Source: an uncultured Candidatus Saccharibacteria bacterium
Lineage (GTDB): Bacteria > Patescibacteriota > Minisyncoccia > Phycocordibacterales > SBAW01
Assembly: GCA_964428705.1 (NCBI GenBank)
Contig: CAYRYM010000001.1
Coordinates: forward strand, 1 to 47,872
Length of the DNA: 47,872 bases
Direction: 5' to 3'
Part shown: positions 1-47,872 of the stretch, piece by piece
Layout of the letters: every line of letters begins with the position of its first letter
How positions within the stretch are numbered: the stretch's first letter is position 1
Program-made: the position numbers and the translations under genes
Notes under the pieces: generated by a model
The model's input: the letters and a program-made list of their open reading frames with translations, nothing else
What the model was told of the DNA's origin: nothing
The model's database searches: none

Positions 1-1356
1 GGGTACGGGCTCAGTAGGCAGTGCAGCCACATCAACCACAACGAGCGGAGATTCTGCCGGCTCGGCTACCTCTGCCTCTTGCTGAGGCTCATCATCGCGG
101 CTGCGCGAGCCGCCCAAGTACGTTATTTTTTTGGGCGCCTCGGCCTCGGCGGCTGCCGCAGGCTCGGGCACGCGGGCAAACACCGGTGCGCTCGCAACTG
201 CGCTGCCCAAGTCTCCCAGCAGGTCTTTGTACTCGTCATGGCCCAAGCTCGATCCGTACAGTTTGGAAAGTATATCAAAGCCTGTTGGTTGGGCCTGCGT
301 CTGTGCCGCGTTGCTCACTCCTACATCCTTAACAACCTTAGTGGCCAGGCCGTATGCGCCCTGTACAACAGATGCCAAAACATTGCCCGCGGCCACAGCG
401 GCCACTTGCACGGCTCCGGCACCCGTCTTTATACCCGTGGCGGCCGCGTCGGCCACACCGTAGCCGACCTTGGCGGCCTGGTAGCCCAGCCCCGCATTGG
501 GCGCAGTAAAGCACTCACCGGTGTCGCTTGCAGCCTCGGGTTTGAGCTTGCCGAGTGCCGAGTGGATGTCGCCCACCACGCGATCGGGCGCCTCTGCCAG
601 GTATGTGCCGCTAAAGCTGTGGCCATAATTGGCAGACGAGAGCGAGATGTTGGCAGGCAGTATCTCTTTTTTAGGTACAGCGTTGGCGGCAGCAAGGGGC
701 ACAAGGCCCTGCGCGGCGTTTGTCACAATGAGGCGCGCCGCGTTTATTATCGAGTCGTTAGACGAGGTAAGGTACCTGCCGCCGCCCGCCACCGACGACG
801 CCGGCGAGCCTGCCTGATACACGCCCACGGAGGCCCTGGGGCTGCCGTGCTCAAGCAAGTAGTCGTACATCTCGTTGGCATAAAAGGAGCCCTGCGAGTG
901 CCCCACCAACAACAGCCGACGGGTGGTCACCTGCGGATGCACCTGCATCAGTATGGTATTGAGGTCGAACCTCGATATTGAAGAGTCCAAGGCCTGCGCC
1001 GCGGCATGGGCAATATCCCCTAACCCACCAACATGCGACGGGTTGTATCCGTTTATGAATTTTGCCGTACTATTCGGAATCTGCTTTTTGTATGCACCTC
1101 TTAGCTGATCAAGGTCGCTCTGTGCTGCTGACGGAGAAGTAAATATTCCGTTTATATAAACAACCGTAGCTCCATCGCTTTTACAAGCCGCAAAAACAAC
1201 TGAGGGCGACAATAATATTAGACTAAAGAGAAAGATCGCAATCTTCCCCGTCTGGCAAAGTATAGGAAACCATGAATTTACCCCGAATTTCCTCTCGGTA
1301 CTCTTTTCGATCTTTTGTATTAAACACAAGGTCTTCGACCTCTTTTTGTCTTCCAT
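1..1356 (-). CDS. secreted alpha/beta-hydrolase (lipase/esterase-like), 3' end beyond the window
   Basis: Hand translation shows the minus-strand frame open from nt 1356 to nt 1. It is absent from the ORF track because no stop lies inside the window. In-frame starts are ATG 1356, TTG 1329 and TTG 1212. It contains LLLVGHSQGSFYANEMYDYL (GxSxG nucleophile elbow). The N-terminal region KIAIFLFSLILLSPSVVFAAC looks like a signal peptide with a lipobox-like FAAC. Confidence 0.6.
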   Translation of the reverse strand, partial: MEDKKRSKTLCLIQKIEKSTERKFGVNSWFPILCQTGKIAIFLFSLILLSPSVVFAACKSDGATVVYINGIFTSPSAAQSDLDQLRGAYKKQIPNSTAKFINGYNPSHVGGLGDIAHAAAQALDSSISRFDLNTILMQVHPQVTTRRLLLVGHSQGSFYANEMYDYLLEHGSPRASVGVYQAGSPASSVAGGGRYLTSSNDSIINAARLIVTNAAQGLVPLAAANAVPKKEILPANISLSSANYGHSFSGTYLAEAPDRVVGDIHSALGKLKPEAASDTGECFTAPNAGLGYQAAKVGYGVADAAATGIKTGAGAVQVAAVAAGNVLASVVQGAYGLATKVVKDVGVSNAAQTQAQPTGFDILSKLYGSSLGHDEYKDLLGDLGSAVASAPVFARVPEPAAAAEAEAPKKITYLGGSRSRDDEPQQEAEVAEPAESPLVVVDVAALPTEPVP

Positions 1357-1777
1357 ATACACAAGCAACTCCTCTGCCTTGTTCTTGCATCACCGCTACA
1401 AGAGTTGGGGAATTGTATACATGGGTAAACTCCATTTGTAAAGCCTTGGCGTATTGGAAGGCCGGAGCAGCCTCGCGGGCAGAAGCCTGATATTTAAAGT
1501 AGATGGCGCGCTCCACATCGTCGCGGATGCCGTTGTTGTTTACATCTATGCCGGCCAGAGTAGCGTCGTTTGCGGCCTTGTCGGGCTCTTGCGGCAAGTC
1601 GCCAAACACGTCCTCCTGTGTAAGCCGGTTGGCGTGTATGGCAGTGACTGCCGCGTTGGTGTCGTCGGCCTCATAAAGGAGCTTGAGCCGCCACGCGACC
1701 AGCACAATAAAACCGACTACCAATACAAATAGCGGCCAGCGGGCGTAGTGCCAAATTTTTGCAAGCGCGTTTCTCAT
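1223..1777 (-). CDS. membrane-anchored hypothetical protein
   Basis: 184-aa ORF with one N-terminal hydrophobic helix (WPLFVLVVGFIVLVAW). The rest is hydrophilic and I recognise no catalytic motif. TAG stop at 1223-1225. Its 3' end overlaps the possible starts of the downstream hydrolase in another frame. Confidence 0.55.
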   Translation of the reverse strand: MRNALAKIWHYARWPLFVLVVGFIVLVAWRLKLLYEADDTNAAVTAIHANRLTQEDVFGDLPQEPDKAANDATLAGIDVNNNGIRDDVERAIYFKYQASAREAAPAFQYAKALQMEFTHVYNSPTLVAVMQEQGRGVACVYGRQKEVEDLVFNTKDRKEYREEIRGKFMVSYTLPDGEDCDLSL

Positions 1778-1804
1778 AGCGGCTGATACTACAATAGTAC
1801 GCCC

Positions 1805-1844
1805 AAAAATAAAACCGCCCGGGTCGCTCAGCGACGCGGACGGG
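1805..1844 (-). terminator. intrinsic terminator after the 1847 ORF
   Basis: On the minus strand, directly after the TAG at 1847: CCGTCCG(C)GTCGC-TGA-GCGAC(C)CGGGCGG. This is about a 12-bp stem with one mismatch, followed by TTTTATTTTT. Confidence 0.55.
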
Positions 1845-1846
1845 TA

Positions 1847-2137
1847 CTACTCGGCGGCTTGTTTTGCAGCTTGGGGTCGGTTGGGGTCGGCAACCTCGGC
1901 GTAGTAGTGCCACATGTACTCGGGCAACTCGCCGTCTTCCGCCTCCAGAAAGCTGAGGCAGTCCAGTTCGGCCTGCTTCATGCCGTACTTTACCCCGTGT
2001 TTTTTGGCGTACCACTCAAGGCAGGTCCTAAACACGTGGATTTTGTTGCCCAACAGGTCCCCTACCCCCATATGTTTTTGGAGGGCGGCAAACAGCTGGT
2101 CTTCAGTGTAGCTCTTACCGTTGATGGCAATGTGCAT
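1847..2137 (-). CDS. small hypothetical protein (96 aa from the first ATG)
   Basis: The ORF-track entry 1847..2302 begins at a TTG that would overlap the flippase start head-to-head. The first ATG is at 2137 (MHIAINGKSY...). A terminator right after its stop supports a real gene. No known motif. Confidence 0.4.
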   Translation of the reverse strand: MHIAINGKSYTEDQLFAALQKHMGVGDLLGNKIHVFRTCLEWYAKKHGVKYGMKQAELDCLSFLEAEDGELPEYMWHYYAEVADPNRPQAAKQAAE

Positions 2138-2248
2138 TTGCGCCTCGCAAGGTTCATTATCTCTGCGGTTATAGTAGCCTAGCCGGACAGAGGGTTCAAC
2201 ATTCTCACACTGCCTTTGAAACTCGCAGTCCTTGGCCGGGGTTGTAGA

Positions 2249-3532
2249 ATGGCTACTATGGTAAGGCGCTTGCGGAACTCCCTCTATATATTGCTGCGCC
2301 AAAGCGAGCAGTACACCAAGACAGACATGGTGTATGTTGCGCGCGGCGGGTTTTGGAGCGTGGCAGGCAGTATTGCCACCACCATCATCGCCGCGGCCGT
2401 CTTGCTCGCGTTTGCCAACCTCCTGCCCAAGGAGTCGTACGGAACATACCAGTACATATTGACCATGATAGACCTGTTCGGGATTTTTGCGCTTGCGGGG
2501 ATGGACACCGCGGTGGGACGCTCAACCGCGCGCGGGCTTGAAGGATCATGGAAGGACGCGCTGTCGGTCAAGATACGCTGGGGCCTTATCGGCGGGGCAG
2601 GCTCGCTTATGCTCGGTCTGTACTATATCGTGCAGGGCAACAGCTTGCTTGGCGGTGCATTTATGCTGGCGGGCCTGCTCATCCCGTTCTGGGAGGCGGC
2701 AAGCGTCTACAGCACATATCTGCAGGGGAAGAAGCGATTCGATCTTCTCAATAGTGCGGACGTAGTGATGCAGCTTGGATCTGCACTTGCCGTCATATGC
2801 ACCCTGCTCTTGACCGACAATATTCTGATTCTGCTTACGGTGTACTTGGTTACATACGGCACGCTGCGACTGCTGCTGCTTTTGGCGACACTCCGGGTTT
2901 TGCCTCCGAACGACAAGCGCGACCCGGAGCTGGTGCCGTACGGAAAGAAGCTGACGTGGGTGTCCGTCATGGGCAACTTGGCCAGCAACGCCGACAAGAT
3001 AATCATTTGGCAGTTCTTGGGACCCGCATCGGTCGCCATATACGCATTTTCACAATCGATTCCGCTGCGCGCTATCGGGTTTCTTAAAATAATCAACCGG
3101 CTCGCCTTCCCAAAGATGGCCGCGCAGGAAAACGACCAGCTCCAGGGCTCGCTTATGCGCAAGATACTCCCTTTTGTCGCAGTGAGTGCGATTGGAGCTC
3201 TTGCGTATGCCGCAGCGGCACCGTACTTGTTTGCCTGGTTCTTGCCGCAATATGTTGATGCCGTGCCCTACACTATCGTAGTCGGGCTCTTAATAGCGTT
3301 GCAGCCCTTTTCACTCATTTCGTCCGCATTTACCGCGCAGGCAATGCAGCGCGAGATATGGCAATGGAGTATCGCGACGCCAATCATGCGACTTGCGCTG
3401 TTCGCCTGCTTCATACCCTTGTGGGGACTTTGGGGAGCGGTGTTTGCGCTGGTAGGCTCAAAGGCGGCAGAATCGGCCCTTCTTGTCGCTCTGTTTCTGC
3501 GGCGCGCAAACAAGACCACTGCAGCTATTTAG
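2249..3532 (+). CDS. polysaccharide/oligosaccharide flippase (Wzx-like, MOP superfamily)
   Basis: Polytopic membrane protein of about 427 aa. The N-terminus MATMVRRLRNSLYILLRQSEQ...GGFWSVAGSIATTIIAAAVLL is typical of Wzx-type flippases. First ATG at 2249 (the listed start 2216 is TTG). Sits in a glycosyltransferase cluster. Confidence 0.75.
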   Translation: MATMVRRLRNSLYILLRQSEQYTKTDMVYVARGGFWSVAGSIATTIIAAAVLLAFANLLPKESYGTYQYILTMIDLFGIFALAGMDTAVGRSTARGLEGSWKDALSVKIRWGLIGGAGSLMLGLYYIVQGNSLLGGAFMLAGLLIPFWEAASVYSTYLQGKKRFDLLNSADVVMQLGSALAVICTLLLTDNILILLTVYLVTYGTLRLLLLLATLRVLPPNDKRDPELVPYGKKLTWVSVMGNLASNADKIIIWQFLGPASVAIYAFSQSIPLRAIGFLKIINRLAFPKMAAQENDQLQGSLMRKILPFVAVSAIGALAYAAAAPYLFAWFLPQYVDAVPYTIVVGLLIALQPFSLISSAFTAQAMQREIWQWSIATPIMRLALFACFIPLWGLWGAVFALVGSKAAESALLVALFLRRANKTTAAI

Positions 3533-6005
3533 GCCGGTACAAATAAGGAAAGGCACGCACGGCTTGGTCAATTTTGGCATCCTGAGATCCTTCCTCCGCG
3601 CTCCAGCCCCCGCCTTGCAGTGCAGCAATGACAAGCCTGCGCAGGCCTACACGCTTAAAGTCATGCATGCGGGTTACGACAGTGTCGCCCTCCTGCAGGG
3701 TGCCGAACAGCGCAGACTCCTGCAACGAGAGCGGCTCCGACTCGGTGCCGATGCGCACAGCGGTACACACGGCATCGCCCAGCAGCTCAATCGCGTCAGC
3801 GCCCTGCTGCGGCCTGTCACACACCGTCGCGCGCTCACCAGCAATAAGCAGGCTCCCGGTGGCGTAGTCTCTGGGCTCGACAAGGGTAACCGGCACGCCG
3901 CCGCACCGCAGATGCACAGTATTAAATATCCTGTACGCGCTCGTTATCTTGCCGGGAGTGGGGCCGCCAACCAAAGCCCTAATAAGCGCCACGGCATGAT
4001 AGCGGTATGCGCTCTTGTGCAAGACAATGCTCTTGGGAGGGCCTGCGGCACGGGCCGCGAGCGCAACCCAGGGCATGTAGACACTGTCCTCCTCCGCATA
4101 TATGCGGCCAAATGCGCGCTCGGCCGCACGGTATTCTTCCCCGATAGGGGTCGGCAGTATCACCGTCAGGTGTGAGCAATCATACTGGGACAAGGCCTCG
4201 AGTATCGGAGCAACCTGTACCGGAGGGACCGAGAGGTACAGCAGGCGCGCACCTGCTATGTCAGACGCTGAAATCGACGAGAGCGGGCAAACATCATACG
4301 AGCGGGCAGCCCCGGCCAAAAGCCGAGGCGTGCGGGCAAAAAAGCGCGCCGACAAGCCCAGCGACTCTAAGACCGACAGTATGTCGGCCTGTACTCGCCT
4401 ACCCGCACCGACAACAAGCACGTCAGAGCCTACGGGCGCCGGCGTGCGCACGGCGGACAGCTTGTCTTGCAGGTGGTCGGCAAGCTTGATAGAAAGAGCC
4501 ACCATAAGCATGGTCGGATTTGCATTGCCTGCCGTAGGGCATACCGACCCTCCTGCCGCATATACGTTGCTTGCGGTATGCACACGCAGGTCCTCGTTAA
4601 CAACCGAGGTCTTGGGGTCTTTGCCCATGCGCGTAGTGCCCAAGTGGTGGCTTGCGTCCTCGTCGGGCGGCTGCACGTCGGCGTCACCCATATCGACAGT
4701 ACCCAGCCCCAGGCGCTCAAGCTCGTTGCGGAGCGTCGACACAAGCATGCGCCAGCTCATTATGTCTTTTTGGCTTAGCGCGTGGTGTACGCGCGCCTTG
4801 GGCGACCCTAGCGCGTCGCGCTCAAGGCTAAGCTGCACCCTGTTTTGCGCCTGCGGCTCCATATCCAGAAAAAAGCGCATCCTGAGCCGGCGCGGCTTGG
4901 GAACTTTGCCGTATGCCGCCCGCGACACCAGCATGAATGCAAGGCGCGGCAGTGCAAGCGCCACGCTCCACGCTTGTCCCGTCAGCGCACCGGTACCCGA
5001 CCCGGAACGCGTCCAGGCCCTGAGTTCCCTAGCAAAAGACTTGGCTAGGGCTATCTCGCGCCGCTCGCTCCAGGGGAAGTCGGGCATAATCTGCACGTAC
5101 GCATTAAGCGCCCCCATTTCTCTTTGGGTCTTGTCGGAAAGCCGCAGACCCATATAGCCGCTGTACGGACCGTGGCTCATGCCGGCGTAGGCAGGAAGCG
5201 AAGGGAAATCCTTGGCAAGGCGTATGTATCCGCGATATCCCTTGGGATGGTCCATCAGGTAGCGGCCAACCTGGTCATGCTCATTGCCGATACCAGCGCC
5301 GTTATCCGAACTCAGCAGCAGGCGTGCATTCTCTATCGCGCCTGCTGCCAGCACAAACGCCCGCGCACGGATCTCAAACGCCTCGCCCTCGGGGGTCTTG
5401 CAAGATACCGACGCCGCAGCCTGTCCGTTGGGCGCGCGCATAAGTCCTACGGCGGCCGCGCCTAGCACAAGGTCGACATGCGGGCGGGCAAACAATGCGC
5501 GGAACTCCCGGCCGAAGTTCGGTGCGGCGCGATTAGCCAAGAACACCTTTGCAGTGAGTTTTTCCCACGGCAGGTCTGCACCGGGCGCAAATGCCTTTGG
5601 CTCAAACAGCTCAAGCGGGGGAAACTGGTACCGCCGGCTCGCACGCGCGAGATACGGACGCAGGGCATCCTCAGGCAGGGGCCAGCCCTCGTACGACTCA
5701 AACCCCGGACGCGGCAGATAATCGCCGGGGTCAAACAGCGCGGAGAGCCCGCGCCATGTGGAAGAGCTGCCGCCCAGCACCCGCTCGCGAGAGCTGTCGC
5801 GTATTATCAGACCCGTCTGCTCAAGGCTGCGCATGGAGTCGGAGAATTTGCTTTTGCTCTCGTCTCCGCTTTCAATAACGCATATCGACAGCCCGGTATC
5901 GGCAAGCTCGGCGGCGACCGTCATGCCCGAAGGGCCCGAGCCTACGATGCAGAGGTCGTACTCGGACGCCGTTTGGCGGGCTGCTTCTTGCGCGCGCCTG
6001 ATCAT
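3525..6005 (-). CDS. GMC-family FAD oxidoreductase fused to a C-terminal Rossmann-like (Gfo/Idh/MocA-like) domain
   Basis: N-terminal YDLCIVGSGPSGMTVAAELA (FAD GxGxxG). GMC C-terminal signature HHLGTTRMGKDPKTSVVNEDLRVHTASNVYAAGGSVCPTAGNANPTMLMVAL. It is followed by about 290 aa starting VLVVGAGRRVQADILSVLESLG. ATG 6005 forms an ATGA overlap with the upstream stop (the listed start 6035 is TTG). Confidence 0.75.
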   Translation of the reverse strand: MIRRAQEAARQTASEYDLCIVGSGPSGMTVAAELADTGLSICVIESGDESKSKFSDSMRSLEQTGLIIRDSSRERVLGGSSSTWRGLSALFDPGDYLPRPGFESYEGWPLPEDALRPYLARASRRYQFPPLELFEPKAFAPGADLPWEKLTAKVFLANRAAPNFGREFRALFARPHVDLVLGAAAVGLMRAPNGQAAASVSCKTPEGEAFEIRARAFVLAAGAIENARLLLSSDNGAGIGNEHDQVGRYLMDHPKGYRGYIRLAKDFPSLPAYAGMSHGPYSGYMGLRLSDKTQREMGALNAYVQIMPDFPWSERREIALAKSFARELRAWTRSGSGTGALTGQAWSVALALPRLAFMLVSRAAYGKVPKPRRLRMRFFLDMEPQAQNRVQLSLERDALGSPKARVHHALSQKDIMSWRMLVSTLRNELERLGLGTVDMGDADVQPPDEDASHHLGTTRMGKDPKTSVVNEDLRVHTASNVYAAGGSVCPTAGNANPTMLMVALSIKLADHLQDKLSAVRTPAPVGSDVLVVGAGRRVQADILSVLESLGLSARFFARTPRLLAGAARSYDVCPLSSISASDIAGARLLYLSVPPVQVAPILEALSQYDCSHLTVILPTPIGEEYRAAERAFGRIYAEEDSVYMPWVALAARAAGPPKSIVLHKSAYRYHAVALIRALVGGPTPGKITSAYRIFNTVHLRCGGVPVTLVEPRDYATGSLLIAGERATVCDRPQQGADAIELLGDAVCTAVRIGTESEPLSLQESALFGTLQEGDTVVTRMHDFKRVGLRRLVIAALQGGGWSAEEGSQDAKIDQAVRAFPYLYRPK

Positions 6006-7135
6006 GCTCCTAGTTTTATCAATAAACGCGCACAAGCGCCATATACTTGGTCTACCGTTATCGCATTAAGCTGGCGCTCGACTTCTTTTGCGTCATACTG
6101 ATGCACATTCATAAGATACATTTGCGCCACACGCGGCCCGGGAGGCACTACCCTCTCGTGCATGTCTCCGCGCGGCGCCTGCTCTTCCTCATACACTGGA
6201 CCCAGTACGTCTACCGTCGGGACTCCAAACGCCTCCGCAATATAGACAGGGCCCGTGTCGGGAGCGACAAACAGGTCCATGAGGGACACCGCCGCCTTGA
6301 GCTCGTCTATGGACAATGCTCCCGACAGGTCCACAACGCGCGTCTTGGGGCTTATCGCTTCGAGCATCTCTTTGGTTTCATCCGCGTCGCGATGCCCGCC
6401 AAACACAAATATGACTACGCCGAACTCCGCACTCAGCCTGTCGGCCAGCGCCGCAAAGCGCTTACTCCCCCAATTTTTTGCCTTAAATCCGGCCGACGGC
6501 GATATGCCGACCCAAAGCAGGCTTTTGTCTGCATTACCAGTCACGCTCTCGGCTACTCTAAGCGCCTGCGGTGAGTATGCCAGATGCTTTGTCGTATCGT
6601 CCTCGTGTACACCCAAGGGCGCAAGCAGGCGCAGGTATTCTCCCGGGCCGTAGTGCTTCATGCGATGCTCGACGACGGCAAAACCCGCCATGACGCGCAA
6701 CGAGCGGTACCAGAGGGTTTCAAAGGGCGACGAGCCGTTCACCACCTTGGGGACGACGACGAATGGGATGCCGGCCAGGTACGCCACCATGGCGCAGATA
6801 ATGTCCGGAGTAGTGATGACTGCGGCGTCAAAGCGCCCGCTGCGCGCCCTCTTAAATACGGATACTATGCCGTCAAATACCTCATATTGGTCAACGTCCG
6901 CACTGCCCTCAAGCACCTCCCTATTTATCGCGTTTCCGAATACCGTGAGGACGACGTCCGGATGTGCGCGCTTGAGTGCCCGGAAAACCGGGGTCGTGCA
7001 GACCATGTCGCCAAGCTTCGCCATCTGGAACACCGCCACCCGGCGCAGCGCTACAGGCGCGCTGTCAGCGGGCCCCCGGCCCAGGCGAAACAGCACGCAT
7101 GCACACCACAACAAGGGTACGACAAGGGCTCTCAT
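6002..7135 (-). CDS. glycosyltransferase family 9 (heptosyltransferase-like)
   Basis: RRVAVFQMAKLGDMVCTTPVFRALKRAHPDVVLTVFG matches the GT9 N-terminal LGDxxxxxP...LK pattern. Length (377 aa) and GT-B layout are consistent. Confidence 0.7.
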   Translation of the reverse strand: MRALVVPLLWCACVLFRLGRGPADSAPVALRRVAVFQMAKLGDMVCTTPVFRALKRAHPDVVLTVFGNAINREVLEGSADVDQYEVFDGIVSVFKRARSGRFDAAVITTPDIICAMVAYLAGIPFVVVPKVVNGSSPFETLWYRSLRVMAGFAVVEHRMKHYGPGEYLRLLAPLGVHEDDTTKHLAYSPQALRVAESVTGNADKSLLWVGISPSAGFKAKNWGSKRFAALADRLSAEFGVVIFVFGGHRDADETKEMLEAISPKTRVVDLSGALSIDELKAAVSLMDLFVAPDTGPVYIAEAFGVPTVDVLGPVYEEEQAPRGDMHERVVPPGPRVAQMYLMNVHQYDAKEVERQLNAITVDQVYGACARLLIKLGA

Positions 7136-7138
7136 ACG

Positions 7139-7792
7139 TTACTTTTTTGCGTGCACATAATATCCGGCCGTCATGATAGCGCGCTCAGCGTGCCTGCCAA
7201 GCGGATTATTACGCCCGTATTCTTTCCTGATGAGCCAGCCCAGCGGCGCCGTGCAGCGCGCCAGCAGAAGAAGCAGGGACTTTGTCAGTACTCCTCCGCG
7301 CAGATCGCTCTGGTAGGCAACGCGCTGGAGCAAATGGCCGAATGTCTCCGGAGTGGTGTTCTCCTCCTCAATAGACACTTCGCTCCAGTCGCGCAGAAGG
7401 TGGCCAAGACCGTAGCGCGTAAACCTAAAGTAGTCCCCCGGCGCATCGTGTATCGGAGCCATAAAGCGGGTGGTCAGGATAAGCTCGCCTCCCGGCTTAA
7501 GCACGCGGTGCATTTCGTCAATGGCCTGCTGGGGCGTATGCAGATGCTCGAGCACTTCGGTGCACAGGATCCGCTCGAACTTCTCCGACTCAAAAGGGAG
7601 CGTATGGGCGTCGCCCACAACATCCACGGAAGGCCCGGCCCGCTCATCAAGCCCGATACGGTTGGGAAAATATTCCTTGTAATAGCTGCTGCCGCTGCCA
7701 ATCTCGAGCGTATAGGCATCGGAGGCATGCCGCGCGATAAACGGCTGCATGCGGCCGCGCGATATTTTGGACAGCAAGAATTTTTTAAGCAT
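7139..7792 (-). CDS. class I SAM-dependent methyltransferase
   Basis: LEIGSGSS (motif I)...ILCTEVLEHLHTPQQAIDEMHRVLKPGGELILTT. The internal ATG 7792 is preferred because the listed ATG 7969 would overlap the upstream GT4 by 185 nt. Confidence 0.75.
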   Translation of the reverse strand: MLKKFLLSKISRGRMQPFIARHASDAYTLEIGSGSSYYKEYFPNRIGLDERAGPSVDVVGDAHTLPFESEKFERILCTEVLEHLHTPQQAIDEMHRVLKPGGELILTTRFMAPIHDAPGDYFRFTRYGLGHLLRDWSEVSIEEENTTPETFGHLLQRVAYQSDLRGGVLTKSLLLLLARCTAPLGWLIRKEYGRNNPLGRHAERAIMTAGYYVHAKK

Positions 7793-8861
7793 GGCTTGAG
7801 ATAAAATCGGATACGGCTTTTGCGCGGTTGTCCCACGTATAACGCTCGACATCACGGCGGGCCCTGGCTCCCAGCCTCTCTGCGAGCATAGGGTCCTTGG
7901 CCAATGTCCGCAAGCCGTCCGCAAGCGCCCCAGGGTCGTCAGGAGAGACGAGCACGGCACTACTTTCATTTAGAACTTCCCGCACGGACGGGAGGTTGCT
8001 TGCGACAATGGGCCTGCCGGAAGCCATGTATTCAAACATCTTCATGGGCGACGTCGAGATTCGGGATATTTCTTCCTTGGCGGAGTTGGGCAGCACGAGC
8101 GCATCGGCAGCCTTCAAATACAGCGGGATATCGGCATGCGGCTTATGCCCTACCAGTATGACGTTTTGCACCGGAGGGTGGTGCGCGTTGAAGTAGTCTA
8201 TATAATGCGGCTTGCCGCCCACTATAACGATCTTGTGCGCATCGTCCATCAGCTTGCCCGCTTCGTACAAAACCCCGGCGCCTTTCCATGGCTCGTCTAT
8301 GGTGCCCGCGTACACCGCCAAAAAACCCTCCGGCAGGCCCAGAGACCGGCGGGCATCAGCCTTGCTAAGTGCGATATCAAACTGCGCGATGCTTACGGCG
8401 TCAGGGGCGACTAGTATCCGGCCCTCTGCATGCCCCTTCTCGACAAGTGCATTCTTGAGCCCTTGCGTTATAACGACAATACCGTCCAGATGTCTCAGAA
8501 GAAGGCGGTACCACCAGCCCGTGTGCCAGAAATGATGCAACTCGAAAAAAAACTTGACCGGCTGGCGAAACCAAAGACGGTTGTAGAGCATCATAAAAAA
8601 CAGCAACCTCTCCTCGCGGCAGTACATGTGGGTGACGCCCCGTGCCCCGGCCAAGTGCAAATACCTCCACGCCAAAAAAAAGCTGCGCCCACCCGACATC
8701 TCTACGACAGGAAAGTCGAGCGCGTCTCCTTTGTTCTGATGCAGGCCCAGGACAAACCCGTCTCCCAGGACACCGGCAAGTGCGCGTGACATGCTTACAA
8801 TCTGCAGGCGATTAGCCCTGGTTGACGGCAAGTCTATAGATGTAGCGTATAAAAGATTCAT
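7785..8861 (-). CDS. GT4 family glycosyltransferase
   Basis: C-terminal EEISRISTSPMKMFEYMASGRPIVASNLPSVREVL (EX7E motif). ATG 8861 gives a typical GT4 N-terminus, MNLLYATSIDLPSTRANRLQIV. Confidence 0.8.
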   Translation of the reverse strand: MNLLYATSIDLPSTRANRLQIVSMSRALAGVLGDGFVLGLHQNKGDALDFPVVEMSGGRSFFLAWRYLHLAGARGVTHMYCREERLLFFMMLYNRLWFRQPVKFFFELHHFWHTGWWYRLLLRHLDGIVVITQGLKNALVEKGHAEGRILVAPDAVSIAQFDIALSKADARRSLGLPEGFLAVYAGTIDEPWKGAGVLYEAGKLMDDAHKIVIVGGKPHYIDYFNAHHPPVQNVILVGHKPHADIPLYLKAADALVLPNSAKEEISRISTSPMKMFEYMASGRPIVASNLPSVREVLNESSAVLVSPDDPGALADGLRTLAKDPMLAERLGARARRDVERYTWDNRAKAVSDFISSHA

Positions 8862-8865
8862 GTTT

Positions 8866-10035
8866 TTATGAAATACCCAGCGCGTCCAGATACTGCGGGA
8901 TGATAACCTGTTCGTCAAACGCCAGTGAGCGCTCGCGTGCGGCCGCAGCGTAGTGCGCATGTTTGCGATCGTCGGTTAAAAGAGCGGCAAGCGCCTCGGT
9001 AAGCTCTTGTTCACCGTTGACCGGCACCAGAGCCCCATAGCGCGTCCACTCAACTCCCTCTTTGATGCGCAAGAAAGGATCGGACTCGGGAGCAAGAATC
9101 TCGCGCGGACCCGAGTCGCAATCAGCGGCAATTGCGGGGACACAGCATATCAGGGCCTCGATAAGCGCGTTGGGCAGACCCTCCCAGAGTGAGGACAGCA
9201 CGTAGACATCGGCTTTGGCAACATAGGCGTGCGGATTGTCCTGATAACCGGCAAAGTAGACACGCTCGGTAATACCCAAGTCTTGCGCGAGCGCCTCAAG
9301 CCGCTCGGCTTCCCTGCCTTGGCCCACCAATACGAGGCGGCTTGGCACTATACTTTGCAACTGCGCAAACGCACGCAAGAGCATGGGCAAGTTCTTTTGT
9401 TCGCGTAGACGACCAAACCAAGCAATTACTCTATCGGTACGCCCATTTGCAAGCCATGGATGCTGGATCGGCAATGCAGCAGCTCGGCGTATCTCGTCCA
9501 AGTCTTTGGGGTTAAATATGACCCTGATGCGCTCTTGGGGGACACCGCAAACCTTTGACACATCGCGCGCAACCCCTTGCGAGTTGGCGATGATGGCGTC
9601 GGCACGCTTATAGAGCCAGCGCACCAGAAACGAGGTGAGCAGGCGCTTCGTCTGATAGCGCTTGGACAGCTCGGAGAGCATGTTTCCGATGCGCAAAACG
9701 ATGCGCACCCGGACCCCGCTTAGCATGCGGGCCAAGAGTGCCAGCACCTGCGTATACTCGTCGAGCGCCATAAGCACGCCGGGCCGCTCGCGACGCATAT
9801 ACGAGATGAGAGGAAAGAGCGAAAACGCCATGCGGCCGCGGTCCAACGATATCACCCGTATCTTTTGGCTTACGCGCGACTCATACGGCCCCACGGGCTT
9901 GAGCACCAGCAGATCCACCATGTGCCCGCGCGCGGCGACGGCGTTTGCAATATCAATCACCTGCTTCTCTCCGCCGCCGGCGCGGTATGAAGATATGAAG
10001 AAAACCACCCTATGACTTAAAGAGTGATCTGGCAT
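8866..10035 (-). CDS. GT4 family glycosyltransferase
   Basis: VVFFISSYRAGGGEKQVIDIANAVAARGH at the N-terminus and SSLWEGLPNALIEALICCVPAIAADCDSGPREIL (EX7E) at the C-terminus. First ATG at 10035 (the listed start 10104 is TTG). Confidence 0.8.
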   Translation of the reverse strand: MPDHSLSHRVVFFISSYRAGGGEKQVIDIANAVAARGHMVDLLVLKPVGPYESRVSQKIRVISLDRGRMAFSLFPLISYMRRERPGVLMALDEYTQVLALLARMLSGVRVRIVLRIGNMLSELSKRYQTKRLLTSFLVRWLYKRADAIIANSQGVARDVSKVCGVPQERIRVIFNPKDLDEIRRAAALPIQHPWLANGRTDRVIAWFGRLREQKNLPMLLRAFAQLQSIVPSRLVLVGQGREAERLEALAQDLGITERVYFAGYQDNPHAYVAKADVYVLSSLWEGLPNALIEALICCVPAIAADCDSGPREILAPESDPFLRIKEGVEWTRYGALVPVNGEQELTEALAALLTDDRKHAHYAAAARERSLAFDEQVIIPQYLDALGIS

Positions 10036-10873
10036 AGGATTGTTGAACTCGACGCAGCCCCTTAAGTACCAGCCTCTTATCGGCTTTCTGTATGGAACTG
10101 ACAAATCCCCTCTCGCCCTCTATGCAGTAGTCGCTTACACGATAGGTATTTGAGAGAGATTTGATCTTTGAAGCGTACCCATGCTTGTCAAGGAAGTGCC
10201 GGAACGGAAGAGCGGTCATGTTCCAATTATTGAGAGATTTGAACGATTCAGGAGAACTAAATTCACCCTCCCGGCTAAGAGTAACGCCGGTCATGTCAAA
10301 TTTGCCGCCCATTTGCCCGAAGAGCTCTGTTTTTATAAATTCAAAAGAGCCGCGGATGTTGAGGGCGCGCCCCAGTATGCGCACTTTGACAAATTCACGC
10401 CAATTCTCTGCACTACCGGACGCGTTGGTAAGTATTACCCACGGCAGTTCGCCTTGTAGATTGTCCGTAAAAAGCCGATCGTTAAGCAGGAGATTATCGT
10501 CGTGAGTCATCAGGAGCATGTCGTAGTCCCGGTAGTCATGGCGCTCGAGCCACTGGTTTACATTGCCGTAGTCTCCTACTGTGTTTGGGCACAGTTCATA
10601 GGTCCAGCCAAGCTTCTCAATATCTTCGACCGATGCCACATCCTTGTACAGTACTTGGTCGAGCACCTCCGGGTAGCTCCAGCCGATGCGCGCAAGTCTC
10701 TCTTTTTTTTCTCCCACAGAGTAGCTGGGATCTCTGTGGGAAATGCAGAAAAGGTCCACGGTCCAGCCGTCCGGAACCTTTTGTGCGGCCATGGCTTTAA
10801 AAAAATGGAGAGGGAAATGCCATCCGCTGGCAACAACTGCAAGTCTTTTAGGTGACGTAGGAGTGTTTTCCAT
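10010..10873 (-). CDS. hypothetical protein, possible uncharacterised sugar-modifying enzyme
   Basis: 287-aa ORF with an ATG start. I recognise no family. It has a DxD-like MLLMTHDDNLLL segment. It is embedded between glycosyltransferase and methyltransferase genes in visibly A/T-richer DNA. Confidence 0.55.
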   Translation of the reverse strand: MENTPTSPKRLAVVASGWHFPLHFFKAMAAQKVPDGWTVDLFCISHRDPSYSVGEKKERLARIGWSYPEVLDQVLYKDVASVEDIEKLGWTYELCPNTVGDYGNVNQWLERHDYRDYDMLLMTHDDNLLLNDRLFTDNLQGELPWVILTNASGSAENWREFVKVRILGRALNIRGSFEFIKTELFGQMGGKFDMTGVTLSREGEFSSPESFKSLNNWNMTALPFRHFLDKHGYASKIKSLSNTYRVSDYCIEGERGFVSSIQKADKRLVLKGLRRVQQSYARSLFKS

Positions 10874-10895
10874 GCAAGTATTAAGACGCTTAAGG

Positions 10896-11516
10896 TCAGC
10901 CCATTATAAGCGGAATGTGGTGATACTCAAACTTGTCAGAGGGGTAGGTTTGCCGCATGTAGTCGCAGACATGCTTCCAATCCCATACTATTACCTTTTT
11001 CTTAGTTATCTGGTCCGCGTGCCTCATTGCTCTCTCCATACTCTCCTTATCGTCGATAAAGTACATAAATACAGCCCAAGCGTAAGAAACATCCCAGGCG
11101 TCCTTGTGTTCCTCTATCCATCCCGCGGGCGGATTGACCAGATCGAGCTGGAAGACCTTGTCACGCAGATCAGGCCTCACCTGTTGCAACAAATCATCAG
11201 CAACATCGCATCCTTGGATATTAAAATGTTTGGTCATATCTTCGAGGAATCGACCGTACCCGCAGCCGATATCTAAAACGCTCTCAGGCTCATAGGCGGC
11301 AACCTGCCTGTGAAGTCCCTCAGGGGTCGGGAAAAATCTCTGCAGCGTGACACTCTGCCTTTCCTTAAGGGTGTCCCTCTGCCCGCGTCCCATCTCATCA
11401 ATCCAGTGTTTTTTATATCCGGAACGGTGACGCGGCAACCTCTTATAGGCCCATTTTCTCGTGGGAGGAAACTCATATAAAGCACTAAGTGCAAGCAGTC
11501 GAAGTTTGCGGTACAT
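10896..11516 (-). CDS. class I SAM-dependent methyltransferase
   Basis: VLDIGCGYGRFLEDMTKHFNIQGCDVADDLL (motif I plus the acidic residue of motif II). 206 aa. Confidence 0.7.
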   Translation of the reverse strand: MYRKLRLLALSALYEFPPTRKWAYKRLPRHRSGYKKHWIDEMGRGQRDTLKERQSVTLQRFFPTPEGLHRQVAAYEPESVLDIGCGYGRFLEDMTKHFNIQGCDVADDLLQQVRPDLRDKVFQLDLVNPPAGWIEEHKDAWDVSYAWAVFMYFIDDKESMERAMRHADQITKKKVIVWDWKHVCDYMRQTYPSDKFEYHHIPLIMG

Positions 11517-11528
11517 GATGCAAATGAG

Positions 11529-12578
11529 TTAGCTGGCTTCAAACTGGCGGATAAGCGAGCAGATGTGCCGCACGTCCCCCACTGACATGCCATGATGAAG
11601 CGGGAGGAACAGATACTGGCTCTCGAGCGCATCCATGGTCGGGAGCGCCTGCCTGCCGCCAAAGACGGAGTACTTGTCGTTCCTATAATGATGCGTACCT
11701 GCCGATATCCCATGCTCCCTCAGAAAAGCTTGGAGCTCCGCTCTTTTTTCTGAGTAGGTTATAGCAAACCACATGTGCGCCGCTACCCCATGCCGGGCGT
11801 ACTCCGCCACAAGGCGCCTGCGGTGCGCCACGAGCCTGTCTAGCGACCGCAAGTTGCCCCTGCCTATGGCTGCGGTAACGTCGCTCATGTGGTACTTGTA
11901 GCCGGCCTCGGCAATATCGGAGTCTCCGGTTTTTTGCTGTAGTTCCCGGTCGTACCCAAACCACCGCAGCCTCTTGCCCTTCTCGTGGAGGAGATCATCC
12001 TTGGTAATCAGGAAGCCCCCATCTCCTGAGGTCAGGATCTTTATAGCCTGCAGGGAGATGCAGACAAAATCTCCCTTGCCCCAATACTCAGAGCCTACCG
12101 CCTGTGCCGCATCCTCTATGAGAGGCACTCCCTTGTTGCGGGCAATTTCTTGAAGTTCCTTAAGCCCCCGATTGTTGCCGCCAAAATGCACAAACACGAT
12201 CGCTTTGGTCTTTGGCGTTATCTTGCGCACAACATCCTCGACACTCACGTTCATGTCGCGCTCAATATCCGCGAATACGGCGCGTGCGCCCCGGTGCAGT
12301 ATGGGCAGATTGGTCGCCGGAGCGGTAATAACCGGCGTGATTACCTCATCACCGGGACCAACTCCGGCAAGCTCGTACGCCAGCTCGAGCGCCGAGGTGC
12401 CGGAATTAAGCGCCGCAACGTTCTTAAAGCCGAATTTGTCTGCAAACTCCCGCTCTAATGCCTTGGCCTGCGGCCCTTCGCTAAGATACGCACCGTAGTT
12501 GGAGCGCAGCAACAGCGACCCGACATTCCAAACAGAGCGGAGCGAGACATAAGACTTAAATAGCTTTATATTCCTCAT
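11529..12578 (-). CDS. DegT/DnrJ/EryC1/StrS family PLP-dependent sugar aminotransferase
   Basis: GPQAKALEREFADKFGFKNVAALNSGTSALELAY...GDEVITP, and the Lys region ISLQAIKILTSGDGGFLI. Typical length of 349 aa. Confidence 0.85.
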   Translation of the reverse strand: MRNIKLFKSYVSLRSVWNVGSLLLRSNYGAYLSEGPQAKALEREFADKFGFKNVAALNSGTSALELAYELAGVGPGDEVITPVITAPATNLPILHRGARAVFADIERDMNVSVEDVVRKITPKTKAIVFVHFGGNNRGLKELQEIARNKGVPLIEDAAQAVGSEYWGKGDFVCISLQAIKILTSGDGGFLITKDDLLHEKGKRLRWFGYDRELQQKTGDSDIAEAGYKYHMSDVTAAIGRGNLRSLDRLVAHRRRLVAEYARHGVAAHMWFAITYSEKRAELQAFLREHGISAGTHHYRNDKYSVFGGRQALPTMDALESQYLFLPLHHGMSVGDVRHICSLIRQFEAS

Positions 12579-12585
12579 CGGGCGC

Positions 12586-13851
12586 TTAGTCGACTATCTT
12601 GAATTTCGGGAGAGGAATGATAAATTTTGACTTAAGGCCCTTTGCGCGCCAATTTTTAATGATGAAATCAGCATAGTGCCAGGCAAGAATCACTATATAG
12701 TCGGGTTTGTCTTTCAGGATTATCTCGTTGCTTACAATCGGCGTATGGGTACCCGGCACAAACTTGCCGTTTTTTTCCGCACCCGGCAGATTGGAGATGT
12801 ACGGCACAAGCGACGTATCCAAGCCGTAATAATTCATCAAGACTACTCCCCTTGTCGGAGCAGAATCGGCAACGAATAACTTGCCTTCCTTGCGGGCCTT
12901 GTGCGCCAGGTCAAGAAGCTGCATTCTCGCCTTCTCTACTCCCGCTCTAAATTTTGCCCAGCCCTCTTTCTTAAAGAGGCCTGCGTCCTCCTCTGCCTTA
13001 ACCAGCGCTTTAACCGCAGGACTAATCTTGTGCGCACCTTTCCAGCCAGCGTATATGCGGATGCTACCCTCGCGCCCGGTCGTGCGCTTGGCGTCAAACA
13101 CTTCCATGCCGTAATAGGGGAAGAGCTTTACCAGCGACTTGAGGCTGTAGATACGCACATGGTCGTGGTATGCCTGGTCGAACTGGTGGCCCTCAAACAC
13201 ATCGAGAAGATACTGGCTTTCGGTAACCACTGCTCCGTCTTTATCCAAAAGGCGGCTGATGCCCCGCATCACTTCGCCCAGAGCTGCAATGTGCGCAAAC
13301 ACGTTGGTAAAGGTCACCACCTTTGCCTTGCCGTACTTTTTAGCGACTTCTTTGGCGACTGCCTCGTTGAAGAATTTCTGGGTAGTCTTGATGCCAAGTT
13401 CTTTGGACGCAACCTTGGCCATATTGGTCGGCTCAATGCCGTGCACCTGCATACCCTGCTCCCTAAAGAACGAGAGTAGCGTACCGTCGTTCGATCCCAC
13501 ATCAATACATAGCGACTTTTGCGGCAACTCTAGCATGGACACTATCTCCCCAGCCAACCTGCCTAGGTGCTCCTTGAGAGGCGGTGTGATGCCCGGACGA
13601 TAGGAATATTCGATAGGAAAGAGAAGCTTAGGATCTACTACATAATCGAGCTGCCCTAAACCCGACTCAGGACAGACCATGAGTCGTAGTGGGTAGTGCG
13701 TTTCCGGCTCTCGCAGAGTTTCTGCGGTAAGAAGCGCGCTGCATGGCGGCTGATGGCCGAGGTTTATGGCCTCAAAGAGGTTGCGCGATCCGGTAATCTG
13801 GCAATGATCCAGGCGCCCAAGCTTTGCGTCGTGGTGAGCGATTTTTTTCAT
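12586..13851 (-). CDS. NDP-hexose C-methyltransferase (TylC3-like, Zn-ribbon + SAM-MT + C-terminal domain)
   Basis: N-terminal CQITGSRNLFEAINLGHQPPCSALL...YPLRLMVCPESGLGQLDYVVDPKLLF. SAM motif CIDVGSNDGTLL. 421 aa, matching the three-domain sugar C-methyltransferase architecture. Confidence 0.8.
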   Translation of the reverse strand: MKKIAHHDAKLGRLDHCQITGSRNLFEAINLGHQPPCSALLTAETLREPETHYPLRLMVCPESGLGQLDYVVDPKLLFPIEYSYRPGITPPLKEHLGRLAGEIVSMLELPQKSLCIDVGSNDGTLLSFFREQGMQVHGIEPTNMAKVASKELGIKTTQKFFNEAVAKEVAKKYGKAKVVTFTNVFAHIAALGEVMRGISRLLDKDGAVVTESQYLLDVFEGHQFDQAYHDHVRIYSLKSLVKLFPYYGMEVFDAKRTTGREGSIRIYAGWKGAHKISPAVKALVKAEEDAGLFKKEGWAKFRAGVEKARMQLLDLAHKARKEGKLFVADSAPTRGVVLMNYYGLDTSLVPYISNLPGAEKNGKFVPGTHTPIVSNEIILKDKPDYIVILAWHYADFIIKNWRAKGLKSKFIIPLPKFKIVD

Positions 13852-13980
13852 AATTATATACCTGTTACTCTACAGGAAATAGTAAAATCGTGCACCACCA
13901 TGAAGGCGCGCAAAGCGCGTATTGACTTTAACCTACATATATACCAAGGTTATTATGTTTAACCCGATCAAGTAACACTC

Positions 13981-14364
13981 ATGAACAAAGGCATGCAGAT
14001 ATGGAAAGGCCCTGAGGGCCGCGTTGTCCGATACGACGAGCACGGGGCCGCGCAAGCGCACCGAAACTGGATATTTGGATCGTTCATCACGCTGCCCGAC
14101 GGGGAGCCGCTCACGCAATCCTTTGAGGTCAAGAAAGGGTTCGCCAAAGCCGGCACCTCCAGAGACGAGTGGTCTGCCGATCCGGCAGGAGAGTGCTTTG
14201 AGATAATACTGTCAGGAAAGTTGCGTAAATTTTTCAAGCTCGACGGCAAGGAGCAGACGATCGACACAGGCCCGGGCGACGCGATAACCTGGCACAATAC
14301 CGTACCCCACCGCTGGCTTGCGCTTGAGGATACCGAGTATGTAGTCGTCCGGACCTTACGCTAA
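13981..14364 (+). CDS. cupin-fold protein (possible sugar keto-isomerase/epimerase)
   Basis: 127 aa. GECFEIILSGKLRKFFKLDGKEQTIDTGPGDAITWHNTVPHRW has a cupin-like beta-barrel pattern. It is the only plus-strand gene inside the deoxysugar module. Confidence 0.5.
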   Translation: MNKGMQIWKGPEGRVVRYDEHGAAQAHRNWIFGSFITLPDGEPLTQSFEVKKGFAKAGTSRDEWSADPAGECFEIILSGKLRKFFKLDGKEQTIDTGPGDAITWHNTVPHRWLALEDTEYVVVRTLR

Positions 14365-14366
14365 CT

Positions 14367-14933
14367 TTATAAACTAAAGAGGTCGGACTCCGGCCGGGCA
14401 AGCCAGTCAGCAAGCGAGGGTGAGTGGCGGTTCTTTTCTGAGACCAGCGGCAATTCCTTAATCGGCCAGTCAATATGTATTGCAGGGTCATCCCAGGCGA
14501 TCTCGCCCTGCGCAGCGGGATTATAAAGCGCCGAGCATTTGTATTGCACTTCGCAATCGTCCGTTAAGGTTTGGAAGCCGCGCGCAAACGACGCCGGAGC
14601 GTAAAGCTGAAGCTTGTTGCCCTCGCTCGCCTCGACCCCAAACCACTTTCCCAGCGTTGGAGAATTTTTGCGCAAGTCCACAGCCACCAAGAAAGCGCTC
14701 CCGCGCGTTACGCGCATAAGCTTGACCATTGGTTTTTCCCACTGAAAGTGGAGTCCTCGCACGGTGTTGCGCTTTGCCGAGCGGGAGTGATTGTCCTGTA
14801 TAAAGACATCCGCAATTCCTGCGGCCGCAAGCTCGTCGGCGCGGTACGTTTCCATAAAGAAGCCGCGCTCATCCTCGTGTACGTCAGGCTCTATCACATA
14901 GACCCCATCAAGCGTCGTGTTTTTAATCTTCAT
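14367..14933 (-). CDS. rfbC: dTDP-4-dehydrorhamnose 3,5-epimerase
   Basis: MKIKNTTLDGVYVIEPDVHEDERGFFMETY...DNHSRSAKRNTVRGLHFQ is the classic RmlC signature. ATG 14933 overlaps the upstream stop by 11 nt. Confidence 0.85.
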   Translation of the reverse strand: MKIKNTTLDGVYVIEPDVHEDERGFFMETYRADELAAAGIADVFIQDNHSRSAKRNTVRGLHFQWEKPMVKLMRVTRGSAFLVAVDLRKNSPTLGKWFGVEASEGNKLQLYAPASFARGFQTLTDDCEVQYKCSALYNPAAQGEIAWDDPAIHIDWPIKELPLVSEKNRHSPSLADWLARPESDLFSL

Positions 14934-15831
14934 GGAGGTATTCCTGCAGACCCTTGTCAAAGGAGTAGGTCTCTTGCCAACCAAGCTCGTTGCGTATGCG
15001 GCCTGCGTCCATCTGGTACTTAAGGTCCATGCCCGGGCGCTCGGCGGGTATCGTAGGGACTTTTTTGCCCGTTACGCTCTCTGCCCGCTCGATAAGCTCG
15101 CGCACGGTAAAGCCGTCATTGAGAGTGAGGTTGTATACGCCCTCGCCTTTTTCCAACATGAGCTCTACAGCGGGCGGAATATTCTTAACGTAAATGTATT
15201 CGCGGTAGCCCTTTCCTTCATTATGTACGGCAAGCGCCGCTCCGCCGCTAAGCGAGCGCTTGATGGCTGAGATGACCTTTCTGTCGTCTTGGCGCGGCCC
15301 AAACACATTGCAAAAGCGGCTCTCGACTATTTTGCCGCGCAGGTTGGGGAAGGTGTTTTCATACGCAATATGCATGAGTGAGCCCGCAGCCTTGGACGAC
15401 GAATACGGGTTCTTGGGGTACAGTTTGTCGTCCTCTTTCTTCTTGTATTCGCACTCGCCGTACACCTCATCTGTCGAGACATATAAAAATTTTTGGAGAT
15501 TAGGCAAAAGGCGCGCCGCCTCAAACAGGTTGGCATTGCCTACTATGTTCTTTTCGTGGACACGAAGGGGTTTGCGGGTCGAGTCGTCCACATCGCTTAT
15601 GGCCGCGGCGTGTATAAGATAATCCGGATTCTCTTTTGCAATTATCTCAAATACCTCCGGACGGCACACGTCGAGCTTGTAGTTCTTAAACGTGCCGTCG
15701 ATAATCTCAGGATGACAGCCTGAGGACTGCTTGTCTATGACGACGACCTCCCACCCTTTTTGCACGAAATACTGGGTGACATGCGAGAAAATGAACCCCA
15801 AACCTCCGGTAATTAGAACTTTTTTAGCCAT
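14923..15831 (-). CDS. rfbB: dTDP-glucose 4,6-dehydratase-like extended SDR
   Basis: MAKKVLITGGLGFIFSH (GxxGxxG), YVSTDEVYGE, YSSSKAAGSLM (YxxxK), CNVFGPRQ. ATG at 15831. Confidence 0.75.
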   Translation of the reverse strand: MAKKVLITGGLGFIFSHVTQYFVQKGWEVVVIDKQSSGCHPEIIDGTFKNYKLDVCRPEVFEIIAKENPDYLIHAAAISDVDDSTRKPLRVHEKNIVGNANLFEAARLLPNLQKFLYVSTDEVYGECEYKKKEDDKLYPKNPYSSSKAAGSLMHIAYENTFPNLRGKIVESRFCNVFGPRQDDRKVISAIKRSLSGGAALAVHNEGKGYREYIYVKNIPPAVELMLEKGEGVYNLTLNDGFTVRELIERAESVTGKKVPTIPAERPGMDLKYQMDAGRIRNELGWQETYSFDKGLQEYLHED

Positions 15832-15847
15832 GTTTTGTTTCGTTATA

Positions 15848-16948
15848 TTACAGTAAGTCTTGCGTAAGAGCACCTTTAAGCTCACGTAGTGTGCCGAGCA
15901 TGCTCTGCACCGACTTATCCCATGTAAATTCAGCCGCGCGGACCCTCCCCTTACGTATAAGCTCTTCTCTCAAAGAGGGGTCCGTGCATAGCTGTCGCAT
16001 GGCAGACGCGATATCCTCCGGACTATAGGGGTCAACCAGGAGTGCCGCGCCGCCCGCCACTTCCTTAAGCGCACCCTCACTCGAGGTTATTGCCGGGCAC
16101 CCCCAGTGCATGGCCTCGATAACAGGGAAGCCAAAGCCCTCGTAAAGGGTGGGGAATACGAGCGCAGCAGCGTGCTGGTAAAGGTATGCCACCTCCGCAT
16201 CAGACACACGGCCGACAAACTGTACCTGTTTGTCTGTGCACGCCTCTTTGGCAATTGATACAAGCGAGTCGTAGTACGGGCCGCTTGGTTTGCCCGTGAG
16301 CACGAGCGCGTAGGCGCTCTCGCCTTTTGCAAACGCCGCAAACCCCTTAATAATGCGCCCGACGTTTTTGCGCGGCTTAAGAGAGCCTACGTATAAAAAG
16401 TATGGCTCGGCCACAACTACCGGCGCGGGCGCAACAGTAGGTGGCGTAAAGCCGAGGTACATAACCTTAACGCGCTCCGGCGCAATGCCAAAGTGTTTTA
16501 CCACGTCGTCTTTTGTAGCCTGCGATATCGCAAGGACAACACTCGCCTTTTTGAGCGATGTCTTATGCATAAAAAAGAGTACCGGGCGAAGGGCGCGTCG
16601 CCAGATGCCCGCAGGAGGGAGCGCCAGATAGGCAAAGTCGTGTGCAAAAAGTATCGAGCGCTTAGGGCGAAAGAAAAGCGGTATAACAGGGGAAAAAAAG
16701 ATGTATATGTCGTGCGACCCAAGTTTGAGTGCGCCGGTAATCCAAAACGATGCATTGCCCAAGAACCCGTACGAAACCTTTGCGGCGCCGCTTGAAAACC
16801 GCACGTCTCGGGGGGCTCCTTTGAGATAGCAGGTAAACGAGTCGTCCGGGCAGCCGTGCATAATCCCCTCCACAAACGGAGAGAATTTGCCGGGAGAGCC
16901 GCCGAGTGTTGGGTCGCCATAGGGATGTAGCACCAAGCCTATATTCAT
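15848..16948 (-). CDS. GT4 family glycosyltransferase
   Basis: VFPTLYEGFGFPVIEAMHWGCPAITSSEGALKEVAG (EX7E motif). 366 aa. Confidence 0.8.
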   Translation of the reverse strand: MNIGLVLHPYGDPTLGGSPGKFSPFVEGIMHGCPDDSFTCYLKGAPRDVRFSSGAAKVSYGFLGNASFWITGALKLGSHDIYIFFSPVIPLFFRPKRSILFAHDFAYLALPPAGIWRRALRPVLFFMHKTSLKKASVVLAISQATKDDVVKHFGIAPERVKVMYLGFTPPTVAPAPVVVAEPYFLYVGSLKPRKNVGRIIKGFAAFAKGESAYALVLTGKPSGPYYDSLVSIAKEACTDKQVQFVGRVSDAEVAYLYQHAAALVFPTLYEGFGFPVIEAMHWGCPAITSSEGALKEVAGGAALLVDPYSPEDIASAMRQLCTDPSLREELIRKGRVRAAEFTWDKSVQSMLGTLRELKGALTQDLL

Positions 16949-17592
16949 ACCTTTGGGGTTGTGGCGACAAAGCTCAGGTTAAATGCAAATAGGTTAGGGG
17001 AGAATGCGGCCATCTTTTTATAGCGGCCAAGCCCCTGCACCTCTACAGACTCAAAATGTTTAGACAAAAGAGCGTGGAGTTCTGCAGCACTAAAGTGGTT
17101 GATATGTGTCGGGTCCTCAAGCGGCGTGTGTGCCCTGCTGCCCGACAAATAGCGGAGCCTGTTTTTAAGACTAAAGGCATTAGGCACCGAGCCCACAAAC
17201 ATACCGCCCGGCTTAAGATGCCTGGCCACATGTGCCACAACGCGGTCCGGATAAAACAGGTGCTCAAGCACCTCGCCCGCTACCACCACATCAAATGTCT
17301 CGCCCATAAGCTCATGCCAGTCGCCATGAGCGTCAAGCGCACGGGTGTCTATACCCAACGCCTCTTTGGCGCGCGCAAGGGCAACCTCATCTACATCCAC
17401 GCCCACAACTGTGTTGTCGCGGGCAAAGTATGCGGTAAGGGCGCCGTCGCGGCAGCCCATGTCGAGCACGCGCTTGCCCTTGCCTATTGCCGTAGCAAAA
17501 AAGCGCCCCCTGTCCTCCTTAAGGATACTAAACCCTTGCGGGCGGCTGGAGCCATGATGCTCCTCGTATAAGTCTTTGGTGCCAACCCCCAT
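16945..17592 (-). CDS. class I SAM-dependent methyltransferase
   Basis: RVLDMGCRDGALTAYFA...VVVAGEVLEHLFYPDRVVAHVARHLKPGGMFVGSVPN. ATGA overlap with the downstream gene and TAATG overlap with the upstream gene. Confidence 0.8.
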   Translation of the reverse strand: MGVGTKDLYEEHHGSSRPQGFSILKEDRGRFFATAIGKGKRVLDMGCRDGALTAYFARDNTVVGVDVDEVALARAKEALGIDTRALDAHGDWHELMGETFDVVVAGEVLEHLFYPDRVVAHVARHLKPGGMFVGSVPNAFSLKNRLRYLSGSRAHTPLEDPTHINHFSAAELHALLSKHFESVEVQGLGRYKKMAAFSPNLFAFNLSFVATTPKV

Positions 17593-18575
17593 TACTGAGT
17601 CATTATCTCACGAAGTCGCCCCGCGAGCACACTCAGGCTATGGCTCTCAACAATGGGCCGCAGCGTGGCCTCGGGCCGCGCCAGCATTACTTTGAGCTTC
17701 TCTGCCAGGTCGGCCTCGTCCTTAAAGTAGTACTCCTCGCCGGCCAGCTTGCGCCAATCGTCGCTCATGGCCAAAGACTGACAGCCGGAGGCGGCAGCCT
17801 CAAAGATTGTCTTGTCATACATACCTGAGGGCGAGCAATTTACAAACACCTGATGGGCACTATAAAGAGCGGGTGCCTGGTCGTTGGGTATACCTGCAAT
17901 AAATTGCACCCGACTCCCCAGCTCTTTGGCCGTCTCTTTAACACTCTCGTAGTAGCGCGCGTATTTAGGGAGAGGGGAGCCGACAAATGTTGCTGAATAC
18001 TGTATGCCCTCTTTTGTTAGCTGCTTAAGCGCGGCAACAAGCGTCTCCGGATACTTAGAGGGGGACATGCGTGCAAAAAACAATACTGAGCCGGGCGTAC
18101 GCTCGCCCGTTGGTTTAAATCTTTCTGTGTCGACACCTACCGGCATGAGCATCGTCTTCTTATACTTGGCAGTGTAGGAATGTGTGGACGTGCAGAAAAT
18201 AGTGCGGCACCACATGGCGGCAAAGTCGGTCACCACAGAGCCGGCAAAGTGGTTGCGCCACATGTACACCGGCTTGTGCAACAATACCCAAAGCCATCCG
18301 GCGCTCACTATAAACTCCTGGCCCTGATGCACAAACACGGCATCGTATTGGGCGCGTAGGCGCCAAGCCTCGCGCACCAGGCGCACGGCCCGCATAATGC
18401 GCGACTCGCCGAGCCACACCACCTGTACGTTTGGCGGCAGGCTGTAAGTACCCCTGCGCAAGCACAGCACCGTCACCTGCTCAAATTGTTTGGACAGTGC
18501 CTCTATCCATGTGAGAAAGAACCCCATAGTGGGATCATTTTGGTCGACCGCCTGGGCGCATATTAAAAGCCGCAT
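17592..18575 (-). CDS. glycosyltransferase (GT-B, GT4-like)
   Basis: MRLLICAQAVDQNDPTMGFFLTWIEALS at the N-terminus. The C-terminal FVNCSPSGMYDKTIFEAAASGCQSLAMSDD is a degenerate EX7E region. Confidence 0.7.
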   Translation of the reverse strand: MRLLICAQAVDQNDPTMGFFLTWIEALSKQFEQVTVLCLRRGTYSLPPNVQVVWLGESRIMRAVRLVREAWRLRAQYDAVFVHQGQEFIVSAGWLWVLLHKPVYMWRNHFAGSVVTDFAAMWCRTIFCTSTHSYTAKYKKTMLMPVGVDTERFKPTGERTPGSVLFFARMSPSKYPETLVAALKQLTKEGIQYSATFVGSPLPKYARYYESVKETAKELGSRVQFIAGIPNDQAPALYSAHQVFVNCSPSGMYDKTIFEAAASGCQSLAMSDDWRKLAGEEYYFKDEADLAEKLKVMLARPEATLRPIVESHSLSVLAGRLREIMTQ

Positions 18576-18576
18576 A

Positions 18577-19446
18577 TTATTTTTTGCGCAACACTCGCGT
18601 GCCGTGCACGCCCTCCAGCAGGTCGAGGTCTTTGCCTGAGTCTAGCAACAGCTCGATGTTCTTGCCAATCAGGCCTTGCATAAGTTTTACTCCGGCCTTG
18701 TTCCCTACCTTGCTTTCATAAAAGTCGGCAAGGGCTGCGATGTCCTTGATAAAGCATACCCCGCCCGCGCCGCGGCCTCTCTTAGCCCCCTTGTGGCCGC
18801 TGTCGTGGAGCACCGCCAAGTGCGACGGCCCGATGCGAGGGTCGGCCGCCACGGCCTCGCGCAACACCTCGTAGTCAGCGCCTATCGCATCGGCTACCTC
18901 GTACATCAGGTTGGCGTAGAGCACTTTCATGTACAAAAAGAAGTTGCCCGCGTACTTAATAAGCTCTGCCTCGGCTATGGGGCAGATTAGCTCGTAGGGC
19001 GCGCGGGGGAGTACCTTCATCACCTGTTTGGCCTTAGCGCGTGCGGCTGGCGTCTGCTTAACGGTACCGATGATGTTGCGCAGGGGACGCGCGGCGTCCT
19101 CCGCGGCCTGCTTGAGTACTAAAAACTCCGGCGAGTGCATCACAAAGAGCTTAGGGAACTTCTTTTGCAGTTTGGCCGTCGTGCCCGGCAGTACGGTCGA
19201 CTTTATAACCGCCGCACTCCCCGCCCCAACGAGCTTTAAGGCCGACTCGACCACAGAGTAGTCAAACCCTTTGGGTGTGGTTGGGGTTGGTACCGCGATA
19301 AACACAATGCCGCAGGATGCGATCTTGTCCTTATTGGCGCGGTACGGTTCCTCGAGCGCGTAGCGCACCACCGTGTGGCCGCGCCGCTCCATATCATCGG
19401 CGTAGCTTTTGCCGATGAATCCTTGCCCTATAAATCCTATGGTCAT
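18577..19446 (-). CDS. short UDP-glucose/GDP-mannose dehydrogenase-family protein (NAD-binding + central domain only)
   Basis: MTIGFIGQGFIGKSYADDM (Rossmann), IVFIAVPTPT, VIKSTVLPGTT. Only 289 aa, so the usual C-terminal UDP-binding domain seems absent. Confidence 0.6.
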   Translation of the reverse strand: MTIGFIGQGFIGKSYADDMERRGHTVVRYALEEPYRANKDKIASCGIVFIAVPTPTTPKGFDYSVVESALKLVGAGSAAVIKSTVLPGTTAKLQKKFPKLFVMHSPEFLVLKQAAEDAARPLRNIIGTVKQTPAARAKAKQVMKVLPRAPYELICPIAEAELIKYAGNFFLYMKVLYANLMYEVADAIGADYEVLREAVAADPRIGPSHLAVLHDSGHKGAKRGRGAGGVCFIKDIAALADFYESKVGNKAGVKLMQGLIGKNIELLLDSGKDLDLLEGVHGTRVLRKK

Positions 19447-19453
19447 CTTGATA

Positions 19454-20410
19454 TCAATTTAAAGTCTCTCTCCATCGGCGCGCCCACTCGTCCCTGCCCG
19501 GCAGAGCAAAGCGCAGGCGTCCGCGCGCACCCGCGCGCAGTGTATCAATCACGGCCCGTGCAAGTTCCGGACGGGCCACCACGGTGGCGCCCGCCTCGCG
19601 TGCCACGCCCACATCGGGCGAGACCACGGCGCAGTCCGCATACAGCGCCTCGACTATCGCGGCGCCCCAGCTCTCCTGCGTCGACGTTACCAAAAGGCAG
19701 TCTACCGCCTTGTACAGGGAAAGAACATCAGTGCGATAGCCTGCAAATACAACCTTGTTGGCCAGCCCGAGGTCACGAGAGAGCGCCTCAAGCATCGGCC
19801 GCTCTGAGCCCTCGCCTGCGACAATAAGCCCCGCACCGGGGAACTCGCGCGCCACCTCGGCAAACACGTGCAATGCCTCGGCACAGTTCTTTTCTGCCTC
19901 CAGCCGGCCGACAAACAGGACCGTCTTGCCAAATTGGGGGAACTCCTTTTTTATATCGGTCGCCGGCGCCCGGAGGATAACGTCTGTGTCCACAAACACG
20001 GGGAGCACGTCTACAAACACACGCACCCCCAGCGCCTCGGCCTGCGAGCGCACAGTGTCTGAGACGGCGCGCACAGCATCGGCATGCCACAGCACAATCT
20101 GCACAATCGCGCGCGAGAAGCCCGACAGGTAGCGCAGGTCGCCGTGCAGCTGCACCTGGAGCCGGCAGCCGCCTAGGCGCGCCGCGACAAGCCCCAAAAG
20201 CCCGCGCCACAGCGGATCCTGCGCCGTCACTACATCAAAGCGGCGCGTGAGCGCCCGGCCCAAGATAGAGAAGAGGGCCAGCGGCCGGCTCGGGCCCCAA
20301 AGTACTGCAACCAGCTCGTCTACCTGTGCCTGCTGCAGCGCAAAGCGCTCATGAGCCTCGGTGTGGGGCTCAAATATGCGCTTATCGCCGGTTATCATGA
20401 GTACCTTCAT
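19454..20410 (-). CDS. GT4 family glycosyltransferase
   Basis: VTSTQESWGAAIVEALYADCAVVSPDVGVAREAG (EX7E-like). ATGA overlap with the upstream gene. Confidence 0.75.
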   Translation of the reverse strand: MKVLMITGDKRIFEPHTEAHERFALQQAQVDELVAVLWGPSRPLALFSILGRALTRRFDVVTAQDPLWRGLLGLVAARLGGCRLQVQLHGDLRYLSGFSRAIVQIVLWHADAVRAVSDTVRSQAEALGVRVFVDVLPVFVDTDVILRAPATDIKKEFPQFGKTVLFVGRLEAEKNCAEALHVFAEVAREFPGAGLIVAGEGSERPMLEALSRDLGLANKVVFAGYRTDVLSLYKAVDCLLVTSTQESWGAAIVEALYADCAVVSPDVGVAREAGATVVARPELARAVIDTLRAGARGRLRFALPGRDEWARRWRETLN

Positions 20411-21402
20411 AGCTTGGCTACATCAAGTATCTCATCCGCAATATCCTTCCATGTGCGCACGTAGGAAAACTCTTTTATGCGCTTTACATACGCCCGATAC
20501 TTCTCATCGTCCAAGAGCTCCTCAATAGCACCTTGCATTGCGCGCTGGTCGAGCGTGTCCACAAATAAGCCCAGCCCCTGCAGACGCTCGTGCATGCCGC
20601 TGTCCAAGGGCGCGATAAACGGCTTGTTGTAGGAGAGCGCCTCGATAATGCTGTTGGAGTTAACCTCGCTTACCGACGGCACCGCAAACGCATAGGCCGT
20701 CTGCACACGCGCCGCGTGCTCGCGCGGGGGCAGGGCGCGGGTGTCGAGCGAGGCGCGACCCTCTGCCGCTTGTGCAAACGCCTGCGCAAAGGCCGGAATG
20801 TTTTTATACGTGATGCCGCGGCCGGCGGCGACAAATATCTTTTGGCCGAGAGGGGAGTCGGCTGCAGGTTTTTTGGGCGGGTACTCGTTTTCAAGCACGC
20901 GGGCCGGAGTTGTAAAGCCAAAAGCCTTCTGCCATATATCCATCTGCCACGCCGTATTAAACAAGAGTACGTCGGCGCGGCGCAACAAAGCTTTGGTCGC
21001 CCGTTGCACCATACGCTCTTTCATAGATAGCTTGCGCGGCTTGGTATAAAACTCGGACAGGCGCACCATGTCGCCCGTGCGCTCAATGTACGCCTCCCAG
21101 ACAAAGTCGCCGCCTACGCGCACCAGCAGCTTGCGGCGCAGAAGTTTGGCCGCGACAAGCGCGGGGAAGCCCACACTCCAAGTGTCCAGGGCAAGTATCG
21201 CGTCGGCGCGCATGGCTTTAGGCAAAAGCCTTACAAAGTAAACAAAGTGGCGTATCCCCCACGGCAACATTCGCTCGAGCCCCGACCAAGCGCACAGTAA
21301 AACCGGCCCGCGCCGGCCCAGCTCCTCATAAAGTTTTTGGGCATACTTGGCCGGACCGCCGACCTGGGGAGGGTAGATACCTGTGGCGATAAGGATGATC
21401 AT
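20407..21402 (-). CDS. GT-B fold glycosyltransferase-like protein, first gene of the long minus-strand operon
   Basis: MIILIATGIYPPQVGGPAKYAQKLYEEL is a GT4-type N-terminus. 331 aa. Preceded by a 393-bp intergenic region. Confidence 0.65.
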   Translation of the reverse strand: MIILIATGIYPPQVGGPAKYAQKLYEELGRRGPVLLCAWSGLERMLPWGIRHFVYFVRLLPKAMRADAILALDTWSVGFPALVAAKLLRRKLLVRVGGDFVWEAYIERTGDMVRLSEFYTKPRKLSMKERMVQRATKALLRRADVLLFNTAWQMDIWQKAFGFTTPARVLENEYPPKKPAADSPLGQKIFVAAGRGITYKNIPAFAQAFAQAAEGRASLDTRALPPREHAARVQTAYAFAVPSVSEVNSNSIIEALSYNKPFIAPLDSGMHERLQGLGLFVDTLDQRAMQGAIEELLDDEKYRAYVKRIKEFSYVRTWKDIADEILDVAKL

Positions 21403-21429
21403 TGTGGTGGTGGCCCTCAGCTTAGCCTA

Positions 21430-21435
21430 ATTGTA
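21430..21435 (-). promoter_or_regulatory. candidate -10 box TACAAT for the glycan operon
   Basis: The minus strand reads CTTGTACAATTAGG, 27 nt upstream of ATG 21402. No convincing -35 box seen. Confidence 0.3.
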
Positions 21436-21445
21436 CAAGAAGGGA

Positions 21446-21545
21446 AGTCGGGTGGGGGAATTTTGTCTAATTAAAAGCGGGGGAGTCAGGTGGGCGTGAG
21501 GTAGCGGATGCGACGAATGCTGTGCAAAAAGTCCAGGTGGGGGCG
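21446..21545 (+). repeat. three direct copies of AGTCnGGTGGG(G/C)G in an intergenic region
   Basis: AGTCGGGTGGGGG at 21446-21458, AGTCAGGTGGGCG at 21484-21496 and AGTCCAGGTGGGGGCG at 21530-21545, all read directly from the sequence. Confidence 0.6.
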
Positions 21546-21546
21546 G

Positions 21547-21583
21547 CCAAAGCGCGGGGCGCTTTGGGGCTAAGGCTTTTTTT
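21547..21583 (+). other. orphan hairpin plus T-run (terminator-like, no upstream gene)
   Basis: CCAAAGCGC-GGG-GCGCTTTGG (9-bp perfect stem, 21547-21567), then GGCTAAGGC and TTTTTTT (21577-21583). No ORF ends here on either strand. Confidence 0.4.
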
Positions 21584-21780
21584 AACAGCATTATAGCAGC
21601 AGCAAGGGCATGTGAACCAGAAGAGCGAATATGAAGAAGCACGGGATACGTCGGAATATCTCGGTCTTGCGAGACAACTCCCCTAGCCTTGTCAAAAGTT
21701 ATCCACACCTCGACTTTGCTCGGTGCAGGCACCCCTTGTCAGCTACAACTTGTCGTGCTCCAACGAAGTTACACAAATGC

Positions 21781-21786
21781 TAGACT
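21781..21786 (+). promoter_or_regulatory. candidate -10 box TAGACT inside the shared 12-mer GCTAGACTAACC
   Basis: The 12-mer at 21779-21790 is identical to the one at 39065-39076. The box ends 9 nt before ATG 21796. Confidence 0.35.
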
Positions 21787-21795
21787 AACCATGCC

Positions 21796-22344
21796 ATGAA
21801 CGTCACTTTAGCCACGCCATTGTATCCGCCCGACGTAGAGTGGCCCGCGCCTTATATAAAGGAGCTTGCCCGGCGGCTTTCCCCTGCCCACTCGGTCACC
21901 ATTGTGACCTATGGCGAGATACCCGAGAAAGTGGACGGCGTGAGCATTGTGGCAATCAGCAAGCGCCAGCCGCGTGCCGCGCGGCTTATGGGCTACACAC
22001 GGGCTCTGTGGCGCGCGGCGCGCCGGGCCGACGTTATATATGCCGAGAACGGCGCATCGGTCGAGCTGCCGCTTGTTGTTGTGAGCTTTCTGACGCGCAA
22101 GCCGATACTTATGCACCTGGGCGACCAGCGCGCGCATGCAAAAGCCGCTGGCAGTGTGGCGCTTAAAAACATAGAGAAAGCCGCACTCGTGAGTGCCAAA
22201 AAAGTCGTGACCGACTCCCCCCTTGAGCGTCCCGAGATTTTGCCTTTTGCCGACTACCCTATCAATGAGTTTGCCGCGTACGAGGCCTCGTGGATAAGAC
22301 ACACCGAGATGCTCGAAGACCTTTTTATCTATGCCAAACAATAA
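21796..22344 (+). CDS. glycosyltransferase N-terminal-domain-only protein
   Basis: MNVTLATPLYPPDVEWPAPYIKELARRL parallels the N-terminus of the divergent gene 20407..21402 (IATGIYPPQVGGPAKYAQKLYEEL). Only 182 aa, with no EX7E-type C-terminal domain. Confidence 0.5.
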   Translation: MNVTLATPLYPPDVEWPAPYIKELARRLSPAHSVTIVTYGEIPEKVDGVSIVAISKRQPRAARLMGYTRALWRAARRADVIYAENGASVELPLVVVSFLTRKPILMHLGDQRAHAKAAGSVALKNIEKAALVSAKKVVTDSPLERPEILPFADYPINEFAAYEASWIRHTEMLEDLFIYAKQ

Positions 22345-23368
22345 AGAAGAGCTGGCCAAAGTAACACCCATACTCGAGGCAATGGGCTATACGCTCGACG
22401 CCGTGCAGCCGCACATCGCCGGCGAGCGTGCACTAACGGGCCCCATAGGCGGCGGGCACAAGCTCCTGCTCTTAGGCCACAACGCCGAGGGCACACGCGT
22501 GGTGATAAAGATAAGCAATGACAAAAAAGCTATAGCCGAGATGCAGCACGAGCGCGTGTGCCGCGACCTGCTGGAGGAGATCCGCTTTGCAACGGAGGTG
22601 TTCCACTCGCCGCGCGAGCTGGCGGTTGAGAAACACGGCGACTACACCATTTTGGTGACCGAGTTTGTCGCACAGGACAAGGCGTTTCTCGAGCGTTCTG
22701 CGGAGGAGCAATTTGCCTTAGCACTTAAGGCCTTTAAGGCGCAGGAGGGCGCGCACGCCACCACCTACGAGCATGCCCGCGCTATCGTAAACACTTTTGG
22801 CGAGATGCGTGCCTCCGATTACATTGAGAAACTGAATAGGTACGCGCGAGAAACCTCCGGGATCGAGCGGGCTGTGGCATTTGCAGAGGAGAATAAAGAT
22901 ACGCTCGAGCAGTACTGCGGCTTTTTAACCCATTGGGACTTTACGCCGCAAAACATCCGCGTGCACCAAGGCGAGATTTATCTCCTGGATCACTCGTCAC
23001 TGCGCTTTGGCAACAAGTACGAGGGCTGGGCGCGGTTTATAAACTTTATGGAGCTGTACAACCCCGCGCTGGCAAGCGCCTTGGTGCAGTATGTCAATGA
23101 CAACAGAGCGCCCGAGGAGTCGGTGGCACTTAAATGTATGCGCGTGTACCGCCTTGCCGAGCTGGTGCGCTACTACAGTGGCTGGCTGCCGCGTACCGAG
23201 GGCAACTTGCACGAGCTGGCGCAGGCCCGCATAAACTTTTGGAAAAATATACTACAGGTCGTGCTTGATGATAAAGATGTCTCCCCCGCCCTTGTCGAGG
23301 ACTACAAAAAAACCCGCGACTGTTTAAGAAGCGAGGAGGAAAAACAGCGCCAGGAGGGCCTACATTAG
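22331..23368 (+). CDS. aminoglycoside/choline-kinase-like phosphotransferase (APH fold)
   Basis: VVIKIS (catalytic Lys region), HWDFTPQNIRV (HxDxxxxN) and YLLDHSSLRFGN (metal-binding Asp). The start overlaps the upstream gene by 14 nt. Confidence 0.7.
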   Translation: MPNNKEELAKVTPILEAMGYTLDAVQPHIAGERALTGPIGGGHKLLLLGHNAEGTRVVIKISNDKKAIAEMQHERVCRDLLEEIRFATEVFHSPRELAVEKHGDYTILVTEFVAQDKAFLERSAEEQFALALKAFKAQEGAHATTYEHARAIVNTFGEMRASDYIEKLNRYARETSGIERAVAFAEENKDTLEQYCGFLTHWDFTPQNIRVHQGEIYLLDHSSLRFGNKYEGWARFINFMELYNPALASALVQYVNDNRAPEESVALKCMRVYRLAELVRYYSGWLPRTEGNLHELAQARINFWKNILQVVLDDKDVSPALVEDYKKTRDCLRSEEEKQRQEGLH

Positions 23369-23408
23369 AAACTCCCGGCACAGGGCCGGGAGTATGTCTT
23401 TATCAGCA

Positions 23409-23888
23409 TTACGCACAGAGAGTTTCAAACATTACGCCCGCATGCTTGGCGATAGCGCCCTCGGTAAGCGACTTGGTCCACTGGTCAAAAGCCTCGTCGG
23501 CGCGGTACCAGTCGGACTCCTTGTCACCATCCCGGAGCTTTGTCACCTGATACTTGAGAGTATCAATGACGGCGTGAGCCGGGAGGTAGACGTTATGCTC
23601 TACTCCCGGCTTGGATGTAACCGTTTCTCCGGGGCGATAGACCTTCAAGGCATGGAGAGGCTCTGCTCGGTCAACAAGCACCATCCACCTGGCCACCACC
23701 ACGAAGAACTCGGCCGTGTGCTTATGGAAGTGCGAGTTTTGCCAACCGCCTTCCCTCCCGGCGATAGTCCTAATGTAGGACGTCCCGCCGGGCATCACTG
23801 CCCGCACACGCTCCTCGTCGTTGTCCATGATGCGCCGGTCGACAACCATTTCATCGTCTTTCAACAGCACGCCAGTCGGCTTTGTCAT
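23409..23888 (-). CDS. cupin-domain protein
   Basis: GGWQNSHFHKHTAEFFVVV...PGVEHNVY is a cupin metal-site pattern. First ATG at 23888 (the listed start 23909 is TTG). Confidence 0.5.
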   Translation of the reverse strand: MTKPTGVLLKDDEMVVDRRIMDNDEERVRAVMPGGTSYIRTIAGREGGWQNSHFHKHTAEFFVVVARWMVLVDRAEPLHALKVYRPGETVTSKPGVEHNVYLPAHAVIDTLKYQVTKLRDGDKESDWYRADEAFDQWTKSLTEGAIAKHAGVMFETLCA

Positions 23889-24055
23889 GTCCTTCTCCTG
23901 TTGGAACAAAAATCAGGCACCCATGTGCCTGCCTTAACCTCGTTTCATTATATCACAGAATACTCCTAATTGCAAATGGCCCTGTAACCTATTTTATCCT
24001 ATAGGATCAAATAAGTTACGCGGCGTCCACCTAGCTACTAACTTAGTAACTAGGG

Positions 24056-24601
24056 CTAATACTCGAGGTTTTTTAGTTTCTCGACCAACACCGCATATTC
24101 CTTAACCAGCGGGTGATGCCACGACTCTCTGAGCATCTTAAGCATCTCCTCCTCAAACCAGAGCTTCTTGTCGCGGCTGCGGTTAAAGTGCGACCACATG
24201 GTTTTGCCTTCTTTTTGGTAGCCCATAAGCAGACTCTCGGCATTGTGTATCTTGTCGGCAACAGATATTGCCTTGGCGCCATCTGAGCCCGCGCGCACAG
24301 CCTCGACGTATTTTATGCGTTGGTCCTCCCACGAGAGAGTTTTGTCGTAGCTGACCGTCTGCACAAGCCCTAACACCTCTTGGCCCAACTCCTCACGCAT
24401 CTCGTCTGCGGTTACAGGAGTATCCTCGAGCACGTCGTGCACGAGCGCGGCCGCAATAACGGCCTCGGCAAAGCCGTGCCGCGCAAGCATGAGAGAGACC
24501 GCCACCGGGTGGATGATGTAGGGCGGGCCGTCCTTGCGCATCTGGCCCTCGTGCGCTGATGTGGCCATGCGTATGGCTTTCTCTATTAAAGTCGCTTCCA
24601 T
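24056..24601 (-). CDS. HD-domain (p)ppGpp hydrolase-like protein (small alarmone hydrolase type)
   Basis: AHEGQMRKDGPPYIIHPVAVSLML...AALVHDVLEDTPVT matches the RelA/SpoT hydrolase HD signature. 181 aa with no synthetase domain. Confidence 0.8.
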   Translation of the reverse strand: MEATLIEKAIRMATSAHEGQMRKDGPPYIIHPVAVSLMLARHGFAEAVIAAALVHDVLEDTPVTADEMREELGQEVLGLVQTVSYDKTLSWEDQRIKYVEAVRAGSDGAKAISVADKIHNAESLLMGYQKEGKTMWSHFNRSRDKKLWFEEEMLKMLRESWHHPLVKEYAVLVEKLKNLEY

Positions 24602-25749
24602 TACTTGTCTACTATACGCGCAAAGACTTTCTCGCGCATCTGTACCGCTATCTTGTCCCAGTCGTACTCAGCCTCAACCAGTGCGCGGCCACGCTCCGAT
24701 ATTTCCTGTGCCTTTTGCGGGTTTGCCAATACTTCCTTAACTTTATCTGCAAGCGCTTGCGGGTCATCCACCGGCACTATCCAAGCAGTTTCACCATCGC
24801 GGGCGTAGTCGGCAATGCCCCCTACCCCGGTTGTAATAAGCGGCAGGCGCGACGCAAGCGCCGATATAAATGCGTTGCCCAAGCCCTCGGAGCGGCTGTT
24901 GGCTACAAAAATGTCGGAGGCCCGGCGGTACGCCGTAACCTCGTCGCGCGTTACTTGGCCCGCAAACATGACCCTATCCCCTACCCCAAGCTCTTTCACC
25001 AACTCCTTGAGCATAGCCTCGTCTTGGCCGCCGCCCACTATTAAAAATTTTATGTTGCTCGACAAAAGCGGCAGCGCGCGTATGACTATGTCCTGCGCCT
25101 TTTGATGCTCGAGCCTCGAGGTGTTTACCAGCCACACATCGCCATCCTGTTTGCCCCACTTGCGCTTTATATCCTCGACCATCGCCGGGTCAAAGCTCTC
25201 CTTAAGGTCCTTGGGGTTGGCGCCGTTGCGTATGAGCTCTATGGGTGCGCTAGAGCCGCGCCGCGGCGGCCATGTGGAGAGATACTCCGAGATAGACTGT
25301 ATAACCTCCGCGGTGCGAAAGCCCTTACTGATAAGCGGCAAAAACGGCCTGATGCGCAGGCGGCCAAACACCTTATCGTACGAGTCGCCGTCCTGGAGCG
25401 TAAGTATGTGCGGAACGCGCATGCCAAGCATGCCGGCGAGCATGGTCGGAAAGAGCATGTAGGTCATCATGGCCCACACCCCGTCAAAGCGCTGCGCCTT
25501 GTAAAGCGAGCGCGCCTTGAGCGCGGCAAGCAGCGGAAAAAGGACCTTGCCCATATACGAGCCGCCGCCTACGCGGTAGACCATGACGTTGCCTATTTTT
25601 TCCTCTTTTGTGTCGTCGGCGGTAAACCGCAACGTGACCATCAAAAACTCTACGTCTTGGATGCGGTCGGTTATTTCTTTAATGGCGCCCTCGGCCCCCG
25701 ACACGTTGCGCGGATAGTACGAGAGCGAGAATATTAAAATCTTTTTCAT
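24601..25749 (-). CDS. GT4 family glycosyltransferase
   Basis: MKKILIFSLSYYPRNVSGAEG at the N-terminus. ANSRSEGLGNAFISALASRLPLITTGVGGIADY is the EX7E region. TAATG overlap with the HD gene. Confidence 0.8.
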   Translation of the reverse strand: MKKILIFSLSYYPRNVSGAEGAIKEITDRIQDVEFLMVTLRFTADDTKEEKIGNVMVYRVGGGSYMGKVLFPLLAALKARSLYKAQRFDGVWAMMTYMLFPTMLAGMLGMRVPHILTLQDGDSYDKVFGRLRIRPFLPLISKGFRTAEVIQSISEYLSTWPPRRGSSAPIELIRNGANPKDLKESFDPAMVEDIKRKWGKQDGDVWLVNTSRLEHQKAQDIVIRALPLLSSNIKFLIVGGGQDEAMLKELVKELGVGDRVMFAGQVTRDEVTAYRRASDIFVANSRSEGLGNAFISALASRLPLITTGVGGIADYARDGETAWIVPVDDPQALADKVKEVLANPQKAQEISERGRALVEAEYDWDKIAVQMREKVFARIVDK

Positions 25750-26603
25750 GCCTTGTTCTTCTTTATCTCCTCTATATATGCCTTAAGCGTATGCTTCTGC
25801 TGCCAGCCGAGCGCCTCTAGCTTGCTTGTGTCCATGGCGCCGGAAGAGCGCGAGCTCTTTGTGGCCGGCAGGTGCACTACCTCGCCTCCAAACATATGCG
25901 CCACATCAAGCAATGAGTAGACCTCTTTGGCGCAGATAGGATACTCGTCATTACTCCCCTTCTCCCCCGCCAAGACAATACCATCTACCGTGTCGTCTAT
26001 GTGCGTAAATGCGCGCGTCTGCTCGCCTGTGCCACGCACCTCGTGCGGCTTGCCCGCCAAATAATTTTGTTTAAACGTCTCTATGACCGTGCCGTAGTTG
26101 TTGACCCCTGCGCGCTCGCCCGGCCCGTACACGTTATAAAAGTACGTAATGGCGAACGGCAGGCCGTACCAAGCGCCGTAATACGCAACAAGCTCCGAGT
26201 TGGCCGCCTTGCCCCAGGCATAGGGCGAGAGGTCGCGCGCCTCAAACTTGGTCGAGGAGCCCGCGTACACGAGCTTGCATCCCTTGGCGCGCCAAAACTC
26301 CAACACCGCAAGCGTTCCGGCCATGTTTTAATCAAACACAACGTCCGGCTCCTCGAGACTCTTGGCGATGCGAGAGTACTCGCCCAGGTGGTAAATAATG
26401 TCAGGAGTCTCAGGGACCAGCTTTGCAATGTCTTTGGTATGGCCCTCGCGGTACTCCACGCCGGCAACATGGTTGTCGCGCGAGCCCGTAAAGTAGTTGT
26501 CTAAGGAAATTACTTTGTGGCCGTCAGCAACAAGCCGCGCGCACAGGTGCGAGCCGATAAACCCGGCCCCGCCGGTCACGAGTATGAGTTGTTGTGCGGC
26601 CAT
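25746..26603 (-). pseudogene. extended-SDR NAD-dependent epimerase/decarboxylase (UXS-like) split by one in-frame TAA
   Basis: ORFs 26328..26603 ([15 protein letters not shown]...EEPDVVFD*) and 25746..26324 (MAGTLAVLE...SPYAWGKAANSEL, YxxxK) are in the same frame. They are separated only by TAA (26328-26330) and AAC. Joined, they read ...VVFD*NMAGTLAVLE, which is the conserved N-x-x-GT-x-N-x-LE region of SDRs. Confidence 0.75.
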
Positions 26604-26629
26604 ATAGATACCCTACCCTACCTGATAGG

Positions 26630-28072
26630 CTACTCTATTGTAAACTCATCTTCTGATCCCCCGGTTACCGGCTTGCGCCGCACCACCATGACGCTCGCAA
26701 CGCCTAGGCCTACTATGCCGCCCAGGCCCGCAAACGCGGTCCACAAAGGCAGCACAGCGTTACTGCTTGCTGCCGACGCCGCAAGTGACGGTGGCGCCGG
26801 CTCTTCTGACATACCGGATGTTGATGATGCTTCAGGTGCCGCGGCGGCCGGTACATCTATATAGACTTCCGGAATAATTAAAGGAGCATCTGTTGCTGCG
26901 GGCCCAGCCGGCACAACTGCTGGTAATGCTTCAGATTTTGCGGCCGGCGCCGAGTATACGACTTGTGTGCCGTCCGGGTAGTAAAGTTTTGCGTCAGTAG
27001 CCTCAAATCCGAGCGTAGCCGCGGATATATTTATGGCCGAGCCCTCGAGCACCACCGAGTGCTCCGGGAGCACAAAGGTACTGTCGCCCTGCTTAACTAC
27101 CCACAACGAGAGGTCTAAGTCGCGACCGGAGTTGTTTTGTACGGACACGCCGCCCTGCGGAAGTGCCACAAGCGCAACCGAGGCCGGCTCTGCCGTTACC
27201 GTTATACGGCTTGTGGTGCGCAGGCTTGTGTTGGTTATTGTCAGCTGGACAGCGTACGTACCCGGGTAGCTAAAGTGATGCATCACCCACGGGCCCTCGG
27301 CAGTCGTGCCGTCGCCAAAGTTCCAGTAAAACTTGGCGTAGTTTATAACGTCCCTGTCGCGATCATAAGCGGTGGCGACAAACTTGGTATCGGCGCCGAC
27401 GATAACCACTCTGTCGCTGCCGGCCGATGCAAACACCTGCGGCAGGGGCGGCGCCACATAGCCGGGGTTAGAGGTTGATTTGCCCGAGGAGCCGGAGCCG
27501 CTCTCCTGCGCGGGCGGCGTGTAGCTCTCCGTCGCATTGTCGGCGCCCGGCGTGGGCAAGGCTTGGAGCCACGTGCTCGATGCCATCTGCAAACTTGTGC
27601 CATTGTCACTGCCTCCCTGGCTTGCGGTGTAAGTCACCGAGTCTAGTGTGCTGCCCGAGCCGTCTGCCAGCGAGACCGTTGTGCCGGTGTTGTTTAAAGT
27701 AAGAGATGCCTTGGCAACCGAGTAGCTGCCGGTGTACTCGCCCATAAATACAGACGGGTCGCTTGTAAGCACTAAATATCCGTGTGCGGGGATTGTCAGC
27801 GAGCCGCGCCCTACCCCGCCTTGAGGGTCCGTTATGGTGTGGTTGGAGCTATCAACTATGCGCCACGAGCCGGAGCCCGAGCCGCCCACCAACATGACAT
27901 CCTCTGAGCCGGAGTTATACAGCTCGACCCACTCGCGCCCGGCATCCGTGCCGGCGGGGTTGTACATAACCTCATTAATAGAGACCGCAGCATGGGCAGC
28001 CGCGGGCAATGCGCACGAAAATATAAAAATAAAGGAGAGTTTAACTGCTTGGCTCGCGATGCTTCTTGTCAT
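26630..28072 (-). CDS. surface protein with lamin-tail domain, PKD domain and C-terminal membrane anchor
   Basis: Signal peptide MTRSIASQAVKLSFIFIFSCALPAAAHA. LTD: VSINEVMYNPAGTDAGREWVELYNSG. PKD: FYWNFGDGTTAEGPWVMHHFSYPGTYAVQLTITN. C-terminal helix LPLWTAFAGLGGIVGLGVASVMVV followed by RRK. Confidence 0.75.
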   Translation of the reverse strand: MTRSIASQAVKLSFIFIFSCALPAAAHAAVSINEVMYNPAGTDAGREWVELYNSGSEDVMLVGGSGSGSWRIVDSSNHTITDPQGGVGRGSLTIPAHGYLVLTSDPSVFMGEYTGSYSVAKASLTLNNTGTTVSLADGSGSTLDSVTYTASQGGSDNGTSLQMASSTWLQALPTPGADNATESYTPPAQESGSGSSGKSTSNPGYVAPPLPQVFASAGSDRVVIVGADTKFVATAYDRDRDVINYAKFYWNFGDGTTAEGPWVMHHFSYPGTYAVQLTITNTSLRTTSRITVTAEPASVALVALPQGGVSVQNNSGRDLDLSLWVVKQGDSTFVLPEHSVVLEGSAINISAATLGFEATDAKLYYPDGTQVVYSAPAAKSEALPAVVPAGPAATDAPLIIPEVYIDVPAAAAPEASSTSGMSEEPAPPSLAASAASSNAVLPLWTAFAGLGGIVGLGVASVMVVRRKPVTGGSEDEFTIE

Positions 28073-29972
28073 GGTGCGACCCCTCTATATCCGGGTCGAC
28101 AGAGAGCATAGCATGTAGAGTCTCTTTGGGAAGGGAGGCGGGTTTTGACGAGCTTTTTGCGACTTTGTCCAGAGTATCCTTGAGGTCCGGGGAATGTTGT
28201 GGCGTTGAGTGTGCGTGCGGTTCCGCTTTAGGCGCCCCTGCCTTTGGAGCCTCGGGCTTTTTGGCGGTTACGGCCGCAAGGGCATCGCGCAGGCTTGTTG
28301 AGCCCTCGAGTGCGGGCTTTTCTACCTCCGGCTCAAGACGGGGCTTGGGCGGGGGTGCGGCGCGCACCGGTTGGCGGCGCGGCGCCGGAGCCTTTTCAAT
28401 ATGCGTATGGTTGTGGACATGCACCTGCGGTGCTGGCTGAGGCGCAGGCGCTTCTACCCTGACCGCTTGTATGATAGTGGGAGCAGGAGTAGGTGCCGGA
28501 GCGGGCACCGGCACAACAACGGTGGTGTGATGCGTAGGAGCCGGCGCGGGAGCTGCACGCGCTGGCGCCGGTGCCGCTGGGCGCGATGCAGCCGTCTTTG
28601 TCGCCGTATTGCCGTACTTGGGCTTAGGAGGCTCGACAACAAGCGGCTCCACGCTCTGCCACTTCTCTATCGCAGCCTCGACCTCGGGCCTAGGCTTGGC
28701 AAACTGGTCGCGCGAGCTCTGCAAAACTTTTTGCGTGTTGTCCTCTGGGGTGGCGTCAAACGGCGGCAGGGTTGTGGCGCTAAAGGGCGGGCTGCCCACG
28801 CCGTCTATCATAAGAGTCAGGTAAATCTGGGCAAACCCGAGGTTAACCAGGTCGGTCGCCTCAAACTGCGGCGCAAACACCGTCTCTAATGTCTCGGCGT
28901 CAAACGGCCCCACGCGGAAGGCCACCGTCGTGCCCACGTTGCCAAACACCGCATCGCGCACCTCCTCCTCCATCTGCTCGACATACTGGTGCGCGATGAT
29001 GAGGTTAAGCTTGTACTTGCGCGCCTCCGACAGGATGTCGGAGAATGACTCGTTGGCAAAGTTCTGGAACTCGTCCACGTAAAAGTAAAAGTTGGGCAGC
29101 GTCTGCATATTGGCGGAGCTGACATCGGCGCGGCTCATAGCCGCCAGGTATATCTTGGTGACCAGCATGGAGCCCAAGAGCGTCGCGTTGACCTCGCCTA
29201 CCCTGCCCTTGGAGAGGTTCATGATCAGTATCTTTTTTTGGTCCATGATCTCGCGGATATCAAACGAGCTCTTGGGCTGGCCCACAATGTTGCGTATAAG
29301 CGGGTTGGAGGTAAACTGGCCTATTTTGTTTTGTATGGCCGGGGTCGCGTCTTGCGTGTAGCGGTCGGTGTAGTTGGCAAACTCATCGACCCAGAAGCTT
29401 TTAACTATGGGGTCCTTAACGTTCTCGACCACCTTCTTGCGGAATGCTTTGTTGATGAGCATGCGGTTAACGTCGAGCAGCGTCGCACCCTCGTACTCAA
29501 GCAAAGCCAGCAATGTGTTGGAGAGTATGTACTCCATACGGGCTGACCATGCATCTACCCAAATCTTGCGGAAGGCCGAGAGCAGGCCCGAGACAACCAG
29601 GTGGCGCTTGTCGTACCCCACGTCCTCCATCACGTTAAAGGCCACAGGATACTCCATGTCAAACGGCGCAAAGTACACCACGTCTTTAATGCGATGCGCC
29701 GGCACGTACTCCATAATCCGGTCGGCGGTCGAGCCGTGCGGGTCTATAAACGCCATGCCCTCGCCGTTGCGGATGTCCTGTATGGCCATGTTCTCCAGCA
29801 AGGTGGACTTGCCCATGCCGGTCTTGCCGATGATGTACATGTGGCGCGCGCGGTCGCGGCGCTTGATGCCAAACGGCAGGGGTTTCCCGCGCGAGTTGGT
29901 CTCGGCAAAGTACGTTATCTTATTTGCGTCCTCAAGCATTGCTTTAATTGTACCACTGCCCGCTATAGACAC
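28041..29972 (-). CDS. VirD4/TraG/TraD-like P-loop ATPase (type IV coupling-protein family) with a Pro/Ala-rich tail
   Basis: Walker A IIGKTGMGKSTLLENM. Walker B FYFYVDEFQNF. SEARKYKLNLIIAHQYVEQM...GNVGTTVAFRV is typical of the TraG-D C-terminal region. No N-terminal TM helices. The last ~200 aa are low-complexity P/A. GTG start at 29972 (first ATG at 29939). Confidence 0.7.
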   Translation of the reverse strand: MSIAGSGTIKAMLEDANKITYFAETNSRGKPLPFGIKRRDRARHMYIIGKTGMGKSTLLENMAIQDIRNGEGMAFIDPHGSTADRIMEYVPAHRIKDVVYFAPFDMEYPVAFNVMEDVGYDKRHLVVSGLLSAFRKIWVDAWSARMEYILSNTLLALLEYEGATLLDVNRMLINKAFRKKVVENVKDPIVKSFWVDEFANYTDRYTQDATPAIQNKIGQFTSNPLIRNIVGQPKSSFDIREIMDQKKILIMNLSKGRVGEVNATLLGSMLVTKIYLAAMSRADVSSANMQTLPNFYFYVDEFQNFANESFSDILSEARKYKLNLIIAHQYVEQMEEEVRDAVFGNVGTTVAFRVGPFDAETLETVFAPQFEATDLVNLGFAQIYLTLMIDGVGSPPFSATTLPPFDATPEDNTQKVLQSSRDQFAKPRPEVEAAIEKWQSVEPLVVEPPKPKYGNTATKTAASRPAAPAPARAAPAPAPTHHTTVVVPVPAPAPTPAPTIIQAVRVEAPAPQPAPQVHVHNHTHIEKAPAPRRQPVRAAPPPKPRLEPEVEKPALEGSTSLRDALAAVTAKKPEAPKAGAPKAEPHAHSTPQHSPDLKDTLDKVAKSSSKPASLPKETLHAMLSVDPDIEGSHHDKKHREPSS

Positions 29973-29985
29973 GCCCGCACAAGCC

Positions 29986-29994
29986 TTTATACTA
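29986..29994. promoter_or_regulatory. overlapping divergent -10 boxes (TATACT on plus; TAGTAT/TATAAA on minus)
   Basis: The 27-bp spacer 29973-29999 reads GCCCGCACAAGCCTTTATACTATCGCG. TATACT ends 6 nt before ATG 30000. Confidence 0.35.
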
Positions 29995-29999
29995 TCGCG

Positions 30000-30482
30000 A
30001 TGAAGGAATCATCATTGTGGCTGCGCTTGGGCGTATGGTGGCTGGCGCTTACATTTTTATACTGGGCGCTGGCGCTTATGGGCTATGGCTGGGCGCTCGA
30101 CTGCCTAGAGGCATGCACCGCCGTTGTGGCCCCCGACAGCGCGTGGTGGGTTAATCTTTTGGGTATGTTTGTGCCGCTGGGCCCCAACAACATGTCGTAC
30201 GCCGCGCTCTTTTTGCTCAAGCCGATCATACTCGCCTTCCCCACGCTCTCCGGCACAGTAACCTCCGCCTATGGGCTTATAACAATTGCCGCTGTGCTCA
30301 CGCTTGCACTCGGCATATGGGCCACGCGCGCTATAGAGCGCGTACTGTGGAGGCTGTCCCTGCACCCCGCACTTAAAGTCGTAGCCAACCTCGCAATCTT
30401 GCTTGTGCTCACGCTTGTCGCAGACCTTGCGCTCTTTGGCGGCCACTGGGTGTCTCTGGAAATCCTCCGTCAGTCGCTCTAG
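30000..30482 (+). CDS. polytopic membrane protein, unknown function
   Basis: From ATG 30000: MKESSLWLRLGVWWLALTFLYWALALMGYGW..., about 160 aa with 4-5 hydrophobic helices. The listed ORF start 29601 would lie antisense inside the ATPase gene. Confidence 0.5.
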   Translation: MKESSLWLRLGVWWLALTFLYWALALMGYGWALDCLEACTAVVAPDSAWWVNLLGMFVPLGPNNMSYAALFLLKPIILAFPTLSGTVTSAYGLITIAAVLTLALGIWATRAIERVLWRLSLHPALKVVANLAILLVLTLVADLALFGGHWVSLEILRQSL

Positions 30483-30600
30483 GCACACCGGCCGTTGTCC
30501 CAAAAGGAGCCATATGGTAGCGTGGTGGCGGACTACCTGTGGCTCTAGGGCCACTCCATTCGTGGATCAGAGGCTTTGGCCTTAAAAACAGGAGCGTACC

Positions 30601-31551
30601 ATGTCAGCAGTTTCTAGCCTACGCGACCTATTCTCCCGGCAAGCAAAAGGACGTGCACCTGCCGACTCAGACTTAGCTGCACTAGCGAGATTTATCTTGC
30701 TCGAGAGTGCCGAGAAGAAGAGCGGCACTACGTACGTAAGCGACGCCGAGCTTGATAACAAAAATAAGTTCAGGGCGGGCAAAGAGGCTCTTACTCTACT
30801 GTCTCTTTGGAATGAAGGCGGCTCAATGCCAAAAACGTTCCGGGTGCTGCTCGACGCACTTCTGGAGGCTTGGGTTAGCAGCTTCATTGACGCCAAGCTC
30901 GAAAAGGATATCGTGGATGCCCTGCTGGCTCTTGATGAGCTGGATGAAAAAGAAAAAGGGCAACTGGAGGAAGCGCTGCGGATGTGCGGCAAGGAGCATT
31001 TGTACTATCAGCCACAGAAGCTGCTGCGTATCCTTACTGGCGCGGGAGATGCAAGCAACGATAGTGTGGTGAAGTGGGCCTTCAAAACGCTGGGCAGCAA
31101 AGTGAATACTGACCACCTGCGCTTCGTCGCGATCTGCCTGTCAGCATGCGGCGAAAGTAGCGACAACGCGTCCAAACTTGAAGGGGCGGCAAAGTATCAC
31201 ATCCAAGTCGCCGCAAAGACACTGACTGTAGCGGAGAACATGAGTTTTGCCGATGTACGTGGCGGACCATTCAGGCCAATGGGGAGAGCGAGCGAGCTCA
31301 CTCTCCACACGTCCACGCTTGTTGAGTATGTGTGGGTCACCTCAAAGATGAACGAGACGCTCAAGAAATCTGCAGAAGGAGCCAACGCATGGCTCAACGC
31401 AGCAGAGCGCCAGGCACTAGAGCGGATGGGAGCGGCTGAAAAGCGAAGCTTCGATATCAAACTCACCGTCAAGATCTATCCGCACGAGAAGGACTGGTAT
31501 TCGCGCAGAAGCGAGCTTGAGCCACTCCAGACTCTCTCTCATACGGTTTGA
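30601..31551 (+). CDS. hypothetical protein (orphan, helical-looking)
   Basis: 316-aa ORF. Good SD (AGGAG at 30589-30593) 7 nt before the ATG, and its own terminator. I recognise no motif. Confidence 0.6.
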   Translation: MSAVSSLRDLFSRQAKGRAPADSDLAALARFILLESAEKKSGTTYVSDAELDNKNKFRAGKEALTLLSLWNEGGSMPKTFRVLLDALLEAWVSSFIDAKLEKDIVDALLALDELDEKEKGQLEEALRMCGKEHLYYQPQKLLRILTGAGDASNDSVVKWAFKTLGSKVNTDHLRFVAICLSACGESSDNASKLEGAAKYHIQVAAKTLTVAENMSFADVRGGPFRPMGRASELTLHTSTLVEYVWVTSKMNETLKKSAEGANAWLNAAERQALERMGAAEKRSFDIKLTVKIYPHEKDWYSRRSELEPLQTLSHTV

Positions 31552-31560
31552 AAAGCCAGA

Positions 31561-31586
31561 GCCCGGCCGCAAGGCCGGGCTTTTTT
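31561..31586. terminator. bidirectional intrinsic terminator
   Basis: GCCCGGCC-GCAA-GGCCGGGC followed by TTTTTT. Lies between convergent genes (stops at 31551 and 31588). Confidence 0.75.
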
Positions 31587-31587
31587 A

Positions 31588-32733
31588 TTACTGGTATTGG
31601 ATAAAGATGGGGGTCGGCTTGAGGTCGAGCACCTCCTGCTTTGTCAGCAGGCGCGGGGGCTCCTCCTTGAGGTCGTTTTTGTAGAATATCTTTACGCCCG
31701 TAAACTGCACCGGCTCGGGCGCAACCGTGTGGTAGTAGGTATTCTTCTTGCGCGCCGGGCTCCCCCATCCGTCCATCTGCACCACCACCTGCACCTCGGG
31801 TGTCGGCACAATAAGCTCTACGTCCGGGAGCATGTTTTGCGTAAAGCGGTGCAGCAGCAGTATCTTGGGCGGCAGGTTGTGCTCGCGCACAAACTTAGAC
31901 AGGTAGTCTATGGCCCAATTAATTGTCGCAGCGTCGGTCGTACCAATAACGTCGCCCGGCGCATCCGTGCCCTGCATGTCAAACTCCGGGTCTATGGCCA
32001 GGTGCACCTGCGGCATCGCCCAGTACTTATCCAGAAGCGGCACCTCGTCTTGCACGCTCGAGAGGCCAACCTGGATATCGAGTATCACAATGCCGTCAAT
32101 TTCCTTAGCGTACTCTATAGCCTTGTCTACCTGCGTGTCGGGCATGCGCAGGCGGTACTTGCCGTCTTTGCCGGGTGCACCTTGCGCAGTTACGTCTATA
32201 TACTCTATGGCCGGCATCACGGGGGTTGTAGGGTCGGCGGTCTCCCATGCCTTTACCTCGGCGCGCAGCCTCTCCAGCACGACATCCTTCTCAAACTCGC
32301 CCAGTATCCCCATCTTGGTGGAGTAAAAGTTGCCGTAGTAAGCGACTATACGCTTAAACGGGAGTATTGCGCCCGGCAGGGGCTCGGCGGTGCGCGCAGG
32401 CCACAGGGGTTTGGTAGTAGTAACTCCGGTAAAGTCGTTTTGCATAAACGCCGTGTAGTACGGGCTCGACGTTGCAACCTGTGCAAGCGCCAACAGGCGG
32501 CGGCGATAGTCCTCTACATCAAGCACGGGCTTTGGCGCCTCTTTTTTAGGCAGGAGCTTGGCAAGCGCCGAGGTGGTGGTGGCTGTGTCGGTGCCATACG
32601 ACACCGAGGTAAGCGCCGGCAGGAAAAAGTAGGCCGCGGCCACCACTATAGCCAGGCCCAGCACGAGCGCGAGTATATGCACGAGGGTGCGGCCGCGGCC
32701 GGCACCGCGGTTAGTTGAGCGATCCGATGACAT
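31588..32733 (-). CDS. membrane-anchored extracytoplasmic protein, unknown function
   Basis: 381 aa. N-terminal anchor LVHILALVLGLAIVVAAAYFF. Conserved-looking blocks IVAYYGNFYSTKMGILGE, IVILDIQVG and HLAIDPEF. Family not recognised. Confidence 0.6.
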   Translation of the reverse strand: MSSDRSTNRGAGRGRTLVHILALVLGLAIVVAAAYFFLPALTSVSYGTDTATTTSALAKLLPKKEAPKPVLDVEDYRRRLLALAQVATSSPYYTAFMQNDFTGVTTTKPLWPARTAEPLPGAILPFKRIVAYYGNFYSTKMGILGEFEKDVVLERLRAEVKAWETADPTTPVMPAIEYIDVTAQGAPGKDGKYRLRMPDTQVDKAIEYAKEIDGIVILDIQVGLSSVQDEVPLLDKYWAMPQVHLAIDPEFDMQGTDAPGDVIGTTDAATINWAIDYLSKFVREHNLPPKILLLHRFTQNMLPDVELIVPTPEVQVVVQMDGWGSPARKKNTYYHTVAPEPVQFTGVKIFYKNDLKEEPPRLLTKQEVLDLKPTPIFIQYQ

Positions 32734-32953
32734 TGTCGCGCTGATGAGTAGTAGGCGCAGCGTTTTCTACAAAGTGGTCGTGGCCGTGCCTGGTGCCGCG
32801 CGCCAGAGACTCGCCGCGCAAAAGAAAGCCCACACCCGCCAGTGCCGCCCCTGCCGCAACCAGGACAACCGTCTTCCACGAGCCGGGGATGCCAAGGTAG
32901 GGCGTGACCACGACAAGTACACCCAGCGCAATGACGGTCATTTCTTTAGACAT
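32711..32953 (-). CDS. small two-helix membrane protein
   Basis: 80 aa. VIALGVLVVVTPYLGIPGSW and VVLVAAGAALAGVGFLL. Overlaps the downstream gene by 23 nt. Confidence 0.45.
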   Translation of the reverse strand: MSKEMTVIALGVLVVVTPYLGIPGSWKTVVLVAAGAALAGVGFLLRGESLARGTRHGHDHFVENAAPTTHQRDNVIGSLN

Positions 32954-32962
32954 AGTCCTATA

Positions 32963-33610
32963 TTACTCCCCCTCTACTATTACGACAAATTCTCCGCGCT
33001 GTTTGCCCTCGTTTTGCTCAAAATACGCGAGCACCTCCGCGGCAGTGCCCACCCGGTGCTCTTCATACATCTTGGTGATCTCGCGGTAGACGCCTATGCG
33101 GCGCGCGGGGATAGCCGAGGCCAGCGCCTGGAGCGTCTTCATAATCCGGTGGGGCGACTCATAAAATACGCATGAGCGCTCGCTTGTGGCAATCTCCTTA
33201 AAAAGCGTCTGCCTCCCCTTCTTAAGCGGCAGAAATCCGTAAAACACAAAGGTGGCAGCCCGTAGGCCGCATACCGACAGCGCTGCCGCAAGCGCGGAGG
33301 CACCGGGTATCGCTTCAATCAAGACGCCCGCATCGCGCGCGTGAGAGACAATCTCCTGCCCCGGGTCCGACACGCCGGGCGTGCCGGCGTCGCTAACGAG
33401 CGCCACATGCTTGCCCTGGCCCAAGAGCAACGGGATCTTGGGCAGAGTGACGACCGGCGTATGGATATCAAAGTGGCTTAGGAGCTTTTTGGTAACCCGT
33501 GTGTCCTCGCACGCCACAAAGTCGGCCTCCTTTAATATGCGCAAGGCGCGCAGGGTAATATCTTCGAGGTTGCCTATGGGCGTGGCGACAATGGAAAGCC
33601 GGGGCTGCAT
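32963..33610 (-). CDS. rsmI: 16S rRNA (cytidine1402-2'-O)-methyltransferase
   Basis: LSIVATPIGNLEDITLRALRILKEADFVACEDTRVTKKLL and VSDAGTPGVSDPG are canonical RsmI motifs. A compact 215 aa. Confidence 0.85.
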   Translation of the reverse strand: MQPRLSIVATPIGNLEDITLRALRILKEADFVACEDTRVTKKLLSHFDIHTPVVTLPKIPLLLGQGKHVALVSDAGTPGVSDPGQEIVSHARDAGVLIEAIPGASALAAALSVCGLRAATFVFYGFLPLKKGRQTLFKEIATSERSCVFYESPHRIMKTLQALASAIPARRIGVYREITKMYEEHRVGTAAEVLAYFEQNEGKQRGEFVVIVEGE

Positions 33611-33694
33611 ATCCCCACCCTAGCATATTTGGCAAAAATGTGGTAGTTTGTTTTCAGCCACTGATCTTAACTCAACCCCGGAAAGGATACATTC

Positions 33695-34573
33695 ATGGGA
33701 GGCGGAAGAATGTCTGCAACAATTCTCGACTCTATCGAGCCCTTTGTGAGCAACTCAATCACAAACCCCGGTCATCCTACCTACTCGGTAGCGTGCTTCG
33801 AGGGCAACGACTGGTCGCTCAAGCCGTTGCAGAAAGCCGGCGACGAGAACACCGCGCCAGACTTGGCGCTGCGTGTCGGCTTGGCAATGAGCGGATTTGG
33901 AGCGCGACACATATACGCACCAAGCCCGATCAGGTTCAACGGTGAAATAGTCTCGCCAGACCTGCTCACCGATGAAATCCCCCTATGGCAATCAATCATG
34001 TACCGCAATGCTAAGGTTCCGGCAGACGGCACGCTCCTGAGGTCCCCGGGCAGCGCTATCGTCTTTAGCGCAGGCGGCTGCTCAATGATAGCGGCAACCC
34101 GTCGCAGGGCAATGGTCGGAGCCCATGCGGGCCGCGACTGCATTATCGACCGGGTGCGCATCAAGACTCGCGGCCGGGAGCGCAGCCGCGAAAAGGAAAG
34201 CGTCGTCAATAGCATTGTCGACGCTCTTGCCCCAACTTGGTCTCTGCGCAAGGAAATCCAAGTCGGCGTATTCTATTCGATCAAGTCACGCGACTTCTTG
34301 CATAGGTTTGTTGACGAGGACCCGGAGCACCTCAAGTACAACATTCCGGCGGCAGAAATGCTCAGGGGTGAGTACGGCAACGCGGCAGGACCCGTCGACC
34401 ACAAGGGCATCTACATTGATGTGCCGGGCATCATAAAGGCCCAGTTCATCGCGCTTGGCGTACCCGAGGTAAACATTAACCTCGAGCACGCCTACCTGCC
34501 CGACTCCATGCCGCATACGCGCAATGGCGACAATAATCGTCGCTATCTCGCCGGCATCGTGCGACACTTCTGA
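33695..34573 (+). CDS. divergent YfiH/PgeF (laccase-domain, DUF152-like) protein
   Basis: AIVFSAGGCSMIAATRRRAMVGAHAGRDC parallels the YfiH block (T-A-D-C-x-P-V...A-A-x-H-A-G-W-R-G) and keeps the Cys and His. The C-terminal HTRNGDNNRRYLAGIV resembles FSYRRD...G-R-x-x-x-x-I. The match is loose. Confidence 0.45.
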   Translation: MGGGRMSATILDSIEPFVSNSITNPGHPTYSVACFEGNDWSLKPLQKAGDENTAPDLALRVGLAMSGFGARHIYAPSPIRFNGEIVSPDLLTDEIPLWQSIMYRNAKVPADGTLLRSPGSAIVFSAGGCSMIAATRRRAMVGAHAGRDCIIDRVRIKTRGRERSREKESVVNSIVDALAPTWSLRKEIQVGVFYSIKSRDFLHRFVDEDPEHLKYNIPAAEMLRGEYGNAAGPVDHKGIYIDVPGIIKAQFIALGVPEVNINLEHAYLPDSMPHTRNGDNNRRYLAGIVRHF

Positions 34574-34584
34574 ACTATAGCTAC

Positions 34585-34618
34585 ACTCCCCGCCTTGTGC
34601 GGGGAGTTATTTTTTTTA
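34585..34618. terminator. bidirectional intrinsic terminator
   Basis: ACTCCCCGC-CTTGT-GCGGGGAGT followed by TATTTTTTTT. Lies between convergent stops at 34573 and 34616. Confidence 0.7.
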
Positions 34619-35536
34619 TAAAACAACGGCCTCTTCCTCCAGCATCACGCCAAACTCCACAAACACCTTTTCTTTGGCCATACTCGCAAGATCTTTAACC
34701 TCTTTGGCGGTTGCCGCACCGGCGTTTAAAAAGTAGTTGGTATGGTGCTCGCTCGCAACTGCATCGCCCACGCGCGCTCCGCGCAGGCCCGCCTTATCCA
34801 TAAGCCAGCCGGCAGGCACCCTGCCCTCTTTGGACAGTACCCCCTTCTCTTTTTCAAACATCATCTGCAACTCTTTTGCGACAACCGGGTTTTTAAAAAA
34901 TGATCCCGCACTTTTAATATCCTGTATGTGGCGCTTATGACGCTCGCTGAGTGTGTGCATTGTCTTCTTGTCGGCCTCCATGGGCTCTGCGGGTGTCAGC
35001 GCAAACTCCGCCTCCAGCACAATCAACCCTGGGTGCACCTTAAAGTGGCTTGTGCGGTAGGCAAACTCACACTGCGCGTTGCTGAATGTTTTCGTCTCCT
35101 GCAGATAAATATCAAACACCGTGGCCGACACCAGCACGTCCTTAATCTCAACGCCAAACGCGCCCGCGTTGCCGCGCACCGCACCCCCCACGGTGCCCGG
35201 GATGCCGGCCAGGCTCTCGAGCCCGCCGAGCCCCTGCCCCGCGGCATAACGCACGGCATCAAGCAGGACCTCGCCTGCCGCCACACGCAGCATGTCGCCG
35301 TGGCGCGCAATGCCCTTATTGCCTATGCGTAACACCAGGGCATTAAGCCCCTCATCGGGCACCACCATGTTGCTCCCGCCGCCCAACACCACAACCGGCA
35401 GGTTTTTGCCTTTGGCATATGCGTACGCCTCCTTAATATCCTCGACGTTGGCGGCCTCGGCAAAATAAGCAGCCGGCCCGCCAATAGAGAAGGTGGTCAG
35501 GGGTGCTAGGGCAACTTGGGTGCGGATATCCACCAC
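34616..35536 (-). CDS. murB: UDP-N-acetylenolpyruvoylglucosamine reductase
   Basis: VALAPLTTFSIGGPAAYFAEA...LPVVVLGGGSNMVV...RVGDAVASEHHTNYFLN. GTG start at 35536. Confidence 0.9.
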   Translation of the reverse strand: MVDIRTQVALAPLTTFSIGGPAAYFAEAANVEDIKEAYAYAKGKNLPVVVLGGGSNMVVPDEGLNALVLRIGNKGIARHGDMLRVAAGEVLLDAVRYAAGQGLGGLESLAGIPGTVGGAVRGNAGAFGVEIKDVLVSATVFDIYLQETKTFSNAQCEFAYRTSHFKVHPGLIVLEAEFALTPAEPMEADKKTMHTLSERHKRHIQDIKSAGSFFKNPVVAKELQMMFEKEKGVLSKEGRVPAGWLMDKAGLRGARVGDAVASEHHTNYFLNAGAATAKEVKDLASMAKEKVFVEFGVMLEEEAVVL

Positions 35537-35545
35537 GTAAGAGTG

Positions 35546-35554
35546 CGCTATACT
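35546..35554. promoter_or_regulatory. overlapping divergent -10 boxes (TATACT on plus for murA; TATAGC on minus for murB)
   Basis: The 26-bp spacer 35537-35562 reads GTAAGAGTGCGCTATACTGCCTCTGC. TATACT ends 8 nt before ATG 35563. TATAGC ends 10 nt before GTG 35536. Confidence 0.4.
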
Positions 35555-35562
35555 GCCTCTGC

Positions 35563-36837
35563 ATGCAAGAAATATTGCGCATTACGGGCAGCCCTACCCC
35601 CTCACTTGAGGGCACCATTAAGGTCGTCGGCGCCAAAAACGCTATACTTAAAGCCATGGCGGCGGCGATACTCTACCGCACGCCGCTTACGCTCACCAAC
35701 GTGCCGGCGATACTCGACGTAGAGGCCCTGTGCGGCATCTTAGAGACCTTGGGCGCCACCACCTCGCGCGGCGGCCACACGCTCGTACTGGACGCATCGG
35801 GCATGACGGGCTCGAGCATACCCGCCAGCATGATGAGCACGCTCAGGGCCTCTATAGTTATGGCGGGCCCGCTGTTGGCGCGGTTTGGCCAGGTAATATT
35901 CTCACACCCGGGCGGCGACATTATCGGCGAGAGGCCTATTGATTTGTTTCTCGAGACGTTTGTCGCGATGGGAGCAGAGGTGGTTAAAGACGATGGGAGT
36001 TACGGCGTACGCGTGCAGGGTGGCCGCCTTAAGGGAGCCGACCTGTTCTTTCGGATACAATCGGTAACCGGCACCGAAACGGCGATGCTCGCTGCCGTAC
36101 TGGCCGACGGTGTAACGACGATAAAAAACGCGGCACTCGAGCCAGAGATAGTCTGGCTTGCCGACATGCTCAACGCCTCGGGTGCCAGCATAACGGGCGC
36201 GGGCACAACAACCATTACCATTGTCGGCGGCACCGATCTTCTGCGCGCACCGGAGCGGTTTGCTGTTGTACCCGACCGCATCGAGGCCGGGAGCTTTTTG
36301 ATACTGGGGGCCTTGGCCGCCAAAGACCTATATATAGAGGACTGCGTGCCCGGGCATCTCGAGGCGCTGGTACATATACTGCGCCAGGCGGGCGCCAGCA
36401 TAGAGGCGGGGCCGCACAGCCTGCGCATCAAAGCCGCACCGCTTAAGCCCATGCAGATAAAAACGCACGAGTACCCGGGCTACCCTACCGACCTTATGGC
36501 GCCGATGGTAACGCTCTTAACGCAGGTGCAGGGCGAGAGCCGCGTGTTTGAGACCATATGGGACAACCGCCTGGCGTTTGTCGAAGTCTTGCGCGTGATG
36601 GGCGCAAACATCACCACCATGGACCCGCACCGCGTACTTATTAAGGGCCCGCGGGCGCTCAAGGCCCGCCGCATGGAGAGTCCGGACATACGCGCGGGCC
36701 TTGCCTTCCTTATCGCCGCCGCGGTAGCCGACGGCACCTCAGAGATAAGCAACATCCACCATATAGACCGCGGCTACGAGAACATTGCCGAGCGCCTGCA
36801 AAAGGTGGGCATGCATATAGAGCGCGTGGCTGTTTAA
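35563..36837 (+). CDS. murA: UDP-N-acetylglucosamine 1-carboxyvinyltransferase
   Basis: MQEILRITGSPTPSLEGTIKVVGAKNAILKAMAAAIL. Active-site loop SHPGGDIIGERPIDLF. ATG at 35563 (the listed start 35503 overlaps murB). Confidence 0.9.
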   Translation: MQEILRITGSPTPSLEGTIKVVGAKNAILKAMAAAILYRTPLTLTNVPAILDVEALCGILETLGATTSRGGHTLVLDASGMTGSSIPASMMSTLRASIVMAGPLLARFGQVIFSHPGGDIIGERPIDLFLETFVAMGAEVVKDDGSYGVRVQGGRLKGADLFFRIQSVTGTETAMLAAVLADGVTTIKNAALEPEIVWLADMLNASGASITGAGTTTITIVGGTDLLRAPERFAVVPDRIEAGSFLILGALAAKDLYIEDCVPGHLEALVHILRQAGASIEAGPHSLRIKAAPLKPMQIKTHEYPGYPTDLMAPMVTLLTQVQGESRVFETIWDNRLAFVEVLRVMGANITTMDPHRVLIKGPRALKARRMESPDIRAGLAFLIAAAVADGTSEISNIHHIDRGYENIAERLQKVGMHIERVAV

Positions 36838-37592
36838 ACCACTTCAATAGTATGTTTCGTATCGGGGAATAGTTTGGCAACCAGCGCGCGGAACGGCGCG
36901 GAGTCCTGGCTTATTACAAAGGTCGTTTTGGTATCGCGGACCTCTTGGGGCCAGAACTGCTTGTGCGCACGCTCGGCCACCGCCACGGCCGGGTCAAATA
37001 TGACAACGTGCGGCGGGACAATCTCTTTAAATAAACTGAGTGCCAGCGGGTAGTGCGTGCAGGCCAATATAAGCACGTCATAGCCGCTCCAATCAATATC
37101 TTTAAGCGCTTCTTTAATAAGTTCGCGCTGTTTATCCTCACCCTCTGCAAACTCTATGGCGCCCGCCAAGTCCGGTATGGGCACGGCGCCCACGTCCTTC
37201 CCGAGCATCCTAAATGCGTTTTGGTAGATACCTGCCTTGATTGTGGCGGGCGTGGCGCACAGCATGATGCGCGCGCCGGAGCCCTTAAAGTACGACACGG
37301 TGGGTCCGACCATCTCTATAATGTCACCGGGTTCTAAGTTAAACGCATCAAACAAAGAGAGTGCCAAAGAGGCCGAAACGCTGTTGCACGCGCTAATAAT
37401 GCGCTCGGCTCCGCGTGCCTTTAAGAGTGCCAGAGACTCGGCCGTGTAGCGCGACAGCTCCTCTTGCGACTTGCTTCCGTAGGGTGCGTGCGCAATGTCG
37501 CCAAAGTAGACGATGTCACAGGTGGGCAGGACCTCGCGCACCGCCTTCATGACTGTGAGCCCGCCCGAGCCGGAGTCGAATATACCAATCAT
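36834..37592 (-). CDS. murI: glutamate racemase
   Basis: MIGIFDSGSGGLTVMKAV...VYFGDIAHAPYG, plus the catalytic Cys motifs ISACNSVSA and ILACTHYPL. ATG at 37592. Confidence 0.9.
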   Translation of the reverse strand: MIGIFDSGSGGLTVMKAVREVLPTCDIVYFGDIAHAPYGSKSQEELSRYTAESLALLKARGAERIISACNSVSASLALSLFDAFNLEPGDIIEMVGPTVSYFKGSGARIMLCATPATIKAGIYQNAFRMLGKDVGAVPIPDLAGAIEFAEGEDKQRELIKEALKDIDWSGYDVLILACTHYPLALSLFKEIVPPHVVIFDPAVAVAERAHKQFWPQEVRDTKTTFVISQDSAPFRALVAKLFPDTKHTIEVV

Positions 37593-37598
37593 GCCTGT

Positions 37599-37605
37599 TA
37601 TGATA
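37599..37605. promoter_or_regulatory. overlapping divergent -10 boxes in the palindrome TGATATCA (TATGAT on plus for mpl; TATCAT on minus for murI)
   Basis: The 18-bp spacer 37593-37610 reads GCCTGTTATGATATCAGC. TATGAT ends 6 nt before ATG 37611. TATCAT ends 7 nt before ATG 37592. Confidence 0.45.
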
Positions 37606-37610
37606 TCAGC

Positions 37611-39026
37611 ATGGTAAAAAAGGCGCATTTTATAGGTATCGCAGGCAAGGGCATGTCCGCGGTCGCGCTGCTTTTGCGCGAGGCAGGCTGGCAGATAAGC
37701 GGCTCGGATGAGGGATTTTACCCGCCGGTCTCGGACTATCTGGCAAACGCCGGCATTGAGTTTGCCCACGGGTACAAAAAAGAGAACATCGCGGCCGACG
37801 CAGACCTTATTGTGATTGGCAAAAACGCCAAGCTCGTGCCCGAAGAAAACGAGGAGGTTAAGGCAGCATTTGCATCCGGCATCACTATCAAGTCATTCCC
37901 CGATATTTTAGAGGACCTATCAAAGGGCAAAGAGACACTGGTGGTGGCCGGCAGCTACGGCAAGTCTACCTGCACCGCGCTACTGAGTTGGTGCCTGATG
38001 CATGCCGGGAAGGACCCCAGCTACTTTGTGGGCGAGATAACAAAGGGTTTTGATGCGCACGCAAAGCTTGGGGCGGGCGACGTGTTTGTGCTGGAGGGCG
38101 ACGAGTACCCCTCGGCCAACTGGGACGAGCGCTCCAAGTTCTTGCACTACAACCCGCGCAACGTGCTTTTAACATCCGCGACGCACGACCACGTCAATGT
38201 CTACCCTACCCACGACGACTACTTAAGGCCGTTCAAGCAGCTTATCTCTATACTCCCAAGCGATGGGATGCTGGTCGTAAACGACGAGCCGTTTGCCCGC
38301 GCTCTGGCACAAGAGTTTGAGGGCACAACAGTCGAGTACGGCCTGCATGAGCGCAACGACTGGCACGCGGCCAACATTGTGTATGGCCTGCCGACCACCT
38401 TTGACCTGATGCATAAGGGCAAGAAAGTTGCCGCCCTCTCTACTAAACTCCTGGGCGCGCACAACATCGAGAACATTGTCGGCATATCGGCACTACTGCT
38501 TGCCAAGCATCTGCTCAGTGCAGAGGAGCTAGCGGCTGCTGTTGCAACCTTTGAGGGCGTTAAGCGCCGCATGGAGCTCCTGTCCCCCAACTCCAAAGTG
38601 CCCGTACTGGAAGGCTTCGGCTCTAGTTATGAAAAGGCCCGGAGCGCTATTGCCGGGATGCGTTTGCACTTCCCCACCCGGAGGCTCGTTGTTGTCTTTG
38701 AGCCGCACACGTTTACCTGGCGCAACAGGCAAGCCCTCGCGCAGTACGACAGCGCGTTTGACGGTGCCGACAAAGTCTATATATATGAGCCGGCCACGCA
38801 GGGAGCCGGCACGCACGCCCAGCTCAGCCAGGACGAGATTGTCGAGCGCGTGCGCGCAACAGGAATGCTGGTAGAGCCCATACAGACCGTAGATGAGGGC
38901 TTGCGCCGGATACTCGACGAGGCGAGCGAGGACGACGCAATTCTGCTCCTGACATCGGGCGACCTAGGAGGGCTTATCAAGAGCATCCCTCAGGAGGTGG
39001 AGAAGCACTTCCCCACAGTTGCATAA
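37611..39026 (+). CDS. mpl: Mur ligase, Mpl-like (UDP-MurNAc:tripeptide ligase) or MurC-type
   Basis: MVKKAHFIGIAGKGMSAVALLLREAGWQISGSDEGFYPPVSDYLANAGIEF. The YPP(M/V)S block is Mpl-like. P-loop VVAGSYGKST. 471 aa from ATG 37611. Confidence 0.75.
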   Translation: MVKKAHFIGIAGKGMSAVALLLREAGWQISGSDEGFYPPVSDYLANAGIEFAHGYKKENIAADADLIVIGKNAKLVPEENEEVKAAFASGITIKSFPDILEDLSKGKETLVVAGSYGKSTCTALLSWCLMHAGKDPSYFVGEITKGFDAHAKLGAGDVFVLEGDEYPSANWDERSKFLHYNPRNVLLTSATHDHVNVYPTHDDYLRPFKQLISILPSDGMLVVNDEPFARALAQEFEGTTVEYGLHERNDWHAANIVYGLPTTFDLMHKGKKVAALSTKLLGAHNIENIVGISALLLAKHLLSAEELAAAVATFEGVKRRMELLSPNSKVPVLEGFGSSYEKARSAIAGMRLHFPTRRLVVVFEPHTFTWRNRQALAQYDSAFDGADKVYIYEPATQGAGTHAQLSQDEIVERVRATGMLVEPIQTVDEGLRRILDEASEDDAILLLTSGDLGGLIKSIPQEVEKHFPTVA

Positions 39027-39066
39027 CTGCCCCAACTTCTTCATACTGCAGGCAGGTTTTACCCGC

Positions 39067-39072
39067 TAGACT
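39067..39072 (+). promoter_or_regulatory. candidate -10 box TAGACT inside the shared 12-mer GCTAGACTAACC
   Basis: The 12-mer at 39065-39076 is identical to the one at 21779-21790. The box ends 8 nt before ATG 39081. Confidence 0.35.
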
Positions 39073-39080
39073 AACCCTGT

Positions 39081-39830
39081 ATGCCAGTCATTTGGATCAT
39101 CCTTGCAGTCGCCCTGTTTATAGTCGTTATCAGCATCCGCCAGATTAACCAGTACGAGCGCGGAGTGCGCTTTACCCTGGGTAAGTTCACCGGGATCATG
39201 GAGCCCGGATGGCGCCTGGTGTGGCCTATTATCCAGTTCCATAAAAAGGTGGACATGCGCCTAAAGGCAGTAGACGTCCCCGACCAGCGCGCTATTACCC
39301 GCGACAACGTCTCGGTCAACGTCAACGCGGTCATCTACTACAGCATCTTTAGCGCCGAGCTGGCGGTGCTGCAGATAGAGGACTACATGTACGCCATATC
39401 GCAGTACGCGCAGACCACCATGCGCAACATTGTGGGCGAGGTAACGCTCGACGAGCTGTTGGGCAGCCGCGACAAGATAGCCGACCGCATTAAGGAGATT
39501 GTCGACAAGGAGACAGACGCCTGGGGGCTCAAGGTCCATAATGTAGAGCTCAAAGACGTGTCCCTGCCCGAGAACATGGAGCGCACGATAGCCAAGCAGG
39601 CCGAGGCCGAGCGCGAGAAGCGCGCCGTCATCATTACCTCCGAGGGCGAGCTGGCAGCGTCGCAGAACATGGCGCAAGCCGCACGCGTCTTGGCGGAGTC
39701 GCCCGGGGCTCTGCACCTACGCACGCTCCAGTCTATAAACGACATCTCAAGCGATGCGTCCAACACGATAGTGTTTACCGTACCGATGGAGCTCCTCAAG
39801 GCGCTCGAAGGGTTTAGCAAAAAGGAATAA
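39081..39830 (+). CDS. SPFH/band-7 (stomatin-like) membrane protein
   Basis: N-terminal TM helix, then QYERGVRFTLGKFTGIMEPGWRLVWPIIQ...ITRDNVSVNVNAVIYY and AEAEREKRAVIITSEGE. Confidence 0.85.
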   Translation: MPVIWIILAVALFIVVISIRQINQYERGVRFTLGKFTGIMEPGWRLVWPIIQFHKKVDMRLKAVDVPDQRAITRDNVSVNVNAVIYYSIFSAELAVLQIEDYMYAISQYAQTTMRNIVGEVTLDELLGSRDKIADRIKEIVDKETDAWGLKVHNVELKDVSLPENMERTIAKQAEAEREKRAVIITSEGELAASQNMAQAARVLAESPGALHLRTLQSINDISSDASNTIVFTVPMELLKALEGFSKKE

Positions 39831-39847
39831 GCGCAGAAAAACAAAAA

Positions 39848-39872
39848 CTCCCGGGCTACCCCGGGAGTTTTT
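39848..39872. terminator. bidirectional intrinsic terminator
   Basis: AAAAA-CTCCCGGG-CTAC-CCCGGGAG-TTTTT between convergent stops at 39830 and 39876. Confidence 0.75.
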
Positions 39873-39875
39873 GTT

Positions 39876-40505
39876 TTAGTTGGCGTCCGCCAAAACTTTG
39901 TTGATTATGTAGACCATGCCGTTGGAGCCTATGTAGGCCTTGGTGGCTTGTGCGCCCCCTATGGTCACCGTGTCGTCTGTGGCGTCAACAGTAAAGCTTA
40001 CGCGGGTGTCGCCCAGCGTAATAACGTCGCCGTTGAGAGACTCTGCGACAGGCAGGGCGCGCGGGGTGATATGGGCAAGCGCAAGCGCGTGTGACTCGGA
40101 GCGCGACAGCGACGCAAGGTAGCGCGCGGGCAGATAGTCAAAGTCGGCAGAGGACGGCACAAAGACGGTGTAGGTGCCGCGGCGCTTAAGCACCTCGTCG
40201 GCTCCGCTGTTGTACAGCATCATCTCAAAGCGCTCGGCGCGGGGCAGAGACTCGATTATCTGATAGACAGTCGAGGTGGACATGTCCACTATCTCTATGC
40301 CTTTGCGCTCGATGCGCTCCTGCGGTATTACCGAGCGCGAGCCCGAGGCCGATGCATGGAGGAACTCCGGGCTAAAAGAGCCGCCCAGGCCAAGCACGCC
40401 CGCCGAGAGCAGTACCGAGGCGCCGGCACCCAGGCCCCAGCGCACGCGCATATCGCGGCGCACGTGCGCGGCAACAGTTTTAGCTAGTGAAAAAATACGT
40501 TCCAT
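39876..40505 (-). CDS. secreted fasciclin (FAS1) domain protein
   Basis: Signal/anchor region, then TVFVPSSADFDYLP, AHITPRALP and NGMVYIINKVL, which are the FAS1 H1/YH/H2-like blocks. Confidence 0.8.
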   Translation of the reverse strand: MERIFSLAKTVAAHVRRDMRVRWGLGAGASVLLSAGVLGLGGSFSPEFLHASASGSRSVIPQERIERKGIEIVDMSTSTVYQIIESLPRAERFEMMLYNSGADEVLKRRGTYTVFVPSSADFDYLPARYLASLSRSESHALALAHITPRALPVAESLNGDVITLGDTRVSFTVDATDDTVTIGGAQATKAYIGSNGMVYIINKVLADAN

Positions 40506-40638
40506 GTGACGTTACATTAACTCTTCATCCCTGAAGCCCCGCTGAAGCGCGACCAGATTTGATACAGCACCCTAACGCAAAAAATGGCTCATGTCAAGCA
40601 TCAGCCTGTGGACCAAAGACAGGAACCCATTTTAGTTG

Positions 40639-40646
40639 TATATTCT
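40639..40646 (+). promoter_or_regulatory. candidate -10 region (TATATTCT) for tRNA-Leu
   Basis: GTATATTCTAATTCTC immediately precedes the mature 5' end at 40654. Confidence 0.3.
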
Positions 40647-40653
40647 AATTCTC

Positions 40654-40735
40654 GGTCACGTGGCGGAATTGGTATACGCGTACGTCTCAGAAGCGTATGG
40701 GGCAACCCGTGGGAGTTCAAGTCTCCCCGTGACCA
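40654..40735 (+). tRNA. tRNA-Leu(CAG): tRNA-Leu, anticodon CAG, class II (long variable arm), CCA not encoded
   Basis: Hand fold: acceptor GGTCACG/CGTGACC, D arm GCG...CGC with a GG loop. Anticodon stem TACGT/GCGTA with loop CTCAGAA. Variable arm TGGGGCAACCCGTG. T arm GGGAG-TTCAAGT-CTCCC. Discriminator A, followed by CAA. Confidence 0.85.
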
Positions 40736-40744
40736 CAAAAGACA

Positions 40745-40770
40745 GAAAACCTGCCCTGCGGCAGGTTTTC
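40745..40770 (+). terminator. hairpin after the tRNA (terminator-like)
   Basis: GAAAACCTGCC-CTGC-GGCAGGTTTTC, an 11-bp perfect stem whose 3' arm ends in TTTTC. Confidence 0.5.
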
Positions 40771-40793
40771 TGCTGAGTGGTGGCCGGAGCGAT

Positions 40794-40857
40794 GATTCGC
40801 CAGCAGGCGAATCCGCGAGGCAGGGTCGTGCGGCCAAATGCGCAACGGCGCATTTGG
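40794..40857. other. two further perfect hairpins (REP-like)
   Basis: GATTCGCC-AGCA-GGCGAATC (40794-40813) and CCAAATGCGC-AACG-GCGCATTTGG (40834-40857). Neither is followed by a T-run. Confidence 0.5.
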
Positions 40858-40875
40858 AACGCCTGACCACCGGAC

Positions 40876-40899
40876 AAAAAGCGGCTATGGCCGCTTTTT
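40876..40899 (-). terminator. intrinsic terminator of the fibre/DUF2207 operon
   Basis: AAAAAGCGGC-TATG-GCCGCTTTTT. The stop codon TAG (40885-40887) lies at the stem-loop junction. On the minus strand the stem is followed by TTTTT. Confidence 0.65.
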
Positions 40900-41679
40900 G
40901 AATTTAAATACAAGAGCGCCCGCGGCAACGCACACTAACAAAAGCGCTGCCACCAGCGGCACTATACCGTAGCTCAGCACCAGGGTTGTTATAAAAAAGC
41001 CGCGCACGTGCGGGTGGACCACGCCCTTTGGCCAGCGTGCCTCAAACGAGACTCCCCCGCCCGGCTGTATGTCCTCTATCTCAAAGCGCAGCGTGCGGGG
41101 GTCGGGGTGCAGCACGCGGCCCGGTGCGGAGGTAAGCTTGCCGTCAATCTCTGCGGCGGCAGGCAGCACGACATCAACGCTGCTTGAGGCAACAGACACC
41201 GCGTAGCGCGAAAACAGCGACCACGCCAGCGCGTCATGGTCCGCCTCAAACGCGACCACGCCACGCAGGGTGTAGCGCAGCACCCAGGTCTTTGTCGTGT
41301 CCGCGGCGTCGTAGTACCACTGCGCCTTAAAGTACCCGTCATCGTTTATCCACGCATAGGTGCCGTAATATTGCTTATCGTTGGGCAGGTCGGGAAAGTT
41401 TTTAATCTGGCGCAGCACCTCGCCGGTGTCGGCGTCCACAACCTCAACATTGCTCACCGCGGCAGAGCCCACCGATACGCCGCGCCATAGCGAGTGGTAC
41501 GTTCCCTCGTAGCTGATTGTGATGCGCTCCTCTACCTTAACTGAGCTGTCGCGTTGTATCTCGTAGCGCGCGCTAATGTTTTGGTACTCGTAGGAAATCG
41601 CATCAGGCGATGTTGCCGCCAGGGCCGCAGGGGCGCTACTCATCGCCCCCAACATAAGCAGTGCTGCAGCAAGTCTCAT
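40885..41679 (-). CDS. DUF2207-like membrane protein (signal peptide, beta-rich ectodomain, C-terminal TM region)
   Basis: [21 protein letters not shown] signal. [30 protein letters not shown] resembles the DUF2207 N-terminal pattern. C-terminal [31 protein letters not shown]. The ATG overlaps the upstream TGA (ATGA). Confidence 0.6.
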
Positions 41680-44600
41680 AGAGTTTCAACTGCCTCACCG
41701 GCCTCCGGTGCAACCGGGAAGGCCGCCGGCTCGGGCTCGGGCGCAGGTTGCTCTGCTTGTGGCTCCGGCTCGGGTTCCCCCTCCGGTTCCGGTGCAGGCT
41801 CCAGCACAGGAGTCGGCTCAGGTTCCGGCTCTGGAGCAGGTTCAGGAGTAGGAGTTGTTGACGTCGAGTTGTCTGTACCACCCTCCCCTACCACCTCGGG
41901 CGTTGATGTTGCCTCATTATCCGCAACCTCTTGCGTGGTTGTTGCCTGCACACCGGCATCCGCATCTTCTTCAAACGGATTGTCGAACTCTTCTGTAGTT
42001 GTAGCGGCGTCCTCAGGCACGAGTGGTGTCGAGGTTGCCGTGCACTCGCCACTTAAGTACACCAGCTCGCCGGCCTGCACCTGCACGCAGTACGGCTCGT
42101 GCGTCTGCGTGTCGTACAGGGTGATGCCCGCCGGCTGCTCGCTGCTGCCCACGGTAAACTGCGAGGCTATTAAGTTTTTAATAAGCGTAAACTCCTGGGA
42201 TATATAGACGCCCAAGTCGGCGAGCTTGGCTACAAACGCGCCAAACAGCGCATCCACAAACTGCGCGGTCGAGCTTGCGACCGCGGCGCTTGTCGAGGCG
42301 ATAGAGCCTGTTGTGCTTGCAATGCGGCCGCTAAGCGCGCCGAACATCGCGCCCACAAAGTCCACAGGCATGGTGGAGGTGCCGACGTCGAGACCAAGCA
42401 GGCCTTGGGCAATGGAGTTTATAGACACCCCCGCCTGCAGGTCGAGGAATATCATGACCGTAGCCTGGCTACCGCCGCTGTATGCCTCGAGCGCAATACC
42501 AACCGACGGCTCGAACTGCGTTGCGCGCCGGCCGACACCCGGAGTTTCCGAGAGCGTGATGCGGTCGCCAATCTGGATTGCACCGCCCGTAAGGTTGACG
42601 CGCACCGGCACGCGGCCCGAGAGCGCCACAGGCCTGCTACCTGCCGCGTTGTCCGGGTTAAGCCCCAAGACCATACCCGGCGCGGTCGAGATAACGCCCG
42701 CCAATGGCGAGGTGTCTGTGCGCGCAGCGCGCTTAACGTGTATGTCGCTCAGGACATCAAACGAGACTATCTCGCCCGGGCTAAGCGTTGCGTCAGTAGT
42801 GGGGTATGTCTCGGCCAAGTCGGCGCCCGGGGTGGCATAGGTGTACTCGTACACCACCACAAACCCCCCGCCTCCGCCGTTGCCGCCCGGGCCGCCGTAT
42901 GATGAGCCGCCGCAGAAATCTTCACTACAATCTTCTCCTTCCTCATACTGATATCCGCCTTTGCCGCCAAACGCCCCGTGAGAGCCGCCCGCAGCGCCAC
43001 CGCCACCGCCTCCTCCGCCGGCACCCGCATCTACCTGTTCTACTCCGACACTTCTGCCGCCGCCGCTGCCTCCACTCATACCAATAGTCCCGCCACCTCC
43101 GCCTGCTCCGCCGCCTGCTCCGGACACGCTATACAAGCCATAGGCGCCCGCACCACCATGTCCGCCAGAGATACCGGCCGTACCCGCGCCGCCGCCGCCG
43201 CCACCACCTCCGCCGCCGTTTAGGTTGGAGCCGTTGGTCCCCGCTACACCATCACCGCCGGCACCGCCATTGCCGCCCCCGACACCCATGGCGCCACCAC
43301 CACCGCCGCCACCGCCGCCTCCCTGGCCGTTGCTTGTTGTGCCCCCGCTGCCGCCGTTGCCGCCGTTGAAGCCGCCTCCGCCTCCTCCGCCACCCGGGTC
43401 GTTGGATGAGGAGGAACCTCCCGCGCCGCCATTGCCGCCGTTGGTCGTGCCGCCGGCAGTGCCGTTAGTGCCGCCGTTGGTGCCGGTACCCAGGGCACCG
43501 CCCGAGAGCCCGGCGCCGCCGCCGCCACCACCTCCACCAGAACTTGTTGCGCCACTGCCACCGGCCGCACCAGCGCCGCCGGCCGAGCCCGTCGCAGCAC
43601 TCCCGGTAGCACCCGCACCGCTGCTGCCGGCACCACCTCCGCCGCCGCCAGCACCTCCGGTGCTGTTTGAGGCACCGGCAGGCCCCCCGTTGTTGCCGTC
43701 TCCATCAGGGTCGTCGGCCCCGCCGCCGCCCGATCCTCCCGCCATGCCGGCTGCAGACGCGCCGTCACCGGAGTCTGTGTTGGTAGCGCCCGCGCCCGAG
43801 CCACCACCGCCTCCGCCGCCCGTAGTGCCGGAGCCAGCGGCGCCATCGCCCTCGCCGCCGATGGTGGCGCCGTTTTGGTCGTTGCCCGATGCGGCTCCGC
43901 CGCCGCCGCCCGCGCCGCCGCTGGTGCCGGAGGCAGCAGCGGCGGCGCCACCCGTTGAGATAGTGGTGTTGCTGGTCTCGTCCCATCCGTCTCCTCCGCC
44001 ACCGCCGCCTCCTCCACCGCCCGACGAGCCGGATGCGCTTGCCCCTACTGTGCCATTGCCTCCTGCACCCCGGGTGGTGCTAAAGCTTGTGCCCTCGTCG
44101 CCGTCCATTCCGCCTCCGCCTCCGCCGCCGCCACCCACGCCAACTACTACCGCCTCGGTGCCGCTTATGCTTGCGGCCTGCACCACCTTTTGCGAGTAGC
44201 CGCCCGCACCGCCGCCGCAGGTATACGTGTTGTCGCTAAAACCATCGCTGGTTGTGCGCGTAGACGTGGAGGGAGACGCACCATGAGCAAATGTTGTCGC
44301 AAAAGGCGCGAGCGAGTCATGCAATAGTTGCTGATTAACGGCCGAGTCGAGAACTATCATGTTGCGCTTAAAGCCGCTCTGGCCGGCCAAATTAACATCG
44401 CCGCTGCTGCCCGTGCCGCCGCTGCCGGGGACGCAGTAGGTTGTCGAGGCATTGGTGCCGGCGCCTCCGCCCGCCGCCGAGAGGTGCGCGCCAAACGACG
44501 ACGCTGTGCCGGCCGCGCCGTCGCCGCCGATGCGCATTGCGGATTCGCCGTCACCCGGGTTGGCGTCAAAGCCGCCCGTCATGCCGCTGCCGCCTCCGCC

Positions 44601-47600
44601 GCCGCCCCATGTCTCGACAACAACGTAGGCCAGGTCGGAGGGCTTGGTGTATGTCTGGTCACTCGTGTACGTCCGTATCGCGGTGAGCTTGGCCACCTGG
44701 CCAATGCACGTGCCGCCTACGCTAAAACAACCGCCGGTCAGATTGATGCCGTTTGCCGCAGTCGAGGTTGCCGAGGTTGAGGTCATGTTAAACGTTGTGG
44801 CCTCGATGCCGCCGGCAAAGCTTGAGGTGCCGGCGCCCTGCACGGCAAGCGTACCGGTTGTTGTTGCGCCGCCCGATATTGTGAGCCCGCCGGTCTGCGT
44901 ACCATCGCCTATTGTTGATGACGCAAATGCGGTCAGCCCCGCATTAAACTGCGTCAGCGTGGAGGTCGAGTTGCCGGTGCCCGCAAACGGGTATGCCGCG
45001 GCAACCTGGGCCGGCGTGGCGTAGTCGCTGCCCGCCACCGCTGCCACAACCAAGCCGTCTGTCGAAGTTTTAAGCAGGTTGCCGGACGCAATGCCGGAGA
45101 TGACAAGGTCGGTGGTCGAGGCGCTGCCAAAGTACCCGATGCCCGAGACCGTAAGCGCGGTGGTCGATGCGTACGATATGGTCGCACTGCCGGCAGTCAG
45201 TCCGCCGTTAAACGCAATTGATGTGGTGGTGGCGTTAGACGGGAACGGGTAGGCAAAGGAGGAGCCGCCGCACGACTGCGCCGACACAAGGCCCGAGGAG
45301 TTGGTCGTAAGGCAGTCGCCGGCGCCTGCGCCCAAGCCTGATATGACAAGTGCGGTTGTGGAGGCGGTGCCGTTAACGTCGAGCTTCGCTGTCGGGGCGT
45401 TGGTGCCGATGCCGACATTGCCGCCTTTTTGAAGTGTGAGTCTGTCCGCAGTATCCCAAAACCGCATGTCTTCTCCATTCAAATACGTGAGCCATTCTAC
45501 GGAGTTGTTCGTCGTGCTGTAGAGCTCAAAGAGCGTAGAATCCGAAGCTCCGCTAAATCTGGCCGGGCCCGTCACATTGAGTGCAGCTCCGGATGCGGGT
45601 GCGCCGCCAATACCCACACCATTGCCGTTTATTGTCATCTTCAACCCTCCCGTGTCGTTTGTCTCATTGTACGATGATGCCGCATAAAAATACTGCACCG
45701 TAGCATCAGGCACATTCCAGCCCCCACCGCCAAAGTACAGATAACGCCCCGCACCATCGTCCCAGCCAGAAAGAGCAGTGAACGGCTCGTTTGCCTTGTT
45801 ATAGCGTCCGATGGCGTACAGCCCGCCGTTTGAGGCAGTCGCACCGCTCGTGTCGCCAAGTACAAATGCCGTGTAAATATTTGAAGTATTGAAAGCGTTC
45901 GTCTGGCGCGTCACGTTCAAGGCTCCGGCTACTTGGAGTTTGCCAAGGGGGCTCGCCGTCCCAACCCCGACATTGCCCGCAAAGTAGGCCTGGCCGGTCG
46001 TTGTCGCACCTCCCGATATGGTGAGGCCGGTCGCGGCACCGCCGGCACCGATGGTCGAGCTGGCATACGCGGTCAGCCCCGCGTTGAACGCGAGCAAGGT
46101 TGTGGTGGCGTTAGACGGGAACGGGTAGGCAAATGATGAGCCTCCCGATGGCCACGCCGACTGGCAGTCGCCGGATATGCAGATGGTGGTTGCGGACAGC
46201 GCCGTTGTGGACGCGTACGGGAATGTGGAGGCGGCTGTGGTGGTCGCAGTAAAGTATGCGCCCACCACCTCGCCTGCTACAGAGAGTTTTGCGTACGGCG
46301 AGGTGGTGCCAACGCCTACATTGCCGTCGCTGGCTATGCGCAGGCGCTCGCCGGTCGCAACATCCGTGCCGGTATAAAAGCGGATATCCCCAAAAGCAGA
46401 GGAAAGATCGATTCCGTTAAGGCCGGCGAGTATAACCCGGTTCTGAAGCAGCGTCTCAAAATAATTCGTGCCGGCAAGCACAAGGGCTCCGCCAACGTCA
46501 TCGTCATTCTCAAGATAAATTGATGCGGCAGCTGTGGACCCGCTGTTAAAGTTCCTGACATACAGCCCGGAGGGGCTGTCGGCATTGGTGGAAACGTCGA
46601 GTGCGGCCCCAGGACTCATGGTACCGATGCCGACGTTGCTCGCAAAGTAAGCTGTGCCCGTGGTGGTCGCACCACCGGAGATGGTGAGGCCGGTCGCGGC
46701 ACCGCCGGCACCGATGGTCGAGCTGGCATACGCGGTCAGCCCCGCGTTGAACGCGAGCAAGGTTGTGGTGGCGTTAGACGGGAACGGATACCCTGCAATG
46801 CTCGGAGTGCCGGTGAGTTGACTGTACGGCAGTGACAGGTTTGGCAGTGTGATGATCGAGGCGATTGATGAGGTGCCTGCCAGCTGGGTGATAAAGCGTG
46901 GGTCAAACAACGAGTTGAAGGTAGAGGTGTAGACGCCGTCGGTGACGGTGCCTGCGTTGCCGCTTATGTCTCCTGTCACGTTGGCTACAATGCCGCCGCT
47001 AAAGGTGATCTGCGTTGAGGTGGCATTAGACGGGAACGGGTAGGCAAATGATGAGCCTCCCGATGGCCACGCCGACTGGCAGTCGCCGGATATGCAGATG
47101 GTGGTTGCGGACAGCGCCGTTGTGGACGCGTACGGGAATGTGGAGGCGGCTGTGGTCGTGGCCGTAAAGTACGCCGCAACTGCCTCGCCTACTACCGACA
47201 GTTTTGCATACGGCGAGGTGGTGCCTATGCCTACATTGCCGGCTGCAGTTATCCTTACCCGCTCTGCCTCCGAACCGTTGTCCGTATAAAACGTTATAAC
47301 GCCGTTGAGCTGGCGGTTGTCAAAGCGGAACTCATCGGCTCGCGCACCTATTTGCATGCCGTCTGTGTCGTTTTGGTTAATGTTCCGGAATTTGAAAACC
47401 GCATTACTGGAATCATTGGACTCGAACAACGCAACAACAGAACCCACCGGCTCGTACACGCGCAGCGCCATGCTCGAAGGATAGCCTCCTATGCCCACCT
47501 TGCCGCCAACGTACGCATCAAGCGTAGTTGTCGCGTTGCCGGATATAACAAGGCCGGCGCTACCGTTGCCGATTGTCGATGACGCATACGCAGTAAGTCC

Positions 47601-47872
47601 GCCGTTGAACTGTGTCAGGGTCGAGGTGGAGTTGCCGGTGCCTGCAAACGGGTAGCCTGCGATAGACGGCGCACCACTCAGCTGTGAGTACGGTAGCGAC
47701 AGGTTAGGCAAGGTGATGATGCTCGAGATCGAGGAGGTGCCCGCAAGCTGGGTGATGAAGCGAGGGTCAAACAATGAGTTGAAGGTAGAGGTGTAGACGC
47801 CATCGGTGACGGTGCCTGCGTTGCCTGTGACAGAAGCGACAATGGCGTTAGAGAAGGTGTTGGTGCCCGAGA
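41676..47872 (-). CDS. giant tail-fibre-like surface protein, 5' end beyond the window (>2,060 codons in the window)
   Basis: The listed ORF 41676..47774 starts at a TTG. Hand translation of 47775-47872 stays open (SGTNTFSNAIVASVTGNAGTVTDGVYTSTFNS) and repeats an internal segment, so the gene continues past the edge. It contains recurrent GNVGIGTTSPYAKLSV and YPFPSNATTT motifs, a polyglycine domain and an ADLAETY...GVISTAPGMVLG block. TGA stop at 41676. Confidence 0.85.
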   Translation of the reverse strand, partial: SGTNTFSNAIVASVTGNAGTVTDGVYTSTFNSLFDPRFITQLAGTSSISSIITLPNLSLPYSQLSGAPSIAGYPFAGTGNSTSTLTQFNGGLTAYASSTIGNGSAGLVISGNATTTLDAYVGGKVGIGGYPSSMALRVYEPVGSVVALFESNDSSNAVFKFRNINQNDTDGMQIGARADEFRFDNRQLNGVITFYTDNGSEAERVRITAAGNVGIGTTSPYAKLSVVGEAVAAYFTATTTAASTFPYASTTALSATTICISGDCQSAWPSGGSSFAYPFPSNATSTQITFSGGIVANVTGDISGNAGTVTDGVYTSTFNSLFDPRFITQLAGTSSIASIITLPNLSLPYSQLTGTPSIAGYPFPSNATTTLLAFNAGLTAYASSTIGAGGAATGLTISGGATTTGTAYFASNVGIGTMSPGAALDVSTNADSPSGLYVRNFNSGSTAAASIYLENDDDVGGALVLAGTNYFETLLQNRVILAGLNGIDLSSAFGDIRFYTGTDVATGERLRIASDGNVGVGTTSPYAKLSVAGEVVGAYFTATTTAASTFPYASTTALSATTICISGDCQSAWPSGGSSFAYPFPSNATTTLLAFNAGLTAYASSTIGAGGAATGLTISGGATTTGQAYFAGNVGVGTASPLGKLQVAGALNVTRQTNAFNTSNIYTAFVLGDTSGATASNGGLYAIGRYNKANEPFTALSGWDDGAGRYLYFGGGGWNVPDATVQYFYAASSYNETNDTGGLKMTINGNGVGIGGAPASGAALNVTGPARFSGASDSTLFELYSTTNNSVEWLTYLNGEDMRFWDTADRLTLQKGGNVGIGTNAPTAKLDVNGTASTTALVISGLGAGAGDCLTTNSSGLVSAQSCGGSSFAYPFPSNATTTSIAFNGGLTAGSATISYASTTALTVSGIGYFGSASTTDLVISGIASGNLLKTSTDGLVVAAVAGSDYATPAQVAAAYPFAGTGNSTSTLTQFNAGLTAFASSTIGDGTQTGGLTISGGATTTGTLAVQGAGTSSFAGGIEATTFNMTSTSATSTAANGINLTGGCFSVGGTCIGQVAKLTAIRTYTSDQTYTKPSDLAYVVVETWGGGGGGSGMTGGFDANPGDGESAMRIGGDGAAGTASSFGAHLSAAGGGAGTNASTTYCVPGSGGTGSSGDVNLAGQSGFKRNMIVLDSAVNQQLLHDSLAPFATTFAHGASPSTSTRTTSDGFSDNTYTCGGGAGGYSQKVVQAASISGTEAVVVGVGGGGGGGGGMDGDEGTSFSTTRGAGGNGTVGASASGSSGGGGGGGGGGDGWDETSNTTISTGGAAAAASGTSGGAGGGGGAASGNDQNGATIGGEGDGAAGSGTTGGGGGGGSGAGATNTDSGDGASAAGMAGGSGGGGADDPDGDGNNGGPAGASNSTGGAGGGGGGAGSSGAGATGSAATGSAGGAGAAGGSGATSSGGGGGGGGAGLSGGALGTGTNGGTNGTAGGTTNGGNGGAGGSSSSNDPGGGGGGGGFNGGNGGSGGTTSNGQGGGGGGGGGGAMGVGGGNGGAGGDGVAGTNGSNLNGGGGGGGGGGAGTAGISGGHGGAGAYGLYSVSGAGGGAGGGGGTIGMSGGSGGGRSVGVEQVDAGAGGGGGGGGAAGGSHGAFGGKGGYQYEEGEDCSEDFCGGSSYGGPGGNGGGGGFVVVYEYTYATPGADLAETYPTTDATLSPGEIVSFDVLSDIHVKRAARTDTSPLAGVISTAPGMVLGLNPDNAAGSRPVALSGRVPVRVNLTGGAIQIGDRITLSETPGVGRRATQFEPSVGIALEAYSGGSQATVMIFLDLQAGVSINSIAQGLLGLDVGTSTMPVDFVGAMFGALSGRIASTTGSIASTSAAVASSTAQFVDALFGAFVAKLADLGVYISQEFTLIKNLIASQFTVGSSEQPAGITLYDTQTHEPYCVQVQAGELVYLSGECTATSTPLVPEDAATTTEEFDNPFEEDADAGVQATTTQEVADNEATSTPEVVGEGGTDNSTSTTPTPEPAPEPEPEPTPVLEPAPEPEGEPEPEPQAEQPAPEPEPAAFPVAPEAGEAVETL
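42864..44609 (-). repeat. GGN-codon low-complexity tract (polyglycine coding region)
   Basis: The plus strand is dominated by GCC/ACC/CCG triplets. It encodes at least seven uninterrupted runs of 8-10 Gly plus many shorter ones. It also creates the spurious antisense poly-Pro ORF 43225..44199. Confidence 0.9.
46018..46124. repeat. 107-bp exact intragenic direct repeat, copy 1 (partner 46681..46787)
   Basis: Base-by-base hand alignment is identical. Offset 663 bp (221 codons). Confidence 0.9.
46111..46241. repeat. 131-bp exact intragenic direct repeat, copy 1 (partner 47026..47156)
   Basis: Base-by-base hand alignment is identical. Offset 915 bp (305 codons). The identical N-termini of spurious plus ORFs 46177.. 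and 47092.. (MQMVVADSAVVDAYGNVEAAVVVAVKYA) also reflect it. Confidence 0.9.
46681..46787. repeat. 107-bp exact intragenic direct repeat, copy 2 (partner 46018..46124)
   Basis: Identical to copy 1. It diverges immediately after GGGAACGG. Confidence 0.9.
46816..46961. repeat. imperfect ~146-bp intragenic repeat (partner 47680..47825, offset 864 bp)
   Basis: Hand alignment shows scattered mismatches. The longest exact blocks are GAGTTGAAGGTAGAGGTGTAGACGCC (26 nt) and TCGGTGACGGTGCCTGCGTTGCC (23 nt). Confidence 0.7.
47026..47156. repeat. 131-bp exact intragenic direct repeat, copy 2 (partner 46111..46241)
   Basis: Identical to copy 1. Confidence 0.9.

Follow-up and report, generated by a model that had tools for sequence, protein, structure and literature searches.

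Coupling proteins and surface proteins in described systems

T4CP ATPases of the VirD4/TrwB family are known to receive and translocate the substrates of T4SSs and are not known as insertases, and the coupling protein TraJ of pIP501 is itself without a TM domain. The proposed membrane anchor of TraJ is the small two-TM protein TraI (PMC12857230). In Patescibacteria, 5,713 T4CP homologues have been counted in 2,918 of 3,035 genomes, just 148 of them near virB4; that study suggests a possible exaptation and proposes that the Patescibacteria T4SS is an importer of DNA or other macromolecules (Quinonero-Coronel et al. 2025, PMC12102498). The same study reports that in the saccharibacterium Southlakia a T4CP homologue is non-essential and other T4SS genes are essential, and it describes a virB4 cluster beside yidC-rnpA (PMC12102498). 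Within those parts of it that were searched there is no discussion of short and long forms of the coupling ATPase, of a separate or fused N-terminal module, or of a link to LTD, PKD or ComEA-like proteins, and the words 'lamin', 'PKD' and 'transmembrane' are absent from it. Lamin-tail domains (LTDs) occur in archaeal proteins of eDNA metabolism and in ComEC-like proteins; for example, the haloarchaeal Hvo_1477 and Hlac_1867 carry an LTD on an extracytoplasmic protein implicated in eDNA handling, together with nuclease or metallo-beta-lactamase domains (PMC5118699).

The locus considered here lies in a 47,872-nt stretch of DNA (contig CAYRYM010000001.1, assembly GCA_964428705.1; hereafter the window) from a tiny host-dependent (CPR/Paceibacteria) bacterium, in which the motor half of a coupling ATPase is encoded beside a surface protein, c4, with ComEA-headed relatives (Table 1). 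The ATPase belongs to the same family as the orphan VirD4-type T4CP homologues of Patescibacteria described in PMC12102498, and the separate membrane half of this enzyme, designated T4CP-N, is new here. The explanation that we favor, at a probability of roughly 0.45, is that the ATPase is one half, the motor, of a split VirD4/TrwB-type coupling enzyme, chromosomal and non-conjugative, that forms part of the core gene set of Patescibacteria, that in this order its gene has been relocated from an ancestral place beside T4CP-N into a cell-envelope gene cluster, and that it is paired there with c4 in nucleic-acid uptake.

Table 1. Features at and upstream of the ATPase-c4 locus, in positions of the window.
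Feature	Position	Strand	Basis or remark
Surface protein c4, 480 aa	26630..28072	minus	Pfam LTD + PKD, AF2, Foldseek, hhalign
Overlap of ATPase stop and c4 start, 32 nt	28041..28072	minus	Sequence; ATPase stop TAA 28041-28043, c4 ATG 28072
Coupling ATPase, soluble, VirD4/TrwB-type, 632 aa	28041..29939	minus	Probable start ATG 29939; Pfam PF10412 + PF12696
ATPase core, residues 1-430, P-loop NTPase with inserted all-alpha domain	28650..29939	minus	AF2 + Foldseek
ATPase C-terminal tail, ~200 aa, Pro/Ala-rich, His-containing, low-complexity	28041..28649	minus	Translation
160-aa ORF, 4 predicted TM segments	30000..30482	plus	Real gene; 13 homologous clusters
316-aa orphan ORF	30601..31551	plus	Second gene of window-specific insertion
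Strong bidirectional hairpin, 3' of the 316-aa orphan	31558-31583		
TM-anchored protein, 381 aa	31588..32733	minus	Synteny clusters c8, c6; variable slot just upstream of ATPase
c5, 80-aa membrane protein, two predicted TM helices, conserved cytoplasmic tail	32711..32953	minus	Synteny cluster
RsmI-like methyltransferase	32963..33610	minus	Named by eye from sequence; synteny over 20 + 80 loci

Identity and distribution of the coupling ATPase

The ATPase contains Pfam matches above cut-off to TrwB_AAD_bind (40 bits, cut-off 20.5) and TraG-D_C (31.2 bits, cut-off 22), and a search against PDB profiles matches it to TrwB. The AF2 model of the core (pLDDT 87.5, pTM 0.87) has its best Foldseek matches in the TrwB structures 1e9s, 1gl6, and 1gki (TM 0.62–0.64 along its entire length, ~430 columns, E 3e-13), against 0.5 for HerA and 0.54 for VirB4, and the residues of the Walker A (GKTGMGKS) and Walker B (VDEFQ) motifs are invariant among 50 sequences. 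By sequence and predicted fold, the protein is accordingly placed in the coupling-protein family, as the initial annotation had it, rather than with FtsK or HerA, the comparison that had been proposed as a check. It shares with R388 TrwB and VirD4 a P-loop NTPase with an inserted all-alpha domain, onto which the cytosolic domain of TrwB superposes, but differs from them in its low identity (~15%), a chain without an N-terminal TM domain, a long disordered tail, and its place among the core genes of the chromosome, outside any relaxase or plasmid context.

The ORF at its longest runs from an alternative start, GTG 29972, to 28041 on the minus strand; ATG 29939, where the database homologues begin, appears the more likely start, and the divergent spacer to the 160-aa ORF is consequently 60 bp and not the 27 bp first given. 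The first 420 aa are 86–100% identical to the best 120 of >8,000 database proteins. The C-terminal tail is disordered and differs in length among relatives, whose ATPases range from 521 to 790 aa with the core length unchanged. The family of which the window encodes a short form spans the phylum; it was found in 249 of 251 sampled Patescibacteria genomes and in 40 of 41 relatives. Synteny around the gene is conserved, and G+C is uniform. VirB4 is similarly widespread (246/251). The statement that VirB-type, relaxase and pilus genes are missing from the surroundings is true of the locus itself, but this genome has a VirB4 fragment on contig C39, with secreted and TM proteins, beside jag-yidC-rnpA, an arrangement like that described in PMC12102498. 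A search for a relaxase found none, and ComEC, which is present in 38 of the 41 genomes compared, is encoded on contig C11.

A separate membrane half

No TM segment is predicted in the ATPase polypeptide, so the reported lack of the usual N-terminal anchor holds for this chain, but the anchor is absent from this polypeptide only; a T4CP-N homologue is encoded on contig C8. T4CP-N, a protein of about 430–470 aa, consists of TM helices and a domain of ~350 aa without family assignment, and it occurs in three arrangements: fused within a long ATPase paralogue, whose TM-containing N-terminal extension of ~375–480 aa is homologous to it, as a gene directly upstream of the ATPase, or, in this order, as an unlinked gene. 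Of 20 short-form loci from other orders and classes, 18 have a T4CP-N homologue (~430 aa) as the gene just before the ATPase, ending 1–114 nt ahead of it. In this genome, MltG and MnmA come after T4CP-N (C8:1-1422); in other parts of the phylum, it is the ATPase gene that sits between T4CP-N and MnmA. All 41 relatives have T4CP-N, unlinked from the ATPase in every one. The arrangement recalls pIP501, where the T4CP, likewise from a monoderm-type T4SS, has been proposed to depend on a separate membrane protein for its anchoring (PMC12857230). The candidate anchors here are T4CP-N, c5, and the tail of c4; the system is chromosomal with no relaxase found, and T4CP-N includes a large soluble domain.

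The surface protein c4 and its pairing with the ATPase

The description of c4 as a secreted, C-terminally anchored LTD/PKD protein is borne out. A signal-peptide-like N-terminus is followed by an LTD (residues 30–171; 77 bits), a linker, a PKD domain (213–295; 48 bits), a mini-LTD-like beta domain (297–376), a disordered stalk of ~60 aa, a TM helix (443–465, or about 439–465 in a second delimitation), and a 15-aa cytoplasmic tail ending in DEFTIE, with Ser/Thr-rich linkers. All three beta domains are modeled by AF2 at pLDDT >90; the PKD assignment is supported by Foldseek matches to the PKD domains of ColG and ColH (TMt 0.66–0.75), and the third domain aligns with LTD in hhalign at a probability of 92%. 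In Kaiserbacteria-like orthologues, the cytoplasmic tail motif is absent and the protein ends with the TM helix.

Comparison of orthologous loci suggests that the c4 family combines a constant part (PKD, mini-LTD, stalk, and TM helix) with a variable head that takes one of two forms, a full LTD or a DNA-binding HhH domain of the ComEA type. The HhH stands in place of the N-terminal LTD in roughly one third of the orthologous loci; among 58 proteins encoded downstream of the ATPase, 40 have LTD and 21 have HHH_3. HHH_3 scores above cut-off in eight of 41 genomes; six of these have it in the gene that immediately follows the ATPase, and a seventh has it in c4-type ORFs. The other 33, this genome included, have none above cut-off. 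Where relatives carry the ComEA-like domain in c4, it is nearly always the sole HHH_3 of the genome, and in sister-genome orthologues it is bona fide (E down to 9e-23) and, as in ComEA, lies on a membrane-anchored extracytoplasmic protein. The c4 of the window differs from ComEA in having an LTD instead of HHH_3, a C-terminal rather than N-terminal anchor, an additional PKD and mini-LTD, and a gene linked to a T4CP rather than to comEC. Unlike the haloarchaeal proteins (PMC5118699), it has no catalytic domain, and DNA binding by the LTD is putative in both.

The overlap between the ATPase and c4, also noted at the outset, is consistent with translational coupling. Most Adlerbacteria-like relatives have overlaps of 4–50 nt, and Kaiserbacteria-like ones have gaps of 1–19 nt. 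The c4 gene comes directly 3' of the ATPase in most of the 41 relatives and in about 54 of the 74 related loci compared, and 134 of the 151 genomes sampled from the order have it. The pairing is limited to a single large Paceibacteria order; in the orders and classes outside it, a housekeeping gene (for MnmA, AlaRS or PGK) comes after the same ATPase, and the ATPase is kept in genomes without c4 (e.g., G013, G033, and G040). Within that order, the two genes are co-conserved and probably translated together.

Gene neighborhood and the 160-aa ORF

All three ORFs of the initial annotation are real, the 160-aa ORF having four predicted TM segments, but only the ATPase and c4 form a conserved unit; the proposed check on neighborhood conservation supports these two within one order and not the third. 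The 160-aa ORF matches no Pfam or NCBIfam family, occurs in one of 40 relatives, and has only 13 clusters among 5.8 billion proteins, all at 63–99% identity. Together with the 316-aa orphan (no family match, no cluster joined in the synteny analysis), it forms an insertion that separates the ATPase from the conserved genes upstream of it, which stand side by side in relatives. Both are recent insertions, with the 160-aa ORF confined to a narrow lineage and outside the conserved module. A promoter-like TAGACA-16-TATACT ends 6 nt before its ATG.

The conserved block reads RsmI (its upstream edge), c5, a variable slot, ATPase, c4, epimerase, and GT4 genes. In many relatives, the slot holds a DUF4015 glycosyl-hydrolase-like protein (Pfam DUF4015, E 3e-83), and the 381-aa slot protein of the window has no DUF4015 match. 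In this order c5, a candidate membrane tether, is a conserved neighbor upstream of the ATPase; its cluster has 34 members across 80 loci and stands directly before the ATPase in 11 of them. The flanking genes encode Mur ligases, MurI, MurA/B, DUF4015, L,D-transpeptidase, an epimerase, and three to five GT4 proteins.

Proposed function and alternative explanations

In the favored explanation, an ATPase hexamer would be held at the inner face of the membrane by T4CP-N, with c5 and the acidic-aromatic C-terminal tail of c4 as possible additional tethers. The gene order would place this motor in one transcript, probably with translational coupling, with C-tail-anchored c4, which may bind extracellular or host nucleic acid, and the ATPase could power or gate its passage through a channel encoded elsewhere, for which the oriC-proximal FATA-type T4SS (VirB4 on C39) and ComEC are candidates. 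The replacement of the LTD by a ComEA-type HhH in relatives of c4 lends comparative support to the nucleic-acid link drawn initially; the uptake role itself is plausible. One-order pairing, retention of the ATPase without c4, the missing tail motif of Kaiserbacteria-like c4, the non-essential Southlakia homologue, the distribution of ComEC and c4 in 151 genomes, and the envelope-gene surroundings were counted against this explanation.

It is unlikely, though to be taken seriously, that the two genes are syntenic but do not share a function, the ATPase with T4CP-N acting as coupling protein for the T4SS found throughout Patescibacteria, regardless of its cargo (proteins, or some material of the host), and c4 being an unrelated adhesin or cell-wall-associated protein of the envelope-biogenesis cluster. 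The near-universality of both VirB4 and the ATPase, the cell-wall and GT4 flanks, a pairing that is absent outside one order, the persistence of the ATPase where c4 is lacking, and the lack of a co-occurrence signal between ComEC and c4 all fit such an arrangement. Against it, start/stop overlaps recur in many families, the ATPase gene has specifically moved from its ancestral T4CP-N neighbor to the c4 locus, and the c4 head has repeatedly been exchanged for a DNA-uptake-specific ComEA HhH, which a plain adhesin does not predict. An ATPase that instead serves c4 or the envelope, energizing insertion, export or turnover of c4 or of a glycopolymer produced through the neighboring GT4 and epimerase genes, would suit its co-oriented, tight packing with those genes and the Ser/Thr-rich linkers and C-terminal anchor of c4. 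It is nevertheless improbable, since the signal peptide of c4 is normal and Sec export would suffice, T4CP-family ATPases are known as T4SS substrate receptors and translocases, and the ATPase occurs throughout the phylum, with c4 and its cluster context confined to one order.

Two further explanations fare worse. The initial annotation saw in the three genes a minimal, self-contained capture and translocation system, independent of a T4SS, with the 160-aa polytopic protein as its channel; gene adjacency and a window free of VirB genes speak for this, but the 160-aa ORF is not co-conserved and lies within an insertion absent from relatives, and VirB4, ComEC, and T4CP-N are all encoded elsewhere in the genome, so that the proposal is largely refuted and very improbable. 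That the locus is left over from a conjugative or mobile element is scarcely credible: the family does resemble conjugative coupling proteins, but a near-universal ATPase of extreme sequence conservation at a fixed syntenic chromosomal locus, uniform G+C, and a relaxase that was not found refute it for practical purposes. The initial annotation had held that constant company of a complete conjugative T4SS would imply an ordinary mobile-element fragment; the ATPase does almost always occur alongside VirB4, but it belongs to the core genes of the chromosome and is no such fragment.

A joint loss of ComEC and c4 that was apparent in 41 genomes did not hold in 151, where three of the four genomes without ComEC keep c4 and 16 of the 17 without c4 keep ComEC. 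Cell-wall and glycosylation genes dominate the neighborhood, and the adjacency of ATPase and c4 may be inherited synteny in small genomes that rearrange slowly.

Gene Complement of the Locus

The initial annotation had described a VirD4/TraG-like ATPase, a surface protein with a lamin-tail domain (LTD) and a PKD domain, and a divergent membrane protein with several transmembrane (TM) segments (here the 4-TM ORF), and these features are all present, because the ORF, Pfam, and hydropathy results match the description, down to the 32-nt overlap in which the TAA stop of the ATPase sits 32 nt within the surface-protein ORF. Of the two possible ATPase starts, the internal ATG agrees with the beginning of the database homologues, and the start of the 4-TM ORF is preceded by a TATACT box 6 nt upstream. 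The assembly amounts to 630 kb in 84 contigs (∼85% complete), and close relatives carry the labels Candidatus Adlerbacteria, Kaiserbacteria, or Paceibacterota; the order named below is one large order of Paceibacteria.

Coordinates of the features discussed (window positions unless a contig of the same assembly, C8 or C39, or a locus of a relative, L044, is named)
Feature	Position	Strand	Details
VirD4/TrwB-type coupling ATPase	28041-29972	-	GTG start, 643 aa; alternative ATG at 29939, 632 aa
Surface protein (c4)	26630-28072	-	480 aa
4-TM ORF	30000-30482	+	ATG at 30000; 160 aa; four TM segments by hydropathy
316-aa orphan ORF	30601-31551	+	
Variable-slot gene	31588-32733		
c5	32711-32953	-	80 aa, two TM segments
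Extended-SDR epimerase/dehydratase	25746-26603	-	single in-frame TAA at 26328-26330
GC-rich hairpin	31558-31583		perfect, 11 pairs
T4CP-N	C8:1-1422		own genome, outside the window; homologue of the long-form N-terminal module
T4CP-N, MltG-like gene, MnmA	C8:1-3604		in this order
VirB4 cluster	C39:3-6297		VirB4 homologue truncated at its 5' end
IS200-like transposase (Y1_Tnp)	L044:7948-8559		one relative

A Coupling Protein Fixed in the Chromosome

The ATPase matches PF10412 (TrwB_AAD_bind) at 40 bits over residues 38-355 (cut-off 20.5) as well as the Pfam family TraG-D_C, and its NCBIfam matches, every one of them partial, are all to conjugative coupling proteins. TrwB is the best PDB match both by sequence and by profile. 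The Walker A (GKTGMGKS) and Walker B (VDEFQ) motifs are unchanged across 50 homologues, and an AlphaFold2 (AF2) model built from 50 homologues (pLDDT 87.5, pTM 0.87) was aligned by Foldseek with the cytosolic domain of TrwB over ∼430 columns (TM-score 0.62-0.64, E 3e-13), with poorer fits to DotL (0.57), VirB4 (0.54), and HerA (0.5) and with Cagbeta also scoring below TrwB. The predicted structure therefore has a TrwB-like overall fold with an inserted all-alpha domain, seen in the model as a helical block at residues 109-233. Because of the fold match and the invariant Walker motifs, the ATPase belongs to the VirD4/TrwB family, as the initial annotation had proposed, rather than to FtsK/HerA. 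The FtsK/HerA assignment was rejected, as no FtsK Pfam match was found in the ATPase, DUF87/HerA reached 22.5 bits against a cut-off of 23.2, TrwB fits better, and a genuine FtsK is encoded separately on contig C21. The genome also encodes PilB/PilT-type ATPases on C3 and C11.

The database search gave more than 8000 proteins, and with the best 120 of them residues 1-420 share 86-100% identity. Of 41 relatives, 40 have a homologue; in a sample of 251 genomes spread evenly over the phylum, 249 do (226 of the 227 high-quality ones), the identity spanning the entire domain at no less than 50% and most genomes carrying two copies. The near-universality of the orphan coupling protein (T4CP) of Patescibacteria and its distance from virB4 have already been published, with a T4CP in 2,918 of 3,035 genomes and 148 of 5,713 homologues near virB4, and the same source states that exaptation of this protein "cannot be ruled out" (PMC12102498). 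An ordinary mobile-element fragment accompanying a type IV secretion system (T4SS) had been named as the finding that would speak against a dedicated module; the ATPase does co-occur with VirB4, but its near-universality and the unremarkable G+C content at the locus make it a fixed chromosomal gene, and a mobile-element origin, for which no relaxase was found either in the 85%-complete assembly, was rejected.

A Membrane Module Encoded Apart

The usual N-terminal TM anchor had been reported as lacking. This holds for the ATPase polypeptide, in which hydropathy predicts no TM segment and Walker A begins at residue 38, but not for the genome, where the homologous module (T4CP-N) is a separate gene on contig C8. 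The two copies found per genome correspond to two forms: a soluble short form of ∼500-790 aa, to which the ATPase of the window belongs, and a long form of ∼800-1150 aa, in which a 375-480-aa extension with its TM helices first precedes the ATPase domain. Of 20 short-form loci from other orders and classes, 18 have a gene upstream of the ATPase, ending 1-114 nt before it, whose ∼430-aa product is homologous to the long-form extension (25-35% identity, E 1e-31 to 1e-74), the usual order outside the Paceibacteria order being sigma factor, T4CP-N, ATPase, and then often MnmA. Since the two parts are fused in the long form and adjacent in other orders and classes, this Rosetta-stone pattern suggests that T4CP-N and the ATPase work together.

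Within the order, all 41 relatives have T4CP-N, in every case at a long distance from the ATPase (133-258 kb in same-contig examples). In the genome under study, T4CP-N, consisting of TM helices and a ∼350-aa domain, is followed by an MltG-like gene and MnmA, and the place between T4CP-N and MnmA is the one taken by the ATPase in other classes; the ATPase gene has left its ancestral position beside T4CP-N in this order. Searches of Pfam, NCBIfam, and PDB profiles gave no significant match for T4CP-N, and the split or fused N-terminal module of this ATPase was not found in the literature searched. Derivation of c5 (a small two-TM protein), of c6 or c8 (synteny clusters upstream of the ATPase), or of the surface protein from the long-form extension was also considered and rejected, with no BLAST matches and with the C8 gene as the homologue. 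A long ATPase paralogue (∼920 aa) occurs in about half of the genomes of the order, including G002, G007, G013, G014, G021, G027-G035, and G039, and was not found in the 85%-complete assembly studied here.

Pairing With a Surface Protein

Synteny was compared over 20 relatives and 80 GTDB species loci. The gene order across the order runs from Mur ligases and an RsmI-like gene through c5 and a variable slot to the ATPase, the surface protein, an epimerase, and three to five GT4 glycosyltransferases, with the variable slot holding a TM-anchored extracytoplasmic enzyme, often DUF4015. The window departs from this arrangement in that two genes of the opposite strand, the 4-TM ORF and the 316-aa orphan, form an insertion that separates the variable-slot gene from the ATPase. 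The 4-TM ORF turned up in one of 40 relatives (G022, in the same divergent position) and has only 13 close clusters among 5.8 billion proteins and nothing in Pfam; it is a real gene, of recent origin and outside the module, and the proposal that all three genes form one unit was accordingly abandoned.

The other two genes of the trio proved to be co-conserved and overlapping within one order. Of 74 evaluable loci, 57 encode a signal-peptide protein immediately after the ATPase; ∼54 of these proteins are clearly of the c4 type, and an epimerase or GT4 gene takes that place in the remaining loci. Most loci overlap by 4 to about 50 nt and the rest have short gaps, while apparent overlaps of up to 89 nt stem from over-long ORF calls. 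A family HMM detects the surface protein in 134 of the 151 genomes searched from the order. This adjacency may be nothing beyond conserved synteny, a reading that is less likely than the uptake role preferred below; the limitation of the pairing to one order and the genomes that keep the ATPase without the surface protein favor it, and the recurrent overlap speaks against it.

In one relative, an IS200-like transposase lies between the ATPase and the surface-protein gene and breaks the usual overlap. The c5 gene is the immediate upstream neighbor of the ATPase in 11 of 76 loci; in the window, three genes lie between the two. Among c5 and 34 homologues, conserved C-terminal motifs differ by lineage, with ...FVEN...GI(G/T)SLN in Adlerbacteria-like and ...(E/G)(I/V)SPI in Kaiserbacteria-like genomes, a split along the same line as that between the tailed and tailless surface-protein anchors.

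Architecture of the Surface Protein

The surface protein has a signal-peptide-like N-terminus and one C-terminal TM segment by hydropathy, and in its AF2 model three beta domains predicted with confidence are followed by a disordered stalk of ∼60 aa, a TM helix, and a short tail. The LTD (PF00932, 77.4 bits over residues 24-149, cut-off 34.3) forms a beta-sandwich with a pLDDT of ∼90. The PKD domain is matched by PF18911 (48 bits) and PF00801 (41 bits) and aligns in Foldseek with the PKD domains of ColG and ColH (TMt 0.66-0.75); with the full-length model, only PKD and generic Ig or S-layer matches were returned. Residues 297-376 form a further LTD-like domain of reduced length (hhalign probability 92%, E 6.6e-7). 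Among 58 proteins in orthologous position, an LTD is found in 40, HHH_3 (the ComEA domain) in 21, and PKD in 42. These domain counts, taken together with the AF2 and hhalign results, give a family with a constant PKD, mini-LTD, stalk, and TM helix and with an N-terminal head that alternates between a full LTD and a ComEA-type HhH domain.

No HHH_3 match was found in the surface protein of the window or in the whole assembly. HHH_3 scores above its cut-off in eight of 41 relatives, in six of them in the gene right after the ATPase and in a seventh in c4-type ORFs. The other 33 genomes, including the one under study, have no ComEA-type domain, and ComEC is present in 38 of the 41. This distribution is the strongest evidence that the surface protein handles DNA, and as a domain pattern it suggests such a role. 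The three ComEC-less genomes among the 41 relatives all lack the surface protein too, but this sign of joint loss was not upheld in the larger sample of 151 genomes: of four genomes without ComEC, one lacks the surface protein, and of 17 without the surface protein, 16 keep ComEC.

In Adlerbacteria-like surface proteins, 15-25 aa extend into the cytoplasm as a tail that ends in [DE]-E-[FY]-x-I-E (also EF(E/D/T)IE; DEFTIE in the window), and Kaiserbacteria-like ones stop at the TM helix, for example ...SPWTLGLLGVIALAGGAFILL. In the Kaiserbacteria-like loci L055-L101, many orthologues stop exactly at a conserved ...F(K/R)SPWTLG(L/F)LG.I.LAGGAFILL-COOH, without a cytoplasmic tail, and this terminus resembles a C-terminal sorting signal of the GlyGly-CTERM or PEP-CTERM style.

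Type IV Secretion Genes Elsewhere in the Genome

The initial annotation had noted no VirB channel genes or relaxase and had advised looking for virB4 and comEC elsewhere; both were located, VirB4 on contig C39 and ComEC on C11. The absence of VirB genes is therefore true for the neighborhood only, and no relaxase was found either, with neither PF03432 nor PF01076 matched in the 85%-complete assembly. Downstream of the truncated VirB4 homologue on C39 lie secreted and TM proteins; the genes of this stretch are a 391-aa ORF, a 207-aa protein with two TM segments, and a 439-aa TM protein, with Jag, YidC, and RnpA convergent to the cluster. Its place beside jag-yidC-rnpA agrees with the oriC-proximal location published for the T4SS of Patescibacteria (PMC12102498), and the cluster is the one typical of this phylum. 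VirB4 was detected in 246 of the 251 phylum genomes and, in the genome under study, lies on a different contig from the ATPase. Nearly every genome has both VirB4 and the ATPase, so phyletic patterns cannot tell T4SS-dependent from T4SS-independent roles. A decoupling of the ATPase from VirB4 was rejected, as among genomes of at least 99% completeness only three combine an ATPase with no VirB4 match, too small a number to support independence.

Possible Role in Nucleic Acid Uptake

Patescibacteria cannot make nucleotides and acquire nucleic acids from their hosts or surroundings. Their T4SS is, as far as we know, essential and relaxase-less and has been proposed as an importer, and we know of no receptor or substrate-recognition part for it. 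Candidates for these parts are a universal coupling-type motor, its separate membrane half, and, in one order, a probably co-translated surface protein with an LTD or ComEA head.

Given a coupling-family core ATPase of split architecture that forms an order-wide overlapping pair with a surface protein of exchangeable LTD and HhH heads, the 4-TM ORF being excluded, the reading preferred here is that the motor would dock on the membrane via T4CP-N, perhaps also via c5 and the surface-protein tail, that the surface protein would capture nucleic acid, and that the motor would drive it through the T4SS or ComEC. A probability of about 0.45 is assigned to this reading. The docking of an ATPase via a separate membrane protein proposed for TraJ/TraI of pIP501 (PMC12857230) may be analogous. 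Passage through the T4SS or ComEC would fit recent evidence of host-RNA feeding and the published proposal that DNA or other macromolecules enter Patescibacteria by way of their T4SS (PMC12102498).

A more far-reaching version is doubtful. It would make the conjugation-type coupling protein a split or fused import motor, wired in one order to a receptor with an LTD or ComEA HhH head, in which the LTD would be an unrecognized extracellular DNA/RNA-binding module functionally equivalent to ComEA. Nucleic acid from the host or the environment would then be passed by the ATPase, T4CP-N, and the receptor into the chromosomal T4SS or ComEC, as a nucleotide supply line. The coupling of such an ATPase to an LTD/ComEA-like receptor was not found in the literature searched. 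If the uptake role is true, the T4CP is tied to nucleic acid handling and the bacterial LTD gains a function; if it is false, the ATPase/surface-protein pair still serves as a synteny marker for the order, and the division of the T4CP into two parts still calls for an explanation.

Additional Observations at the Locus

The epimerase/dehydratase gene is split by its in-frame TAA, with an ATG two codons past the stop and PF01370 matched by both halves; possible explanations are recent pseudogene formation, a sequencing error, and a gene made of two pieces. The GC-rich hairpin separates the convergent 316-aa orphan and the 381-aa TM protein of the variable slot, is flanked by T-runs on both strands, and looks like a bidirectional terminator.

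Follow-up and report, generated by a model that had tools for sequence, protein, structure and literature searches.

The fibre gene and its limits

Does a giant ORF that resembles a phage tail fibre belong to a phage remnant, or does it encode a fibre that the bacterium itself makes and displays? The window analyzed here, which is a whole contig of 47,872 bp, raises this question at one end. The fibre gene (41676..47872, minus strand, as are all features located below) is a 3' fragment of 2,064 codons with a stop at 41676-41678 and a missing 5' end; its ORF (41679-47870) runs for 2,064 residues without a stop, and the frame is open at the window edge. An initial annotation had described a single ORF of more than 2,060 codons, open at the edge and with its strand unstated, which agrees with our measurement. 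As the window spans the entire contig, the gene was cut by assembly. TTG at codons 33 and 54 provides the sole candidates for an early start, and residues 5-75 are 91.5% identical to an internal repeat (residues 289-363), so coding extends upstream of the contig end. Residues 1-72 (47655..47870; NAGTVTDGVYTSTFNSLFDPRF...LPYSQL) are the end of one more repeat unit lying upstream and share 85% identity with a stretch found ~1,270 aa into the homologue from L162, a close relative. The window ORF covers at most the C-terminal four-fifths of the full fibre protein. A complete orthologue of 1,926 aa from another metagenome (L161) is 82-91% identical to it in the aligned parts.

Modular organization of the protein

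All five parts of the protein that had first been noted are present, and for each of them a solved or curated relative exists. Scans of the segments against curated HMMs (Pfam, NCBIfam, and PHROGs) gave nothing above threshold anywhere on the window protein. The stalk carries the recurrent motifs claimed for its beta-rich modules (YPF six times, G[NK]VG[IV]G five times, and one SNVGIG), and these modules are homologous to the beta-helix of the mosaic adhesive trimer (MAT) fibres of Bdellovibrio. Three long units (aa 73-276, 361-581, and 582-873) have a mutual identity of 55-62%. Unit 1 (47043..47654; YPF...GKVGIG...GNVGIGTTSPYAKLSV...CISGDC) was delimited by its motifs and is 62% identical to unit 2, from which it is separated by a short connector unit (aa 277-360; 46791..47042) that is 86% identical to L161. 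Unit 2 (46128..46790) is of MAT type, with phmmer matches to 8OND (Bd2133, E=1.3e-8), 8OML (1.3e-4), and 8OL4 (8e-4); when its AF2 model was compared with the PDB by Foldseek, the best 14 matches were all MAT fibres, with TM-scores of only ~0.2 for the monomeric module model. Unit 3 (45252..46127), which has a larger insert and is largely missing from L161 (a module indel), matched 8OND (E=1.4e-5) and 8OJN (Bd3182, 5.5e-3) by phmmer. Short units (aa 874-1054; 44709..45251; end ...NGINLTGGCFSVGGTC), placed by motifs and alignment, then run into the tip. Two different units thus match the crystal structures of four MAT fibres (Bd2133, Bd1334, Bd2439, and Bd3182), and relatives of the stalk are annotated as 'tail fiber domain-containing protein', many of them ending in S74 (PF13884); the tail-fibre likeness originally proposed is borne out. 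The DNA repeats within the gene are only 72-88% identical and are therefore diverged copies, not collapsed ones.

The glycine-rich domain, estimated earlier at about 590 codons, was measured at 628 aa (aa 1055-1682; 39% Gly, with 14 runs of at least four Gly). Its N-terminal part (aa 1055-1250; 44121..44708; TAIRTYT...YVVVETWGGGGGG...) bears the beta-strands of a TNF-like/Gly_rich_2-type tip. The window segment scores below the GA of Pfam Gly_rich_2 (PF21722; E=7e-4, 20.1 bits, GA 24.3), which 7/12 aligned CPR homologues pass (best 1.8e-19); it is 63% identical (E=3e-19) to the start of the Gly_rich_2 domain of L004, which passes the GA. A family profile that includes the window segment (A3) matched Pam3 gp24 (7YFW/7YPX) with E=4.5e-8, and the window tip segment alone gave no match to gp24. 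Inside the tip lies a Gly/Ala/Ser-rich expansion of 410 aa (aa 1251-1660; 42891..44120; 48% Gly) with poly-Gly runs every 24-48 aa, which is 91% identical and gap-free against the independently assembled L161; the Gly-rich region is under purifying selection. The closing strand (aa 1661-1682; 42825..42890; GGFVVVYEYTYATPG) belongs to a junction shared among CPR carriers, ...G(I/V)(V/I)(I/V)xYxYT...G-x-D-x-A-E, found in about 20/79 of them, and the tip end is shared with Gly_rich_2 members (...VVIYEYT...GADLAE), so that both ends of the domain are homologous to bona fide members of that family. In Pam3 gp24, the tip that binds the receptor is a domain both TNF-like and glycine-rich (PMC9608196). 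The tip types ahead of the chaperone differ across the 79 CPR carriers, which is indicative of mosaicism. A comparison of the window with L161 shows less change in the tip than in the stalk; this is unlike a fast-evolving receptor-binding site at such distance and counts against the reading that we prefer.

The block ADLAETY...GVISTAPG...GRVPVRV...GDRITLSETPG was located at aa 1683-1811 (42438..42824), which profile, AF2, and Foldseek analyses delimit as the core of a gp12-like (peptidase G2-type), beta-tulip-like intramolecular chaperone. The family profile matched 6QZ9 (E=1.4e-4) and 3GQH (E=1e-3), covering gp12 residues 675-742; the sequence match extends over the first ~70 residues only. 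The AF2 model (pLDDT above 90) was matched by Foldseek to 3GQH (E=1.3e-5; a modest TM-score of 0.55 on the target) and 3SUC (2e-5), and in BFVD to a viral 'Preneck appendage protein' (E=1.8e-12, rmsd 1.8 A). As modeled, the domain shares the fold of the released gp12 fragment. The predicted autocleavage motif D1684-L-A-E1687 (42810..42821) aligns on D692-F-A-E695 of phi29 gp12, placing the predicted cut between A1683 and D1684; 3GQH, the released fragment, begins at the Asp aligned with D1684, and residue 691 is the last of mature gp12* (PMC6542822). The D-x-A-E motif is present in 159/159 carriers examined, including all those from CPR. In phi29, the C-terminal domain of gp12 is required for folding and is removed (PMC3357383, PMC4690869). 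The auto-cleaving type of chaperone put forward by the initial annotation is indicated, by profile and fold, to be an autochaperone of the phi29 gp12 type, with self-cleavage as a predicted property.

The Pfam Peptidase_G2 model gave no match on the isolated chaperone segment even at E up to 10, and PF13884 (Peptidase S74) gave none on the fibre protein or its segments. A chaperone of S74 type was rejected on the absence of PF13884 and on the junction, which reads PGADLAETY and not SDxxxK; of the earlier label 'G2/S74', the G2-like half stands (gp12 profile, fold, and D-x-A-E) and the S74 half falls. At least 12,725 protein clusters, the majority made up of giant CPR proteins, contain the chaperone domain, and the curated models and literature searched yielded no model or paper describing it.

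Beyond the chaperone core, the protein continues for ~250 aa in an extension that is conserved in CPR carriers and missing in phage versions. It comprises a helical linker (aa 1812-1912; 42135..42437; AF2 helices of low to medium confidence), a small beta domain with two conserved Cys (GITLYD..T..PYC....G......GxC; aa 1913-1945; 42036..42134; alignment A1, pLDDT 83-89), and an acidic Pro/Glu/Thr-rich tail recognized by composition (aa 1946-2064; 41679..42035; ending ...ETL). Two parts named beforehand are recovered here, i.e., the Cys-containing region, as GITLYD...PYC...GEC at aa 1915-1943, and the acidic Pro/Glu tail, of which aa 2001-2050 are 36% Pro and 26% Glu. The beta domain is 91% identical to L161; the tail is the least conserved of all parts (67.5%). 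The extension hints that the C-terminal piece may serve some separate function and might not be just a discarded part.

Proposed anchoring and working of the fibre

The N-terminus of L161 carries two HTH_17 domains and then one transmembrane (TM) helix. Both L161 and L162 begin with HTH_17 (E=3.3e-10), followed by the TM helix preceded by basic residues, and HTH_17 is joined via one TM helix to a fibre in five further CPR carriers. In many other carriers of the chaperone domain, the protein begins simply with a signal peptide or TM helix and has no HTH. With its own N-terminus missing, the window protein is assigned a putative membrane anchor from its orthologues. All 14 of its Cys are closely paired (seven close pairs), and this, together with the TM anchor of the orthologues, agrees with the display by the cell that had been claimed for it, which is likewise putative.

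We consider it probable that the ORF encodes a membrane-anchored surface fibre, chromosomally encoded by an Adlerbacteria-like member of Patescibacteria and composed of modules that share homology with parts of phage tail fibres. Homology to phage and MAT parts is shown domain by domain by the sequence and fold comparisons; trimerization, self-cleavage, surface exposure, and the binding of a host and its target are inferred. Two cytoplasmic HTH_17 domains and one TM helix would hold the protein in the membrane with the remainder outside, where the MAT-type beta-helix units may intertwine into a homotrimeric stalk. A distal TNF-like and glycine-rich tip, of the phage receptor-binding kind and enlarged by the conserved 410-aa expansion, would follow. 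The C-terminal phi29-gp12-like autochaperone would emerge last, trimerize first, and set the register of tip and stalk; it would then probably cut itself at A1683/D1684, freeing a 381-aa fragment and exposing the tip. The fibre could then bind structures on the surface of a second cell, which is presumably the host of the bacterium with its reduced genome.

Genomic setting and alternative readings

Directly downstream lies a gene for a DUF2207 membrane protein (40885..41679; Pfam DUF2207, 4e-13), whose ATG overlaps the TGA of the fibre gene (ATGA). It is conserved beside the fibre in L001 and L161, and its product is a possible partner of the fibre. The Mpl ligase encoded on the contig shares 81% identity with a Candidatus Adlerbacteria protein, and relatives of the fibre come overwhelmingly from Patescibacteria; the source is probably a tiny, host-dependent bacterium of Patescibacteria/CPR, in agreement with the host dependence suggested previously. 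Some Parcubacteria may, however, be free-living (PMC12625730), a point against the preferred reading.

The alternative that survives best keeps the surface fibre as described and retains the gp12-like domain as a permanent trimerization cap, with the CPR extension as a functional distal end or spacer. The conservation of that extension over CPR carriers, its absence from phages, and the 91% conserved Cys hairpin are in its favor, and P22 tailspike offers a precedent for retention of a C-terminal autochaperone-like domain (PMC3357383). The junction D-x-A-E, invariant in all 159 carriers, is nevertheless hard to explain without a catalytic role, and in Pam3 the loops that bind the receptor lie under the chaperone, which has to depart. 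In favor of a retained cap, and against self-removal, release in phi29 is reportedly ATP-dependent and would be unworkable outside a cell, where ATP is said to be unavailable. On balance, we regard a retained cap as doubtful.

We hold it to be distinctly unlikely that the protein is a structural component of the envelope (an S-layer-like coat, a spacer, or a matrix fibre) without specific partner recognition. Its very large size, its repetitive, S/T/G/A-rich composition, its position adjoining a 24-kb surface-glycan cluster, and a tip that is not hypervariable between close orthologues would all suit such a role. However, all of its module types serve recognition in phages and predators, and the mosaic tips, the several paralogues per genome, and the swap of the fibre cassette between the window and L025, with neighboring genes still 79-91% identical, fit diversified binding.

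Still more unlikely is a membrane-tethered regulator, i.e., a ToxR-like or MyRF-like one-component system in which the fibre is a sensor arm and the cytoplasmic HTH_17 domains are governed by what the tip touches. Such a system could be read from the HTH_17-TM-fibre fusions of L161, L162, and the five other CPR carriers, and MyRF (PMC8326128) provides a precedent for a phage-type self-cleaving trimerization domain in a membrane transcription factor. Yet the family can do without the HTH, as many members start with a signal peptide or TM helix alone; no target operator or signaling domain is evident, and it is speculation that force would travel down at least 1,700 aa of fibre to one TM helix.

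An ordinary tail fibre of a prophage, tailocin, or phage remnant, for which phage homologues of all domains, the adjoining tRNA-Leu, and the unseen upstream side of a gene that runs off its contig might speak, is very improbable. We compared all sizeable ORFs of the contig with Pfam, and those without a Pfam match with PHROGs; no phage genes (virion, lysis, or integration) were found by these searches in the 47.9 kb, only genes for glycan synthesis, murein, membrane, and secretion functions, and the absence of phage genes reported at the outset is upheld. The order fibre-(DUF2207)-tRNA-Leu-fasciclin-Band7-Mpl is common to the window, L001, L025, and L161, so location and tRNA are conserved in four related genomes, and the GC3 of the fibre gene equals that of its neighbors, indicating native codon usage. 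In L162, where the upstream side could be inspected for phage structural genes, the housekeeping genes SecA, CcdA, Obg, and GatB were found instead. The TM anchor and HTH at the N-terminus do not resemble a domain for virion attachment, and phage versions stop directly after the chaperone core where the window protein continues. These observations sustain the view of a cellular gene, not a prophage; of the two origins once offered, domesticated or convergent, convergence is the one to drop, since the likeness is homology domain by domain. An assembly chimera or collapsed repeat is the least credible reading, as a repetitive, low-complexity gene within which the window contig, L001, L025, and L162 all break is nonetheless matched by a collinear, complete orthologue from a different metagenome with a gap-free Gly-rich region, and by 92% and 87% identity of P0001 and P0002 across the C-terminal part; its internal DNA repeats are diverged, and its 6.2 kb contain no frameshift or stop.

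Comparison with known systems

The membrane-anchored surface fibre that we prefer shares parts with several known systems. The best profile and fold match to the chaperone is the phi29 pre-neck appendage (tail spike) gp12 (PDB 3GQH, 3SUC, and 6QZ9; MEROPS/Pfam Peptidase_G2), a trimeric, beta-structured fibre that likewise has its chaperone at the C-terminus, with D-x-x-E at the cut junction. P1 is Ser in gp12 and Ala in the window fibre, and the 250-aa extension exists only in the latter; the gp12 domain acts in the cytoplasm on a virion part, whereas the window domain would act extracellularly on a membrane-anchored protein. Among IMG/VR phage contigs and PA5oct-like jumbo phages, a D-x-A-E...GRVP...GD...ALE domain, 30-45% identical, ends collagen-like or beta-helical fibres; these versions stop 60-66 residues past GRVP and are without the Cys hairpin, acidic tail, and membrane anchor. 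The tip would resemble Pam3 gp24 (a myocyanophage tail fibre; 7YFW/7YPX), the related S16 gp38 adhesin, and Gly_rich_2 in its distal position on a trimeric fibre and in a beta-sandwich with loops of GGGGxGG-type motifs. In gp24, however, the glycine-rich domain has 125 aa and 12 motifs, against 628 aa with a 410-aa expansion, and is folded by a separate chaperone, gp25, whereas the chaperone of the window fibre is fused in cis. MyRF, a eukaryotic membrane-bound transcription factor, combines a DNA-binding domain, a TM helix, and a phage-type trimerizing self-cleaving chaperone in one polypeptide (PMC8326128). It has no fibre stalk or tip, and the likeness is conceptual only.

Cell-borne phage-like fibres are already known from the MAT fibres of Bdellovibrio bacteriovorus (Bd2133, Bd1334, Bd2439, and Bd3182; PDB 8OND, 8OML, 8OL4, and 8OJN), published in 2024 as trimers displayed on the surface of a predator (Caulton et al., 2024; PMC10769870); Patescibacteria are not among the MAT-bearing taxa named there. 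Single MAT deletions barely affect predation, so even in the model family firm proof of an adhesive role is lacking. MAT fibres have ~1,000 aa, against more than 2,064 aa here and up to 6,814 aa in relatives. They start with a signal peptide and a conserved ~130-aa beta-rich domain, unlike the HTH_17 and TM helix of L161 and L162, and sit on a diderm outer surface. Their chaperone, if any, is S74 (SDxxxK), not gp12/G2-like with a 250-aa extension, and the greatly expanded glycine-rich tip is a further difference. In essence, the window fibre could plausibly serve to grip other cells. It has thousands of undescribed relatives, and it shares with MAT fibres its cell-encoded nature, homologous beta-helix stalk units, a mosaic build in which the presentation end is conserved and the tips can be exchanged (TNF-like ones included), a phage-type self-cleaving chaperone that closes many members, several paralogues per genome, and, probably, an organism that lives off other bacteria.

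Architecture, Orthologues, and Predicted Membrane Anchor of the Fibre

From our translation of the window, the fibre frame (41679-47870, minus strand; stop codon at 41676-41678) comprises 2,064 codons with zero stops and remains open up to the window edge. As the window is the complete contig, the fibre gene is truncated by the assembly. The initial annotation had described an ORF of more than 2,060 codons made of five parts, and each of these parts was recovered. The long beta-rich units lie at aa 73-276, 361-581, and 582-873 of the fragment, with a mutual identity of 55-62%; in this beta-rich part, we counted six copies of YPF and five of G(N/K)VG(I/V)G. The other parts are a Gly-rich domain (aa 1055-1682; 628 aa, 39% Gly), the ADLAETY...GRVPVRV...GDRITLSETPG block (aa 1683-1811), a GITLYD...PYC...GEC motif (aa 1915-1943), and an acidic Pro/Glu tail at the C-terminal end. 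The first residues of the fragment are not a start because aa 5-75 match the internal repeat unit at aa 289-363 with 91.5% identity. All 14 Cys residues of the fragment stand in close pairs (259/264, 564/569, 853/867, 1048/1055, 1146/1218, 1648/1653, and 1928/1943), which is consistent with an exported, disulfide-bonded protein. Anchoring via the P/E tail by PEP-CTERM or LPXTG was rejected, as there is no C-terminal hydrophobic segment and the hydropathy maximum (1.49) falls in the linker.

Scanning metagenomes with the first 272 residues of the window fibre yielded two useful loci, a complete orthologue locus from another metagenome (L161) and a close relative which retains the upstream side (L162). 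L161 is syntenic (fibre, DUF2207 with the same 4-nt overlap, tRNA-Leu, fasciclin, and Band7), and its complete fibre of 1,926 aa is 82-91% identical to the window protein over the aligned parts. The N-terminus of this fibre (669-1250) carries two HTH_17 domains (PF12728, E=3.3e-10), past which follow a hydrophobic helix near aa 160-185 after Arg-Arg and a YLPLAGGTLSG-type stalk start. L162 is 85% identical to window aa 10-100, has the same HTH_17-TM start (~6260-6700), and extends over at least 1,435 aa up to the contig end. Upstream of the L162 fibre, we found SecA, a CcdA/DsbD-type membrane protein (1456-2193), a 4-TMS holin-family membrane protein, Obg, GatB, and a small HTH_17 protein, none of which is a virion gene. 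The HTH-then-TM start recurs in five more CPR carriers (L005, L014, L021, L052, and L057); in other CPR carriers, a YQG(R/K)L domain comes after an initial signal peptide or TM helix. The fusion of one or two HTH_17 (excisionase-type DNA-binding) domains to a single TM helix in giant CPR fibres is an odd cytoplasmic-extracellular pairing.

Two further syntenic relatives occupy the same chromosomal position. The C-terminal part of the L001 fibre is 92% identical to that of the window, and in L025 (3-4847), the identities are 91% for Band7, 79% for Mpl, and 36-50% for the fibre, whose tip/chaperone subtype differs (...ISVYATSS..GNDYAETFPV). The fibre cassette has evidently been exchanged at a fixed chromosomal site between the window lineage and L025. 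The stalk unit at aa 582-873 (window 45252-46127, minus strand) is missing from L161, in which the region of window aa 1-276 has also diverged; close relatives therefore differ by gain or loss of stalk modules.

Stalk and Glycine-Rich Tip

In a sequence search against the PDB, stalk unit 2 matched Bd2133 (8OND, E=1.3e-8), Bd1334 (8OML), and Bd2439 (8OL4), and unit 3 matched 8OND (1.4e-5) and Bd3182 (8OJN). These are mosaic adhesive trimer (MAT) fibres of Bdellovibrio, a bacterial predator that encodes them itself and displays them on its surface as homotrimers; their stalks are beta-helices, their tips are swappable, and some have a C-terminal S74 chaperone while others lack it (PMC10769870). 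The top 14 PDB fold matches of the AF2 monomer of unit 2 were all MAT, followed by phage triple-beta-helix fibres; with a moderate model (pLDDT 70) and low TM-scores, we counted this as qualitative support only. Low scores are to be expected when a single-chain model is matched to an intertwined trimer. Sequence relatives of the stalk number at least 383, and many of them end in Peptidase_S74; some of the latter from Paceibacterota are named 'tail fiber domain-containing protein' at NCBI.

About 20 of the 79 closest CPR carriers share the junction in which the Gly-rich domain ends in ...G(I/V)(V/I)(I/V)xYxYT... and is followed by G-x-D-x-A-E. The remainder of the 79 have other domains ahead of the chaperone, which indicates that the tips are mosaic. 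Pfam Gly_rich_2 was passed by seven of the 12 aligned Gly-rich segments (best 1.8e-19); the N-part of the window domain scored 20.1 bits against a cut-off of 24.3, and over the first 50 residues it shares 63% identity (E=3e-19) with the domain start of another carrier (L004), whose domain passes. The Gly-rich family profile matched the tail fibre gp24 of phage Pam3 (7YFW/7YPX, E=4.5e-8) and the phage 'tail wing brush' protein 9D93; the window tip segment alone gave no match to gp24, and BLASTP of the entire Gly-rich domain against P0015 was uninformative owing to composition. In Pam3, the TNF-like plus glycine-rich domain is the distal receptor-binding tip; its GGGGxGG motifs stack into a lattice whose end loops vary, and during folding it is capped by a trimeric chaperone encoded separately (PMC9608196).

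The strand-bearing part of the window domain (aa 1055-1250) and its last strand (aa 1668-1677) flank a 410-aa expansion (aa 1251-1660, window 42891-44120, minus strand) with poly-Gly runs every 24-48 residues. This expansion is 91% identical to that of L161 with zero gaps, as against 82-86% for the stalk. The gap-free identity shows purifying selection on a 'low-complexity' region and suggests that the stretch is an ordered, selected structure rather than a floppy linker.

C-Terminal Chaperone and Its Spread

Scans of the whole protein and its segments with Pfam, PHROGs, and NCBIfam gave nothing above threshold on the fibre. Weak matches were limited to Phage_cement_2 (E=0.023) and Trypan_PARP, of which Trypan_PARP reflects the composition of the acidic P/E tail. 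A single-sequence phmmer search of the C-terminal block against the PDB gave no match, and the link to gp12, the pre-neck appendage of phi29, was seen with the family profile only. Searching with aa 1676-1960, we obtained 40 clusters, mostly from Patescibacteria, whose alignment has the conserved core D-x-A-E-x-Y-P...G-V-I-S-x-x-P-G...PVALSGRVPVKV...GDRI...PGVG-KA...VGIALE. The alignment profile matched gp12 (6QZ9, E=1.4e-4) and also, at E=1e-3, the C-terminal fragment released from it (3GQH), and D-L-A-E aligned on gp12 D692-F-A-E695, the first residues of the 3GQH chain. In 2009, Xiang et al. reportedly identified D692 and E695 as the catalytic pair of gp12. The AF2 model of the block (core pLDDT >90) had 3GQH (E=1.3e-5) and 3SUC, the pre-mature gp12 (2e-5), as best PDB folds (TM 0.55), followed by beta-tulip decoration proteins; in a viral model library, its best match was 'Preneck appendage protein' (E=1.8e-12, rmsd 1.8 A, 35% identity). 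Residue 691 is the last of mature gp12* (PMC6542822), and the C-terminal domain of gp12 is an autochaperone needed for trimer folding and afterwards removed (PMC3357383, PMC4690869). The auto-cleaving intramolecular chaperone proposed from the sequence alone is thus upheld by profile and fold as one of the G2/gp12 type; an S74 identity was dropped, as the block gave no S74 match.

We then searched a 129-aa core alignment against one-genome-per-species contigs and IMG/VR viral contigs. The domain occurs at a minimum of 589 loci in the former, the best 80 being almost all from Patescibacteria (Uhr-, Kaiser-, Adler-, Zambryski-, Paceibacterota, Saccharibacteria, and others), and at 107 loci on the viral contigs with 30-45% identity. 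Run exhaustively, HMMER recovered 12,725 representative clusters at E<=1e-3, of which 3,317 remained at E<=1e-10; giant proteins of up to 6,814 aa headed the matches. In all 159 extracted carriers (159/159), D-x-A-E lies 53-84 residues ahead of the GRVP motif. On viral contigs, the protein ends 60-66 residues past GRVP, and the domain forms the terminus of tail fibres of collagen-like or beta-helical type, whereas carriers in CPR genomes measure 1,000 to >4,300 aa and have 180-600+ further residues beyond the phage-type end. In the window fibre family, this continuation is made up of a helical linker, a hairpin with two Cys, and a tail of low complexity. Among phages in GenBank, the domain is found mainly in PA5oct-like jumbo phages, under the annotation 'virion structural protein'. 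A single 'viral' contig (L081, IMGVR_UViG_3300025839_000054) has a CPR-type carrier (8249-10903), with GNVGIGT repeats and a GITIFD..C..C extension. The only matches of the neighbouring genes are glycosyltransferases and, weakly, a 'phage stabilization protein', and the contig could be a CPR phage or misclassified CPR DNA.

Proposed Mechanism and Alternative Readings

A membrane-anchored, probably trimeric and probably self-cleaving fibre is the best-supported reading, and we consider it fairly probable. The domain homologies, the invariant junction motif, the orthologue anchor, and the chromosomal context are shown by the analysis; trimerisation, cleavage, exposure, and a ligand are what we infer. 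The HTH_17 domains would be cytoplasmic, one TM helix would sit in the membrane, and the remaining >1,700 residues would be exported; scaled from Bd2133, in which 370 aa span ~142 A (PMC10769870), the exported part would roughly reach at least ~60 nm, within a range of 60-120 nm from MAT dimensions. Emerging last, the gp12-like C-terminal domain would trimerise and set the register of the glycine-rich tip and the MAT-type stalk. A probable cut between A1683 and D1684 would free a 381-aa fragment and expose the tip, which would bind a surface component of another cell.

Weighing against this mechanism are the conserved CPR-only extension beyond the chaperone core and the ATP need of a gp12-like release, since Xiang et al. 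are said to have found in 2009 that release of the gp12 chaperone is ATP-dependent; that the chaperone is retained and its extension functional is unlikely in our estimate. The tip is also more conserved than the stalk between close orthologues (window versus L161), and MAT knock-outs in Bdellovibrio have weak phenotypes only, both of which count against the mechanism; a non-specific envelope or S-layer-like fibre is quite unlikely. More doubtful still is a ToxR- or MyRF-like contact sensor acting via the HTH domains, a transmembrane device in which two cytoplasmic HTH_17 domains, joined through one membrane helix to a phage-type receptor-binding fibre, would report host contact or chaperone-driven trimerisation straight to the chromosome. 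If true, it would be a 'touch-to-transcription' protein in bacteria without most classical signalling, and the fibres recurring across Patescibacteria would be host-range determinants of episymbionts.

Genomic Context and Integrity of the Assembly

The absence of phage genes from the 47 kb, on which the cellular reading of the initial annotation was built, was confirmed: a Pfam scan of all sizeable ORFs of the contig and a PHROGs scan of those without a Pfam match found no capsid, terminase, portal, baseplate, or integrase gene, nor any PHROG match. The contig carries a surface-glycan cluster of ~24 kb (~2200-26300; Wzx flippase, at least six GT4, GT9, RmlC, DegT aminotransferase, C-methyltransferases, and UDP-glucose dehydrogenase) and, by Pfam, MurA, MurB, MurI, an Mpl-type Mur ligase, an RsmI-like methylase, an SPFH protein, a fasciclin protein, and a VirD4/TrwB-like coupling ATPase beside a secreted LTD+PKD-domain protein (26630-29972, minus strand). 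A VirD4 homologue 40% identical to that of the window lies a few kb from another fibre carrier (L031). The YPFPSNATTT motif of the fibre bears recurrent N-x-T sequons, and the glycan cluster is on the same contig; glycosylation of the fibre is conceivable. The window Mpl ligase shares 81% identity with a protein from a Candidatus Adlerbacteria MAG; the remaining named relatives of the ligase are Patescibacteria.

Next to the fibre lies a DUF2207 membrane protein (40885-41679, minus strand) with a signal peptide and a C-terminal TM helix, whose ATG overlaps the fibre TGA (ATGA). The pair is retained in L001 and L161 and missing in L025, and the DUF2207 protein may be an accessory or anchoring partner of the fibre. 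Between DUF2207 and the fasciclin gene is a tRNA-Leu(CAG) (40654-40736, plus strand); the 105-aa 'ORF' at 40584-40901 overlies it and is spurious. This tRNA is not a sign of recent island insertion because it is kept at the fibre locus in L001, L025, and L161. Recent horizontal acquisition of the fibre gene was likewise rejected, as its GC3 (0.64-0.75; 0.50 in the short acidic tail) matches that of the neighbours (0.64-0.79) and its raised GC is due to Gly and Ala codons. A prophage or tailocin fibre is very improbable, being contradicted by the synteny, the genes upstream in L162, the codon usage, and the anchor; prophage identity was rejected on gene context. Convergence as the source of the phage likeness was rejected in view of sequence homology domain by domain.

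Four independent contigs of related organisms (the window at 47872, L001, L025, and L162) end within the fibre gene. Repetitive fibre genes systematically break short-read assemblies, which leaves the family truncated and too rarely counted among MAGs. A simple collapse of repeats is unlikely, since the intragenic DNA repeats are only 72-88% identical, and an assembly chimera, contradicted by the collinear L161 orthologue with its gap-free Gly-rich region, is the least probable reading of all.

Comparison with Known Systems

What lets CPR/Patescibacteria locate their hosts and keep hold of them is largely open. Cultivated cases point to type IV pili and unnamed 'adhesins', and reviews on their host contact name only type IV pili, T4SS, and unnamed adhesins (PMC11665869, PMC10633639). 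Our literature search found nothing linking Patescibacteria to tail-fibre, glycine-rich-tip, or intramolecular-chaperone proteins. The fibre locus is a concrete, testable candidate, i.e., a cell-made phage-style receptor-binding fibre with a predicted self-cleavage site. As the chaperone domain, present in at least 12,725 clusters, is recognised by no Pfam, NCBIfam, or PHROG model in our scans of the whole protein and segments, a large class of giant surface proteins is annotated as 'hypothetical'.

Cell-borne phage-like mosaic fibres are already known from the MAT proteins (2024), and Xiang et al. are said to have raised the possibility, in 2009, of a gp12-like maturation of bacterial adhesins. 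The predators listed in the MAT paper and supplement belong to Oligoflexia, Alphaproteobacteria, the PVC group, Omnitrophica, and Myxococcota, with none from Patescibacteria (PMC10769870). What is new is the way in which a MAT-type stalk is combined with an HTH_17-TM anchor, a glycine-rich tip of hugely increased size, and a gp12-type chaperone whose extension is specific to CPR; new as well is the scale of the unannotated chaperone-domain family. This fibre family shows how heavily phages and ultra-small bacteria share fibre modules, and it carries the MAT concept beyond proteobacterial predators into the largest radiation of uncultivated bacteria.

Follow-up and report, generated by a model that had tools for sequence, protein, structure and literature searches.

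A glycine-rich domain in a giant Saccharibacteria fibre protein carries an expansion that is probably an unusually large polyglycine-helix lattice with putative target binding

Domains of the TNF-like/glycine-rich class are found at the fibre tips of phages and giant viruses. Two solved examples, Pam3 gp24 (PDB 7YFW/7YPX; PMC9608196) and the "tail wing brush" Bxb1 gp33 (PDB 9D93 chain Q; PMC13243192), have been described as PPII/Gly lattices, and gp33 is recognised to be a bundle of PPII helices (PMC13243192). The Pam3 domain (about 175 aa, 12 Gly-rich motifs, 31% Gly) caps a trimeric phage fibre at its C-terminus, and gp33 is a small phage accessory protein of about 230-267 aa. In the ectodomains of the metazoan receptor kinases ALK and LTK (PDB 7LS0, 7N00, 7NX1), TNF-like strands are combined with polyglycine hairpins, and the ALK GRD is a ligand-binding polyglycine-II (PGII) lattice that, with 14 helices, is the largest solved (PMC12227593). 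The gp38 protein of T-even/S16 phages (PDB 6F45), a separate small protein docking on gp37, forms a three-layer sandwich of 10 PGII helices, in which hypervariable segments, differing from allele to allele, are interspersed with conserved Gly motifs. In bacterial surface proteins, the PGRS domains of PE_PGRS are predicted by AlphaFold to form PGII "sails" of 7-54 helices (PMC10216338); these are two-layer sandwiches of GGA/GGN triplet arrays with frequent indel polymorphism, joined to a PE domain.

Here, we analysed a 47,872-nucleotide stretch of an uncultured Candidatus Saccharibacteria bacterium (the window), where a long polyglycine segment is encoded by one minus-strand ORF (41676..>47872). 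The frame stays open up to the window edge, giving more than 2,064 codons without interruption and a giant protein of more than 2,064 aa; residues are numbered from TTG 47774, the start in the ORF listing. Since the shaft runs off the window edge (Table 1), the real N-terminus falls beyond it. The N-terminal end of a full-length orthologue (L005) carries, in addition, two HTH_17 repeats and a single hydrophobic helix. The protein is a bacterial fibre with an apparent N-terminal membrane anchor, a helix read by eye in the orthologue, and its gene is chromosomal in an uncultured bacterium, not phage. Direct repeats (D1-D5) occupy positions 44900-47825 of the shaft.

The segment runs from TYTKPSDLAYVVVETWGGGGGGSG, which begins at aa 1041 (position 44654), to the last residue of GGNGGGGGFVVVYEYTY at aa 1646 (position 42837). 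The original prediction of a hyper-expanded polyglycine segment with at least seven runs of 8-10 Gly was borne out, as these 606 residues contain 40.6% Gly and seven such uninterrupted runs (lengths 9, 10, 8, 8, 10, 10 and 8) among 14 runs of four or more Gly, with linkers rich in A/S/T/N/D. Position 44714, initially taken as the upper limit of the segment, corresponds to aa 1021, 20 residues upstream of TYTKPSDLAYVVVETWGGGGGGSG.

Table 1. Features of the giant gene and its downstream neighbour in the window
Feature	Residues (aa)	Position	Strand	Basis or description
Fibre shaft of the giant protein		44694..47872	-	A/S/T/G-rich, internal repeats, runs off window edge
N-terminal core of the glycine-rich domain	1028-1213	44136..44693	-	Alignment, AF2, PF21722, hhalign
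Non-Gly variable loop within the core	1109-1158	44301..44450	-	Divergence from L005, low AF2 confidence
Hyper-Gly expansion	1214-1637	42864..44135	-	Single insertion in alignment with relatives
Closing beta-strand FVVVYEYTY	1638-1646	42837..42863	-	Kept in all relatives
Conserved C-terminal module	1647-1900	42075..42836	-	Motif ADLAETYP...ALSGRVPVRV...GGAIQIGD
Acidic T/P/E-rich C-terminal tail, PEPEPEP repeats, stop codon included		41676..42074	-	Translation
Downstream DUF2207 membrane-protein gene		40885..41679	-	Pfam DUF2207, E 4e-13

The core begins with the strands IRTYT, TYTKP and AYVVVETW, followed by the first Gly run, SSFGAHLSA, GDVNLAG, the variable loop and GGGAGGYSQKVVQA-TEAVVVGV. 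The loop is also a variable region in the alignment with short relatives, and no other 50-codon block diverges as much from L005 (62% aa identity, dN 0.28, dS 1.03). The domain is about three times the size of 15 relatives (609 aa versus 144-215 aa), in agreement with the inflation first proposed, and the alignment reduces this inflation to a clean single insertion of about 420 aa. The insertion stands in place of the relatives' last Gly hairpin (10-18 aa), following the strand TEAVVVGV and preceding the closing strand, whose pattern G-x-V-x-V-x-E-Y occurs in all relatives; the beta-strand core is ordinary. Gly makes up about 49.5% of the expansion itself, which has 12 pure G5-10 runs, 19 Gly-rich segments of at least 6 aa and acidic, S/T/A/N/D-rich connectors (25 D/E versus 3 K/R).

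Searching 1.84 billion cluster representatives with phmmer returned only short glycine-rich domains (144-215 aa) and a fragment of a near-identical protein. Half of the 10 relatives scanned pass Pfam PF21722 (Gly_rich_2; gathering cut-off 24.3 bits) over the whole profile, at 37-59 bits, and the window protein itself scores 17 bits (E 0.006), below the cut-off. Furthermore, when residues 1217-1624 are removed, the query aligns end to end with six relatives (165-211 aa) at 37-45% identity, and hhalign joins the query-type alignment to bona fide PF21722-passing members at 99.9% (E 6.8e-33). The profile of these canonical members in turn matches the solved Pam3 gp24 fibre tip (7yfw) over the whole domain (E 4.6e-7), completing a homology chain to gp24, and matches Bxb1 gp33 at E 0.0074. 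With the AF2 model of one relative (P0019), 70 viral "glycine-rich domain" or tail-fibre models were matched at E <= 0.001 (best 3.8e-10). As judged from sequence homology, the segment is one genuine domain of the phage-type TNF-like/glycine-rich class (Pfam Gly_rich_2). The placement of the flanks in a glycine-rich-domain family consequently stands, and the Pfam Gly_rich-type assignment holds through the relatives but not through the window protein's own score. By contrast, no sequence relation to ALK-type domains or gp38 emerged: the window protein matched neither the ALK/LTK model PF12810 nor the ALK, LTK or gp38 sequences.

Like Pam3 gp24, the window domain interleaves beta-strands with Gly loops, ends in a G-x-V-x-V-x-E/Q-Y/F strand and carries variable loop tips on a Gly scaffold (PMC9608196). 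It differs in its length (606-609 aa) and Gly content (about 40%), in the 420-aa insertion at the last loop, in a relocated YSxK...TVG hairpin and in lying within a cellular fibre with a module after it; the order of its conserved elements is also unlike that of canonical family members. Bxb1 gp33 resembles it through the family-profile match and as the top Foldseek PDB match, but these matches are weak and gp33 has no hyper-expansion. The likeness to ALK/LTK lies in the architecture of strands and hairpins; with Foldseek E values of 0.3-3, and a receptor ectodomain on one side and a bacterial fibre on the other, any relationship can be no more than architectural or very distant.

AF2 predicted the N-terminal core strands with pLDDT above 90 and the closing strand (model residues 618-626, strand by DSSP) with block-mean pLDDT of 68-81, 420 aa away from the core; because both are predicted, we count the model as support for one domain. 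Confidence was low in the variable loop region (model residues 118-160), and in the expansion (model residues 223-613) pLDDT was 27-46 with no regular structure. Foldseek matches to the PDB were non-significant (the lowest E was 0.099 with the window model and 0.016 with P0019); nevertheless, the top ranks were filled by Bxb1 gp33, Pam3, ALK and LTK, with Bxb1 gp33 first for both models. The absent secondary structure, the low-complexity composition and the lack of any profile or PDB sequence match covering the expansion would fit a disordered, flexible Gly/Ser/Ala-rich loop acting as an entropic bristle or spacer, with only the roughly 200-aa core folded. However, low pLDDT is expected there because the alignment depth is 1.

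Disordered low-complexity loops are normally fast-evolving and rich in indels. Against L005, the expansion (aa 1214-1632) shows instead 0 indels in 419 codons, 91% aa identity, dS 0.70 and dN/dS 0.085, a tighter constraint than in the flanking domains (dN/dS 0.15-0.16), and 97% of its Gly positions are conserved. Runs of four or more Gly number 13 in each of the five alleles. In a second, deeply diverged allele class (type B), found at the same locus adjoining DUF2207, these 13 runs are kept in number and register even though dS against the window is saturated. Outside the pure runs, Gly recurs with a lag of three residues (z = 4.7 in the window, 3.7 in L006), a periodicity absent from the shaft, and GGX-type motifs exceed shuffles (p about 0.004). 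The Gly runs are built of mixed codons, with at most five identical codons in succession. Taken with these observations, disorder of the expansion is a possible but rather doubtful reading.

Another reading is that GC-rich low-complexity DNA was mis-assembled or is non-coding in this frame. Local GC is 74%, short-read assemblies often break here, and the contigs of L003, L004, L006 and L008 end within the gene. However, in both L005 (JGI) and L012 (ENA) the domain is covered completely and measures the same 456 aa from GGYSQK through YEYTY, the ORF is unbroken and dN/dS is far below 1. Like organisation occurs in the independent assemblies L005, L012, L003, L004, L006 and L008. An artefact is effectively refuted; recurrence across assemblies and purifying selection on the frame likewise show that the segment is neither chance nor a product of assembly.

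Scaffold and loops evolve differently. Between type B and the window, Gly-rich segments are 83% identical and gap-free, whereas connectors are 39-44% identical and hold all 24 gap columns. In the C-terminal module the window is 94% identical to L006 and 86% to L005, and in the expansion 65% and 91%, respectively; an allele class with diverged connectors thus appears shuffled relative to its flanks, which points to loop exchange. With dS saturated in the comparison with type B, the data cannot reveal positive selection on the loops.

The lack of indels, low dN/dS, kept runs, variable connectors and periodicity argue for an ordered PGII lattice, and we infer both this fold and a binding function; the expansion is probably an unusually large polyglycine-helix lattice with putative target binding. 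The Gly-rich segments (~19, 12 of them pure G5-G10) would adopt PGII helices and pack into a lattice of several layers held by backbone hydrogen bonds, with the interior helices formed by pure-Gly runs and the peripheral ones by GGX-type runs. Such a lattice would be a rigid scaffold showing many variable, acidic S/T/N/D-rich connecting loops, which may bind a ligand carried by another cell or surface, and strains could swap their set of loops or diversify it on an unchanged Gly scaffold. We regard this complete reading, a PGII scaffold with variable ligand-binding loops in a giant bacterial fibre, as moderately likely. The lattice originally proposed thus gains from conservation and periodicity but not from AF2 or Foldseek.

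An ordered, PGII-like expansion could also be a rigid, non-binding plate or strut, which might act as a spacer, provide a surface for self-association or lattice formation, or present a flat face to ice or mineral as springtail antifreeze proteins do. This shares the conservation and periodicity evidence, and constraint is strongest in the Gly scaffold and in the expansion's first half (dN/dS 0.038 and 97% aa identity against L005, connectors included), unlike a fast-evolving receptor-binding tip. The diverged, shuffled connectors of the second allele class, however, follow the pattern of the gp38 and Pam3 gp24 recognition modules (PMC9608196), and the relatives are fibre-tip proteins, so we consider a purely structural role improbable. 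Another ordered fold, for example a Ca2+-binding RTX-like beta-roll or beta-solenoid, is suggested by the acidic composition and a few GGxGxD matches, but is very unlikely: there are only five such matches, two of them full nonapeptides, in no tandem 9-residue register; pure G8-10 runs cannot be accommodated in RTX repeats; the periodicity is 3, not 9; and TRF found no long-period repeat.

If PGII, the lattice would be larger than the solved record, which ALK sets with 14 helices (PMC12227593). Calling it unprecedented was too strong and is justified only if restricted to solved structures and to this domain class, as predicted PE_PGRS sandwiches reach 54 helices (PMC10216338). The window domain and PGRS are both large, Gly-dominated, putative PGII assemblies in bacterial surface proteins, with strictly conserved Gly, variable loops and a GGX 3-residue periodicity. 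Unlike PGRS, the window array has long pure G8-10 runs and no indels between orthologues and is inserted in a TNF-like domain; neither a PE domain nor a GRPLI motif was found in the window protein. With gp38, whose architecture is similar, it shares the alternation of conserved and variable segments, and recognition at a fibre end may serve as a working model, although about 19-22 Gly-rich segments here lie inside one giant polypeptide.

The position originally assigned, in the receptor-binding region of a fibre, has to be revised for this chromosomal, apparently membrane-anchored protein: the domain is subterminal, between the shaft and the conserved C-terminal module, with about 390 residues after it. 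Its location off the extreme tip of the polypeptide speaks against the preferred reading of a ligand-binding lattice. The C-terminal module has no relative in the PDB and gave only a weak Phage_cement_2 match (E 0.011-0.019); it is common to giant Saccharibacteria proteins without the glycine-rich domain (L001 and L002, 44-46% identical). The tail matched only Trypan_PARP, through composition. An antisense poly-Pro ORF at 43225-44199 simply mirrors the Gly runs. Downstream, the start of the DUF2207 gene and the stop of the giant gene overlap by 4 nt, and this synteny also occurs in L003, L004, L005 and L012.

The glycine-rich domain of the giant minus-strand fibre protein is, as judged from sequence comparison, homologous to bona fide members of Gly_rich_2 (PF21722), the Pfam family of phage and viral glycine-rich domains (about 150 to 230 residues; profile length 226; gathering threshold 24.3 bits). 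Neither the whole window protein nor the whole domain alone matched PF21722 in Pfam scans, and scores under the threshold were obtained with the N-flank alone (17.0 bits, E 0.006, profile positions 4 to 34 of 226) and with a construct from which the hyper-Gly expansion and part of the core had been removed (14.5 bits). When 1.84 billion cluster representatives were searched exhaustively with phmmer, 17 proteins matched: one is a fragment of a nearly identical protein, and the others have short glycine-rich domains that correspond to the flanks of the window domain. PF21722 is passed over the whole profile by five of the ten relatives scanned (P0002, P0003, P0005, P0012 and P0016; phmmer E 1e-4 to 9e-7; 37 to 59 bits, profile positions 5 to 224), and hhalign joined the query-type alignment (A1) to that of the Pfam-passing members (A6) with a probability of 99.9% (E 6.8e-33, 97 columns). 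The opening strand IRTYTSDQTYTKPSDLAYVVVETWGGGGGG matches the motif I-R-x-Y-T-x-x-x-T-W/Y-T-K-P...YVxVExxGGGGGG, the closing strand GFVVVYEYTY fits G-x-V-x-V-x-E-Y, and both align with all relatives. Six relatives (165 to 211 aa) align over their full length with the window domain, at 37 to 45% identity, once its residues 1217 to 1624 are taken out. From opening to closing motif the window domain spans 609 aa, beyond the PF21722 size range, against 144 to 215 aa in the 15 measurable relatives.

The order of elements is also not the canonical one, in which the first Gly run is followed immediately by a GGGGGYSxK...TVG hairpin. In the window protein and in P0006, P0007, P0008, P0010, P0015 and P0019, a hairpin GGGAGGYSxK...TExVTVG stands after SSFGxHLSA...GDxNL, a placement that hhalign renders as an insertion relative to the canonical template. 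None of the five late-hairpin relatives scanned passes Pfam (best 19.6 bits, the others with no Gly_rich_2 match), and the window protein and these six relatives are under-scored because the hairpin lies late in the domain. The original prediction of a Gly_rich-type domain, ALK/LTK included, is thus borne out for PF21722, through the relatives, and not for ALK/LTK: PF12810 gave no match at E ≤ 10, and no ALK or LTK chain was found in PDB sequence or profile searches. PDB searches with the query and the query-type alignment gave nothing relevant; only the profile of Pfam-passing members reached Pam3 gp24 (E 4.6e-7, over the whole TNF-like/glycine-rich region) and Bxb1 gp33 (E 0.0074). A protein search with a masked, shortened query retrieved only two proteins, and tblastn against a phage collection gave no match, to which the default low-complexity filter may contribute. 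Of the viral-contig scans, one found no relative and another 3 loci, too few for a length distribution.

Aligned with orthologues and short relatives, the expansion is one clean insertion between strand TEAVVVGV and the closing strand FVVVYEYTY, at a site where the relatives have 10 to 18 residues, equivalent to one Gly hairpin. We hold this anatomy and the family assignment with high confidence. Gly makes up 49.5% of the expansion, which has 12 pure runs of G5-10 and connectors rich in A/S/T/N/D, with a net charge of about -22. Counting segments of at least 6 aa in which each 3-residue window has at least two Gly, there are 19 in the expansion, 22 in the whole domain, 0 to 6 in the short relatives and 4 in Pam3 (which has 12 structural motifs). 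The Gly runs mix GGC, GGT and GGA codons, with at most 5 identical codons consecutively. As long-period tandem repeats and long direct repeats are both absent from the expansion, it is not an array of recent duplications. The hyper-Gly segment itself is real, with 7 runs of 8 to 10 Gly and 14 runs of at least four in a single ORF, and the probability that it is an artefact is practically negligible. In numbering from the TTG at window position 47774, the segment runs from aa 1041 (window 44654), the first residue of the opening motif, to aa 1646 (window 42837), the last of the closing motif; the upper boundary first proposed, 44714, falls 20 residues upstream of the opening motif quoted with it. 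These 606 residues are 40.6% Gly, local GC reaches 74%, and a plus-strand poly-Pro ORF (43225-44199) is only the mirror image of the Gly runs.

One alternative is that the expansion is a disordered loop. The AlphaFold2 (AF2) model of aa 1021 to 1660 has a pLDDT above 90 in the N-terminal core strands, assigns strand conformation also to the closing strand some 420 residues further on (block-mean pLDDT 68 to 81) and falls to 27 to 46 in the expansion. Low pLDDT would favour disorder; however, this result is uninformative about order in the expansion because the alignment depth there was 1, with no orthologue rows. Disorder is contradicted by evolutionary constraint on the expansion, evaluated against the full-length orthologue at locus L005.

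Divergence of regions of the giant protein from the orthologue at L005
Region	Codons	Indels	aa identity	dS	dN/dS
Expansion, aa 1214-1632	419	0	91%	0.70	0.085
Expansion, first half	207	0	97%	0.62	0.038
Core and pre-domain residues, aa 1009-1213	205		86%	0.68	0.15
C-terminal module	254		85%	0.81	0.16

Gly positions of the expansion are 97% conserved in this comparison. The distance from GGYSQK to YEYTY is exactly 456 aa in three window-like (type A) sequences and 440 aa in two of a second allele class (type B), and runs of G4 or more number 13 in each of five alleles. With the pure runs set aside, autocorrelation of the Gly indicator peaks at lag 3 only, with z computed against within-connector shuffles: 0.25 (z 4.7) in the window expansion and 0.21 (z 3.7) in the type B allele at L006, with no peak in the fibre shaft (-0.04, z -1.3). 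Polyglycine-II (PGII) and polyproline-II (PPII) helices impose a 3-residue repeat. On these sequence patterns, the constraint, the fixed run count and the lag-3 periodicity are at odds with a disordered linker that evolves freely, and this evidence on order is stronger than that from AF2. It is important to consider that low-complexity, low-pLDDT regions can be under some of the strongest constraint in a protein. We regard the disordered loop as unlikely and a PGII fold of the expansion as fairly probable.

Best Foldseek hits in the PDB were not significant (E 0.099 for the window model, 0.016 for that of the short relative P0019), with Bxb1 gp33, Pam3, ALK and LTK on top. At E ≤ 0.001, the P0019 model (pLDDT 69) had 70 matches among viral models, the best with E 3.8e-10; most of these bear the name "glycine-rich domain-containing protein" or tail fibre. 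The TNF-like plus PGII-lattice fold of Pam3 gp24 and the ALK TNFL-GRD is defined by a beta-sandwich core and lattice-packed Gly segments in PGII conformation; in the window model the N-terminal strand core is confident and the expansion has low pLDDT.

Type B alleles occur at L004, L006 and L008. L006 and L008 share their metagenome with L005, and the L004 allele lies at the same locus, upstream of DUF2207. Type B is collinear with the window's expansion. Between the window and L006, the 19 Gly-rich segments are 83% identical without gaps, and all 24 gap columns fall in the connectors, which are 39 to 44% identical; conservation between the window and type B is 89% at Gly positions and 37% at non-Gly positions. 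Short connectors are not better conserved than long ones (39% versus 44%), and indels remain confined to the long ones. Synonymous divergence from type B is saturated in the expansion (dS above 2) and 0.77 in the adjacent C-terminal module. The window shares 94% identity with L006 in that module and 65% in the expansion, against 86% and 91%, respectively, with L005; the gene trees of the two regions conflict, so old expansion alleles have been shuffled against their flanks. The pattern is one of a conserved Gly scaffold with variable loops, as in gp38-type adhesins (GRM/HVS organisation, conserved Gly motifs with segments hypervariable between alleles) and Pam3 gp24, and positive selection cannot be shown. 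By analogy with these adhesins, the variable loops may serve in binding, which we consider slightly more doubtful than probable. That the expansion is ordered and purely a structural plate seems to us quite improbable. A non-Gly core loop, aa 1109 to 1158, is a candidate second specificity determinant. As a source of loop variation, a diversity-generating retroelement was rejected: no template/variable repeat pair was found in the window, where the long repeats all lie in the shaft.

The kind of domain is already known. In Pam3 gp24, which resembles S16 gp38 and ALK, 12 Gly-rich motifs make up a four-layer lattice whose distal tip is variable (PMC9608196), and Bxb1 gp33 and Pam3 are classed as PPII helical bundles (PMC13243192). 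The claim that a lattice of this size would be unprecedented stands against the solved PGII bundles, with 6 to 14 helices (14 in ALK; PMC12227593), but not against PE_PGRS sandwiches, predicted by AlphaFold with up to 54 helices (PMC10216338). PE_PGRS proteins are, in contrast, two-layer GGX arrays that tolerate indels, and the window protein lacks their hallmarks (PE domain, with no Pfam match in the window protein; GRPLI linker; GGA/GGN triplet arrays). Pure Gly runs dominate the window domain, which has only 5 (GGX)n motifs of at least two repeats. An RTX-like or other fold is very improbable: of just 5 GGxGxD matches, 2 fit the full nonapeptide, none is arranged in tandem as in an RTX beta-roll (GGxGxDxUx), and the periodicity is 3. 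A collagen reading was likewise rejected. What is new, as far as the searches reach, is the threefold size gained by way of one loop, together with long runs of pure Gly and the setting in a cellular fibre; no other representative among the 1.84 billion matched the expansion, a statement limited by composition filters.

Because the frame of the giant gene continues open as far as the window edge, the N-terminus falls beyond it, and the protein is 2,064 aa long or longer. In the L005 orthologue (1,926 aa), two HTH_17 repeats and one hydrophobic helix precede a repetitive shaft rich in A/S/T; next come the glycine-rich domain, then a conserved module (about 250 aa), and last an acidic tail rich in P/E. 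L012, a further full-length orthologue from an independent ENA assembly, has the same synteny. Judging by protein lengths, the shaft is longer in the window protein. For a surface protein of some 2,000 aa, the HTH_17 repeats (DNA-binding type, PF12728, E 4.7e-10), at L005 669-1250 and also in L012, make an unusual cytoplasmic head, and they are followed by the single hydrophobic helix VRRIWAPLALGLVFVFGSAAIGASS. The C-terminal module is common to giant Saccharibacteria proteins without the glycine-rich domain (44 to 46% identity), which through it are the sole relatives in the species-genome collection and point to a putative Patescibacteria-like origin; it matches Phage_cement_2 weakly (E 0.011 to 0.019), and no PDB relative of it was found. 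A DUF2207 gene keeps its position beside the giant gene in L003, L004, L005 and L012, and this, with the 4-nt overlap, suggests co-expression and a functional link. Other neighbours encode fasciclin, SPFH/Band 7, Mur ligase, MurI, MurA and MurB proteins, many glycosyltransferases, a TraG/TrwB-like ATPase and tRNA-Leu. As these are ordinary bacterial chromosomal genes, the giant protein is not a phage fibre.

Coordinates of features in the window
Feature	Position	Strand	Remarks
GMC-oxidoreductase-like gene	3525-6035		
Glycosyltransferase run (GT1, GT4, GT9) and C-methyltransferase gene	6002-21402	-	
Secreted-looking protein, lamin-tail and PKD domains	26630-28072	-	beside coupling ATPase
TrwB/TraG-like coupling ATPase	28041-29972	-	adjoins 26630-28072 gene
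DUF2207 membrane-protein gene	40885-41679	-	overlaps stop codon of giant gene
Giant fibre ORF	41676-47774	-	2,032 aa as listed; from ORF listing
Acidic T/P/E-rich tail	41676-42074	-	PEPEPEP repeats; preceded by Cys-containing conserved stretch
Conserved C-terminal module	42075-42836	-	motif ADLAETYP...ALSGRVPVRV...GGAIQIGD
Hyper-Gly expansion	42864-44135	-	~aa 1214-1637; from alignment
Non-Gly core loop	44301-44450	-	most divergent block vs orthologue, 62% aa identity, dN 0.28
Fibre shaft repeats	44900-47825	-	diverged direct repeats, 93-268 nt, 72-88% identity, ~660-915 nt apart

With moderate confidence, we favour placing the domain in the TNF-like/glycine-rich superfamily as a hyper-expanded member, its expansion folded into a large PGII lattice that presents variable loops for binding. 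A bolder reading, tentative and somewhat unlikely, is that an uncultured bacterium, possibly episymbiotic and Patescibacteria-like, carries a recognition domain of the phage fibre-tip kind on a giant fibre anchored in its own membrane. In this reading the domain would have grown into the largest multilayer PGII lattice known, with about 20 or more helices (compared with the 14 of ALK), about 12 of them all-Gly and interior. The lattice would be a near-crystalline scaffold showing some 18 exchangeable loops, and recombination between strains would exchange complete loop sets and so change the partner cell or surface that is bound. Polyglycine-II bundles are a rare fold, held by backbone hydrogen bonds alone. 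A selected array of 420 residues, with twelve pure G5-G10 runs and no indels at dS 0.7, would test both the growth limit of PGII lattices and whether interior all-Gly helices form multilayer crystals inside a protein, and protein designers would gain a large, loop-displaying, non-alpha/non-beta scaffold. The putative recruitment of a phage receptor-binding-type domain into a cellular surface fibre, and allele classes that look like specificity cassettes, bear on partner recognition by uncultured small-genome bacteria.

Elsewhere in the window, the glycosyltransferase run looks like a surface-glycan cluster. Small canonical glycine-rich-domain proteins (228 to 252 aa) are encoded at L009 5902-6588 and L010 5833-6591, on metagenome contigs of 43 to 55 kb, and appear to be stand-alone, fibre-tip-like members of the same superfamily as the window domain.
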